Of a DNA stretch of 64,000 bases, positions 1 through 64,000 are shown in pieces. The notes beneath the pieces were generated by a model that saw only the letters and a program-made list of their open reading frames with translations, made no database searches and had not been told where the DNA came from. Location: contig OZ024754.1 of assembly GCA_964016885.1 (NCBI GenBank), positions 25,358,001 to 25,422,000 on the forward strand. Reading direction: 5' to 3'. The stretch is from Eledone cirrhosa (lineage: Eukaryota). Both the position numbers and the translations under genes were made by a program. How positions within the stretch are numbered: the stretch's first letter is position 1; each line of letters begins with the position of its first letter.

Positions 1-1320
1 AAAAACATTTTTTCCAAATACTGTGTTTTACACAGTATGGTCAATTTGTTAAAAACCTAAAAAAATCAATTTTAGAAATCAGAAGTAAATATTTCGAAAA
101 GTATAAACAAATCGATTATTTTAGGTTTTTCACAAATTGATCATTTTATTCTAAAAACTGTTTTCTTTCAAAAAAGGTTGATTTTTTTTCTTTTGAAATA
201 TATACTTTCTGATTTCCAAAATTGTATTCTAAAAAAATCTTTCAACGTGTATAAAAGCATTTTTACCAAATACTGAGTAAAATTATCAATTTGCTAAAAA
301 CCTAAAAAAATCAATTTTAGAAATCAGAAGTATCAATTTTCAAAATCAGAAAGTATATATTTCGAAAGAAAAAAATCAATTATTTTTTGAAAAAAAACAA
401 TTTTTCGAATATAATGATTAATCTGTGAAAAACATAAAATAATCAATTTGTTTATACTTTCGAAAAGTATAAACAAATTGATTATTTTATGTTTTTCACA
501 GATTTAATATTCGAAAAATTGTTTTTTTTCAAAAATGATTGATTTTTTTCTTTAGAAAATTGAAATATATTTTGGATTCTTAAAAAATTTTTCAACGTGT
601 AGAAACATAATGTATAATAGAAAAAAAAACATTTTTTCCAAATACTGTGTAAAATGGTCAATTTGTGAAAAACCTAAAAAAATCAATTTGACTATTTCAG
701 GTTTTTCACAAGTTGATCATTTTACACAGTATTTCGAAAAATTGTTTTTTTTTCAAAAAAGATTGATTTTTTTTTCTTTCTAAATATATACTTTCTGATT
801 TCGAAAATTGATATATATTTTGTATTTTTCAAAAATTTTTCTACGTGTCGAAACAATGTATAAACGCATTCTTTTGAAAAAAAACATTTGTTCCAAATAC
901 TATATGAAATGGTCAATTTGTGAAAAACCTAAAAAAATCAATTTTAGAAATCAGAAGTAAATATTTCGAAAAGTATAAACAAATTGATTATTTTAGGTTT
1001 TTCGTTTTAATTTTAGAAAAACCTAAAAAAAATCAATCTTTTTTAAAAAGAAACAATTTTTCAAATTAATGATCAATTTGTGAAAAACCTAAAATAATTA
1101 ATTTTTCTAATTTCTAAAATTGATTTTTTTAGGTTTTTAACAAATTAATCACTGTATAAACAAATTAATTATTTTAGGTTTTTAACAAGTTGATCATTTC
1201 CAAAAATTGTTATTTTCAAAAAAATGCGTTGTGTTTCCACACATTGAAAAATTTTTGAAAAATGCAAAATATATATCAATTTTCGAAATCAGAAAGTATA
1301 TATTCCGAAAGAAAAAAAAT
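1..1320. repeat. Degenerate, very AT-rich repeat made of direct and inverted copies of short modules (foldback-like or scrambled satellite)
   Basis: The module (G/A)TCAATTTGTGAAAAACCTAAAA recurs at ~40, 285, 657, 912 and 1073. Its reverse complement TTAGGTTTTTCACAAATTGATCA recurs at ~121, 490, 699, 1130 and 1174. No credible ORF. Confidence 0.7.
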
Positions 1321-1801
1321 CACGTTTGTTTACGAAAGGACAAACCGAGCATTATAATAAATTTTCGCTAATCTGATACATACATATATATATGTGTGCC
1401 TTTATGTATATATATATATACATGCTAATATTTAAGTAAGTGCCAGTGAAAAATTTCATTTCATTTCATGTTATTCTATTTTATCGTTTTCAGTGCTGAA
1501 ACTCACTAGATATGCAAATCAGGCTGCTCAGCCGTTAATTACCATAAGGAAAGTTCGAACCTTCGAAAGTTCAACCATCTGGCAGAAGGGTATACGGTGT
1601 TGACGATAGCTAACAAGCTTGAAACTAGTACATCGTTCCTGTGTCAGTATTGAACAAAAAGGTGACGTGGTTGCCTTAACACCGTACGGCATAAACCGAG
1701 CTGTCCGTTTGTTTACAAACTGACAAAGCGAGCATTATAATAAATGTTCGATAAACTGATACGTGATATATATATGTGTGCCTGTATATGTATATGTGTG
1801 C

Positions 1802-1876
<75 letters not shown>

Positions 1877-2282
1877 CTACTGCACGTCTATATGCATATA
1901 TGTATGTAAGTATACATACACACTTACATTTAAGTAAGTGACGTGCTAAGAGTGAGAAATTTCATTTCATTTCATTCTATTCCATTTTATCGTTTTCGGT
2001 ACGCCTGGCCGTTTGAACTCACTCGATATGCAAATTAGGCTGCTCAGCCGTTAATTTTCATAAGGAAAGTATATACTTTCAAACGTTCAACCATCTGGCA
2101 GAAGGTTATACGGTGCTGACGATAGCTAACAAGCTTGAAACTAGTACATCGTTCCTGTGTCAACGTTGAAAAAAAAGGTGTCGTGGTTGCCTTAACACCG
2201 TACGTTTATTTACAAACGGACAAAGCGAGCATTATAATAAATGTTTGCTAAACTGATATGTACATATATATATGTGTGCATT

Positions 2283-2333
<51 letters not shown>

Positions 2334-3194
2334 TACTGTACGTCTGTATGCATATATGTATGTACGTATACATACATACTTACATTTAAGTAAGTGAGTG
2401 AGAAATGAAATCTCATTTCATTCTATTCCATTTTATCGTTTCCGAGGCGCCTGGCCGACTGAACTCACTCGATATGCAAACTAGGCTGCTCAGCCGTTAA
2501 TTTTCATAAAGTATATACTTTTGAACGTTCAACCATCTGGCAGATGGGTATACGGTGCTGAGGATAGCTAACAAACTTGCAACTAGTACACCATTCCTGT
2601 GTCAGTGTTGAACAAAAAGTTGACGTGGTTGCCTTAACACCGTACGGCATAAATCAGGCTGTCCGTTTGTTTACAAAAGGACAAAGCGAGCATTATAATA
2701 AATTTTCGCTACATACATATATATATGTGTGCCTTTATGTATATATATATATACATGCTACTGTACGTCTGTATGCATATATGTATGTACGTATACATAC
2801 ATAATTACATTTAAGTAAGTGCCAGACTAAGAGTGAAAAATTTCATTTCATTTCATTGTATTCTATTTTTTTGTTTTCAGTGCGCCTGACCGACTGAACT
2901 CACTCGATATGCAAATTAGGCTGCTCAGCCGTTAATTATCATAAGTTCGAACCTTCGAACGTTCAACCATCTGGCAGAAGGGTATACGGTGCTGACGATA
3001 GTTAACAAGCTTGAAACTAGTACATCGTTCCTGTGTCAGTATTGAACAAAAAGGTGACGTGGTTGCCTTAACACCGTACGGCATAAACCAGGCTGTCCGT
3101 TTGTTTACAAACTGACAAAGCGAGCATTATAATAAATGTTCGTTAAACTGATACATAATATATATATGTGTGCCTGTATATATATATGTGTGCC

Positions 3195-3274
<80 letters not shown>

Positions 3275-3834
3275 CTACTGCACGTCTATATGCATATATG
3301 TATGTACGTATACATACATACTTACATTTAAGTAAGTGCCGTACAAAGAGTGAGAAATGAAATTTCATTTTATTCTATTACATTTTATCGTTTTCCATGC
3401 GCCTGGGCGCCTGAACTCACTCGATATGCAAATTAGGCTGCTCAGCCGTTAATTTTCATGAGGAAAGTATATACTTTCGAACGTTCAACTATCTGGCAGA
3501 AGGGTATACGGTGCTGACGATAGCTAACAAGCTTGAAACTAGTACATCGTTCCTGTGTCAGTGTTGAACAAAAAGGTGACGTGGTTACCTTAACACCGTA
3601 CGGCATAAATCAAGCTGTCCGTTTGTTTACAAACGGACACAGCGAGCATTATAATAAATGTTCGCTAAACTGATACTTACATATATATATATATGTGTCC
3701 CTGTATGTATATATACGTCTGTATGCATATATGTATGTACGTATACATACAAACTTACATTTAAGTAAGTGCCGTACAAAGAGTGAGAAATGAAACTTCA
3801 TTTCATTCTACTCCATTTTATCGTTTTTGGTGCG

Positions 3835-3835
3835 C

Positions 3836-3897
<62 letters not shown>

Positions 3898-3999
3898 GCA
3901 CACATATATATATTACGTATCAGTTTAACGCTTTGTCCTTTTGTAAACAAACGTACAGCCTGCTTTATGCCGTACGGTGTTAAGGCAACCACGTCAACT
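3835..3999 (-). repeat. Inverted satellite fragment fixed in one monomer of each HOR
   Basis: (TA)n-CAGGCACACA...GGCAACCACGTCAACT is the reverse complement of the monomer 3' part. It recurs at ~8549, 13245, 18407, 23099, 27761 and 29213. Confidence 0.93.
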
Positions 4000-4187
4000 G
4001 ACGATAGCTAACAAGCTTGAAACTAGTACATCGTTCCTGTGTCAGTGTTGAACAAAAAGGTGACGTGGTTACCTTAACACCGTACGGCATATATCAAGCT
4101 GTCCGTCTGTTTACAAATGGACAAAGCGAGCATTATAATAAATGTTCGCTAAACTGATACTTACATATATATATATATGTGTCCATG

Positions 4188-4232
<45 letters not shown>

Positions 4233-5566
4233 GCTACTGTACGTCTGTATGCATATATGCATGTACGTATACATACATACTTACATTTAAGTAAGTGCGG
4301 TACAAAGAGTGAGAAATGAAATTTCATTTCATTCTATTCCATTTTATCGTTTTCGAGGCGCCTGGCCGACTGAACTCACTCGATATGCAAATTAGGCTGC
4401 TCAGCCGTTAATTTTCATAAGGAAAGTATATACTTTCGAACGTTCAACCATCTGGTAGAAGGGTATACGGTGCTGACGATAGCTAACAAGCTTGAAACTA
4501 GTACACCGTTGCTGTGTCAGTGTGACCAAAAAGTTGACGTGGTTGCATTAACACCGTACGGCATAAATCAGGCTGTCCGTTTGTTTACAAAAGGACAAAG
4601 CGAGCATTATAATAAATGTTCGCTAATCTGATACGTACATATATATATGTGTGCCTTTATGTATATATATATATATATATATATATACATTCTACTGTAC
4701 GTCTGTATGCATATATGTATGTACGTATACATACATACTTACATTTAAGTAAGTGCCGTACAAAGAGTGAGAAATGAAATTTCATTTCATTCTATTCCAA
4801 TTTATCGTTTTCAGTGCGCCTGACCGACTGAACTCACTCGATATGCAAATCAGGCTGCTCAGCCGTTAATTTTCATAAGGAAAGTATATACTTTCGAACG
4901 TTCAACCATCTGGCAGAAGGGTATACGGTGCTGACGATAGCTAACAAGCTTGCAACTAGTACATCGTTCCTGTGTCAGTGTTGAACAAAAAGGCGACGTA
5001 GTTACCATAACACCGTACCGCATAAATCAAGCTGTCCGTTTGTTTACAAAAGGACAAAGCGTGCATTATAATAAATGTTCGCTAATCTGATACGTACATA
5101 TATATATGTGTGCCTTTATGTATATATATATATATACATGCTACTGTACGTCTGTATGCATATATGTATGTACGTATACATACATACTTACATTTAAGTA
5201 AGTGCCAGACTAAGAGTGAGAAATTTCATTTCATTTCATTCTATTCTATTTTTATCGTTTTCAGTGCGCCTGACCGACTGAACTCACTCGATATGCAAAT
5301 TAGGCTGCTCAGCCGTTAATTTTCATAAGGAAAGTATATACTTTCGAACGTTCAACCATCTTGCAGAAGGTTATACGGTGCTGACGATAGCTAACAAGCT
5401 TGAAACTAGTACATCGTTCCTGTGTCAACGTTGAACAAAAAGGTGACGTGGTTACCTTAACACCGTACGATATAATACAGGCTGTCCGTTTGTTTGCAAA
5501 CGGACAAAGCAAGCATTATAATAAATGTTTGCTAAACTGATATGTACATATATATATGTGTGCCTT

Positions 5567-5601
<35 letters not shown>

Positions 5602-5754
5602 GCTACTGTACGTCTGTATGCATATATGTATGTACGTATACACACATACTTACATTTAAGTAAGTGCCGTACTAAGAGTGAGAAATGAATTTTCATTTCA
5701 TTCTACTCCATTTTATCGTTTTTTGGTGCGCCTGGCCAACTGAACTCACTCGAT

Positions 5755-5762
5755 ATGCAAAT
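5755..5762 (+). promoter_or_regulatory. Octamer motif ATGCAAAT (present in most monomers)
   Basis: Exact POU/Oct octamer in CTCACTCGAT-ATGCAAAT-TAGG context. Function is not shown. Confidence 0.35.
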
Positions 5763-5811
5763 TAGGCTGCTCAGTCGTTAATTTTCATAAGGAAAGTATA
5801 TACTTTCGAAC

Positions 5812-5898
5812 GTTCAACCATCTGGCAGAAGGGTATACGGTGCTGACGATAGCTAACAAGCTTGAAACTAGTACATCGTTCCTGTGTCAGTGTTGAAC
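5812..5898 (+). ncRNA. Type I hammerhead ribozyme in the satellite monomer (representative copy; present in nearly all monomers)
   Basis: ACGGTG(5837-42)-CTGACGA(5843-49)-T AGCT AACA AGCT T-GAAA(5864-67)-C TA G-TA(5873)-CATCGT. Helix I is ACGGTG/CATCGT, extended by AGGG/TCCT, CTGGCA/TGTCAG and GTTCAAC/GTTGAAC. Predicted cleavage is after GUA at 5873. Confidence 0.82.
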
Positions 5899-5944
5899 AA
5901 AAAGGTGACGCGGTTGCCTTAACACCGTACGGCATAAACCAGGC

Positions 5945-5968
5945 TGTCCGTTTGTTTACAAACGGACA
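5945..5968. other. Perfect 11-bp inverted repeat (hairpin) in each monomer downstream of the ribozyme
   Basis: TGTCCGTTTGT-TT-ACAAACGGACA. Confidence 0.85.
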
Positions 5969-6039
5969 AAGCGAGCATTATAATAAATGTGCGTTAAACT
6001 GATACGTAATATATATATGTGTGCCTGTATATATATATA

Positions 6040-6088
<49 letters not shown>

Positions 6089-6511
6089 GCTACTGTACGT
6101 CTATATGCATATATGTATGTACGTATACATACATACTTACATTTAAGTCAGTGCCAGACTAAGAGTGAGAAATTTCATTTCATTTCATCCTATTCCATTT
6201 TATCGTTTTCGGTACGCCTGGCCGATTAAACTCACTCGATATGCAAATTAGGCTGCTCAGCCGTTAATTTTCATAAGGAAAGTATATACTTTCGAACGTT
6301 CAACCATCTGGCAGAAGGTTATACGGTGCTGACGATAGCTAACAAGCTTGAAACTAGTACATCGTTCCTGTGTCAACGTTGAACAAAAAGGTGACGTGGT
6401 TGCCTTAACACCGTACGATATAATACAGGCTGTCCGTTTGCTTACAAACGGACAAAGCGAGCATTATAATAAATGTTTGCTAAACTGATATGTACATATA
6501 TATTTGTGTGC

Positions 6512-6577
<66 letters not shown>

Positions 6578-6984
6578 GCTACTGTACGTCTGTATGCATA
6601 TATGTATGTACGTATACACACATACTTACATTTAAGTAAGTGCCGTACTAAGAGTGAGAAATGAATTTTCATTTCATTCTACTCCATTTTATCGTTTTTG
6701 GTGCGCCTGGCCAACTGAACTCACTCGATATGCAAATTAGGCTGCTCAGTCGTTAATTTTCATAAGGAAAGTATATACTTTCGAACGTTCAACCATCTGG
6801 CAGAAGGGTATACGGTGCTGACGATAGCTAACAAGCTTGAAACTAGTACATCGTTCCTGTGTCAACGTTGAAAAAAAAGGTGTCGTGGTTGCCTTAACAC
6901 CGTACGTTTATTTACAAACGGACAGAGCGAGCATTATAATAAATGTTTGCTAAACTGATATGTACATATATATATGTGTGCATT

Positions 6985-7035
<51 letters not shown>

Positions 7036-7904
7036 TACTGTACGTCTGTATGCATATATGTATGTACGTATACATACATACTTACATTTAAGTAAGTGAG
7101 TGAGAAATGAAATCTCATTTCATTCTATTCCATTTTATCGTTTTCGAGGCGCCTGGCCGACTGAACTCACTCGATATGCAAACTAGGCTGCTCAGCCGTT
7201 AATTTTCATAAAGTATATACTTTTGAACGTTCAACCATCTGGCAGATGGGTATACGGTGCTGAGGATAGCTAACAAACTTGCAACTAGTACACCATTCCT
7301 GTGTCAGTGTTGAACAAAAAGTTGACGTGGTTGCCTTAACACCGTACGGCATAAATCAGGCTGTCCGTTTGTTTACAAAAGGACAAAGCGAGCATTATAA
7401 TAAATTTTCGCTAATCTGATACATACATATATATATGTGTGCCTTTATGTATATATATATATACATGCTACTGTACGTCTGTATGCATATATGTATGTAC
7501 GTATACATACATAATTACATTTAAGTAAGTGCCAGACTAAGAGTGACAAATTTCATTTCATTTCATTGTATTCTATTTTTTTGTTTTCAGTGCGCCTGAC
7601 CGACTGAACTCACTCGATATGCAAATTAGGCTGCTCAGCCGTTAATTATCATAAGTTCGAACCTTCGAACGTTCAACCATCTGGCAGAAGGGTATACGGT
7701 GCTGACGATAGTTAACAAGCTTGAAACTAGTACATCGTTCCTGTGTCAGTATTGAACAAAAAGGTGACGTGGTTGCCTTAACACCGTACGGCATAAACCA
7801 GGCTGTCCGTTTGTTTACAAACTGACAAAGCGAGCATTATAATAAATGTTCGTTAAACTGATACATAATATATATATGTGTGCCTGTATATATATATGTG
7901 TGCC

Positions 7905-7988
<84 letters not shown>

Positions 7989-8549
7989 CTACTGCACGTC
8001 TATATGCATATATGTATGTACGTATACATACATACTTACATTTAAGTAAGTGCCGTACAAAGAGTGAGAAATGAAATTTCATTTTATTCTATTACATTTT
8101 ATCGTTTTCCATGCGCCTGGGCGCCTGAACTCACTCGATATGCAAATTAGGCTGCTCAGCCGTTAATTTTCATGAGGAAAGTATATACTTTCGAACGTTC
8201 AACTATCTGGCAGAAGGGTATACGGTGCTGACGATAGCTAACAAGCTTGAAACTAGTACATCGTTCCTGTGTCAGTGTTGAACAAAAAGGTGACGTGGTT
8301 ACCTTAACACCGTACGGCATAAATCAAGCTGTCCGTTTGTTTACAAACGGACACAGCGAGCATTATAATAAATGTTCGCTAAACTGATACTTACATATAT
8401 ATATATATGTGTCCCTGTATGTATATATACGTCTGTATGCATATATGTATGTACGTATACATACAAACTTACATTTAAGTAAGTGCCGTACAAAGAGTGA
8501 GAAATGAAACTTCATTTCATTCTACTCCATTTTATCGTTTTTGGTGCGC

Positions 8550-8613
<64 letters not shown>

Positions 8614-8903
8614 GCACACATATATATATTACGTATCAGTTTAACGCTTTGTCCTTTTGTAAACAAACGTACAGCCTGCTTTATGCCGTACGGTGTTAAG
8701 GCAACCACGTCAACTGACGATAGCTAACAAGCTTGAAACTAGTACATCGTTCCTGTGTCAGTGTTGAACAAAAAGGTGACGTGGTTACCTTAACACCGTA
8801 CGGCATATATCAAGCTGTCCGTCTGTTTACAAATGGACAAAGCGAGCATTATAATAAATGTTCGCTAAACTGATACTTACATATATATATATATGTGTCC
8901 CTG

Positions 8904-8948
<45 letters not shown>

Positions 8949-10282
8949 GCTACTGTACGTCTGTATGCATATATGCATGTACGTATACATACATACTTAC
9001 ATTTAAGTAAGTGCGGTACAAAGAGTGAGAAATGAAATTTCATTTCATTCTATTCCATTTTATCGTTTTCGAGGCGCCTGGCCGACTGAACTCACTCGAT
9101 ATGCAAATTAGGCTGCTCAGCCGTTAATTTTCATAAGGAAAGTATATACTTTCGAACGTTCAACCATCTGGTAGAAGGGTATACGGTGCTGACGATAGCT
9201 AACAAGCTTGAAACTAGTACACCGTTGCTGTGTCAGTGTGACCAAAAAGTTGACGTGGTTGCATTAACACCGTACGGCATAAATCAGGCTGTCCGTTTGT
9301 TTACAAAAGGACAAAGCGAGCATTATAATAAATGTTCGCTAATCTGATACGTACATATATATATGTGTGCCTTTATGTATATATATATATATATATATAT
9401 ATACATTCTACTGTACGTCTGTATGCATATATGTATGTACGTATACATACATACTTACATTTAAGTAAGTGCCGTACAAAGAGTGAGAAATGAAATTTCA
9501 TTTCATTCTATTCCAATTTATCGTTTTCAGTGCGCCTGACCGACTGAACTCACTCGATATGCAAATCAGGCTGCTCAGCCGTTAATTTTCATAAGGAAAG
9601 TATATACTTTCGAACGTTCAACCATCTGGCAGAAGGGTATACGGTGCTGACGATAGCTAACAAGCTTGCAACTAGTACATCGTTCCTGTGTCAGTGTTGA
9701 ACAAAAAGGCGACGTAGTTACCATAACACCGTACCGCATAAATCAAGCTGTCCGTTTGTTTACAAAAGGACAAAGCGTGCATTATAATAAATGTTCGCTA
9801 ATCTGATACGTACATATATATATGTGTGCCTTTATGTATATATATATATATACATGCTACTGTACGTCTGTATGCATATATGTATGTACGTATACATACA
9901 TACTTACATTTAAGTAAGTGCCAGACTAAGAGTGAGAAATTTCATTTCATTTCATTCTATTCTATTTTTATCGTTTTCAGTGCGCCTGACCGACTGAACT
10001 CACTCGATATGCAAATTAGGCTGCTCAGCCGTTAATTTTCATAAGGAAAGTATATACTTTCGAACGTTCAACCATCTTGCAGAAGGTTATACGGTGCTGA
10101 CGATAGCTAACAAGCTTGAAACTAGTACATCGTTCCTGTGTCAACGTTGAACAAAAAGGTGACGTGGTTACCTTAACACCGTACGATATAATACAGGCTG
10201 TCCGTTTGTTTGCAAACGGACAAAGCAAGCATTATAATAAATGTTTGCTAAACTGATATGTACATATATATATGTGTGCCTT

Positions 10283-10317
<35 letters not shown>

Positions 10318-10755
10318 GCTACTGTACGTCTGTATGCATATATGTATGTACGTATACACACATACTTACATTTAAGTAAGTGCCGTACTAAGAGTGAGAA
10401 ATGAATTTTCATTTCATTCTACTCCATTTTATCGTTTTTTGGTGCGCCTGGCCAACTGAACTCACTCGATATGCAAATTAGGCTGCTCAGTCGTTAATTT
10501 TCATAAGGAAAGTATATACTTTCGAACGTTCAACCATCTGGCAGAAGGGTATACGGTGCTGACGATAGCTAACAAGCTTGAAACTAGTACATCGTTCCTG
10601 TGTCAGTGTTGAACAAAAAGGTGACGCGGTTGCCTTAACACCGTACGGCATAAACCAGGCTGTCCGTTTGTTTACAAACGGACAAAGCGAGCATTATAAT
10701 AAATGTGCGTTAAACTGATACGTAATATATATATGTGTGCCTGTATATATATATA

Positions 10756-10818
<63 letters not shown>

Positions 10819-11241
10819 GCTACTGTACGTCTATATGCATATATGTATGTACGTATACATACATACTTACATTTAAGTCAGTGCCAGACTAAGAGTGAGA
10901 AATTTCATTTCATTTCATCCTATTCCATTTTATCGTTTTCGGTACGCCTGGCCGATTAAACTCACTCGATATGCAAATTAGGCTGCTCAGCCGTTAATTT
11001 TCATAAGGAAAGTATATACTTTCGAACGTTCAACCATCTGGCAGAAGGTTATACGGTGCTGACGATAGCTAACAAGCTTGAAACTAGTACATCGTTCCTG
11101 TGTCAACGTTGAACAAAAAGGTGACGTGGTTGCCTTAACACCGTACGATATAATACAGGCTGTCCGTTTGCTTACAAACGGACAAAGCGAGCATTATAAT
11201 AAATGTTTGCTAAACTGATATGTACATATATATTTGTGTGC

Positions 11242-11299
<58 letters not shown>

Positions 11300-11706
11300 G
11301 CTACTGTACGTCTGTATGCATATATGTATGTACGTATACACACATACTTACATTTAAGTAAGTGCCGTACTAAGAGTGAGAAATGAATTTTCATTTCATT
11401 CTACTCCATTTTATCGTTTTTGGTGCGCCTGGCCAACTGAACTCACTCGATATGCAAATTAGGCTGCTCAGTCGTTAATTTTCATAAGGAAAGTATATAC
11501 TTTCGAACGTTCAACCATCTGGCAGAAGGGTATACGGTGCTGACGATAGCTAACAAGCTTGAAACTAGTACATCGTTCCTGTGTCAACGTTGAAAAAAAA
11601 GGTGTCGTGGTTGCCTTAACACCGTACGTTTATTTACAAACGGACAGAGCGAGCATTATAATAAATGTTTGCTAAACTGATATGTACATATATATATGTG
11701 TGCATT

Positions 11707-11757
<51 letters not shown>

Positions 11758-12626
11758 TACTGTACGTCTGTATGCATATATGTATGTACGTATACATACA
11801 TACTTACATTTAAGTAAGTGAGTGAGAAATGAAATCTCATTTCATTCTATTCCATTTTATCGTTTTCGAGGCGCCTGGCCGACTGAACTCACTCGATATG
11901 CAAACTAGGCTGCTCAGCCGTTAATTTTCATAAAGTATATACTTTTGAACGTTCAACCATCTGGCAGATGGGTATACGGTGCTGAGGATAGCTAACAAAC
12001 TTGCAACTAGTACACCATTCCTGTGTCAGTGTTGAACAAAAAGTTGACGTGGTTGCCTTAACACCGTACGGCATAAATCAGGCTGTCCGTTTGTGTACAA
12101 AAGGACAAAGCGAGCATTATAATAAATTTTCGCTAATCTGATACATACATATATATATGTGTGCCTTTATGTATATATATATATACATGCTACTGTACGT
12201 CTGTATGCATATATGTATGTACGTATACATACATAATTACATTTAAGTAAGTGCCAGACTAAGAGTGAAAAATTTCATTTCATTTCATTGTATTCTATTT
12301 TATTGTTTTCAGTGCGCCTGACCGACTGAACTCACTCGATATGCAAATTAGGCTGCTCAGCCGTTAATTATCATAAGTTCGAACCTTCGAACGTTCAACC
12401 ATCTGGCAGAAGGGTATACGGTGCTGACGATAGTTAACAAGCTTGAAACTAGTACATCGTTCCTGTGTCAGTATTGAACAAAAAGGTGACGTGGTTGCCT
12501 TAACACCGTACGGCATAAACCAGGCTGTCCGTTTGTTTACAAACTGACAAAGCGAGCATTATAATAAATGTTCGTTAAACTGATACATAATATATATATG
12601 TGTGCCTGTATATATATATGTGTGCC

Positions 12627-12684
<58 letters not shown>

Positions 12685-13245
12685 CTACTGCACGTCTATA
12701 TGCATATATGTATGTACGTATACATACATACTTACATTTAAGTAAGTGCCGTACAAAGAGTGAGAAATGAAATTTCATTTTATTCTATTACATTTTATCG
12801 TTTTCCATGCGCCTGGGCGCCTGAACTCACTCGATATGCAAATTAGGCTGCTCAGCCGTTAATTTTCATGAGGAAAGTATATACTTTCGAACGTTCAACT
12901 ATCTGGCAGAAGGGTATACGGTGCTGACGATAGCTAACAAGCTTGAAACTAGTACATCGTTCCTGTGTCAGTGTTGAACAAAAAGGTGACGTGGTTACCT
13001 TAACACCGTACGGCATAAATCAAGCTGTCCGTTTGTTTACAAACGGACACAGCGAGCATTATAATAAATGTTCGCTAAACTGATACTTACATATATATAT
13101 ATATGTGTCCCTGTATGTATATATACGTCTGTATGCATATATGTATGTACGTATACATACAAACTTACATTTAAGTAAGTGCCGTACAAAGAGTGAGAAA
13201 TGAAACTTCATTTCATTCTACTCCATTTTATCGTTTTTGGTGCGC

Positions 13246-13287
<42 letters not shown>

Positions 13288-13575
13288 GCACACATATATA
13301 TTACGTATCAGTTTAACGCTTTGTCCTTTTGTAAACAAACGTACAGCCTGCTTTATGCCGTACGGTGTTAAGGCAACCACGTCAACTGACGATAGCTAAC
13401 AAGCTTGAAACTAGTACATCGTTCCTGTGTCAGTGTTGAACAAAAAGGTGACGTGGTTACCTTAACACCGTACGGCATAAATCAAGCTGTCCGTCTGTTT
13501 ACAAATGGACAAAGCGAGCATTATAATAAATGTTCGCTAAACTGATACTTACATATATATATATATGTGTCCCTG

Positions 13576-13630
<55 letters not shown>

Positions 13631-14959
13631 GCTACTGTACGTCTGTATGCATATATGCATGTACGTATACATACATACTTACATTTAAGTAAGTGCCGTA
13701 CAAAGAGTGAGAAATGAAATTTCATTTCATTCTATTCCATTTTATCGTTTTCGAGGCGCCTGGCCGACTGAACTCACTCGATATGCAAATTAGGCTGCTC
13801 AGCCGTTAATTTTCATAAGGAAAGTATATACTTTCGAACGTTCAACCATCTGGCAGAAGGATATACGGTGCTGACGATAGCTAACAAGCTTGAAACTAGT
13901 ACACCGTTGCTGTGTCAGTGTGACCAAAAAGTTGACGTGGTTGCATTAACACCGTACGGCATAAATCAGGCTGTCCGTTTGTTTACAAAAGGACAAAGCG
14001 AGCATTATAATAAATGTTCGCTAATCTGATACGTACATATATATATGTGTGCCTTTATGTATATATATATATATATATATACATTCTACTGTACGTCTGT
14101 ATGCATATATGTATGTACGTATACATACATACTTACATTTAAGTAAGTGCCGTACAAAGAGTGAGAAATGAAATTTCATTTCATTCTATTCCAATTTATC
14201 GTTTTCAGTGCGCCTGACCGACTGAACTCACTCGATATGCAAATTAGGCTGCTCAGCCGTTAATTTTCATAAGGAAAGTATATACTTTCGAACGTTCAAC
14301 CATCTGGCAGAAGGGTATACGGTGCTGACGATAGCTAACAAGCTTGAAACTAGTACATCGTTCCTGTGTCAGTGTTGAACAAAAAGGCGACGTAGTTACC
14401 ATAACACCGTACCGCATAAATCAAGCTGTCCGTTTGTTTACAAAAGGACAAAGCGTGCATTATAATAAATGTTCGCTAATCTGATACGTACATATATATA
14501 TGTGTGCCTTTATGTATATATATATATATACATGCTACTGTACGTCTGTATGCATATATGTATGTACGTATACATACATACTTACATTTAAGTAAGTGCC
14601 AGACTAAGAGTGAGAAATTTCATTTCATTTCATTCTATTCTATTTTTATCGTTTTCAGTGCGCCTGACCGACTGAACTCACTCGATATGCAAATTAGGCT
14701 GCTCAGCCGTTAATTTTCATAAGGAAAGTATATACTTTCGAACGTTCAACCATCTGGCAGAAGGGTATACGGTGCTGACGATAGCTAACAAGCTTGAAAC
14801 TAGTACACCGTTGCTGTGTCAGTGTGACCAAAAAGTTGACGTGGTTGCATTAACACCGTACGGCATAAATCAGGCTGTCCGTTTGTTTACAAAAGGACAA
14901 AGCGAGCATTATAATAAATGTTCGCTAATCTGATACGTACATATATATATGTGTGCCTT

Positions 14960-14994
<35 letters not shown>

Positions 14995-15870
14995 TCTACT
15001 GTACGTCTGTATGCATATATGTATGTACGTATACATACATACTTACATTTAAGTAAGTGCCGTACAAAGAGTGAGAAATGAAATTTCATTTCATTCTATT
15101 CCAATTTATCGTTTTCAGTGCGCCTGACCGACTGAACTCACTCGATATGCAAATTAGGCTGCTCAGCCGTTAATTTTCATAAGGAAAGTATATACTTTCG
15201 AACGTTCAACCATCTGGCAGAAGGGTATACGGTGCTGACGATAGCTAACAAGCTTGCAACTAGTACATCGTTCCTGTGTCAGTGTTGAACAAAAAGGCGA
15301 CGTAGTTACCATAACACCGTACCGCATAAATCAAGCTGTCCGTTTGTTTACAAAAGGACAAAGCGTGCATTATAATAAATGTTCGCTAATCTGATACGTA
15401 CATATATATATGTGTGCCTTTATGTATATATATATATATACATGCTACTGTACGTCTGTATGCATATATGTATGTACGTATACATACATACTTACATTTA
15501 AGTAAGTGCCAGACTAAGAGTGAGAAATTTCATTTCATTTCATTCTATTCTATTTTTATCGTTTTCAGTGCGCCTGACCGACTGAACTCACTCGATATGC
15601 AAATTAGGCTGCTCAGCCGTTAATTTTCATAAGGAAAGTATATACTTTCGAACGTTCAACCATCTTGCAGAAGGTTATACGGTGCTGACGATAGCTAACA
15701 AGCTTGAAACTAGTACATCGTTCCTGTGTCAACGTTGAACAAAAAGGTGACGTGGTTACCTTAACACCGTACGATATAATACAGGCTGTCCGTTTGTTTG
15801 CAAACGGACAAAGCAAGCATTATAATAAATGTTTGCTAAACTGATATGTACATATATATATGTGTGCCTT

Positions 15871-15931
<61 letters not shown>

Positions 15932-16369
15932 GCTACTGTACGTCTGTATGCATATATGTATGTACGTATACACACATACTTACATTTAAGTAAGTGCCGT
16001 ACTAAGAGTGAGAAATGAATTTTCATTTCATTCTACTCCATTTTATCGTTTTTTGGTGCGCCTGGCCAACTGAACTCACTCGATATGCAAATTAGGCTGC
16101 TCAGTCGTTAATTTTCATAAGGAAAGTATATACTTTCGAACGTTCAACCATCTGGCAGAAGGGTATACGGTGCTGACGATAGCTAACAAGCTTGAAACTA
16201 GTACATCGTTCCTGTGTCAGTGTTGAACAAAAAGGTGACGCGGTTGCCTTAACACCGTACGGCATAAACCAGGCTGTCCGTTTGTTTACAAACGGACAAA
16301 GCGAGCATTATAATAAATGTGCGTTAAACTGATACGTAATATATATATGTGTGCCTGTATATATATATA

Positions 16370-16418
<49 letters not shown>

Positions 16419-16844
16419 GCTACTGTACGTCTATATGCATATATGTATGTACGTATACATACATACTTACATTTAAGTCAGTGCCAGACTAAGAGTGAGA
16501 AATTTCATTTCATTTCATCCTATTCCATTTTATCGTTTTCGGTACGCCTGGCCGATTAAACTCACTCGATATGCAAATTAGGCTGCTCAGCCGTTAATTT
16601 TCATAAGGAAAGTATATACTTTCGAACGTTCAACCATCTGGCAGAAGGTTATACGGTGCTGACGATAGCTAACAAGCTTGAAACTAGTACATCGTTCCTG
16701 TGTCAACGTTGAACAAAAAGGTGACGTGGTTGCCTTAACACCGTACGATATAATACAGGCTGTCCGTTTGCTTACAAACGGACAAAGCGAGCATTATAAT
16801 AAATGTTTGCTAAACTGATATGTACATATATATATGTGTGCATT

Positions 16845-16903
<59 letters not shown>

Positions 16904-17772
16904 TACTGTACATCTGTATGCATATATGTATGTACGTATACATACATACTTACATTTAAGTAAGTGAGTGAGAAATGAAATCTCATTTCATTCTATTCCA
17001 TTTTATCGTTTTCGAGGCGCCTGGCCGACTGAACTCACTCGATATGCAAACTAGGCTGCTCAGCCGTTAATTTTCATAAAGTATATACTTTTGAACGTTC
17101 AACCATCTGGCAGATGGGTATACGGTGCTGAGGATAGCTAACAAACTTGCAACTAGTACACCATTCCTGTGTCAGTGTTGAACAAAAAGTTGACGTGGTT
17201 GCCTTAACACCGTACGGCATAAATCAGGCTGTCCGTTTGTTTACAAAAGGACAAAGCGAGCATTATAATAAATTTTCGCTAATCTGATACATACATATAT
17301 ATATGTGTGCCTTTATGTATATATATATATACATGCTACTGTACGTCTGTATGCATATATGTATGTACGTATACATACATAATTACATTTAAGTAAGTGC
17401 CAGACTAAGAGTGAAAAATTTCATTTCATTTCATTGTATTCTATTTTATTGTTTTCAGTGCGCCTGACCGACTGAACTCACTCGATATGCAAATTAGGCT
17501 GCTCAGCCGTTAATTATCATAAGTTCGAACCTTCGAACGTTCAACCATCTGGCAGAAGGATATACGGTGCTGACGATAGTTAACAAGCTTGAAACTAGTA
17601 CATCGTTCCTGTGTCAGTATTGAACAAAAAGGTGACGTGGTTGCCTTAACACCGTACGGCATAAACCAGGCTGTCCGTTTGTTTACAAACTGACAAAGCG
17701 AGCATTATAATAAATGTTCGTTAAACTGATACATAATATATATATGTGTGCCTGTATATATATATGTGTGCC

Positions 17773-17846
<74 letters not shown>

Positions 17847-18407
17847 CTACTGCACGTCTATATGCATATATGTATGTACGTATACATACATACTTACATT
17901 TAAGTAAGTGCCGTACAAAGAGTGAGAAATGAAATTTCATTTTATTCTATTACATTTTATCGTTTTCCATGCGCCTGGGCGCCTGAACTCACTCGATATG
18001 CAAATTAGGCTGCTCAGCCGTTAATTTTCATGAGGAAAGTATATACTTTCGAACGTTCAACTATCTGGCAGAAGGGTATACGGTGCTGACGATAGCTAAC
18101 AAGCTTGAAACTAGTACATCGTTCCTGTGTCAGTGTTGAACAAAAAGGTGACGTGGTTACCTTAACACCGTACGGCATAAATCAAGCTGTCCGTTTGTTT
18201 ACAAACGGACACAGCGAGCATTATAATAAATGTTCGCTAAACTGATACTTACATATATATATATATGTGTCCCTGTATGTATATATACGTCTGTATGCAT
18301 ATATGTATGTACGTATACATACAAACTTACATTTAAGTAAGTGCCGTACAAAGAGTGAGAAATGAAACTTCATTTCATTCTACTCCATTTTATCGTTTTT
18401 GGTGCGC

Positions 18408-18453
<46 letters not shown>

Positions 18454-18741
18454 GCACACATATATATTACGTATCAGTTTAACGCTTTGTCCTTTTGTAA
18501 ACAAACGTACAGCCTGCTTTATGCCGTACGGTGTTAAGGCAACCACGTCAACTGACGATAGCTAACAAGCTTGAAACTAGTACATCGTTCCTGTGTCAGT
18601 GTTGAACAAAAAGGTGACGTGGTTACCTTAACACCGTACGGCATAAATCAAGCTGTCCGTCTGTTTACAAATGGACAAAGCGAGCATTATAATAAATGTT
18701 CGCTAAACTGATACTTACATATATATATATATGTGTCCCTG

Positions 18742-18786
<45 letters not shown>

Positions 18787-20116
18787 GCTACTGTACGTCT
18801 GTATGCATATATGCATGTACGTATACATACATACTTACATTTAAGTAAGTGCCGTACAAAGAGTGAGAAATGAAATTTCATTTCATTCTATTCCATTTTA
18901 TCGTTTTCGAGGCGCCTGGCCGACTGAACTCACTCGATATGCAAATTAGGCTGCTCAGCCGTTAATTTTCATAAGGAAAGTATATACTTTCGAACGTTCA
19001 ACCATCTGGCAGAAGGATATACGGTGCTGACGATAGCTAACAAGCTTGAAACTAGTACACCGTTGCTGTGTCAGTGTGACCAAAAAGTTGACGTGGTTGC
19101 ATTAACACCGTACGGCATAAATCAGGCTGTCCGTTTGTTTACAAAAGGACAAAGCGAGCATTATAATAAATGTTCGCTAATCTGATACGTACATATATAT
19201 ATGTGTGCCTTTATGTATATATATATATATATATATACATTCTACTGTACGTCTGTATGCATATATGTATGTACGTATACATACATACTTACATTTAAGT
19301 AAGTGCCGTACAAAGAGTGAGAAATGAAATTTCATTTCATTCTATTCCAATTTATCGTTTTCAGTGCGCCTGACCGACTGAACTCACTCGATATGCAAAT
19401 TAGGCTGCTCAGCCGTTAATTTTCATAAGGAAAGTATATACTTTCGAACGTTCAACCATCTGGCAGAAGGGTATACGGTGCTGACGATAGCTAACAAGCT
19501 TGAAACTAGTACATCGTTCCTGTGTCAGTGTTGAACAAAAAGGCGACGTAGTTACCATAACACCGTACCGCATAAATCAAGCTGTCCGTTTGTTTACAAA
19601 AGGACAAAGCGTGCATTATAATAAATGTTCGCTAATCTGATACGTACATATATATATGTGTGCCTTTATGTATATATATATATATACATGCTACTGTACG
19701 TCTGTATGCATATATGTATGTACGTATACATACATACTTACATTTAAGTAAGTGCCAGACTAAGAGTGAGAAATTTCATTTCATTTCATTCTATTCTATT
19801 TTTATCGTTTTCAGTGCGCCTGACCGACTGAACTCACTCGATATGCAAATTAGGCTGCTCAGCCGTTAATTTTCATAAGGAAAGTATATACTTTCGAACG
19901 TTCAACCATCTTGCAGAAGGTTATACGGTGCTGACGATAGCTAACAAGCTTGAAACTAGTACATCGTTCCTGTGTCAACGTTGAACAAAAAGGTGACGTG
20001 GTTACCTTAACACCGTACGATATAATACAGGCTGTCCGTTTGTTTGCAAACGGACAAAGCAAGCATTATAATAAATGTTTGCTAAACTGATATGTACATA
20101 TATATATGTGTGCCTT

Positions 20117-20177
<61 letters not shown>

Positions 20178-20615
20178 GCTACTGTACGTCTGTATGCATA
20201 TATGTATGTACGTATACACACATACTTACATTTAAGTAAGTGCCGTACTAAGAGTGAGAAATGAATTTTCATTTCATTCTACTCCATTTTATCGTTTTTT
20301 GGTGCGCCTGGCCAACTGAACTCACTCGATATGCAAATTAGGCTGCTCAGTCGTTAATTTTCATAAGGAAAGTATATACTTTCGAACGTTCAACCATCTG
20401 GCAGAAGGGTATACGGTGCTGACGATAGCTAACAAGCTTGAAACTAGTACATCGTTCCTGTGTCAGTGTTGAACAAAAAGGTGACGCGGTTGCCTTAACA
20501 CCGTACGGCATAAACCAGGCTGTCCGTTTGTTTACAAACGGACAAAGCGAGCATTATAATAAATGTGCGTTAAACTGATACGTAATATATATATGTGTGC
20601 CTGTATATATATATA

Positions 20616-20660
<45 letters not shown>

Positions 20661-21083
20661 GCTACTGTACGTCTATATGCATATATGTATGTACGTATAC
20701 ATACATACTTACATTTAAGTCAGTGCCAGACTAAGAGTGAGAAATTTCATTTCATTTCATCCTATTCCATTTTATCGTTTTCGGTACGCCTGGCCGATTA
20801 AACTCACTCGATATGCAAATTAGGCTGCTCAGCCGTTAATTTTCATAAGGAAAGTATATACTTTCGAACGTTCAACCATCTGGCAGAAGGTTATACGGTG
20901 CTGACGATAGCTAACAAGCTTGAAACTAGTACATCGTTCCTGTGTCAACGTTGAACAAAAAGGTGACGTGGTTGCCTTAACACCGTACGATATAATACAG
21001 GCTGTCCGTTTGCTTACAAACGGACAAAGCGAGCATTATAATAAATGTTTGCTAAACTGATATGTACATATATATATGTGTGC

Positions 21084-21141
<58 letters not shown>

Positions 21142-21548
21142 GCTACTGTACGTCTGTATGCATATATGTATGTACGTATACACACATACTTACATTTAAG
21201 TAAGTGCCGTACTAAGAGTGAGAAATGAATTTTCATTTCATTCTACTCCATTTTATCGTTTTTGGTGCGCCTGGCCAACTGAACTCACTCGATATGCAAA
21301 TTAGGCTGCTCAGTCGTTAATTTTCATAAGGAAAGTATATACTTTCGAACGTTCAACCATCTGGCAGAAGGGTATACGGTGCTGACGATAGCTAACAAGC
21401 TTGAAACTAGTACATCGTTCCTGTGTCAACGTTGAAAAAAAAGGTGTCGTGGTTGCCTTAACACCGTACGTTTATTTACAAACGGACAAAGCGAGCATTA
21501 TAATAAATGTTTGCTAAACTGATATGTACATATATATATGTGTGCATT

Positions 21549-21589
<41 letters not shown>

Positions 21590-22458
21590 TACTGTACGTC
21601 TGTATGCATATATGTATGTACGTATACATACATACTTACATTTAAGTAAGTGAGTGAGAAATGAAATCTCATTTCATTCTATTCCATTTTATCGTTTTCG
21701 AGGCGCCTGGCCGACTGAACTCACTCGATATGCAAACTAGGCTGCTCAGCCGTTAATTTTCATAAAGTATATACTTTTGAACGTTCAACCATCTGGCAGA
21801 TGGGTATACGGTGCTGAGGATAGCTAACAAACTTGCAACTAGTACACCATTCCTGTGTCAGTGTTGAACAAAAAGTTGACGTGGTTGCCTTAACACCGTA
21901 CGGCATAAATCAGGCTGTCCGTTTGTTTACAAAAGGACAAAGCGAGCATTATAATAAATTTTCGCTAATCTGATACATACATATATATATGTGTGCCTTT
22001 ATGTATATATATATATACATGCTACTGTACGTCTGTATGCATATATGTATGTACGTATACATACATAATTACATTTAAGTAAGTGCCAGACTAAGAGTGA
22101 AAAATTTCATTTCATTTCATTGTATTCTATTTTATTGTTTTCAGTGCGCCTGACCGACTGAACTCACTCGATATGCAAATTAGGCTGCTCAGCCGTTAAT
22201 TATCATAAGTTCGAACCTTCGAACGTTCAACCATCTGGCAGAAGGATATACGGTGCTGACGATAGTTAACAAGCTTGAAACTAGTACATCGTTCCTGTGT
22301 CAGTATTGAACAAAAAGGTGACGTGGTTGCCTTAACACCGTACGGCATAAACCAGGCTGTCCGTTTGTTTACAAACTGACAAAGCGAGCATTATAATAAA
22401 TGTTCGTTAAACTGATACATAATATATATATGTGTGCCTGTATATATATATGTGTGCC

Positions 22459-22538
<80 letters not shown>

Positions 22539-23099
22539 CTACTGCACGTCTATATGCATATATGTATGTACGTATACATACATACTTACATTTAAGTAAG
22601 TGCCGTACAAAGAGTGAGAAATGAAATTTCATTTTATTCTATTACATTTTATCGTTTTCCATGCGCCTGGGCGCCTGAACTCACTCGATATGCAAATTAG
22701 GCTGCTCAGCCGTTAATTTTCATGAGGAAAGTATATACTTTCGAACGTTCAACTATCTGGCAGAAGGGTATACGGTGCTGACGATAGCTAACAAGCTTGA
22801 AACTAGTACATCGTTCCTGTGTCAGTGTTGAACAAAAAGGTGACGTGGTTACCTTAACACCGTACGGCATAAATCAAGCTGTCCGTTTGTTTACAAACGG
22901 ACACAGCGAGCATTATAATAAATGTTCGCTAAACTGATACTTACATATATATATATATGTGTCCCTGTATGTATATATACGTCTGTATGCATATATGTAT
23001 GTACGTATACATACAAACTTACATTTAAGTAAGTGCCGTACAAAGAGTGAGAAATGAAACTTCATTTCATTCTACTCCATTTTATCGTTTTTGGTGCGC

Positions 23100-23143
<44 letters not shown>

Positions 23144-23431
23144 GCACACATATATATTACGTATCAGTTTAACGCTTTGTCCTTTTGTAAACAAACGTAC
23201 AGCCTGCTTTATGCCGTACGGTGTTAAGGCAACCACGTCAACTGACGATAGCTAACAAGCTTGAAACTAGTACATCGTTCCTGTGTCAGTGTTGAACAAA
23301 AAGGTGACGTGGTTACCTTAACACCGTACGGCATAAATCAAGCTGTCCGTCTGTTTACAAATGGACAAAGCGAGCATTATAATAAATGTTCGCTAAACTG
23401 ATACTTACATATATATATATATGTGTCCCTG

Positions 23432-23478
<47 letters not shown>

Positions 23479-24808
23479 GCTACTGTACGTCTGTATGCAT
23501 ATATGCATGTACGTATACATACATACTTACATTTAAGTAAGTGCCGTACAAAGAGTGAGAAATGAAATTTCATTTCATTCTATTCCATTTTATCGTTTTC
23601 GAGGCGCCTGGCCGACTGAACTCACTCGATATGCAAATTAGGCTGCTCAGCCGTTAATTTTCATAAGGAAAGTATATACTTTCGAACGTTCAACCATCTG
23701 GCAGAAGGATATACGGTGCTGACGATAGCTAACAAGCTTGAAACTAGTACACCGTTGCTGTGTCAGTGTGACCAAAAAGTTGACGTGGTTGCATTAACAC
23801 CGTACGGCATAAATCAGGCTGTCCGTTTGTTTACAAAAGGACAAAGCGAGCATTATAATAAATGTTCGCTAATCTGATACGTACATATATATATGTGTGC
23901 CTTTATGTATATATATATATATATATATACATTCTACTGTACGTCTGTATGCATATATGTATGTACGTATACATACATACTTACATTTAAGTAAGTGCCG
24001 TACAAAGAGTGAGAAATGAAATTTCATTTCATTCTATTCCAATTTATCGTTTTCAGTGCGCCTGACCGACTGAACTCACTCGATATGCAAATTAGGCTGC
24101 TCAGCCGTTAATTTTCATAAGGAAAGTATATACTTTCGAACGTTCAACCATCTGGCAGAAGGGTATACGGTGCTGACGATAGCTAACAAGCTTGAAACTA
24201 GTACATCGTTCCTGTGTCAGTGTTGAACAAAAAGGCGACGTAGTTACCATAACACCGTACCGCATAAATCAAGCTGTCCGTTTGTTTACAAAAGGACAAA
24301 GCGTGCATTATAATAAATGTTCGCTAATCTGATACGTACATATATATATGTGTGCCTTTATGTATATATATATATATACATGCTACTGTACGTCTGTATG
24401 CATATATGTATGTACGTATACATACATACTTACATTTAAGTAAGTGCCAGACTAAGAGTGAGAAATTTCATTTCATTTCATTCTATTCTATTTTTATCGT
24501 TTTCAGTGCGCCTGACCGACTGAACTCACTCGATATGCAAATTAGGCTGCTCAGCCGTTAATTTTCATAAGGAAAGTATATACTTTCGAACGTTCAACCA
24601 TCTTGCAGAAGGTTATACGGTGCTGACGATAGCTAACAAGCTTGAAACTAGTACATCGTTCCTGTGTCAACGTTGAACAAAAAGGTGACGTGGTTACCTT
24701 AACACCGTACGATATAATACAGGCTGTCCGTTTGTTTGCAAACGGACAAAGCAAGCATTATAATAAATGTTTGCTAAACTGATATGTACATATATATATG
24801 TGTGCCTT

Positions 24809-24865
<57 letters not shown>

Positions 24866-25303
24866 GCTACTGTACGTCTGTATGCATATATGTATGTACG
24901 TATACACACATACTTACATTTAAGTAAGTGCCGTACTAAGAGTGAGAAATGAATTTTCATTTCATTCTACTCCATTTTATCGTTTTTTGGTGCGCCTGGC
25001 CAACTGAACTCACTCGATATGCAAATTAGGCTGCTCAGTCGTTAATTTTCATAAGGAAAGTATATACTTTCGAACGTTCAACCATCTGGCAGAAGGGTAT
25101 ACGGTGCTGACGATAGCTAACAAGCTTGAAACTAGTACATCGTTCCTGTGTCAGTGTTGAACAAAAAGGTGACGCGGTTGCCTTAACACCGTACGGCATA
25201 AACCAGGCTGTCCGTTTGTTTACAAACGGACAAAGCGAGCATTATAATAAATGTGCGTTAAACTGATACGTAATATATATATGTGTGCCTGTATATATAT
25301 ATA

Positions 25304-25348
<45 letters not shown>

Positions 25349-25771
25349 GCTACTGTACGTCTATATGCATATATGTATGTACGTATACATACATACTTAC
25401 ATTTAAGTCAGTGCCAGACTAAGAGTGAGAAATTTCATTTCATTTCATCCTATTCCATTTTATCGTTTTCGGTACGCCTGGCCGATTAAACTCACTCGAT
25501 ATGCAAATTAGGCTGCTCAGCCGTTAATTTTCATAAGGAAAGTATATACTTTCGAACGTTCAACCATCTGGCAGAAGGTTATACGGTGCTGACGATAGCT
25601 AACAAGCTTGAAACTAGTACATCGTTCCTGTGTCAACGTTGAACAAAAAGGTGACGTGGTTGCCTTAACACCGTACGATATAATACAGGCTGTCCGTTTG
25701 CTTACAAACGGACAAAGCGAGCATTATAATAAATGTTTGCTAAACTGATATGTACATATATATATGTGTGC

Positions 25772-25817
<46 letters not shown>

Positions 25818-26224
25818 GCTACTGTACGTCTGTATGCATATATGTATGTACGTATACACACATACTTACATTTAAGTAAGTGCCGTACTAAGAGTGAGAA
25901 ATGAATTTTCATTTCATTCTACTCCATTTTATCGTTTTTGGTGCGCCTGGCCAACTGAACTCACTCGATATGCAAATTAGGCTGCTCAGTCGTTAATTTT
26001 CATAAGGAAAGTATATACTTTCGAACGTTCAACCATCTGGCAGAAGGGTATACGGTGCTGACGATAGCTAACAAGCTTGAAACTAGTACATCGTTCCTGT
26101 GTCAACGTTGAAAAAAAAGGTGTCGTGGTTGCCTTAACACCGTACGTTTATTTACAAACGGACAAAGCGAGCATTATAATAAATGTTTGCTAAACTGATA
26201 TGTACATATATATATGTGTGCATT

Positions 26225-26265
<41 letters not shown>

Positions 26266-27134
26266 TACTGTACGTCTGTATGCATATATGTATGTACGTA
26301 TACATACATACTTACATTTAAGTAAGTGAGTGAGAAATGAAATCTCATTTCATTCTATTCCATTTTATCGTTTTCGAGGCGCCTGGCCGACTGAACTCAC
26401 TCGATATGCAAACTAGGCTGCTCAGCCGTTAATTTTCATAAAGTATATACTTTTGAACGTTCAACCATCTGGCAGATGGGTATACGGTGCTGAGGATAGC
26501 TAACAAACTTGCAACTAGTACACCATTCCTGTGTCAGTGTTGAACAAAAAGTTGACGTGGTTGCCTTAACACCGTACGGCATAAATCAGGCTGTCCGTTT
26601 GTTTACAAAAGGACAAAGCGAGCATTATAATAAATTTTCGCTAATCTGATACATACATATATATATGTGTGCCTTTATGTATATATATATATACATGCTA
26701 CTGTACGTCTGTATGCATATATGTATGTACGTATACATACATAATTACATTTAAGTAAGTGCCAGACTAAGAGTGAAAAATTTCATTTCATTTCATTGTA
26801 TTCTATTTTATTGTTTTCAGTGCGCCTGACCGACTGAACTCACTCGATATGCAAATTAGGCTGCTCAGCCGTTAATTATCATAAGTTCGAACCTTCGAAC
26901 GTTCAACCATCTGGCAGAAGGGTATACGGTGCTGACGATAGTTAACAAGCTTGAAACTAGTACATCGTTCCTGTGTCAGTATTGAACAAAAAGGTGACGT
27001 GGTTGCCTTAACACCGTACGGCATAAACCAGGCTGTCCGTTTGTTTACAAACTGACAAAGCGAGCATTATAATAAATGTTCGTTAAACTGATACATAATA
27101 TATATATGTGTGCCTGTATATATATATGTGTGCC

Positions 27135-27200
<66 letters not shown>

Positions 27201-27761
27201 CTACTGCACGTCTATATGCATATATGTATGTACGTATACATACATACTTACATTTAAGTAAGTGCCGTACAAAGAGTGAGAAATGAAATTTCATTTTATT
27301 CTATTACATTTTATCGTTTTCCATGCGCCTGGGCGCCTGAACTCACTCGATATGCAAATTAGGCTGCTCAGCCGTTAATTTTCATGAGGAAAGTATATAC
27401 TTTCGAACGTTCAACTATCTGGCAGAAGGGTATACGGTGCTGACGATAGCTAACAAGCTTGAAACTAGTACATCGTTCCTGTGTCAGTGTTGAACAAAAA
27501 GGTGACGTGGTTACCTTAACACCGTACGGCATAAATCAAGCTGTCCGTTTGTTTACAAACGGACACAGCGAGCATTATAATAAATGTTCGCTAAACTGAT
27601 ACTTACATATATATATATATGTGTCCCTGTATGTATATATACGTCTGTATGCATATATGTATGTACGTATACATACAAACTTACATTTAAGTAAGTGCCG
27701 TACAAAGAGTGAGAAATGAAACTTCATTTCATTCTACTCCATTTTATCGTTTTTGGTGCGC

Positions 27762-27807
<46 letters not shown>

Positions 27808-28097
27808 GCACACATATATATATTACGTATCAGTTTAACGCTTTGTCCTTTTGTAAACAAACGTACAGCCTGCTTTATGCCGTACGGTGTTAAGGCAACC
27901 ACGTCAACTGACGATAGCTAACAAGCTTGAAACTAGTACATCGTTCCTGTGTCAGTGTTGAACAAAAAGGTGACGTGGTTACCTTAACACCGTACGGCAT
28001 AAATCAAGCTGTCCGTCTGTTTACAAATGGACAAAGCGAGCATTATAATAAATGTTCGCTAAACTGATACTTACATATATATATATATGTGTCCCTG

Positions 28098-28136
<39 letters not shown>

Positions 28137-28574
28137 GCTACTGTACGTCTGTATGCATATATGCATGTACGTATACATACATACTTACATTTAAGTAAGT
28201 GCCGTACAAAGAGTGAGAAATGAAATTTCATTTCATTCTATTCCATTTTATCGTTTTCGAGGCGCCTGGCCGACTGAACTCACTCGATATGCAAATTAGG
28301 CTGCTCAGCCGTTAATTATCATAAGTTCGAACCTTCGAACGTTCAACCATCTGGCAGAAGGATATACGGTGCTGACGATAGTTAACAAGCTTGAAACTAG
28401 TACATCGTTCCTGTGTCAGTATTGAACAAAAAGGTGACGTGGTTGCCTTAACACCGTACGGCATAAACCAGGCTGTCCGTTTGTTTACAAACTGACAAAG
28501 CGAGCATTATAATAAATGTTCGTTAAACTGATACATAATATATATATGTGTGCCTGTATATATATATGTGTGCC

Positions 28575-28650
<76 letters not shown>

Positions 28651-29213
28651 CTACTGCACGTCTATATGCATATATGTATGTACGTATACATACATACTTA
28701 CATTTAAGTAAGTGCCGTACAAAGAGTGAGAAATGAAATTTCATTTTATTCTATTACATTTTATCGTTTTCCATGCGCCTGGGCGCCTGAACTCACTCGA
28801 TATGCAAATTAGGCTGCTCAGCCGTTAATTTTCATGAGGAAAGTATATACTTTCGAACGTTCAACTATCTGGCAGAAGGGTATACGGTGCTGACGATAGC
28901 TAACAAGCTTGAAACTAGTACATCGTTCCTGTGTCAGTGTTGAACAAAAAGGTGACGTGGTTACCTTAACACCGTACGGCATAAATCAAGCTGTCCGTTT
29001 GTTTACAAACGGACACAGCGAGCATTATAATAAATGTTCGCTAAACTGATACATACATATATATATATATATGTGTCCCTGTATGTATATATACGTCTGT
29101 ATGCATATATGTATGTACGTATACATACAAACTTACATTTAAGTAAGTGCCGTACAAAGAGTGAGAAATGAAACTTCATTTCATTCTACTCCATTTTATC
29201 GTTTTTGGTGCGC

Positions 29214-29255
<42 letters not shown>

Positions 29256-30906
29256 GCACACATATATATATTACGTATCAGTTTAACGCTTTGTCCTTTT
29301 GTAAACAAACGTACAGCCTGCTTTATGCCGTACGGTGTTAAGGCAACCACGTCAACTGACGATAGCTAACAAGCTTGAAACTAGTACATCGTTCCTGTGT
29401 CAGTGTTGAACAAAAAGGTGACGTGGTTACCTTAACACCGTACGGCATAAATCAATCTGTCCGTCTGTTTACAAATGGACAAAGCGAGCATTATAATAAA
29501 TGTTCGCTAAACTGATACTTACATATATATATATATGTGTCCCTGTATGTATATATATATATATATATATATACATGCTACTGTACGTCTGTATGCATAT
29601 ATGCATGTACGTATACATACATACTTACATTTAAGTAAGTGCCGTACAAAGAGTGAGAAATGAAATTTCATTTCATTCTATTCCATTTTATCGTTTTCGA
29701 GGCGCCTGGCCGACTGAACTCACTCGATATGCAAATTAGGCTGCTCAGCCGTTAATTTTCATAAGGAAAGTATATACTTTCGAACGTTCAACCATCTGGC
29801 AGAAGGGTATACGGTGCTGACGATAGCTAACAAGCTTGAAACTAGTACACCGTTGCTGTGTCAGTGTGACCAAAAAGTTGACGTGGTTGCATTAACACCG
29901 TACGGCATAAATCAGGCTGTCCGTTTGTTTACAAAAGGACAAAGCGAGCATTATAATAAATGTTCGCTAATCTGATACGTACATATATATATGTGTGCCT
30001 TTATGTATATATATATATATATATATACATTCTACTGTACGTCTGTATGCATATATGTATGTACGTATACATACATACTTACATTTAAGTAAGTGCCGTA
30101 CAAAGAGTGAGAAATGAAATTTCATTTCATTCTATTCCAATTTATCGTTTTCAGTGCGCCTGACCGACTGAACTCACTCGATATGCAAATTAGGCTGCTC
30201 AGCCGTTAATTTTCATAAGGAAAGTATATACTTTCGAACGTTCAACCATCTGGCAGAAGGGTATACGGTGCTGACGATAGCTAACAAGCTTGAAACTAGT
30301 ACATCGTTCCTGTGTCAGTGTTGAACAAAAAGGCGACGTAGTTACCATAACACCGTACCGCATAAATCAAGCTGTCCGTTTGTTTACAAAAGGACAAAGC
30401 GTGCATTATAATAAATGTTCGCTAATCTGATACGTACATATATATATGTGTGCCTTTATGTATATATATATATATACATGCTACTGTACGTCTGTATGCA
30501 TATATGTATGTACGTATACATACATACTTACATTTAAGTAAGTGCCAGACTAAGAGTGAGAAATTTCATTTCATTTCATTCTATTCTATTTTTATCGTTT
30601 TCAGTGCGCCTGACCGACTGAACTCACTCGATATGCAAATTAGGCTGCTCAGCCGTTAATTTTCATAAGGAAAGTATATACTTTCGAACGTTCAACCATC
30701 TTGCAGAAGGTTATACGGTGCTGACGATAGCTAACAAGCTTGAAACTAGTACATCGTTCCTGTGTCAACGTTGAACAAAAAGGTGACGTGGTTACCTTAA
30801 CACCGTACGATATAATACAGGCTGTCCGTTTGTTTGCAAACGGACAAAGCAAGCATTATAATAAATGTTTGCTAAACTGATATGTACATATATATATGTG
30901 TGCCTT

Positions 30907-30983
<77 letters not shown>

Positions 30984-31421
30984 GCTACTGTACGTCTGTA
31001 TGCATATATGTATGTACGTATACACACATACTTACATTTAAGTAAGTGCCGTACTAAGAGTGAGAAATGAATTTTCATTTCATTCTACTCCATTTTATCG
31101 TTTTTTGGTGCGCCTGGCCAACTGAACTCACTCGATATGCAAATTAGGCTGCTCAGTCGTTAATTTTCATAAGGAAAGTATATACTTTCGAACGTTCAAC
31201 CATCTGGCAGAAGGGTATACAGTGCTGACGATAGCTAACAAGCTTGAAACTAGTACATCGTTCCTGTGTCAGTGTTGAACAAAAAGGTGACGCGGTTGCC
31301 TTAACACCGTACGGCATAAACCAGGCTGTCCGTTTGTTTACAAACGGACAAAGCGAGCATTATAATAAATGTGCGTTAAACTGATACGTAATATATATAT
31401 GTGTGCCTGTATATATATATA

Positions 31422-31482
<61 letters not shown>

Positions 31483-31905
31483 GCTACTGTACGTCTATAT
31501 GCATATATGTATGTACGTATACATACATACTTACATTTAAGTCAGTGCCAGACTAAGAGTGAGAAATTTCATTTCATTTCATCCTATTCCATTTTATCGT
31601 TTTCGGTACGCCTGGCCGATTAAACTCACTCGATATGCAAATTAGGCTGCTCAGCCGTTAATTTTCATAAGGAAAGTATATACTTTCGAACGTTCAACCA
31701 TCTGGCAGAAGGTTATACGGTGCTGACGATAGCTAACAAGCTTGAAACTAGTACATCGTTCCTGTGTCAACGTTGAACAAAAAGGTGACGTGGTTGCCTT
31801 AACACCGTACGATATAATACAGGCTGTCCGTTTGCTTACAAACGGACAAAGCGAGCATTATAATAAATGTTTGCTAAACTGATATGTACATATATATATG
31901 TGTGC

Positions 31906-31975
<70 letters not shown>

Positions 31976-32405
31976 GCTACTGTACGTCTGTATGCATATA
32001 TGTATGTACGTATACACACATACTTACATTTAAGTAAGTGCCGTACTAAGAGTGAGAAATGAATTTTCATTTCATTCTACTCCATTTTATCGTTTTTGGT
32101 GCGCCTGGCCAACTGAACTCACTCGATATGCAAATTAGGCTGCTCAGTCGTTAATTTTCATAAGGAAAGTATATACTTTCGAACGTTCAACCATCTGGCA
32201 GAAGGGTATACGGTGCTGACGATAGCTAACAAGCTTGAAACTAGTACATCGTAACTGTGTCAGTGTTGAACAAAAAGGTGACGTGGTTACCTTAACACCG
32301 TACGGCATAAATCAAGCTGTACGTTTGTTTACAAACGGACAAAGCGAGCATTATAATAAATGTTCGCTAAACTGATACTTACATATATATATATATGTGT
32401 CCCTG

Positions 32406-32517
<112 letters not shown>

Positions 32518-33853
32518 GCTACTGTACGTATGTATGCATATATGCATGTACGTATACATACATACTTACATTTAAGTAAGTGCCGTACAAAGAGTGAGAA
32601 ATGAAATTTCATTTCATTCTATTCCATTTTATCGTTTTCGAGGCGCCTGGCCGACTGAACTCACTCGATATGCAAATTAGGCTGCTCAGCCGTTAATTTT
32701 CATAAGGAAAGTATATACTTTCGAACGTTCAACCATCTGGCAGAAGGGTATACGGTGCTGAGGATAGCTAACAAGCTTGAAACTAGTACACCGTTCCTGT
32801 GTCAGTGTTGAACAAAAAGTTGACGTGGTTGCCTTAACACCGTACGGCATAAATCAGGCTGTCCGTTTGTTTACAAAAGGACAAAGCGAGCATTATAATA
32901 AATGTTTGCTAATCTGATACGTACATATATATATGTGTGCCTTTATGTATATATATATATATATATACATGCTACTGTACGTCTGTATGCATATATGTAT
33001 GTACGTATACATACATACTTACATTTAAGTAAGTGCCGTACAAAGAGTGAGAAATGAAATTTCATTTCATTCTATTCCATTTTATCGTTTTCAGTGCGCC
33101 TGACCGACTGAACTCACTCGATATGCAAATTAGGCTGCTCAGCCGTTAATTTTCATAAGGAAAGTATATACTTTCGAACGTTCAACCATCTGGCAGAAGG
33201 GTATACGGTGCTGACGATAGCTAACAAGCTTGAAACTAGTACATCGTTCCTGTGTCAGTGTGGAACAAAAATGTGGCCTCGTTGCCTTAACACCGTACGG
33301 CATAAATAAGGCTGTCCATTTGTTTACAAACGGACAAAGCGAGCATTATAATAAATTTTCGCTAAACTGATACGTACATATATATATGTGTGCCTGTATG
33401 TATATATATATACATGCTACTGTACGTCTGTATACATATATGTATTTACGTATACATACAAACTTACATTTAAGTAAGTGCCGTGCTAAGAGTGAGAAAT
33501 GAAATTTCATTTTATTCTATTACATTTTATCGTTTTCCATGCGCCTGGGCGCCTGAACTCACTCGATATGCAAATTAGGCTGCTCAGCCGTTAATTTTCA
33601 TAAGGAAAGTATACACTTTCGAACGTTCAACCATCTGGCAGAAGGTTATACGGTGCTGATGATAGCTAACAAGCTTGAAACTTGTACATCGTTCCTGTGT
33701 CAGTGTTGAACAAAAAGGTGACGTGGTAGCCTTAACACCGTACGGTATAAATCAGGCTGTCCGTTTGTTTACAAACGGACAAAGCGAGCATTATAATAAA
33801 TGTTCGCTAAACTGATGCGTACATATATATATGTGTGCCTGTATGTATGTATG

Positions 33854-33944
<91 letters not shown>

Positions 33945-34484
33945 GCTACTGTACGTCTGTATGCATATATGTATGTACGTATACATACATACTTACATTT
34001 AAGTAAGTGCCGTACTAAGAGTGAGAAAGGAAATTTCATTTCATTCTATTGCATTTTATCGTTTTCGGTGCGCCTGGCCGACTGAACTCATTCGATATGC
34101 AAATTAGGCTGCTCATCCGTTAATTTTCATAAGGAAAGTATATACTTTCGAACGTTCAACTATCTGGCAGAAGGGTATACGGTGCTGACGATAGCTAACA
34201 AGCTTGAAACTAGTATATCGTTCCTGTGTCTGTGTTGAACAAAAAGGTGACGTGGTTGCCTTAACACCGTACGGCATAAATCAGGCCGTCCGTTTCTTTA
34301 CAAACGGACGAAGCGAATATTATAATAAATGTTCGCTAAACTGATACGTACATATATATAGATGTGTGCCTGTATGTATATATATATATATAACGAAGGA
34401 AATGTGGTAAGGAACCAGGTGGACCGTAACGCACCAAAGTACTCAATACTTAGGGTAGTAGAGTGGGTAATAGGAACAAGTAAG

Positions 34485-34578
34485 ACCCCGACGGGTGAGC
34501 TCAAGCCGTTTCGGCGGCTAATTCTGGACTGAATGAAAATTTATTCTGGTATTTAAATAGCCGAGCTTATCAAGGGGT
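34485..34578 (-). ncRNA. Type I hammerhead ribozyme (U3-A8 core variant) in the terminal pLTR of PLE family A
   Basis: The reverse complement reads ACCCC-TTGATAA-G...C-GAAA-CGGCTTGAGCTCACCCG-TC-GGGGT, with one mismatch in helix III. Confidence 0.75.
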
Positions 34579-35745
34579 AATTCCATATATGCTCAAAGAG
34601 ATAATCACCAGGATTGGTCACATTACAAGTTAGTAGTAAATTTGTGATGGCAAATTGGTGGGGGAAGGGGTAGCTAAACCTGCTGGTAGGAGAAAATGTA
34701 GAGGGGGTGGAGTAGACCTATTCATGCGTTGGTAGTGCCGGCTACAGCTGGGCGTGAGGTCAAAGAGGATACTGGGGAGGGGGGAGTCGAAACGGTAAGT
34801 AGAACAATGAAGGGTAAAACTATAAAAAGTACTGAGAGAGAAAAAAAAAGCAAAGTCTGGTTACTAAGACTTAAGTCTCTCTCTATTGCTAGGCTAAAGA
34901 AATACATAAATAAATAAATAAACAAATAAGTGAATAAAAGAATAGACAAATAAATTTTAAAAAAATATATATAATGAAGAATAAAAAAAAATAATAAATA
35001 ATAATAAAAATAAACTAGGTGGGACGGAAATACATGGACCCTTATACGAGGTATAAGTGCGTGTATCGTACGGTGACGGGTCAACAAAGGGGAGCCAATA
35101 TACTAAAGAGACTACCACGAAATAATAAAGGTTTCTGCGCCAATCACAGGGCCAGCAACCACCCAGTGCAAGAAAGTAAACTAGTACGAGAATATAATTC
35201 AGGGTTCCGCAAAAAAATACTAGTGCTAACTCTAAGGTTACCGCCACGAAACAAAAAGTCTTATACAAGCTACATGAAAGATGGTACGAAGTAAAAGTAA
35301 AGAACGGAAAATTAATACAGAAACAATCCCCCCCCTCCCCCCAAAAAGGAAAAAGAAGAAAGAAATACTGGATAAACGAGAAATTAAAGCAAAGATGCCA
35401 CTAAGAAATATAGAAGGCACGGAAAAAAGGAACAGCGGTCGGAGAAGGGGGCAAGTATCCGAAGTCTAACACCTCTGCTATAAAAAGCGGAGTCAGCCAA
35501 ATCTATCATAGAATAGGGGAGGGCGTGGGGTGCTGAAGCTACAAGGGACCGAGGGGCTACCTCGGGTGGGCGAGAAAAAGACGACGACAAAGAAAAGGAA
35601 CTGGGGTAGAAGGACTAGGGAGGGATGGGGGAAGGAGGAAATATAGAGGAAGCGATAAAAGAATGTAAAAGAAGATCTTACGTCTCCATTGGCAAGCAGG
35701 GGTTACCCATTACAAAATAGGCAAGTGGGGTGTTATAGCCCTAGT

Positions 35746-37889
35746 CTACCCCTCCCTCCGGTCATTATGGGGTTTGAGAGCGAGGTAAGTCCTACGTAAT
35801 CGGTGTTTACATACAACAACCAGTTCATCTTTCTTGTTTAGGAGTTGGTCCGTCGAAAACAACATTTGTAAAGTTTCCTCCGAGCATAAATTGCACGGAC
35901 GGCGTCCTCCCGTGTAAGAGTTGGCTCTGGACAGTAATTTCCAAGTGAGATCATAGTTGATGTTGTTGTCCTTGAGGTCCCTTTTGTGGCCCGAAAGTGT
36001 AGTGGCGTGACGCCGGGCCGGGTTTCGGAAGGTATGTCTGTGTTGGTATAGCCGGGTCTTGAAGTCACATGCGGTTAATCCTATATAAGCTTTGTTGGAG
36101 GTGTCCGTGCTCACGTTGCACTGGTAGATCACATTACGGTCTCTGCATCTGTTGTCGAGGGGGTAACTGGATCTATCAGGACAGTTGCACCTCCTGGTCG
36201 GCTCTCCACTGCTATTTAGGTTGTTTCTTCCATAGGGGTTGAGGTTTTTGTTGTTGGAGGAGACGATGTTTTGTGCGAAGTTAGGTGTAGTGTTGTAAGA
36301 GAGTTTGATGGTATTTTTGTTAATTATATTGTGGTAGCGGTGTTGTGGTGGGAAGTGTTTTTCAATGAGCCTAAAGAAAATTTTCCCGATGGGAGTTGTC
36401 ACCTCGGCGTTGTGGGGAGGATTGAACCATGTTACATTGCGTGAGCGGCGGTGTCGCCTGCTGGTTCCGCTAATGGGAGCTGGACAGTAGGATATTTCCT
36501 CCCGGAAACCACTCCGCTTGAGGGCCTGGTTGTAGTAAGGCGCATGTTCATCGAATATCTTCTCATTAGCCGACAAACGGGATATGCGGAGGGAGATGTT
36601 TTTGACCAGGTTGTTGGTGATGTTCCTAGGATGGTTAGATCGGCGGTGGATGTAGTGCAGGTTGTCATTGGGTTTCCTGTATGGGTAGTACAGGTCATTA
36701 TTCAGATCGAGGGTAACGTCCAGGAAATTAACTCGGGTCAGGGACGTTTGTAGGGTTTATTTTAAATCCCCAGTCGCGGAAGAAGCTGATTAATTGTTTA
36801 TGGACCCGATATGTACTACTGGGGTTGTACCCTTTAAGGGTAAGGAGCCCATCATCACGGTACAATCCACCACCGAAAGCAGGAAACATATCGGTGAGTT
36901 TGGCTATTAGGAATAATCCTATAATATCTGTGACCTCCGCCGAATCCGTAGCGCCCATGCTGACGTCGAAGGGTGAGTCGGGAGCTCTTTTTATCCATTT
37001 GGAGTTGTCAAAGAGTAAGACTGTCTTCCTGGCGTGGAGGATGATTTTCCTTTCCTGGTCGGTGATGGGCACAAGTGTTTCGGCGAAGTCCAAGGCGGCA
37101 GTAAGTAGCGGTAAGGTGATTGAAGCATAGTAGCTCTCTATGTCGAACTAGATAAATTTAGTGTCTCGTTTATCCTCCATATTGCTGAACCATGAGATAA
37201 CTTCCTAGGCTAAGTCGGGCGTGTTGCTTGACTTTTGGTATCATGCGGTCTAGGATTTTTTTGCTGATTCTCCCGATGTCGGACTTCGTTGGGTTTATAA
37301 GCCTGATAGATGGTTTACGGTCGAAATCGGATTTGTGGTCCTTCAGTCTGAAGTAGGGTGTCCGCGGGTCTAGGGGTTCGGTGCGGTCGGCGACCCCGAG
37401 GCTGGAGGTAATTTGTTGTCCATCTCGATTAATGTCCTCGATGCATGAGTGGTTAGCCTTTTTATAGGTGGAGTTTAGTCTGCTCCTGATCAGTGTATGG
37501 TATCTGTCGGGGTTGACAAATTATAGGTTCCCAGTTTTATCCGAATGCACCATGATGTCATTGGTGTTATCATAATCTGTTAAGTTGCTACGGAGTTTTT
37601 GTAGGAATCGGTTGTGTCTGGGTTTGAATTTAAGGTTCTTGACCAGTTGGAAGACGTCATTCTCGAAGGGTGAGAGCAAAGGGTTCGGGGGGGGGGGATT
37701 TGTAGGTAATAAATCCGAATCTCTCCTTGGTACCGTAGTCCTGATTGTCGCAAAATCTGTCGTAGAAAAAAGTTCTCCATCTAAGTCTTTTCGCAAATAG
37801 ATCGATTTTTTGCGTGAGCATCCGAAGGTAAAGTTTTTTCGGTGGGATTGGGATGTTCTTGGTAGAGAAGTCGTGTTGTGTTTTCGCAT
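35746..37889 (-). pseudogene. PLE family A RT + GIY-YIG endonuclease, disrupted
   Basis: Fragments contain SMGA, GLYRDDGL, WFNPP and VIYQC...YIG. Relative to the + strand copy it has a frameshift at ~36755, a TAG in IQFD at ~37148, a 14-bp deletion at ~37205, a shared TAA at 37521 and frameshifts near the N-terminus. Confidence 0.92.
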
Positions 37890-38074
37890 GGTGCGGGTGA
37901 AAGAAATTGAGCTTAGCGGAAAAGTCTGGATACGGCGTGGTAGGGTCGGAAAGTGCTCTACTACGGGGATAGGAGCTAGATAACGAAGGAAATGTGGTAA
38001 GGAACCAGGTGGACCGTAACGCACCAAAGTAATCAATACTTAGGGTAGTAGAGTGGGTAATAAGAACAAGTAAG

Positions 38075-38145
38075 ACCTCGACGGCTGATTCTGGACTGAA
38101 TGAAAATTTATTCTGGTATTTAATTAGCCGAGCTTATCAAGGGGT
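38075..38145 (-). ncRNA. Inactivated copy of the family A hammerhead (23-nt deletion removing GAAA)
   Basis: ACGGCTG|ATTCTGGAC here versus ACGGCTGAGCTCAAGCCGTTTCGACGGCTAATTCTGGAC at ~41650. Length is 71 nt versus 94 nt. Confidence 0.75.
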
Positions 38146-39312
38146 AATTCCATATATGGTCAAAGAGATAATCACCAGGATTGGTCACATCACAAGTTAG
38201 TAGTAAATCTGTGATGGCAAATTGGTGGAGGAAGGGGTAGCTAAACCTGCCGGTAGGACAAAAAGGGAGAAGGGGTGGAGTAGACCTATTCATGCGTTGG
38301 TAGTGCCGGCTACAGCTGGGCGTGAGGTCAAAGAGGATACTGGGGAGGGGGGAGTCGAAACGGTAAGTAGAACAATGAAGGGTAAAACTATAAAAAGTAC
38401 TGAGAGAGAAAATAAAATAAGCAAAGTCTGGTTACTAAGACTTAAGTCTCTCTCTATTGCTAGGCTAAAGAAATGCATAAATAAATAAATAAACAAATAA
38501 GTGAATAAAAGAATAGACAAATAAATTAAAAAAAATATATATATAATGAAGAATAAAAAAAAAAAATAAATAATAATAAAAATAAACTAGGTGGGACGGA
38601 AATAAAGGGACCCTTATACGAAGTATAAGTGCGTGTATAGTACGGTGACGGGTCAACAAAGGGGGGCCAAAATACTAAAGAGACTACCACGAAATAATAA
38701 AGGTTTCTACCCCAATCACAGGGACAGCAACCACCCAGTGCAAGAAAGTAAACTAGTACGAGAATATAATTCAGGGTCCCGCAAAAAAATACTAGTGCTA
38801 ACTCTAAGGTTACCGCCACGAAACAAAAAGTCTTATACAAGCTACATGAAAGATCGTACGAAGTAAAGAACGGAAAATTAACACAGAAACAGCCCCCCCC
38901 CCCCAAATAAAAAGGGAAAAAGAAGAAGGAAATACTGGATAAACGAGAAATTAAAGCAAAGATGCCACTAAGAAATATAGAAGGCACGGAAAAAAGGGAC
39001 AGCGGTCGGAGAAGGGGGCAAGTATCCGAAGTCTAGCACCTCTGCTATAAAAAGCGGAGTCAGCCAAATCTATCATAGAATAGGGGAGGGCGTGGGGTGC
39101 TGAAGCTACAAGGGACCGAGGGGCTACCTCGGGTGGGCGAGAAAAAGACGACGACAAAGAAAAGGAACTGGGGTAGAAGGACTAGGGAGGGATGGGGGAA
39201 GGAGGAAATATAGAGGAAGCGATAAAAGAATGTAAAAGAAGATCTTACGTCTCCATTGGCAAGCAGGGGTTACCCATTACAAAATAGGCAAGTGGGGTGT
39301 TATAGCCCTAGT

Positions 39313-41457
39313 CTACCCCTCCCCCCGGTCATTATGGGGTTTGAGAGCGAGGTAAGTCCTACGTAATCGGTGTTTACATACAACAACCAGTTCATCTTTC
39401 TTGTTTAGGAGTTGGTCCGTCGAAAACAACATTTGTAAAGTTTCCTCCGAGCATAAATTGCACGGACGGCGTCCTCCCGTGTAAGAGTTGGCTCTGGACA
39501 GTAATTTCCAAGTGAGATCATAGTTGATGTTGTTGTCCTTGAGGTCCCTTTTGTGGCCCGAAAGTGTAGTGGCGTGACGCCGGGCCGGGTTTCGGAAGGT
39601 ATGTCTGTGTTGGTATAGCCGGGTCTTGAAGTCACATGCGGTTAATCCTATATAAGCTTTGTTGGAGGTGTCCGTGCTCACGTTGCACTGGTAGATCACA
39701 TTACGGTCTCTGCATCTGTTGTCGAGGGGGTAACTGGATCTATCAGGACAGTTGCACCTCCTGGTCGGCTCTCCACTGCTATTTAGGTTGTTTCTTCCAT
39801 AGGGGTTGAGGTTTTTGTTGTTGGAGGAGACGATGTTTTGTGCGAAGTTAGGTGTAGTGTTGTAAGAGAGTTTGATGGTATTTTTGTTAATTATATTGTG
39901 GTAGCGGTGTTGTGGTGGGAAGTGTTTTTCAATGAGCCTAAAGAAAATTTTCCCGATGGGAGTTGTCACCTCGGCGTTGTGGGGAGGATTGAACCATGTT
40001 ACATTGCGTGAGCGGCGGTGTCGCCTGCTGGTTCCGCTAATGGGAGCTGGACAGTAGGATATTTCCTCCCGGAAACCACTCCGCTTGAGGGCCTGGTTGT
40101 AGTAAGGCGCATGTTCATCGAATATCTTCTCATTAGCCGACAAACGGGATATGCGGAGGGAGATGTTTTTGACCAGGTTGTTGGTGATGTTCCTAGGATG
40201 GTTAGATCGGCGGTGGATGTAGTGCAGGTTGTCATTGGGTTTCCTGTATGGGTAGTACAGGTCATTATTCAGATCGAGGGTAACGTCCAGGAAATTAACT
40301 CGGGTCAGGGACGTTTGTAGGGTTTATTTTAAATCCCCAGTCGCGGAAGAAGCTGATTAATTGTTTATGGACCCGATATGTACTACTGGGGTTGTACCCT
40401 TTAAGGGTAAGGAGCCCATCATCACGGTACAATCCACCACCGAAAGCAGGAAACATATCGGTGAGTTTGGCTATTAGGAATAATCCTATAATATCTGTGA
40501 CCTCCGCCGAATCCGTAGCGCCCATGCTGACGTCGAAGGGTGAGTCGGGAGCTCTTTTTATCCATTTGGAGTTGTCAAAGAGTAAGACTGTCTTCCTGGC
40601 GTGGAGGATGATTTTCCTTTCCTGGTCGGTGATGGGCACAAGTGTTTCGGCGAAGTCCAAGGCGGCAGTAAGTAGCGGTAAGGTGATTGAAGCATAGTAG
40701 CTCTCTATGTCGAACTAGATAAATTTAGTGTCTCGTTTATCCTCCATATTGCTGAACCATGAGATAACTTCCTAGGCTAAGTCGGGCGTGTTGCTTGACT
40801 TTTGGTATCATGCGGTCTAGGATTTTTTTGCTGATTCTCCCGATGTCGGACTTCGTTGGGTTTATAAGCCTGATAGATGGTTTACGGTCGAAATCGGATT
40901 TGTGGTCCTTCAGTCTGAAGTAGGGTGTCCGCGGGTCTAGGGGTTCGGTGCGGTCGGCGACCCCGAGGCTGGAGGTAATTTGTTGTCCATCTCGATTAAT
41001 GTCCTCGATGCATGAGTGGTTAGCCTTTTTATAGGTGGAGTTTAGGCTGCTCCTGATCAGTGTATGGTATCTGTCGGGGTTGACAAATTATAGGTTCCCA
41101 GTTTTATCCGAATGCACCATGATGTCATTGGTGTTATCATAATCTGTTAAGTTGCTACGGAGTTTTTGTGGGAATCGGTTGTGTCTGGGTTTGAATTTAA
41201 GGTTCTTGACCAGTTGGAAGACGTCATTCTCGAAGGGTGAGAGCAAAGGGTTCGGGGGGGGGGGGATTTGTAAGTAATAAATCCGAATCTCTCCTTGGTA
41301 CCGAAGTCCTGATTGTCGCAAAATCTGTCGTAGAAAAAAGTTCTCCATCTAAGTCTTTTCGCAAATAGATCGATTTTTTGCGTGAGCATCCGAAGGTAAA
41401 GTTTTTTCGGTGGGATTGGGATGTTCTTGGTAGAGAAGTCGTGTTGTGTTTTCGCAT
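39313..41457 (-). pseudogene. PLE family A RT + GIY-YIG endonuclease, disrupted (second tandem copy)
   Basis: Carries the same motifs and the same lesions as the 35746-37889 copy. Confidence 0.92.
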
Positions 41458-41642
41458 GGTGCGGGTGAAAGAAATTGAGCTTAGCGGAAAAGTCTGGATA
41501 CGGCGTGGTAGGGTCGGAAAGTGCTCTACTACGGGGATAGGAGCTAGATAACGAAGGAAATGTGGTAAGGAACCAGGTGGACCGTAACGCACCAAAGTAA
41601 TCAATACTTAGGGTAGTAGAGTGGGTAATAAGAACAAGTAAG

Positions 41643-41736
41643 ACCTCGACGGCTGAGCTCAAGCCGTTTCGACGGCTAATTCTGGACTGAATGAAAATTT
41701 ATTCTGGTATTTAATTAGCCGAGCTTATCAAGGGGT
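41643..41736 (-). ncRNA. Type I hammerhead ribozyme (U3-A8 variant), family A pLTR
   Basis: Core and helices II and III are intact. Helix I ACCCC/GAGGT has one mismatch. Confidence 0.68.
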
Positions 41737-42902
41737 AATTCCATATATGGTCAAAGAGATAATCACCAGGATTGGTCACATCACAAGTTAGTAGTAAATC
41801 TGTGATGGCAAATTGGTGGAGGAAGGGGTAGCTAAACCTGCCGGTAGGACAAAAAGGGAGAAGGGGTGGAGTAGACTTATTCATGCGTTGGTAGTGCCGG
41901 CTACAGCTGGGCGTGAGGTCAAAGAGGATACTGGGGAGGGGGGAGTCGAAACGGTAAGTAGAACAATGAAGGGTAAAACTATAAAAAGTACTGAGAGAGA
42001 AAAAAAAATAAGCAAAGTCTGGTTACTAAGACTTAAGTCTCTCTCTATTGCTAGGCTAAAGAAATGCATAAATAAATAAATAAACAAATAAGTGAATAAA
42101 AGAATAGACAAATAAATTTAAAAAAATATATATATAATGAAGAATAAAAAAAAAAAATAAATAATAATAAAAATAAACTAGGTGGGACGGAAATAAAGGG
42201 ACCCTTATACGAAGTATAAGTGCGTGTATCGTACGGTGACGGGTCAACAAAGGGGGGCCAAAATACTAAAGAGACTACCACGAAATAATAAAGGTTTCTA
42301 CCCCAATCACAGGGACAGCAACCACCCAGTGCAAGAAAGTAAACTAGTACGAGAATATAATTCAGGGTCCCGCAAAAAAATACTAGTGCTAACTCTAAGG
42401 TTACCGCCACGAAACAAAAAGTCTTATACAAGCTACATGAAAGATCGTACGAAGTAAAGAACGGAAAATTAACACAGAACCCCCCCCCCCCCCCCAATAA
42501 AAATGGAAAAAGAAGAAGGAAATACTGGATAAACGAGAAATTAAAGCAAAGATGCCACTAAGAAATATAGAAGGCACGGAAAAAAGGGACAACTGTCGGA
42601 GAAGGGGGCAAGTATACGAAGTCTAACACCTCTGCTATAAAAAGCGGAGTCAGCCAAATCTATCATAGAATAGGGGAGGGGGTGGGGTGCTGAAGATACA
42701 AGGGACCGAGGGGCTACCTCGGGTGGGCGAGAAAAAGACGACGACAAAGAAAAGGAACTGGGGTAGAAGGACTAGGGAGGGATGGGGGAAGGAGGAAATA
42801 TAGAGGAAGCGATAAAAGAATGTAAAAGAAGATCTTACGTCTCCATTGGCAAGCAGGGGTTACCCATTACAAAATAGGCAAGTGGGGTGTTATAGCCCTA
42901 AT

Positions 42903-43116
42903 CTACCCCCCCCCGGGTCATTATGGGGTTTGAGGGCGAGGTAAGTCCTACGTAATCGGTGTTTACATGCAGTAACCAGTTCATCTTTCTTGTTTAGGAG
43001 TTGGTCCGTCGAAAACAACATTTGTAAAGTTTCCTCCGAGCATAAATTGCACGGACGGCGTCCTCCCGTGTAAGAGTTGGCTCTGGACAGTAATTTCCAA
43101 GTGAGATCATAGTTGA
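42903..43116 (-). pseudogene. 3' fragment of the family A ORF (end of the endonuclease domain) at the inversion junction
   Basis: Matches the region encoding ...YDLTWKLLSRANSYTGGRRPCNLC...CKHRLRR* and is cut at 43116. Confidence 0.88.
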
Positions 43117-43767
43117 GTTAGCACTAGTATTTTTTTGCGGGACCCTGAATTATATTCTCGTACTAGTTTACTTTCTTGCACTGGGTGGTTGCTGTCCCTG
43201 TGATTGGGGTAGAAACCTTTATTATTTCGTGGTAGTCTCTTTAGTATTTTGGCCCCCCTTTGTTGACCCGTCACCGTACGATACACGCACTTATACCTCG
43301 TATAAGAGTCCCTTTATTTCCGTCCCACCTAGTTTATTTTTATTATTATTATTTATTTTTTTATTCTTCATTATATATATATATTTTTATTTATTTATCT
43401 ATTCTTTTATTCACTTATTTGTTTATTTATTTATTTATGTATTTCTTTAGCCTAGCAATAGAGAGAGACTTAAGTCTTAGTAACCAGACTTTGCTTTTTT
43501 TTTCTCTCTCAGTACTTTTTATAGTTTTTACCCTTCATTGTTCTACTTACCGTTTCGACTCCCCCCTCCCCAGTATCCTCTTTGACCTCACGCCCAGCTG
43601 TAGCCGGCACTACCAACGCATGAATAGGTCTACTCCACCCCTACTCCCTTTTTCTCCTACCGGCAGGTTTAGCTACCCCTTCCCCCACCAATTTGCCATC
43701 ACAGATTTACTACTAACTTGTAATGTGACCAATCCTGGTGATTATCTCTTTGAGCATATATGGAATT

Positions 43768-43861
43768 ACCCCTTGATAAGCTCGGCTATTTAAATACCAG
43801 AATACATTTTCATTCAGTCCAGAATTAGCCGCCGAAACGGCTTGAGCTCAGCCGTCGGGGT
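43768..43861 (+). ncRNA. Type I hammerhead ribozyme, U3-A8 covariant core, best-preserved family A copy
   Basis: ACCCC-TTGATAA(43773-79)-G..CGGCTA..loop..TAGCCG..C-GAAA(43834-37)-CGGCT TGAGCTC AGCCG-TC(43856)-GGGGT. Predicted cleavage is after GUC. Confidence 0.82.
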
Positions 43862-44046
43862 CTTTCTTGTTCCTATTACCCACTCTACTACCCTAAGTAT
43901 TGAGTACTTTGGTGCGTTATGGTCCACCTGGTTCCTTACCACATTTCCTTCGTTATCTAGCTCCTATCCCCGTAGTAGAGCACTTTCCGACCCTACCACG
44001 CCGTATCCAGACTTTTCCGCTAAGCTCAATTTCTTTCACCCGCACC

Positions 44047-46198
44047 ATGCGAAAACACAAGATCGACTTCTCTACCAAGAACATCCCAATCCCACCGAAA
44101 AAACTTTACCTTCGGATGCTCCCGCAAAAAATCTATCTATTTGCGAAAAGACTTAGATGGAGAACTTTTTTCTACGACAGATTTTGCGACAATCAGGACT
44201 TCGGTACCAAGGAGAGATTCGGATTTATTACCTACAAATCTCCCCCCCCCGAACCCTTTGCTCTCACCCTTCGAAAATGACCTCTTCCAACTGGTCAATA
44301 ACCTTAAATTCAAACCCAGACACAACCGATTCCTACAAAAACTCCGTAGCAACTTAACAGAGTATGATAACACCAATGACATCATGGTGCATTCGGATAA
44401 AACTGGGAACCTATAATTTGTCAACCCCGACAGATGCCATACACTGATCAGGAGCAGACTAAACTCCACCTATAAAACCGCTAACCACTCATGCATCGAG
44501 GACATTAATCGAGATGGACAACAAATTACCTCCAGCCTCGGGGTCGCCGACCGCACCGAACCCCTAGACCCGCGGACACCCTACTTCAGACTGAAGGACC
44601 ACAAATCCGATTTCGACCGTAAACCATCTATCAGGCTTATAAACCCAACGAAGTCCGACATAGGGAGAATCAGCAAAAAAATCCTAGACAGCGTGATACC
44701 AAAAGTCAAGCAACACGCCCGACTTAGCCTATGGATCAACACCCAGGAAGTTATCTCATGGTTCAGCAATATGGAGGATAAACGAGACACTAAATTTATC
44801 CAGTTCGACATAGAGAGCTACTATGCTTCAATCACCTTACCGCTACTTACTGCCGCCTTGGACTTCGCCGAAGCACTTGTGCCCATCACCGACCAGGAAA
44901 GGAAAATCATCCTCCACGCCAGGAAGACAGTCTTACTCTTTGACAACTCCAAATGGATAAAAAGAGCTCCCGACTCACCCTTCGACGTCAGCATGGGCGC
45001 TACGGATTCGGCGGAGGTCACAGATATTATAGGATTATTCCTTATAGCCAAACTCACCGATGTGTTTCCTGCTTTCGGTGGTGGATTGTACCGTGATGAT
45101 GGGCTCCTTACCCTTAAAGGGTACAACCCCAGTAGTACAGATCGGGTCCGTAAACAATTAATCAGCTTCTTCCGCGACTGGGGATTTAAAATAACCCTAC
45201 AAACGTCCCTGACCCGAGTTAATTTCCTGGACGTTACCCTCGATCTGAATAATGACCTGTACTACCCATACAGGAAACCCAATGACAACCTGCACTACAT
45301 CCACCACCGATCTAACCATCCTAGGAACATCACCAACAACCTGGTCAAAAACATCTCCCTCCGCATATCCCGTTTGTCAGCTAATGAGAAGATATTCGAT
45401 GAACATGCGCCTTACTACAACCAGGCCCTCAAGCGGAGTGGTTTCCGGGAGGAAATATCCTACTGTCCAGCTCCCATTAGCGGAACCAGCAGGCGACACC
45501 GCCGCTCACGCAATGTAACATGGTTCAATCCTCCCCACAACGCCGAGGTGACAACTCCCATCGGGAAAATTTTCTTTAGGCTCATTGAAAAACACTTCCC
45601 ACCACAACACCGCTACCACAACATAAATAACAAAAATACCATCTCTTACAGCACTACACCTAACTTCGCACAAAACATCGTCTCCTCCAACAACAAAAAA
45701 CTCAACCCCGATGGAAGAAACAACCTAAATAGCAGTGGAGAGCCGACCAGGAGGTGCAACTGTCCTGATAGATCCAGTTGCCCCATCGAAACCAGATGCA
45801 GAGACCGTGATGTGATCTACCAGTGCAACGTGAGCACGGACACCTCCAACAAAGCTTATATAGGATTAACCGCATGGGACTTCAAGACCCGGCTATACCA
45901 ACACAGACATACCTTCCGAAACCCGGCCCGGCGTCACGCCACTACACTTTCGGGTCACATATGGGATCTCAAGGACAACAACATCAACTATGATCTCACT
46001 TGGAAATTACTGTCCAGAGCCAACTCTTACACGGGAGGACGCCGTCCGTGCAATTTATGCTCGGAGGAAACTTTACAAATGCTGTTTTCGACGGACCAAC
46101 TCCTAAACAAGAAAGATGAACTGGTTACTGCATGTAAACACCGATTACGTAGGACTTACCTCGCCCTCAAACCCCATAATGACCGGGGGGGGGGCTAG
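44047..46198 (+). pseudogene. PLE family A polyprotein (RT + C-terminal GIY-YIG), near-intact; probably Hydra-clade-like
   Basis: Starts MRKHKIDFSTKNIPIP...RLRWRTFF, has a -1 shift at the poly-C run (~44250) and an in-frame TAA after DKTGNL (44414-16). It is then open to 46198 with FDIESYYASI, SMGA, YRDD, FLDV, WFNPP, CNC-x5-CP, VIY..YIG, CNLC and CKH. The clade call is from recalled motifs only. Confidence 0.93.
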
Positions 46199-47135
46199 AC
46201 TAGGACTATAACACCCCACTTGCCTATTTTGTAATGGGTAACCCCTGCTTGCCAATGGAGACGTAAGATCTTCTTTTACATTCTTTTATCGCTTCCTCTA
46301 TATTTCCTCCTTCCCCCATCCCTCCCTAGTCCTTCTACCCCAGTTCCTTTTCTTTGTCGTCGTCTTTTTCTCGCCCACCCGAGGTAGCCCCTCGGTCCCT
46401 TGTAGCTTCAGCACCCCACGCCCTCCCCTATTCTATGATAGATTTGGCTGACTCCGCTTTTTATAGCAGAGGTGTTAGACTTCGGATACTTGCCCCCTTC
46501 TCCGACCGCTGTTCCTTTTTTCCGTGCCTTCTATATTTCCTAGTGGCATATTTTTTTAAAATTTATTTGTCTATTCTTTTATTCACTTATTTGTTTATTT
46601 ATTTATTTATGTATTTCTTTAGCCTAGTAATAGAGAGAGACTTAAGTCTTAGTAACCAGACTTTGCTTTTTTTTTTCTCTCTCAGTACTTTTTATAGTTT
46701 TACCCTTCATTGTTCTACTTACCGTTTCGACTCCGCCCCCTCCCCAGTATCCTCTTTGACCTCACGCCCAGCTGTAGCCGGCACTACCAACGCATGAATA
46801 GGTCTACTCCACCCCCTCTACCTATTTCTCCTACCGGCAGGTTTAGCTACCCCTTCCCCCACCAATTTGCCATCACAGATTTACTACTAACTTGTAATGT
46901 GACCAATCCTGGTGATTATCTCTTTGACCATATATGGAATTACCCCTTGATAAGCTCGGCTATTTAAATACCAGAATAAATTTTCATTCAGTCCAGAATT
47001 AGCCCGTAAAAGTGGGGGGTAGGTGTTATCTGGTGTTAGAACTGGTTTTGTGTGTGTATGTGTGAGAGAGAATAAGTGGAGGTGTAAGCGTGTGTGTGTG
47101 GGGGGGGGGGTGTAAATATGGGGCTAGAGGCCCTA

Positions 47136-48407
47136 TCAGGTTATAAATTGGGTGTTGAGCTCTAGTCTATTATTGATTGGTGGAAGTGTTTTATCTATAA
47201 TAAGTGCTTCCTTAATTCTAAGATTGCCGAGGTTTCTTTCCTTAGTTTCTATCCTAACTGTTATGTTTTTATCGGTGTTTTTGCATTTAACTAGGTGTTT
47301 CTTAAATGAGGAAGCGTTAGTATTGAGGTGTTCTTTTATTCTTATGTGGAGTGGTCTGGTGGTGCTACCTACGTAGAAATTGTTGCATTTGTCACACTCT
47401 AGTCTGTATACTACGTAAGCCTGGTGGCATAGGTCTGTGTCGTTGATGGGGCAGTTGGCTAGTCTGCAGCAGTTGTCATGTCTGGTGGAGTGTCTCTTGG
47501 CCAGCCGTCCGCGCAGAGAAGGACCCGAGTGGGCCAGTTGGATATCCAGTCCCTCTCGTCTGATGGCTCTGCGGATGGCTGTTGTTGTTTCTTCACTGAA
47601 GTGTGGGAGCTTCAGGAAGCAAGTGTTAGTGCCTCGGGTGTGGTTTCCTCTGTTCTTTCTGGCACGGTTTGTGGTGGATGTCGTGTATCCGTTCAGTTTG
47701 AGTACTTCCAGGAAATGTGTGGTGTGTGTGTCTCGGTCTCTGGCGTCGGTGCATTTGTTCTTGATACGTGCCAGTTCGTTCTTTATGTATCCGAACTTGG
47801 CACCGAGTGGGAGGGCCGATCTGAAATGTACGAACAGGTCCCTGCTGGCGGATTTTTTATAGAAGCAGGTGTGGATGTTGCCTTCCTCTGTTACCCTGAG
47901 TTGGAAGTCCAGTAGGGATAGGGATCCGCGGTCATCGGGGTATTCCATGCTGAACTTTATACTGGCGTCCATGCTGGAGAATGTTGTGTATATTTTCTCT
48001 GCCTCCTCACGGGATGATGTAAGGATGAGTATGTCATCTACATATCGGGTGAAGAAGGTATGGGAATGGCAGGTGTTGAGGGCTCGGCATTCTAGCTGGT
48101 TCATGTAGGTGATGGCCAGCAGGCCAGAAAGGCTGGATCCCATGGGTAATCCTGTTGTCTGTCTGTATGTGTGGTGGTGGAAGGTGAAGTACGTGTTGTC
48201 TACTGTGAAGGACAAAAGCTGGTGTATGTCCGTCGGGTGGAGGCCGTAGCAGTGGATGTTCTCTGCGACCACGCAGTCCGTCAATAAATCGACAGCTGGG
48301 TGAGTGGGGACTGTAGTGTAGAGGGAGACAACGTCGAGGCTAAAAGCGTATTTATTTAGTTTAAGTTGTTCTGGCTGGAGTTGGTGTAGTCTACGTATAA
48401 CTTCCAG
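47136..48407 (-). CDS. PLE family B RT + GIY-YIG, 5'-truncated but uninterrupted reading frame (possibly Nematis-like)
   Basis: The frame is open upstream of the listed ORF (LEVIRR...SLDVVSLYT). Motifs include GLPMGSSLS, RYVDDIL, LLDF, a Cys-rich linker and VVYRLECDKC..YVGSTTR..RIKEH..H (CCHH). Confidence 0.9.
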   Translation of the reverse strand: MEVIRRLHQLQPEQLKLNKYAFSLDVVSLYTTVPTHPAVDLLTDCVVAENIHCYGLHPTDIHQLLSFTVDNTYFTFHHHTYRQTTGLPMGSSLSGLLAITYMNQLECRALNTCHSHTFFTRYVDDILILTSSREEAEKIYTTFSSMDASIKFSMEYPDDRGSLSLLDFQLRVTEEGNIHTCFYKKSASRDLFVHFRSALPLGAKFGYIKNELARIKNKCTDARDRDTHTTHFLEVLKLNGYTTSTTNRARKNRGNHTRGTNTCFLKLPHFSEETTTAIRRAIRREGLDIQLAHSGPSLRGRLAKRHSTRHDNCCRLANCPINDTDLCHQAYVVYRLECDKCNNFYVGSTTRPLHIRIKEHLNTNASSFKKHLVKCKNTDKNITVRIETKERNLGNLRIKEALIIDKTLPPINNRLELNTQFIT

Positions 48408-48455
48408 CTTTTTGCTCTTAAAGGGAGACTTCCAGCTTTTTCCTCTTAAAGGGAG
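48400..48455. repeat. 28-bp tandem duplication at the 5' truncation point of family B
   Basis: ACTTCCAGCTTTTTSCTCTTAAAGGGAG occurs twice. Confidence 0.9.
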
Positions 48456-48577
48456 ACTACTCTTTATCCACCTAATTTTAATTCTTTGATATTAGAGTTA
48501 GAACAGATACTCTATACTATTTCCGGTCAGCATGGCTTGGCTAGAGATTTAAGACGCTGGTTTGAGACCTTTATTTC

Positions 48578-48612
48578 CCTCCGAAGAAGAGATATTATCT
48601 CGAAAATTAAGG
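48578..48612 (+). ncRNA. Degenerate minimal hammerhead-like motif in an orphan pLTR-like fragment
   Basis: CCT-CCGAAGA-A-GAGAT ATT ATCTC-GAAA-AT-TA-AGG. It has a U4C core change and only a 3-bp helix I. Confidence 0.4.
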
Positions 48613-48726
48613 ACATTTAAATAAATTCAAGGTGAAAGACGAATTCTCAACAATATCTTTTACTATTGCATTCTCTTTTCTATGTCCATACCTGCATTGT
48701 TTTGGGCTTATTACACATATTCAAAC

Positions 48727-48730
<4 letters not shown>

Positions 48731-48805
<75 letters not shown>

Positions 48806-48833
48806 CATATATATATGTACAATATATATATAT
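48731..48833. repeat. Interrupted (TA)n microsatellite flanking PLE family C
   Basis: Directly visible. Confidence 0.95.
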
Positions 48834-48834
48834 G

Positions 48835-50706
48835 TACAATTAAAGAGGCTGATAAAGGGAGTACAGTAGTCCTAATGGAGACAGAATTCTATATCAACTT
48901 AGCGCTCTCCACTTTGGAAAACGAAACATACTACGAAAAGGCTGAACACTGCAATCAAAAGAAAATTATGAGAAACCTAAAAACTCTAATCAACCATTAC
49001 AAAGAAGGACTCACTAACAAGGAATTCAGCTTCATCACAGACTTTTCTACGGTATCCCTAAAGTACATAAAACCGAATCAATAAGTAAGGCATGCAAGGA
49101 AGCCACAGACATAGTCATCAATGTCCCCTCACCCAATGATCTCAAATTAAGACCTATAATAGCAGGCCCCGCTTGCGAAACGCACCGTCTTAGCAACTTC
49201 ATTGATATCCTTCTCAAACCCTTCCTCAAGCACATCAAAAGCTATATAAGGGACGACCTAGATATGCTCAATCACCTCCCTAATATGCCACTTTCTGAAC
49301 AAACCCTACTAGTGACGTTCGATGTAGTCAACCTATACTCCAACATCCCCCACAACCTAGGAATAGAAGCTATCCAATTCTGGCTGGATAATTTCCACAA
49401 TGAACTCCCACAACGCATCAAAAAAGAATTCGTGATAGAGGGACTCAAATTTATCTTGGAGAACAATTACTTCGTTTTCAATAACAAACCCTACAGGCAG
49501 AAATCTGGGACCGCTATGGGAACGAAACCAGCCCCCACTTATGCCAACCTAGTCATGGGATACCTGGAAATCACCCTCTACACTAAAGTCCTAAACAAAT
49601 TTGGAAACACCCCCCACTTACACATTGAAAGGAACTGGAAGCGATATCTAGATGATTGATTCATCCTTTGGCACGAAAACATCGAAAAACTTAATGAATT
49701 TCACACCCTTATAAATGGGCTCAACACAAATATTAACTTCACGATGGAATACAGCCATCAACAACTCCCCTTCCTCGACATCCTCATTAAGATCCATAAC
49801 AAAAAAATAGAAACAGACATATACTACAAGCCCACAGACTCCAAGCAATATCTCCCCTTCAACTCTTGCCACCCTAGACACGTTAAAATTAATATTCCCT
49901 ACAACTTAGCCAAGATAATCTGTACTATAGTCTCCAATAAAAACATCTGCTACTTACGGCTACAAGAACTAAAGGACACACTCATAGGCAGGGACTACCC
50001 TGCATCACTAATTGACAATGGAATCCAACGTGCCCTAAAACTCAGTACCCAGGACCTTAGACACCCTAAAGTAAATCAACCAAAACTAAAAGCTCTTCCA
50101 TACATCTCCACACACAACCTCCTCAACAATGAGGCCTTTGACACCATCCCCCAGAACATCCCTGTATTGAAAAAGGACCATAGAATGATCCAAATTCTAC
50201 GAACAAACGATATCATAAAGAGCAAAAGACAATCCAAGTCAATGAAAAACATCTTAACACATGCCAAAGTACTGCCAACCACAACAACGAAACCCACAGT
50301 AAAAAAATGCGATAGACCCAACTGTGGAATTTGCATCAACCTAATAGAGGGTCCGGAATTCTATTTCAAAGATGGACAACGTTTTACAGTAAAACACAAT
50401 TTCACATGTGCATCGGAAATACTAATATATGTATTAACTTGTTCAGGTTGTCGAGAACAATACATAGGCCAGACCAAACACAGCCTCCGCCAACGCATGA
50501 CTGTCCATAGATCCCAAATCAAAATACGGAAATACAGGAAAATACCACTGAGTGAACACATTGATACCTGTGCCGCCCAAAATCATCCCAACTTCAGAAT
50601 CTTTCCCCTCTACAAATTTAAAGATAATGCCACCCACACCCAGCGCATCAGCAAGGAATCTTACTTCATTAACAAATACGGACCCCGTCTAAACACTTCT
50701 CCCTAA
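48835..50706 (+). pseudogene. PLE family C RT + GIY-YIG, 5'-truncated and disrupted (Neptune-like)
   Basis: Motifs are [49 protein letters not shown], a CDRPNCGIC linker and LIYVLTCSGC..YIGQT. There is a frameshift/deletion at ~49045 and an in-frame TGA at 49657-59. Confidence 0.92.
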
Positions 50707-50846
50707 GACGAACCCACAACATACACACGTCAACATACATACCTACATCAGCACACATCTCTACCCACATATAAACACAATGACATACGTAAACACACAT
50801 GCTCTATGGTGCAACACAAAAAAATATATGTGCATATATATGTGTA

Positions 50847-50852
<6 letters not shown>

Positions 50853-50920
<68 letters not shown>
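50853..50920. repeat. (TA)n microsatellite after the family C 3' UTR
   Basis: Directly visible. Confidence 0.95.
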
Positions 50921-50924
<4 letters not shown>

Positions 50925-51069
50925 ATATATGTGTGTGTATATATATATAGTGAATATCATTTCATACCTTTTATTGTTAAGATTTTTGATGTTCTATTAA
51001 GAGAACCGATTTTACTGAAAAAATCGAATAATGTACACCATTTTACCAGTGGGAAAAAAATACTGGTCC

Positions 51070-51150
51070 ACCCACACACAAACACACACACGCACACACA
51101 TATATATACACACACACATACACACGCGTACATCAACATACAAAGAGACT

Positions 51151-51227
<77 letters not shown>

Positions 51228-51412
51228 ACACACACACACACCCACCCCCACACACACACACACACACACACACGCACTTCTCCGTATAAGACAAAAGCTG
51301 AAAAATATCTTTTGACATGCTAAAATACCCACCATTGCTTTCAGACACATTCATACTGACCATCCCTGCCACCACAAATTACTCTGCTTTACACACACAC
51401 ACACACACACAC
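51070..51412. repeat. (CA)n microsatellite cluster
   Basis: Long CA runs at ~51153-51272 and ~51390-51412. Confidence 0.95.
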
Positions 51413-52224
51413 AGAGCCACTTTTTTAACATAAAAACAGTCTTGGCGCATAATCAATTTTTTACATTCACATGACCTCTACCGACCAATCAAAATTGTTT
51501 TGACCACAAGAACTTTTGCAAATTGGAGCCACTTTTTTAACATAAAAACAGGTAGAATTCCCAAAACTAATCAGATCAGAGCAAACAGCACGGACACTCT
51601 ATCTCAAAATTATTTTTGAAAAGCATTAAGAAATGCGCAACCGGTAAAAACTTAAAAACTTAAAACCACAACTGAATACTAACCCATACAATCACTAATA
51701 CTCACAATTCCTAATTAAACCATTTTTCAACTGTGAACAATTTGTCAGCATTTTCTATTCCGTTTACCAATATATATATATATATATATATATACATACA
51801 GTCACACATATATATATATTACGTATCAGTTTAGCGAACATTGATTATAATGCTCGCTTTGTCCATTTGTAAACAAACGGACAGCCTGGTTATGCCGTAC
51901 GGTGTTAAGGCAACCACGTCACCTTTTTGTTCAACACCGACACAGGAACGATGTACTAGTTTCAAGCTTGTTAGATATCATCAGCACCGTATACCCTTCT
52001 GCCAGATGGTTGAACGTTCGAAAGTATATACTTTCCTTATGAAAATTAACGGCTGAGCAGACTAATTTGCATATCGAGTGAGTTCAGTCGGCCAGGCGCA
52101 CCGAAAACGATAAAATGGAATAGAATGAAATGAAATTTCATTTCTCACTCTTAGTACGGCACTTACTTAAACGTAAGTATGTATGTATACGTAAATACAT
52201 ATATTCATACAGACGTACATTAGC

Positions 52225-52305
<81 letters not shown>

Positions 52306-53190
52306 CAGGCACACATATATATATGTACGTATCAGTTTAGCAAACATTTATTATAATGCTCGCTTTGTCCGTTTGTAAACAAACGGACAGCCTGATTTAT
52401 GCCGTACGGTGTTAAGCCAACCACGTCACCTTTTTGTTCAACACTGAAACAGGAACGATGTACTAGTTTCAAGTTTGTTAGCTATCGTCAGCACCGTATA
52501 CCCTTCTGCCAGATCGTTGAACGTTCGAAAGTATATACTTTCCTTATGAAAATTAACGGCTGAGCAGCCTAATTTGCATATCGAGTGAGTTCAGTCGGCC
52601 AGGTGCACCGAAAATGATAAAATGGAACAGAATGAAATGAAATTTCATTTCTCACTCTTAGTACGGCACTTACTTAAATGTAAGTATGTATGTATACGTA
52701 CATACATATATGCATACAGACGTACAGTAGCATGTATATATATATATATATATATATATACATAAAGGCACACATATATATATGTACGTATCAGTTTAGC
52801 GAACATTTATTATAATGCTCGCTTTGTCCGTTTGTAAACAAACGGACAGCCTGTTTTATGCCGTACGGTGTTAAGGCAACAACGTCACCTTTATGTTCAA
52901 CACTGACACAGGAACGATGTACTAGATTCAAGCTTGTTAGCTATCGTCAGCACCGTATACCCTTCTGCCAGATGGTTGAACGTTCGAAAGTATATACTTT
53001 CCTTATGAAAATTAACGGTTGAGCAGCCTAATTTGCATATCGAGTGAGTTCAGTCGGCCAGGCGCACGGAAAACGATAAAATGGAATAGAATGAAATGAA
53101 ATGAAATTTCTGACTCTTAGTACGGCACTTACTTAAATGTAAGTATGTATGTATACGTACATACATATATGCATACAGACGTACAGTAGC

Positions 53191-53269
<79 letters not shown>

Positions 53270-53311
53270 CAGGCACTCATATATATATATTACGTATCAG
53301 TTTAGCGAACA

Positions 53312-53402
53312 GTTTAGATGCAGGATATGGCAGCGATAATGAGGGACAGAGACCGCTGGAGAGAACTCGTCCATGGATCTCGGGAATTTTACCCGCCTTA
53401 GA
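53312..53402. other. 91-bp foreign, relatively GC-rich insert in right-array monomers (6 copies)
   Basis: GTTTAGATGCAGGATATGGC...CCCGCCTTAGA at 53312, 53991, 57070, 57747, 61785 and 62442. It is absent from the left array. Confidence 0.92.
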
Positions 53403-53556
53403 GATATATATATAGATATATACATACAGGCACACATATATATATGTACGTATCAGTTTAGCGAACATTTATTATAATGCTCGCTTTGTCCGTTTGTAAA
53501 CAAACGGTCAGCCTGATTTATGCCGTACGGTGTTAAGGCAACCACGTCACCTTTTT

Positions 53557-53643
53557 GTTCAACACTGACACAGGAACGATGTACTAGTTTCAAGCTTGTT
53601 AGCTATCGTCAGCACCGTATACCCTTCTGCCAGATGGTTGAAC
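53557..53643 (-). ncRNA. Type I hammerhead ribozyme, representative copy in the right array
   Basis: Reverse complement of the 5812-5898 motif, including the extended helix I. Confidence 0.8.
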
Positions 53644-53863
53644 GTTCGAAAGTATATACTTTCCTTATGAAAATTTACGGTTGAGCAGCTAATTTGCATA
53701 TCGAGTGAGTTCAGTCGGCCAGGCGCACGGAAAACGATAAAATGGAATAGAATGAAATGAAATGAAATTTCTGACTCTTAGTACGGCACTTACTTAAATG
53801 TAAGTATGTATGTATACGTACATACATATATGCATACAGACGTACAGTAGCATGTATATATAT

Positions 53864-53948
<85 letters not shown>

Positions 53949-54529
53949 CAGGCACACATATATATATATTACGTATCAGTTTAGCGAACAGTTTAGATGC
54001 AGGATATGGCAGCGATAATGAGGGACAGAGACCGCTGGAGAGAACTCGTCCATGGATCTCGGGAATTTTACCCGCCTTAGATATATATATATATATATAT
54101 ACATACAGGCACACATATATATATGTACGTATCAGTTTAGCGAACATTTATTATAATGCTCGCTCTGTCCGTTTGTAAACAAACGGACAGCCTGATTTAT
54201 GCCGTACGGTGTTAAGGCAACCACGTCACCTTTTTGTTCAACACTGACACAGGAACGATGTACTAGTTTCAAGCTTGTTAGCTATCGTCAGCACCGTATA
54301 CCCTTCTGCCAGATGGTTGAACGTTCGAAAGTATATACTTTCCTTATGAAAATTTTCGGTTGAGCAGCCTAATTTGCATATCGAGTGAGTTCAGTCGGCC
54401 AGGCGCACGGAAAACGATAAAATGGAATAGAATGAAATGAAATGAAATTTCTGACTCTCAGTACGGCACTCACTTAAATGTAAGTATGTATGTATACGTA
54501 CATACATATATGCATACAGACGTACAGTA

Positions 54530-54624
<95 letters not shown>

Positions 54625-55500
54625 CATACAGGCACACATATATATATATTACGTATCAGTTTAGCAAACATTTATTATAATGCTCGCTTTGTCCGTTTGT
54701 AAACAAACGGACAGACTGATTTATGCCGTACGGTGTTAAGCCAACCACGTCACCTTTTTGTTCAACACTGAAAAAGGAAAGATGTACTAGTTTCAAGTTT
54801 GTTAGCTATCGGCAGCACCGTATACCCTTCTGCCAGATCGTTGAACGTTCGAAAGTATATACTTTCCTTATGAAAATTAACGGCTGAGCAGCCTAATTTG
54901 CATATCGAGTGAGTTCAGTCGGCCAGGTGCACCGAAAATGATAAAATGGAACAGAATGAAATGAAATTTCATTTCTCACTCTTAGTACGGCACTTACTTA
55001 AATGTAAGTATGTATGTATACGTACATACATATATGCATACAGACGTACAGTAGCATGTATATATATATACATAAAGGCACACATATATATATGTACGTA
55101 TCAGTTTAGCGAACATTTATTATAATGCTCGCTTTGTCCGTTTGTAAACCAACGGACAGCCTTATTTATTCCGTACGGTGTTAAGGCAACAGCGTCACCT
55201 TTATGTTCAACACTGACACAGGAACGATGTACTAGTTTCAAGCTTGTTAGCTATCGTCAGCACCGTATACCCTTCTGCCAGATGGTTGAACGTTCGAAAG
55301 TATATACTTTCCTTATGAAAATTAAAGGTTGAGCAGCCTAATTTGCATATCGAGTGAGTTCAGTCGGCCAGGCGCACCGAAAACGATAAAATGGAATAGA
55401 ATGAAATGAAATGAAATTTTTGACTCTTAGTACGGCACTTACTTAAATGTAAGTATGTATGTATACGTACATACATATATACATACAGACGTACAGTAGC

Positions 55501-55605
<105 letters not shown>

Positions 55606-56031
55606 CAGTCACACATATATATATATTACGTATCAGTTTAGCGAACATTGATTATAATGCTCGCTTTGTCCATTTGTAAACAAACGGACAGCCTGGTTAT
55701 GCCGTACGGTGTTAAGGCAACCACGTCACCTTTTTGTTCAACACCGACACAGGAACGATGTACTAGTTTCAAGCTTGTTAGATATCATCAGCACCGTATA
55801 CCCTTCTGCCAGATGGTTGAACGTTCGAAAGTATATACTTTCCGTATGAAAATTAACGGCTGAGCAGACTAATTTGCATATCGAGTGAGTTCAGTCGGCC
55901 AGGCGCACCGAAAACGATAAAATGGAATAGAATGAAATGAAATGAAATTTCTCACTCTTAGTACGGCACTTACTTAAACGTAAGTATGTATGTATACGTA
56001 AATACATATATTCATACAGACGTACATTAGC

Positions 56032-56072
<41 letters not shown>

Positions 56073-56498
56073 CAGGCACACATATATATATGTACGTATC
56101 AGTTTAGCGAACATTTATTATAATGCTCGCTTTGTCCGTTTGTAAACAAACGGACTGCCTGATTTATGCCGTACGGTGTTAAGGCAACCACGTCACCTTT
56201 TTGTTCAACACTGACACAGGAACGATGTACTAGTTTCAAGCTTGTTAGCTATCGTCAGCACCGTATACCCTTCTGCCAGATGGTTGAACGTTCGAAAGTA
56301 TATACTTTCCTTATGAAAATTTACGGTTGAGCAGCCTAATTTGCATATCGAGTGAGTTCAGTCGGCCAGGCGCACGGAAAACGATAAAATGGAATAGAAT
56401 GAAATGAAATGAAATTTCTGACTCTTAGTACGGCACTTACTTAAATGTAAGTATGTATGTATACGTACATACATATATGCATACAGACGTACAGTAGC

Positions 56499-56567
<69 letters not shown>

Positions 56568-57611
56568 CATACAGGCACACATATATATATATTACGTATC
56601 AGTTTAGCAAACATTTATTATAATGCTCGCTTTGTCCGTTTGTAAACAAACGGACAGCCTGATTTATGCCGTACGGTGTTAAGCCAACCACGTCACCTTT
56701 TTGTTCAACACTGAAACAGGAACGATGTACTAGTTTCAAGTTTGTTAGCTATCGTCAGCACCGTATACCCTTCTGCCAGATCGTTGAACGTTCGAAAGTA
56801 TATACTTTCCTTATGAAAATTAACGGCTGAGCAGCCTAATTTGCATATCGAGTGAGTTCAGTCGGCCAGGTGCACCGAAAATGATAAAATGGAACAGAAT
56901 GAAATGAAATTTCATTTCTCACTCTTAGTACGGCACTTACTTAAATGTAAGTATGTATGTATACGTACATACATATATGCATACAGACGTACAGTAGCAT
57001 GTATATATATATATATATATATACATACAGGCACACATATATATATATTACGTATCAGTTTAGCGAACAGTTTAGATGCAGAATATGGCAGCGATAATGA
57101 GGGACAGAGACCGCTGGAGAGAACTCGTCCATGGATCTCGGGAATTTTACCCGCCTTAGATATATATATATATAGATATATACGTACAGGCACACATATA
57201 TATATGTACGTATCAGTTTAGCGAACATTTATTATAATGCTCGCTTTGTCCGTTTGTAAACAAACGGACAGCCTGATTTATGCCGTACGGTGTTAAGGCA
57301 ACCACGTCACCTTTTTGTTCAACACTGACACAGGAACGATGTACTAGTTTCAAGCTTGTTAGCTATCGTCAGCACCGTATACCCTTCTGCCAGATGGTTG
57401 AACGTTCGAAAGTATATACTTTCCTTATGAAAATTTACGGTTGAGCAGCTAATTTGCATATCGAGTGAGTTCAGTCGGCCAGGCGCACGGAAAACAATAA
57501 AATGGAATAGAATGAAATGAAATGAAATTTCTGACTCTTAGTACGGCACTTACTTAAATGTAAGTATGTATGTATACGTACATACATATATGCATACAGA
57601 CGTACAGTAGC

Positions 57612-57704
<93 letters not shown>

Positions 57705-58287
57705 CAGGCACACATATATATATATTACGTATCAGTTTAGCGAACAGTTTAGATGCAGGATATGGCTGCGATAATGAGGGACAGAGACCGCTGGAGAGAA
57801 CTCGTCCATGGATCTCGGGAATTTTACCCGCCTTAGATATATATATATATATATATACATACAGGCACACATATATATATGTACGTATCAGTTTAGCGAA
57901 CATTTATTATAATGCTCGCTTTGTCCGTTTGTAAACAAACGGACAGCCTGATTTATGCCGTACGGTGTTAAGGCAAACACGTCACCTTTTTGTTCAACAC
58001 TGACACAGGAACGATGTACTAGTTTCAAGCTTGTTAGCTATCGTCAGCACCGTATACCCTTCTGCCAGATGGTTGAACGTTCGAAAGTATATACTTTCCT
58101 TATGAAAATTAAAGGTTGAGCAGCCTAGTTTGCATATCGAGTGAGTTCAGTCGGCCAGGCGCACGGAAAACGATAAAATGGAATAGAATGAAATGAAATT
58201 TCATTTCTGACTCTTAGTACGGCACTTACTTAAATGTAAGTATGTATGTATACGTACATACATATATGCATACAGACGTACAGTAGC

Positions 58288-58386
<99 letters not shown>

Positions 58387-59266
58387 CATACAGGCACACA
58401 TATATATATATAACGTATCAGTTTAGCAAACATTTATTATAATGCTCGCTTTGTCCGTTTGTAAACAAACGGACAGCCTGGTTTATGCCGTACGGTGTTA
58501 AGCCAACCACGTCACCTTTTTGTTCAACACTGAAACAGGAACGATGTACTAGTTTCAAGTTTGTTAGCTATCGTCAGCACCGTATACCCTTCTGCCAGAT
58601 CGTTGAACGTTCGAAAGTATATACTTTCCTTATGAAAATTAACGGCTGAGCAGCCTAATTTGCATATCAAGTGAGTTCAGTCGGCCAGGTGCACCGAAAA
58701 TGATAAAATGGAACAGAATGAAATGAAATTTCATTTCTCACTCTTAGTACGGCACTTACTTAAATGTAAGTATGTATGTATACGTACATACATATATGCA
58801 TACAGACGTACAGTAGCATGTATATATATATATATACATAAAGGCACACATATATATATGTACGTATCAGTTTAGCGAACATTTATTATAATGCTCGCTT
58901 TGTCCGTTTGTAAACAAACGGACAGCCTTATTTATTTCGTACGGTGTTAAGGCAACAACGTCACCTTTATGTTCAACACTGACACAGGAACGATGTACTA
59001 GTTTCAAGCTTGTTAGCTATCGTCAGCACCGTATACCCTTCTGCCAGATGGTTGAACGTTCGAAAGTATATACTTTCCTTATGAAAATTAAAGGTTGAGC
59101 AGCCTAATTTGCATATCGAGTGAGTTCAGTCGGCCAGGCGCACCGAAAACGATAAAATGGAATAGAATGAAATGAAATGAAATTTCTGACTCTTAGTACG
59201 GCACTTACTTAAATGTAAGTATGTATGTATACGTACATACATATATGCATACAGACGTACAGTAGC

Positions 59267-59339
<73 letters not shown>

Positions 59340-60215
59340 CATACAGGCACACATATATATATATTACGTATCAGTTTAGCAAACATTTATTATAATGCTC
59401 GCTTTGTCCGTTTGTAAACAAACGGACAGACTGATTTATGCCGTACGGTGTTAAGCCAACCACGTCACCTTTTTGTTCAACACTGAAAAAGGAAAGATGT
59501 ACTAGTTTCAAGTTTGTTAGCTATCGGCAGCACCGTATACCCTTCTGCCAGATCGTTGAACGTTCGAAAGTATATACTTTCCTTATGAAAATTAACGGCT
59601 GAGCAGCCTAATTTGCATATCGAGTGAGTTCAGTCGGCCAGGTGCACCGAAAATGATAAAATGGAACAGAATGAAATGAAATTTCATTTCTCACTCTTAG
59701 TACGGCACTTACTTAAATGTAAGTATGTATGTATACGTACATACATATATGCATACAGACGTACAGTAGCATGTATATATATATACATAAAGGCACACAT
59801 ATATATATGTACGTATCAGTTTAGCGAACATTTATTATAATGCTCGCTTTGTCCGTTTGTAAACCAACGGACAGCCTTATTTATTCCGTACGGTGTTAAG
59901 GCAACAGCGTCACCTTTATGTTCAACACTGACACAGGAACGATGTACTAGTTTCAAGCTTGTTAGCTATCGTCAGCACCGTATACCCTTCTGCCAGATGG
60001 TTGAACGTTCGAAAGTATATACTTTCCTTATGAAAATTAAAGGTTGAGCAGCCTAATTTGCATATCGAGTGAGTTCAGTCGGCCAGGCGCACCGAAAACG
60101 ATAAAATGGAATAGAATGAAATGAAATGAAATTTTTGACTCTTAGTACGGCACTTACTTAAATGTAAGTATGTATGTATACGTACATACATATATACATA
60201 CAGACGTACAGTAGC

Positions 60216-60314
<99 letters not shown>

Positions 60315-60740
60315 CAGTCACACATATATATATATTACGTATCAGTTTAGCGAACATTGATTATAATGCTCGCTTTGTCCATTTGTAAACAAACGGACAG
60401 CCTGGTTATGCCGTACGGTGTTAAGGCAACCACGTCACCTTTTTGTTCAACACCGACACAGGAACGATGTACTAGTTTCAAGCTTGTTAGATATCATCAG
60501 CACCGTATACCCTTCTGCCAGATGGTTGAACGTTCGAAAGTATATACTTTCCGTATGAAAATTAACGGCTGAGCAGACTAATTTGCATATCGAGTGAGTT
60601 CAGTCGGCCAGGCGCACCGAAAACGATAAAATGGAATAGAATGAAATGAAATGAAATTTCTCACTCTTAGTACGGCACTTACTTAAACGTAAGTATGTAT
60701 GTATACGTAAATACATATATTCATACAGACGTACATTAGC

Positions 60741-60781
<41 letters not shown>

Positions 60782-61207
60782 CAGGCACACATATATATAT
60801 GTACGTATCAGTTTAGCGAACATTTATTATAATGCTCGCTTTGTCCGTTTGTAAACAAACGGACTGCCTGATTTATGCCGTACGGTGTTAAGGCAACCAC
60901 GTCACCTTTTTGTTCAACACTGACACAGGAACGATGTACTAGTTTCAAGCTTGTTAGCTATCGTCAGCACCGTATACCCTTCTGCCAGATGGTTGAACGT
61001 TCGAAAGTATATACTTTCCTTATGAAAATTTACGGTTGAGCAGCCTAATTTGCATATCGAGTGAGTTCAGTCGGCCAGGCGCACGGAAAACGATAAAATG
61101 GAATAGAATGAAATGAAATGAAATTTCTGACTCTTAGTACGGCACTTACTTAAATGTAAGTATGTATGTATACGTACATACATATATGCATACAGACGTA
61201 CAGTAGC

Positions 61208-61282
<75 letters not shown>

Positions 61283-62326
61283 CATACAGGCACACATATA
61301 TATATATTACGTATCAGTTTAGCAAACATTTATTATAATGCTCGCTTTGTCCGTTTGTAAACAAACGGACAGCCTGATTTATGCCGTACGGTGTTAAGCC
61401 AACCACGTCACCTTTTTGTTCAACACTGAAACAGGAACGATGTACTAGTTTCAAGTTTGTTAGCTATCGTCAGCACCGTATACCCTTCTGCCAGATCGTT
61501 GAACGTTCGAAAGTATATACTTTCCTTATGAAAATTAACGGCTGAGCAGCCTAATTTGCATATCGAGTGAGTTCAGTCGGCCAGGTGCACCGAAAATGAT
61601 AAAATGGAACAGAATGAAATGAAATTTCATTTCTCACTCTTAGTACGGCACTTACTTAAATGTAAGTATGTATGTATACGTACATACATATATGCATACA
61701 GACGTACAGTAGCATGTATATATATATATATATATATACATACAGGCACACATATATATATATTACGTATCAGTTTAGCGAACAGTTTAGATGCAGAATA
61801 TGGCAGCGATAATGAGGGACAGAGACCGCTGGAGAGAACTCGTCCATGGATCTCGGGAATTTTACCCGCCTTAGATATATATATATATAGATATATACGT
61901 ACAGGCACACATATATATATGTACGTATCAGTTTAGCGAACATTTATTATAATGCTCGCTTTGTCCGTTTGTAAACAAACGGACAGCCTGATTTATGCCG
62001 TACGGTGTTAAGGCAACCACGTCACCTTTTTGTTCAACACTGACACAGGAACGATGTACTAGTTTCAAGCTTGTTAGCTATCGTCAGCACCGTATACCCT
62101 TCTGCCAGATGGTTGAACGTTCGAAAGTATATACTTTCCTTATGAAAATTTACGGTTGAGCAGCTAATTTGCATATCGAGTGAGTTCAGTCGGCCAGGCG
62201 CACGGAAAACAATAAAATGGAATAGAATGAAATGAAATGAAATTTCTGACTCTTAGTACGGCACTTACTTAAATGTAAGTATGTATGTATACGTACATAC
62301 ATATATGCATACAGACGTACAGTAGC

Positions 62327-62399
<73 letters not shown>

Positions 62400-62982
62400 C
62401 AGGCACACATATATATATATTACGTATCAGTTTAGCGAACAGTTTAGATGCAGGATATGGCTGCGATAATGAGGGACAGAGACCGCTGGAGAGAACTCGT
62501 CCATGGATCTCGGGAATTTTACCCGCCTTAGATATATATATATATATATATACATACAGGCACACATATATATATGTACGTATCAGTTTAGCGAACATTT
62601 ATTATAATGCTCGCTTTGTCCGTTTGTAAACAAACGGACAGCCTGATTTATGCCGTACGGTGTTAAGGCAAACACGTCACCTTTTTGTTCAACACTGACA
62701 CAGGAACGATGTACTAGTTTCAAGCTTGTTAGCTATCGTCAGCACCGTATACCCTTCTGCCAGATGGTTGAACGTTCGAAAGTATATACTTTCCTTATGA
62801 AAATTAAAGGTTGAGCAGCCTAGTTTGCATATCGAGTGAGTTCAGTCGGCCAGGCGCACGGAAAACGATAAAATGGAATAGAATGAAATGAAATTTCATT
62901 TCTGACTCTTAGTACGGCACTTACTTAAATGTAAGTATGTATGTATACGTACATACATATATGCATACAGACGTACAGTAGC

Positions 62983-63081
<99 letters not shown>

Positions 63082-63961
63082 CATACAGGCACACATATAT
63101 ATATATAACGTATCAGTTTAGCAAACATTTATTATAATGCTCGCTTTGTCCGTTTGTAAACAAACGGACAGCCTGGTTTATGCCGTACGGTGTTAAGCCA
63201 ACCACGTCACCTTTTTGTTCAACACTGAAACAGGAACGATGTACTAGTTTCAAGTTTGTTAGCTATCGTCAGCACCGTATACCCTTCTGCCAGATCGTTG
63301 AACGTTCGAAAGTATATACTTTCCTTATGAAAATTAACGGCTGAGCAGCCTAATTTGCATATCGAGTGAGTTCAGTCGGCCAGGTGCACCGAAAATGATA
63401 AAATGGAACAGAATGAAATGAAATTTCATTTCTCACTCTTAGTACGGCACTTACTTAAATGTAAGTATGTATGTATACGTACATACATATATGCATACAG
63501 ACGTACAGTAGCATGTATATATATATATATACATAAAGGCACACATATATATATGTACGTATCAGTTTAGCGAACATTTATTATAATGCTCGCTTTGTCC
63601 GTTTGTAAACAAACGGACAGCCTTATTTATTTCGTACGGTGTTAAGGCAACAACGTCACCTTTATGTTCAACACTGACACAGGAACGATGTACTAGTTTC
63701 AAGCTTGTTAGCTATCGTCAGCACCGTATACCCTTCTGCCAGATGGTTGAACGTTCGAAAGTATATACTTTCCTTATGAAAATTAAAGGTTGAGCAGCCT
63801 AATTTGCATATCGAGTGAGTTCAGTCGGCCAGGCGCACCGAAAACGATAAAATGGAATAGAATGAAATGAAATGAAATTTCTGACTCTTAGTACGGCACT
63901 TACTTAAATGTAAGTATGTATGTATACGTACATACATATATGCATACAGACGTACAGTAGC

Positions 63962-64000
<39 letters not shown>

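What the first reader, a model, noticed from the sequence alone, without database searches (positions are those of the whole stretch)
5864..5873. Palindromic mini helix III predicts cleavage as a double (dimeric) hammerhead
Seen: GAA-ACTAGT-A gives only A-U plus one C-G pair with a 2-nt loop in cis, but ACUAGU is self-complementary. Established: minimal type I hammerheads in newt satellite 2 and in PLEs cleave efficiently as dimers through palindromic helix III. Inference: the tandem arrangement is itself needed for catalysis, tying array structure to function.
Basis: partly seen in the sequence, partly recalled or inferred. Interest (0 to 1): 0.7.

Follow-up and report, generated by a model that had tools for sequence, protein, structure and literature searches.

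The report
Paired-cutting hammerhead in retrozyme satellite
Each unit of this tandem repeat carries a hammerhead-type RNA motif whose third stem is too short to fold alone but is self-complementary, so it likely cuts best when two neighbouring copies pair up, a mechanism already described for newt and related repeats.

Summary
GAAACTAGTA (5864-5873) belongs to a complete type I hammerhead, repeated in 93 units of a ~450-520-bp non-LTR retrozyme, with 13,610 genome copies of the motif. Helix III is one A-U pair plus the palindrome CUAG.

Support for pairing: of 61,543 genomic hammerheads of this layout, at least 96.9% have a palindromic centre, though a few young families dominate that count. 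Sister families switch both central bases together (CUAG, CGCG, CAUG). Modelled double hammerheads beat closed single ones by 11-17 kcal/mol in 12 of 12 neighbour pairs.

The mechanism is already in print for newt and axolotl repeats and for Penelope-like elements.

Limits: this is an extended hammerhead, not a minimal one, and such motifs can cleave as monomers. Pairing needs two copies, not 70. The long array is a DNA-amplified higher-order satellite with 29 of 93 copies damaged. Cleavage and expression are untested.

Side findings: two-armed insertions into (TA)n and A-to-G-scarred copies. This scan noted both before on other DNA of this genome.

The parts
5864..5873 (+). GAA + palindrome ACTAGT (A15.1, C15.2, U, A, G16.2, U16.1; 5867-5872) + A17; predicted cut between 5873 and 5874
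5843..5863 (+). catalytic box CTGACGA, U.U mismatch, helix II AGC/GCT, loop 2 TAACAA
5822..5842 (+). 5' strand of extended helix I: 6 bp, 2-nt gap, 4 bp, TAT bulge (5834-5836), 6 bp next to the core
5874..5890 (+). 3' strand of extended helix I
5874..6359 (+). one 486-nt unit from cut site to cut site (predicted linear or circular monomer RNA); holds a (TA)n tract at about 6009-6085; next hammerhead core at 6329 is the predicted pairing partner
1321..34390 (+). array of 70 hammerhead units, 10-unit higher-order repeat of about 4.7 kb; 52 of 70 pass all integrity checks
51770..64000 (-). second array, 23 units in the window on the opposite strand, running on past the window end; 12 of 23 pass all checks
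33680..33685 (+). single natural palindrome-breaking copy ACTTGT

Best explanation
The motif is the palindromic mini helix III of an extended type I hammerhead in a tandem, dispersed repeat of the non-LTR retrozyme kind, and it likely cleaves efficiently only when two copies pair into a double hammerhead. Shown: the motif, the tandem units, the dispersal, and the compensatory retention of the palindrome. Inferred: in a read-through transcript two neighbouring ACUAGU pair into one 6-bp helix III and the helix I strands swap partners. Both sites are then cut, releasing one unit whose ends are held together by the inner helix I. A host ligase would close it to a circle, which has one hammerhead and so would be slow to recut. 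The circle would be copied back into (TA)n sites, likely by a Penelope-like reverse transcriptase. The long array in this window grew further at the DNA level and is not itself explained by the ribozyme.
For: In-cis helix III is unfavourable. The double form is 10.6-17.5 kcal/mol below two closed singles in 12 of 12 distinct neighbour pairs (the first 12 distinct of 32 intact pairs), and below two singles with helix III left open in 11 of 12. The ACUUGU copy loses most of that gain (+0.4 and -2.3 versus -4.4). Genome-wide, 61,543 matches to core-N12-17-GAAAC-NN-GTH (control 256) include at most 1,926 with a non-complementary centre. With both central bases changed there are 20,209 matches; the first 100 listed are 95 CGCG, 4 CATG and 1 CACG. 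The CATG family is homologous to the window unit over 300-400 nt in 3 of its 5 loci fetched (64-67%, E 1e-25 to 1e-33). In 13 representatives the central pair is complementary in 13 of 13, 5 by double change, while N7, N17 and loop 2 vary. Published parallel: axolotl HHR_Amex1 has one pair plus a palindromic tetraloop, cleaves 6% as monomer and much better as dimer.
Against: No cleavage or expression data. The extended helix I with a 3-nt bulge and the invariant loop-2 letters are present, and newt monomers with such extensions were reported to cleave. The double form lies 4.7-9.2 kcal/mol above the free minimum in all 12 pairs, and the trans helix III has ensemble probability only 0.005 for the 5843/6329 pair (0.48 and 0.998 in two sister families). 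The genome counts are dominated by a few young families; only three palindromic states are seen at family level, so about two independent switches. Non-palindromic copies were amplified in local runs, CUGG occurs in a 6-copy array and three dispersed loci, and the 5 CATG loci fetched had no second intact copy of that family within 600 bp. In Xenopus only 1 of 9 retrozyme dimers cleaved in vitro. A PLE hammerhead needed protein and was dispensable for insertion in vitro.
Confidence: 0.7

Rival explanations
1. The extended single hammerhead is sufficient: loop 1-loop 2 contacts or a protein stabilise the core so each copy cleaves alone during transcription, and the palindrome only adds an optional dimer route.
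For: Long bulged helix I in 8 of 9 representatives folded, and invariant U-A-A and last A of loop 2. The local helix I is made first during transcription (inference). Monomer cleavage by extended newt hammerheads is reported (PMC6155905 passage). Axolotl monomers reach 6% and 22% in one hour.
Against: It does not predict that the two central bases change only in complementary pairs across families. No high-copy family with a non-complementary centre appeared in the four listings of 100.
Confidence: 0.2
2. At this locus the ribozyme is a passenger: the array is satellite DNA grown by unequal crossing-over, and the palindrome is inherited from the founding retrozyme without current function.
For: A 10-unit higher-order repeat; 29 of 93 copies fail an integrity check, and damaged classes recur with the higher-order period. 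The locus has a near-identical duplicate about 285-300 kb upstream. This can be true together with the best explanation, which concerns the family.
Against: 64 of 93 copies are intact and 32 adjacent intact pairs exist on the + array, so any read-through transcript could form dimers.
Confidence: 0.1

Closest known systems
Metazoan non-LTR retrozymes, especially axolotl HHR_Amex1 / newt satellite 2 (PMC7229834, parts 1-4 of 6 read)
   Same: Type I hammerhead once per tandem unit, low GC, no protein-coding frame, single-pair helix III with palindromic tetraloop. The U.U mismatch at the base of helix II matches HHR_Amex2.
   Different: Unit 450-520 bp versus 170-400 nt, with an internal (TA)n tract. 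The paper says most invertebrate motifs have a more stable helix III and cleave as monomers. RNA circles were not tested here.
PLE minimal and palindromic hammerheads (PMC4209133, parts 1-2 of 4 read; PMC6765202, passages)
   Same: Palindromic positions 15.2-16.2 and loop 3; dimer model; the review states that tandem layout appears necessary for efficient cleavage.
   Different: Here helix I is long and bulged and helix II short, as in canonical motifs, and the motif is not in the repeats of the PLE copies in this window.
Penelope-like element insertion signature (PMC11167929, parts 1-2 of 4 read; PMC8557442, passages)
   Same: Inverted 5' arm, two fixed end points some tens of bases apart (tail), AT-rich or (TA)n targets.
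   Different: Seen here on a non-coding repeat; the driving element was not identified.

Membership tests
Type I hammerhead ribozyme | core CUGANGA ... GAAA ... NUH around three helices, helix I open-ended | tested here: met
Type I hammerhead ribozyme | covarying helices I and II | tested here: met
   5 of 6 helix I pairs and 4 of 4 helix II pairs show double changes in 13 representatives; the first helix II pair is unpaired in 8 of 13
Type I hammerhead ribozyme | match to an Rfam hammerhead model | tested here: inconclusive
   no match; the very short helix III may explain it (inference)
Type I hammerhead ribozyme | site-specific self-cleavage | not testable with these tools
   needs an in vitro assay
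Dimeric (double) hammerhead | unstable in-cis helix III with palindromic sequence | tested here: met
Dimeric (double) hammerhead | palindrome kept by compensatory change | tested here: met
   about two independent switches
Dimeric (double) hammerhead | dimer cleaves much better than monomer | not testable with these tools
   only folding energies
PLE minimal hammerhead (min-HHR) | short helix I with poorly defined loop 1, long helix II, location in a PLE pLTR | tested here: not met
   16-bp bulged helix I, 3-bp helix II, non-coding tandem unit
Non-LTR retrozyme | tandem units of a few hundred bp with one type I hammerhead each, GC below 45-50%, no ORF | tested here: met
Non-LTR retrozyme | dispersed copies from monomers to multimers | tested here: met
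   13,610 matches to the family motif; loci on several contigs
Non-LTR retrozyme | passage through an RNA intermediate | tested here: inconclusive
   indirect: 9 of 9 fixed differences of array L089 are A-to-G on the ribozyme strand; one more A-to-G-rich copy, L091
Non-LTR retrozyme | expressed as linear and circular unit-length RNA | not testable with these tools
   needs RNA data from this organism

The most novel reading that the evidence does not exclude
In this genome every abundant tandem hammerhead family is an obligate pair-cutter whose palindrome works as a family-specific address (CUAG, CGCG, CAUG do not cross-pair). Cutting happens only in concatemers, the released circle is protected and exposed to A-to-I editing, and it is then copied round and round from two fixed start points onto both ends of a cut in (TA)n by a Penelope-type enzyme. 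The arrays would be a fossil record of the whole retrozyme cycle.
Probability: 0.3. Interest if true: 0.6.

Novelty: new member of a known kind. Interest (0 to 1): 0.27.

Why it matters
The dimer mechanism itself is established, so the finding adds a member, not a principle. Its value is comparative: tens of thousands of copies in several families show natural compensatory palindrome swaps, which give ready-made matched and mismatched pairs to test whether dimer cleavage is required when the extended tertiary contacts are present. That point is unsettled between the newt dimer and monomer results. The side evidence (two-armed insertions, A-to-G scars) bears on how retrozymes are mobilised, which the 2026 preprint calls unresolved.

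Tried and rejected
Rfam: no hammerhead match. Sequencing runs: no RNA holder listed; contigs of run X1 showed no variant at 5864-5873 at the 5% threshold, and X4 laid nothing; neither bears on expression. Idea that the hammerhead belongs to the PLE copies in mid-window: rejected, no canonical motif there. Apparent non-palindromic family CAGG: 10 loci fetched show a longer helix III (CAGG-6 nt-CCTG) that folds in cis, with no direct tandem copy within 600 bp; helix I is variable, so it is only a weak control. Within-family palindrome retention, 13,351 of 13,610, was not used as evidence of selection, because the pattern picks young copies. General editing excess at the palindrome's A: not found; CTGG and its strand mirror CCAG are about equal on contig C1 (18 versus 19, counted by eye). 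A search for families with longer loop 3 was uninformative, its listing being filled by the same families. The protein search with the mid-window ORF gave no clade or host name. A paper search for a newt snRNA-type promoter found nothing relevant. Lunse et al. 2017 was not held.

Full report
Observation. Bases 5864-5873 read GAAACTAGTA. They are the 3' part of a type I hammerhead: helix I 5837-5842 with 5874-5879, core CTGACGA at 5843, a U.U mismatch and a 3-bp helix II with loop TAACAA, then GAA, ACTAGT and A17. Helix I extends outward through a 3-nt bulge by 4 and 6 more pairs. ViennaRNA disallows the 2-nt loop, charges +5.4 kcal/mol for closing A-U around CUAG, and gives the ACUAGU self-duplex -4.8 kcal/mol. 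The descriptor found 0 hits in 3.9 Mb of shuffled unit. Rfam found no hammerhead.

Context in the window. There are 93 copies: 70 on the + strand (about 1.3-34.4 kb) and 23 on the - strand (from about 51.8 kb). Units are mostly 430-530 bp and contain a (TA)n tract. The + array is a 10-unit higher-order repeat. 91 of 93 copies keep the palindrome, but only 64 of 93 pass all checks on core, helix I, helix II and palindrome, and the damaged classes recur with the higher-order period. Between the arrays lie Penelope-like copies. Pfam gave RVT_1 and GIY-YIG for 47136-48491, a sub-threshold RVT_1 and a GIY-YIG for 49018-50706, and nothing for the two other ORFs given. No canonical hammerhead was found in that region.

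Genome. The window lies on contig C14 of a 3.0-Gb assembly; I did not determine the clade. The family motif has 13,610 exact matches, 13,351 with CTAG. A looser pattern, core-N12-17-GAAAC-NN-GTH, has 61,543 matches against 256 for the backward control. Non-complementary centres number at most 505 + 397 + 479 + 545 = 1,926, with four dinucleotides counted twice, so at least 96.9% are palindromic. Those listed are mostly single-base variants of the palindromic families. With both central bases changed there are 20,209 matches; the first 100 are 95 CGCG, 4 CATG and 1 CACG. CATG dominates the listing. The pattern fixes C15.2 and G16.2, so families with another pair there were not examined.

Covariation. 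I aligned 13 representatives, chosen by me, all with a 14-nt helix II region; a 16-nt CATG form and loci without helix I were left out. 95.3% of cells pair (shuffled 67.7%, slid 24-47%), 10 of 13 pairs show double changes, and the central pair of the palindrome is UA in 8, GC in 4 and AU in 1, never unpaired. The representatives are related, so this is about two independent switches. The CATG family is homologous to the window unit over 300-400 nt at 64-67% in L061, L062 and L063, over short pieces in L064, and at 68% in L065. The CGCG family (310-bp unit) resembles the window unit only at the ribozyme.

Energetics. For 12 distinct intact neighbour pairs (the first 12 distinct of 32), the constrained double hammerhead is 10.6-17.5 kcal/mol below two singles with helix III closed. 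It is below two singles with helix III open in 11 of 12, but 4.7-9.2 above the free minimum in all 12. For 5843/6329 the trans helix III has ensemble probability 0.005; it is 0.998 in the 310-bp and 0.48 in the 467-bp family. The model ignores tertiary contacts and co-transcriptional kinetics.

Results against. The extended helix I is present in 8 of 9 representatives folded, and a review states that newt monomers with such extensions also cleave (PMC6155905, passages). Non-palindromic copies occur in local runs. CUGG, which can still self-pair by wobbles (-3.2 kcal/mol), fills a 6-copy array and three dispersed loci. Only 1 of 9 Xenopus dimers cleaved in vitro (bioRxiv 10.64898/2026.07.22.740005, parts 1-3 of 5 read). 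From memory, not from a call: CUUG can form an unusually stable loop in some contexts, so ACUUGU may not be a clean null for the monomer.

Comparison with print. PMC7229834 (parts 1-4 of 6) describes this architecture in axolotl and shows dimers outperform monomers. PMC4209133 (parts 1-2 of 4) lists the palindromic nature of 15.2-16.2 and loop 3, and gives the rationale that monomeric circles avoid recutting. PMC6765202 (passages) states that tandem layout appears necessary for efficient cleavage. PMC7761336 (passages) says most invertebrate motifs cleave as monomers. Forster 1988, Epstein and Pabon-Pena 1991 and Lunse 2017 I saw only as citations. No supplements were opened.

Side findings. 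Dispersed insertions are often two divergent arms. In 5 of 5 such insertions of the 310-bp family examined, one arm ends at unit position 139 and the other at 165 (170 in one), both flanked by (TA)n. In the window's family a rough classifier gave opposite end classes in 6 of 9 loci with both arms classed, the same class in 3; two of those three look misclassed by eye, and one is convergent. This resembles the PLE tail (PMC11167929, parts 1-2 of 4; PMC8557442, passages). Array L089 differs from 9 units of two related loci at 9 fixed sites in all 5 complete units, all A-to-G on the ribozyme strand, 7 of 9 after U. L091 shows 15 A-to-G versus 2 T-to-C. That is 2 of 21 CTGG loci, against 0 of 20 mirror CCAG loci with a T-to-C cluster. 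A search for retrozyme plus ADAR returned one unrelated review. I found these before the look-up, but earlier AI notes of this scan report both features on other DNA of this genome.

Verdict. The feature is real and the dimer reading is probable (0.7) but known. The claim that the long array exists for catalysis is not supported. New member of a known kind; interest 0.27.

Noticed in passing
L078, L085-L088 (310-bp family); L015, L016, L077, L079, L082, L083 (window's family and relatives): Insertions with two divergent arms ending at two fixed unit positions and flanked by (TA)n, like the PLE tail; suggests priming from both DNA ends on one RNA.
   Followed up: partly
L089 (G000:C2:78934000-78938000); L091: Copies scarred by clustered A-to-G changes on the ribozyme strand; in L089 all complete units share them, as expected from rolling-circle copying of one edited RNA.
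   Followed up: partly
window 34387-46553: Tandem and inverted copies (96-98% alike) of a Penelope-like element with a 593-aa frame at 44417-46198 that reads by eye as RT plus C-terminal GIY-YIG-like domain; no Pfam hit; other copies frameshifted; begins in the (TA)n tract of the last array unit.
   Followed up: partly
window 47136-48491 (-) and 49018-50706 (+): Two further, different RT / GIY-YIG (Penelope-like) elements; clades not determined.
   Followed up: no
window 5755-5762 and 77 other units: ATGCAAAT about 90 bp upstream of the core in most units, also in the 467-bp family. I recall it as the octamer of snRNA-type promoters; no paper found.
   Followed up: partly
G000:C14:25077095-25116519: Near-identical duplicate of both arrays about 285-300 kb upstream of the window.
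   Followed up: no
L051-L060: Small dispersed family whose hammerhead has a 5-pair helix III with a CUAG-containing loop, in short inverted insertions without direct tandem copies.
   Followed up: partly
window 1-1320: Very AT-rich degenerate repeat of about 22-25 bp period abutting the start of the array.
   Followed up: no

Follow-up and report, generated by a model that had tools for sequence, protein, structure and literature searches.

The locus and its features

The window, i.e., the whole stretch of 64,000 nucleotides of Eledone cirrhosa DNA analyzed here, holds two arrays of a hammerhead-bearing repeat unit lying on opposite strands and, between them, an island of three Penelope-like elements (PLE A, PLE B, and PLE C). 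The features are as follows:

1323-34376, plus strand: left array, ~70 copies of a 434-nt hammerhead unit, each with a variable (TA)n, in a higher-order repeat of ~4.7 kb
33943-34376, plus strand: last left unit, the reference core (positions 1-434)
34179-34221, plus strand: type I hammerhead motif of the unit, of predicted activity, with a predicted cut after 34215
34377-34392, no strand: internal (TA)n of the last left unit, adjoining the PLE A 3' end
34391-43116, minus strand: PLE A (Hydra-clade motifs), two full tandem copies and a 5'-truncated third, with the family long (tail) end at 34391
43117-47004, plus strand: inverted arm of PLE A with an ORF (44417-46198) and a partial pLTR, cut 46 nt before the family short end
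47004-47005, no strand: blunt joint of the PLE A arm to the PLE B 3' UTR, with the family ends absent on both sides, probably through a deletion
47005-48442, minus strand: main arm of PLE B (RT and GIY-YIG), the last ~450-500 nt of the 3' UTR/pLTR being absent
48443-48730, plus strand: inverted pLTR arm of PLE B, which carries a minimal hammerhead motif and stops at (TA)n with the family short end
48840-51769, plus strand: PLE C, 5'-truncated at the DKG region, with a long 3' UTR and the family short end at 51769
50834-50949: internal (TA)n of PLE C, within the 3' UTR
~51611-51652, plus strand: degenerate hammerhead-like motif of PLE C, read by eye
51771-51794, no strand: internal (TA)n of the first right unit, adjoining the PLE C 3' end
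51795-64000, minus strand: right array of the same 434-nt hammerhead unit, extending to about window position 84,900

The right array has its own higher-order repeat of ~4.7 kb, which contains a 5'-truncated insert of another TA-associated element.

The hammerhead unit

The unit consists of a 434-nt core and a variable TA tract, with which it measures ~450-530 nt. The tract is present inside every unit (127 tracts of at least 12 nt were counted across the two arrays), and its internal position is kept in sister families ~70-78% alike. As in retrozymes, no protein is encoded, the arrays having low-complexity frames only, LTR, PBS and PPT are absent and the GC content is low. The unit holds a microsatellite and AT-rich palindromes.

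The hammerhead motif comprises a helix I of 6 bp, a helix II of 4 bp, a palindromic minimal helix III and a GUA triplet, and its predicted cut lies 161 nt upstream of the TA tract, within the ~150-170 nt estimated in the earlier note. The core is intact in 80 of the 90 hammerhead-like motifs of the window, and exact copies of the motif number 13,211 across the genome. The closing pair of helix II is U.U instead of the G10.1-C11.1 pair given as usual in the available part of PMC4209133. A search against Rfam returned no hammerhead at the gathering score for the unit (HH9 only, E=3.7), and single-strand folding did not yield the hammerhead fold (z -0.22 and 0.48). Across sister families the stems covary, with double changes in 8 of 12 pairs and a score reached by none of 500 shuffles, in a set chosen with the hammerhead pattern and representing three or four lineages only.

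Dispersed copies and their insertion anatomy

Copies of the unit number thousands, are dispersed through the genome and bear the marks of Penelope-type insertion. The TA-flanked dispersed copies envisaged in the earlier note were found genome-wide, as short tandems with 5' inversions and two fixed 3' ends. Among 127 outer 3' ends, 48 fall at unit position 45-63 and 62 at 100-122 (110/127 at the two sites), 14 fall at the internal tract (core 420-434), and TA adjoins 115. In a subset picked by position on C1, 55 of 64 unit ends lie at the two sites, the diverged-subfamily loci L257, L262, L273, L287, and L300 being below the identity filter and contributing no counted ends. The TA tract had been taken for the mobile 3' end of the unit, a role that it does not have, since the dispersed copies terminate 59 or ~117 nt past it. 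The 5' ends are variable, the 3' ends read ...CATTTA and ...CATTTTA, and no poly(A) tail was seen at the unit ends inspected.

Inverted insertions with both ends at the two sites combine one short and one long end in 15 of 17 cases (p=0.001), which is the "tail" signature of PLEs, also present in PLE A, B, and C (tails of ~79, 43, and 39 nt, respectively). Twenty-three head-to-head switches occur across 32 loci, in partial tandems with an inverted 5'-truncated arm, as in non-autonomous PLEs; most are at variable internal positions and 18 of them are TA-free, contrary to the idea that other strand switches of the satellite would fall at (TA)n. Units of the same young insertion are 0-2 nt apart, whereas the median difference between loci is 28.

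The array stops

The left array, on the plus strand, ends at 34376 with ...GTGTGCCTGTATG, followed by (TA)8 at 34377-34392, while the right array, on the minus strand, ends at 51795 with ...GTGTGACTGTATG, followed by (TA)12 at 51771-51794, so that both share the form ...CTGTATG(TA)n. The geometry described in the earlier note, with both arrays converging on the island and stopping at (TA)n, is thus confirmed; its explanation is not, since the arrays stop where PLE A (34391) and PLE C (51769) have the 3' ends standard for their families, and not at ends of the unit. The arrays stop at TA because those TA sites are the ends of the neighboring PLEs, and since every unit has a TA tract, a shared stopping point is expected from any TA-specific intruder. 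The stops therefore mark PLE ends and do not by themselves show PLE-mediated mobilization of the satellite, as had been argued.

All three families mostly end at TA, considering cases away from an edge (PLE A 37/40, PLE B 28/30, PLE C 40/42). PLE A carries the RWR, DKT, and CNCPDRSSC linker motifs, a hammerhead and a TA insertion that characterize the Hydra clade, whose members target TA (PMC8557442 section 11); its ORF had no match in Pfam. Its 3' end at 34391 abuts the tract of the last left unit, and its hammerhead, a variant with a U3-A8 core read by eye, lies 99 nt inside that end, both as previously noted. By contrast, the claim of (TA)n bordering PLE C on either side did not hold: the tract at 50834-50949 is internal to the 3' UTR and is present in all PLE C loci among those listed. 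The stretch 51600-51770 occurs in 30 of 30 PLE C loci, so PLE C reaches 51769 and directly touches the TA of the right array. Insertions into the internal tract of the unit have precedents for PLE A (L305, on the same side as 34391, and L303) and for PLE C (L047). It is likely that PLE A and PLE C were inserted into unit TA tracts at the array stops.

At 47004|47005 both the PLE A arm and the PLE B 3' UTR are without their family ends, which points to a deletion. In three DNA contig sets from one sample, no independent contig bridging the joint was listed for 46650-47400; contigs whose loose ends fall at 47004 and 47005 run on as intact PLE A and PLE B, and the gap in bridging proves nothing. 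The island is best described as three insertions of TA-targeting PLEs, nested and probably shortened by a deletion, and the convergence seen in the window is ordinary nesting of TA-targeting elements.

Alternatively, 34376 and 51795 could be termini of the satellite itself, primed inside its TA tract on TA beside older PLE ends. Both arrays do end at the tract, and the 14 of 127 dispersed 3' ends at core 420-434 mean that a stop made by the unit at 434 can occur. However, the two sites at 45-63 and 100-122 take 110 of the 127 ends, the chance of both array ends falling at 434 is ~1.2%, and each junction falls exactly on a family end of a TA-specific PLE. At other loci convergent neighbors stop at the unit's own 59/117 ends (L256, L257, L296); here the following unit, where these ends would fall, is missing from the left array. 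This alternative is unlikely.

How the unit is copied

The preferred reading, to which we give a probability of about 0.8, is that a protein-less hammerhead repeat is copied into (TA)n by a PLE RT/endonuclease supplied in trans, and that the arrays stop where PLE A and PLE C, having inserted into the TA tract of the unit, have their standard 3' ends. Of the earlier proposal of trans-mobilization into (TA)n, what survives is the mechanism, on the grounds of the genome-wide insertion anatomy, and what falls is the evidence from the array stops. Similarly, insertions do not regenerate their target in the sense proposed, the tract not being rebuilt from the target; new targets are nevertheless deposited each time, since the (TA)n is internal and carried along with every insertion.

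Tandem transcripts would self-cleave as dimeric hammerheads and may circularize. The PLE RT/EN complex would then nick (TA)n on both strands, with cDNA synthesis starting from two positions inside the RNA (core 59 and ~117). Two arms pointing outward would result, one of them bearing a 58-nt tail. The short tandems could come from a single template being copied repeatedly, and local unequal exchange could expand two such copies into the higher-order arrays. Subsequently, a TA tract of the left array may have received PLE A, and a tract in the right array PLE B and PLE C; the DNA in between, including the arrays' own ends, was presumably lost in a deletion at 47004|47005.

A different enzyme, such as that of a LINE, might instead spread the unit as circular RNA by rolling circle, TA being merely where inserts survive. 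The near-identical units within insertions fit one circle copied repeatedly, the unit has no homology to the PLEs sampled, and both LINEs and PLEs are left possible as helpers in the available part of PMC7229834. A circular template is, for its part, compatible with PLE priming, so that this proposal differs from the preferred one in the enzyme alone. The two fixed internal ends, one per inverted arm, match the anatomy of PLEs in the same genome and the mechanism in PMC11167929, in which the tail is caused by two internal RT start sites and both target strands are cut and extended; the lack of poly(A) at the ends inspected also speaks against a LINE. We consider this proposal improbable, somewhat more so than the unit-made stops.

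Non-autonomous Helitron/Helentron elements have a fixed 5' end and a CTRR 3' end with a hairpin or subterminal inverted repeats; the unit, with its variable 5' ends and its two 3' ends, does not conform to them. Dispersal at the DNA level, as such an element or as an ordinary satellite that recombines in TA tracts, is largely refuted and very improbable, despite the unit's microsatellite and AT-rich palindromes, given the variable 5' truncation, the 18 of 23 TA-free internal head-to-head switches, the fixed 3' ends without CTRR terminus or subterminal inverted repeats and the covarying hammerhead, although DNA-level duplication still accounts for the large higher-order arrays found here.

The copying route of animal hammerhead repeats (retrozymes) is an open question in the field, and publications in favor of PLEs as helpers rely on co-occurrence, on ribozymes in common and on pLTR homology. 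The copies described here, thousands in number, carry at TA the mechanistic signature of PLE priming, in which each of the inverted arms uses one of two fixed start sites; autonomous PLE families of the same genome show the same pattern. Exact RNA positions, predicted from sequence, and a candidate enzyme are now available for an in vitro test of priming.

Comparison with known systems

The unit is a non-LTR retrozyme/non-autonomous PLE of known kind, in which the evidence for PLE-type priming is unusually clear. As far as the available parts of PMC7229834 and bioRxiv 10.64898/2026.07.22.740005 go, it resembles metazoan non-LTR retrozymes in its low-GC tandem unit without ORF, with a type I hammerhead per repeat, and in its occurrence from dimers to long multimers, dispersed and clustered, with coexisting PLEs. 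Unlike the typical examples in these sources, it is at the long end of the size range and has an internal variable (TA)n. Its two-end and 5'-inversion anatomy is not described in the main text of either source as available, and it lacks the pLTR homology to PLEs seen in 24 of 57 Xenopus families in the accessible part of bioRxiv 10.64898/2026.07.22.740005.

With non-autonomous Chlamys PLEs such as MRC1 (PMC8557442) the unit shares the absence of proteins, the pLTR-like nature and multicopy head-to-tail insertions. The 3' ends of those elements are generally similar to an autonomous family (PMC8557442), whereas the unit resembles none of those sampled, and it differs further in carrying a hammerhead of canonical type. 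The anole Poseidon PAc (PMC11167929) likewise has two internal RT start sites with an optional tail, an AT-rich target and a hammerhead upstream of the start sites. There, the start sites lie ~85-125 nt past the ribozyme cut and within the ORF (PMC11167929); in the unit the proposed start sites are >220 nt past the predicted cut, beyond the TA tract and non-coding. PLE A, for its part, is similar to Hydra-clade PLEs (PMC8557442 section 11) in RWR (for RWK), DKT, the CxCX5C linker, a C-terminal GIY-YIG-type region, the pLTR hammerhead, TA insertion and the tandem and inverted structure. Its unit is ~3.6 kb vs. <3 kb in that clade, its hammerhead core is U3-A8, and the clade call is made from motifs.

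Candidates for the autonomous helper

The earlier observation that the unit has no similarity to the local PLE UTRs is borne out, with only TA-rich noise. In a shuffle test on 34 UTR stretches of the PLE families sampled, 4 of 100 shuffles scored as high as the best similarity. The autonomous PLE with a matching pLTR or 3' tail that had been anticipated was not found among the families compared, which are a sample of the genome's PLEs. No unit-like pLTR was present in 175 unit-masked loci, which yielded nothing but sister families and a hammerhead repeat of 310 nt, nor in 30 GIY-YIG loci, 29 family-E loci or 20 sister-family loci. An apparent match of a unit motif to family E was rejected as being at shuffle level (25/100).

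A chimera pattern of unit plus PLE A gave 15 matches: six direct joints (one of them L267), seven joined via TA or separate and two not involving the unit. With L298 the direct joints total seven, of which L303 and L305 were dropped, being cases of PLE A inserted, with deletion, into the internal tract. Five TA-free head-to-head joints remain, four of which pair a long with a short end. They represent a lead to the helper, but insertion with target deletion can mimic such joints. A tentative and rather doubtful proposal is that the helper is the Hydra-clade PLE A, sharing no sequence with the unit and acting as a two-template dimer. The hammerhead RNA, hijacked and probably circular, would be copied at one active site from one of the start sites, and PLE A's own RNA at the second active site from the complementary start site. 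If so, chimeric head-to-head insertions would be a general means of naming the helper of any retrozyme, and the internal (TA)n would be a self-seeding target feeding the whole community of TA-targeting PLEs.

The chimera pattern gave no matches for PLE C or family E, and one, TA-separated, for PLE B plus PLE A, these controls being unequal because short arms are commoner in PLE A. Two further families also occur in joints (L028, L296), which speaks against there being a single helper.

Convergence of the Arrays on the PLE Island

Two arrays of a single 434-nt unit are present in the window, with a TA tract of variable length after every unit; identity is 0.935–0.956 between left and right units and 0.931–0.956 within an array. 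As the earlier note had described, the two arrays converge on an island of Penelope-like elements (PLEs) and both end at TA. Because the tract belongs to every unit (127 in the two arrays), this common stop calls for no particular cause other than an agent that cuts at TA. The island, dissected by self-comparison and by family searches in the same genome (3.0 Gb, with the window at C14:25358001–25422000), consists of three PLE insertions. PLE A lies on the - strand as two complete copies in tandem plus a third that is truncated, followed by an inverted arm on the + strand, and carries the motifs RWR, DKT and CxCX5C of the Hydra clade (as defined in section 11 of PMC8557442). The other features are:

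Stop at 34376, + strand: left array, TA tract facing the island
47005–48442, - strand: PLE B (RT and GIY-YIG)
48443–48730: inverted pLTR arm of PLE B
From 48840, + strand: PLE C, 3' UTR to 51769, including TA at 50834–50949
Stop at 51795, - strand: right array, TA tract facing the island

PLE C had been thought to be flanked by TA on both sides; this stands for the 3' end at 51769, but the tract at 50834–50949 lies inside its 3' UTR. In each family the 3' end takes one of two positions, about 79 nt (A), 43 nt (B) and 39 nt (C) apart, which lie at TA in 37/40, 28/30 and 40/42 non-edge cases, respectively (28 loci each); position 34391 is the long end of PLE A and 51769 the short end of PLE C. 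At 47004/47005 the PLE A arm is 46 nt short and PLE B lacks its whole pLTR end; contigs from a separate, outside sample break exactly at 47004 and 47005 and run on into intact A and B. From this we infer a deletion; no outside record bridging the junction was found.

In the window both unit arrays end at core position 434 (numbered on the copy at 33943–34376), a geometry with a chance of about 1.2% for ends made by the unit itself. Given this figure and the two main end sites used elsewhere, the 434/434 geometry is atypical of unit-made ends and typical of PLE entry into the unit's internal tract, which was also found at three other loci (L303, L305, L047). The convergence is ordinary nesting, with a likely deletion.

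PLE pLTR hammerheads with a U3-A8 pair replacing C3-G8 were seen at 43768–43864, 51611–51652 and L004, and that of PLE C additionally has GCAA instead of GAAA.

Dispersed Copies and Ends of the Unit

A 34-nt hammerhead pattern gave 13,211 matches genome-wide and none with the reversed control. In the 32 best-scoring dispersed loci, the outer 3' ends (n = 55) fell at core 49–60 (22), 104–120 (26), 430–434 (6) and elsewhere (1); loci of sequence C1 taken in positional order gave 24, 31, 7 and 2 (n = 64), and all loci pooled 48, 62, 14 and 3 (n = 127), these sets being overlapping. Dispersed copies beside TA, which the earlier note proposed to seek as single monomers, do exist: 115 of the 127 ends adjoin TA. 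Both ends lie at the main sites in 17 of the 22 insertions with two outward ends, and 15 of these 17 pair one short with one long end (p = 0.001). Strand switches, for which the earlier note proposed a test of location at TA or PLE sites, are head-to-head in 23 of 24 cases, and 18 of these 23 have no TA. Among the first 100 C1 matches listed, neighbours within 2.5 kb were, by eye, divergent in 16 cases and convergent in two; both convergent pairs terminate in 59/117-type ends that belong to the unit itself, as does a third pair, in L296.

Three loci (L016, L007, L025) carry reiterated short pieces of the form (TA)n-core 1–59-(TA)n-core 1–59, as if cDNA begun at 59 had been closed at the internal TA and synthesis had then resumed; they could also be nested short insertions. 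Sister families, about 70–78% alike (L158, L200, L211; L207–L225), share the layout of hammerhead, internal microsatellite and end region. In one of them, with 1,863 search candidates, the ribozyme stems differ yet pair.

Mobilization and Candidate Helper

PMC11167929 demonstrated cutting and extension of both strands of AT-rich DNA by a PLE protein, with cDNA initiated at two internal RNA sites; these account for the PLE tail. The two-site pattern recurs in the unit although it codes for no protein, which would make a PLE enzyme acting in trans the likely agent. The end pattern fits the trans mobilization proposed earlier and provides good structural evidence for PLE-type movement; the related pLTR looked for did not appear, as no sampled PLE UTR resembles the unit above shuffle level. 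Full units within nine young insertions differ by 0–2 nt (1–36 in seven others), against a median of 28 between representative units of different loci. The 0–2 nt differences would fit a single template, perhaps a circle made by the ribozyme, that was copied repeatedly; they also fit duplication on the spot or a source array that was itself homogeneous.

Across 245 loci, within-family head-to-head joints numbered 28 (unit), 25 (A), 17 (C), 15 (B) and 4 (PLE family E, a further autonomous family). None joined two autonomous families, and three joined the unit to one, twice to A and once to E (Fisher p = 0.036). This test excluded three further joints scored between the unit and its sister family, as well as those inside two other repeats (three in one, one in the other). 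A targeted pattern raised the TA-free joints between unit and A to seven, of which two were rejected as chimeras, being A insertions with target deletion. Complementary ends occur in 4 of the remaining five, and units of the youngest subfamily at 3 of the five loci. Unit joints to two other families also exist (L028, L296), the same-pattern controls, run on C, E and B, came up empty but are not equivalent, and a deletion at the target can look like a chimera; PLE A is thus only a lead as the unproven helper.

At L025 (1224–1279), the point of inversion within a unit insertion holds a 56-nt piece of the family E pLTR, which suggests a template switch.

The Predicted Hammerhead

The unit's motif, a hammerhead ribozyme predicted from sequence, has a 6-bp helix I, a 4-bp helix II, a palindromic minimal helix III and a GUA triplet, a form described as dimer-active in PMC4209133. 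Its core is intact in 80 of the 90 motifs of the window. In 12 distinct motifs (unit, two sister families, neighbouring 310-nt repeat), picked by pattern and from few lineages, pairing is kept in 93.8% of cells, and 8 of the 12 pairs differ on both sides. Counting against this reading, helix II is closed by U.U; an Rfam search missed the unit hammerhead, and folding the monomer alone did not yield the fold.

Published Relatives and Array Structure

Non-LTR retrozymes with PLEs as probable helpers have been published (PMC7229834; PMC8969392; bioRxiv 10.64898/2026.07.22.740005), as have non-autonomous Chlamys elements (PMC8557442). The kind is already known, and the unit differs as a variant: in the papers and preprint text consulted, no retrozyme with two-end/inversion anatomy, internal target tract or helper chimeras was found, which is not proof of absence.

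The long arrays have a 4.7-kb period and probably grew later at the DNA level. A small internal inversion (core 10–134, TA, 433–303 reversed, 243–434; at 3714–4191 and in each repeat) became fixed in the higher-order repeat of the left array and was amplified seven times. The higher-order repeat of the right array includes a fragment of another element, 90 nt from its 3' part, with TA at the end (53315–53422, five further copies up to 62560; also L071, L219), beside which about 50 nt of the unit is duplicated. The reading frame of this fragment looks like the terminal part of an RTE-type LINE ORF. Before the left array (1–1322) lies AT-rich, internally repetitive sequence that recurs many times upstream.

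The entire block, from the AT-rich repeat and the left array through the island to the right array, recurs 299.6 kb upstream (C14:25.03–25.13 Mb vs 25.33–25.44 Mb). The two are 99.8% identical in the part of the island that was compared; the upstream block has one copy of PLE A fewer and arrays of 19 and 10 kb vs 33 and 33 kb. This duplicate may be genuine or a product of misassembly. In both blocks the right array terminates, on its far side, in a head-to-head switch. The last + arm of the duplicate (L101, ~4400–4900) ends at TA and is followed by an integrase-like reading frame, judged by eye to be probably an LTR retrotransposon fragment. Upstream of the window, at C14 ~25.04 and 25.31 Mb (L092, L119), unit dimers are interspersed with a second hammerhead tandem repeat, of 310 nt, that has no regular TA tract.
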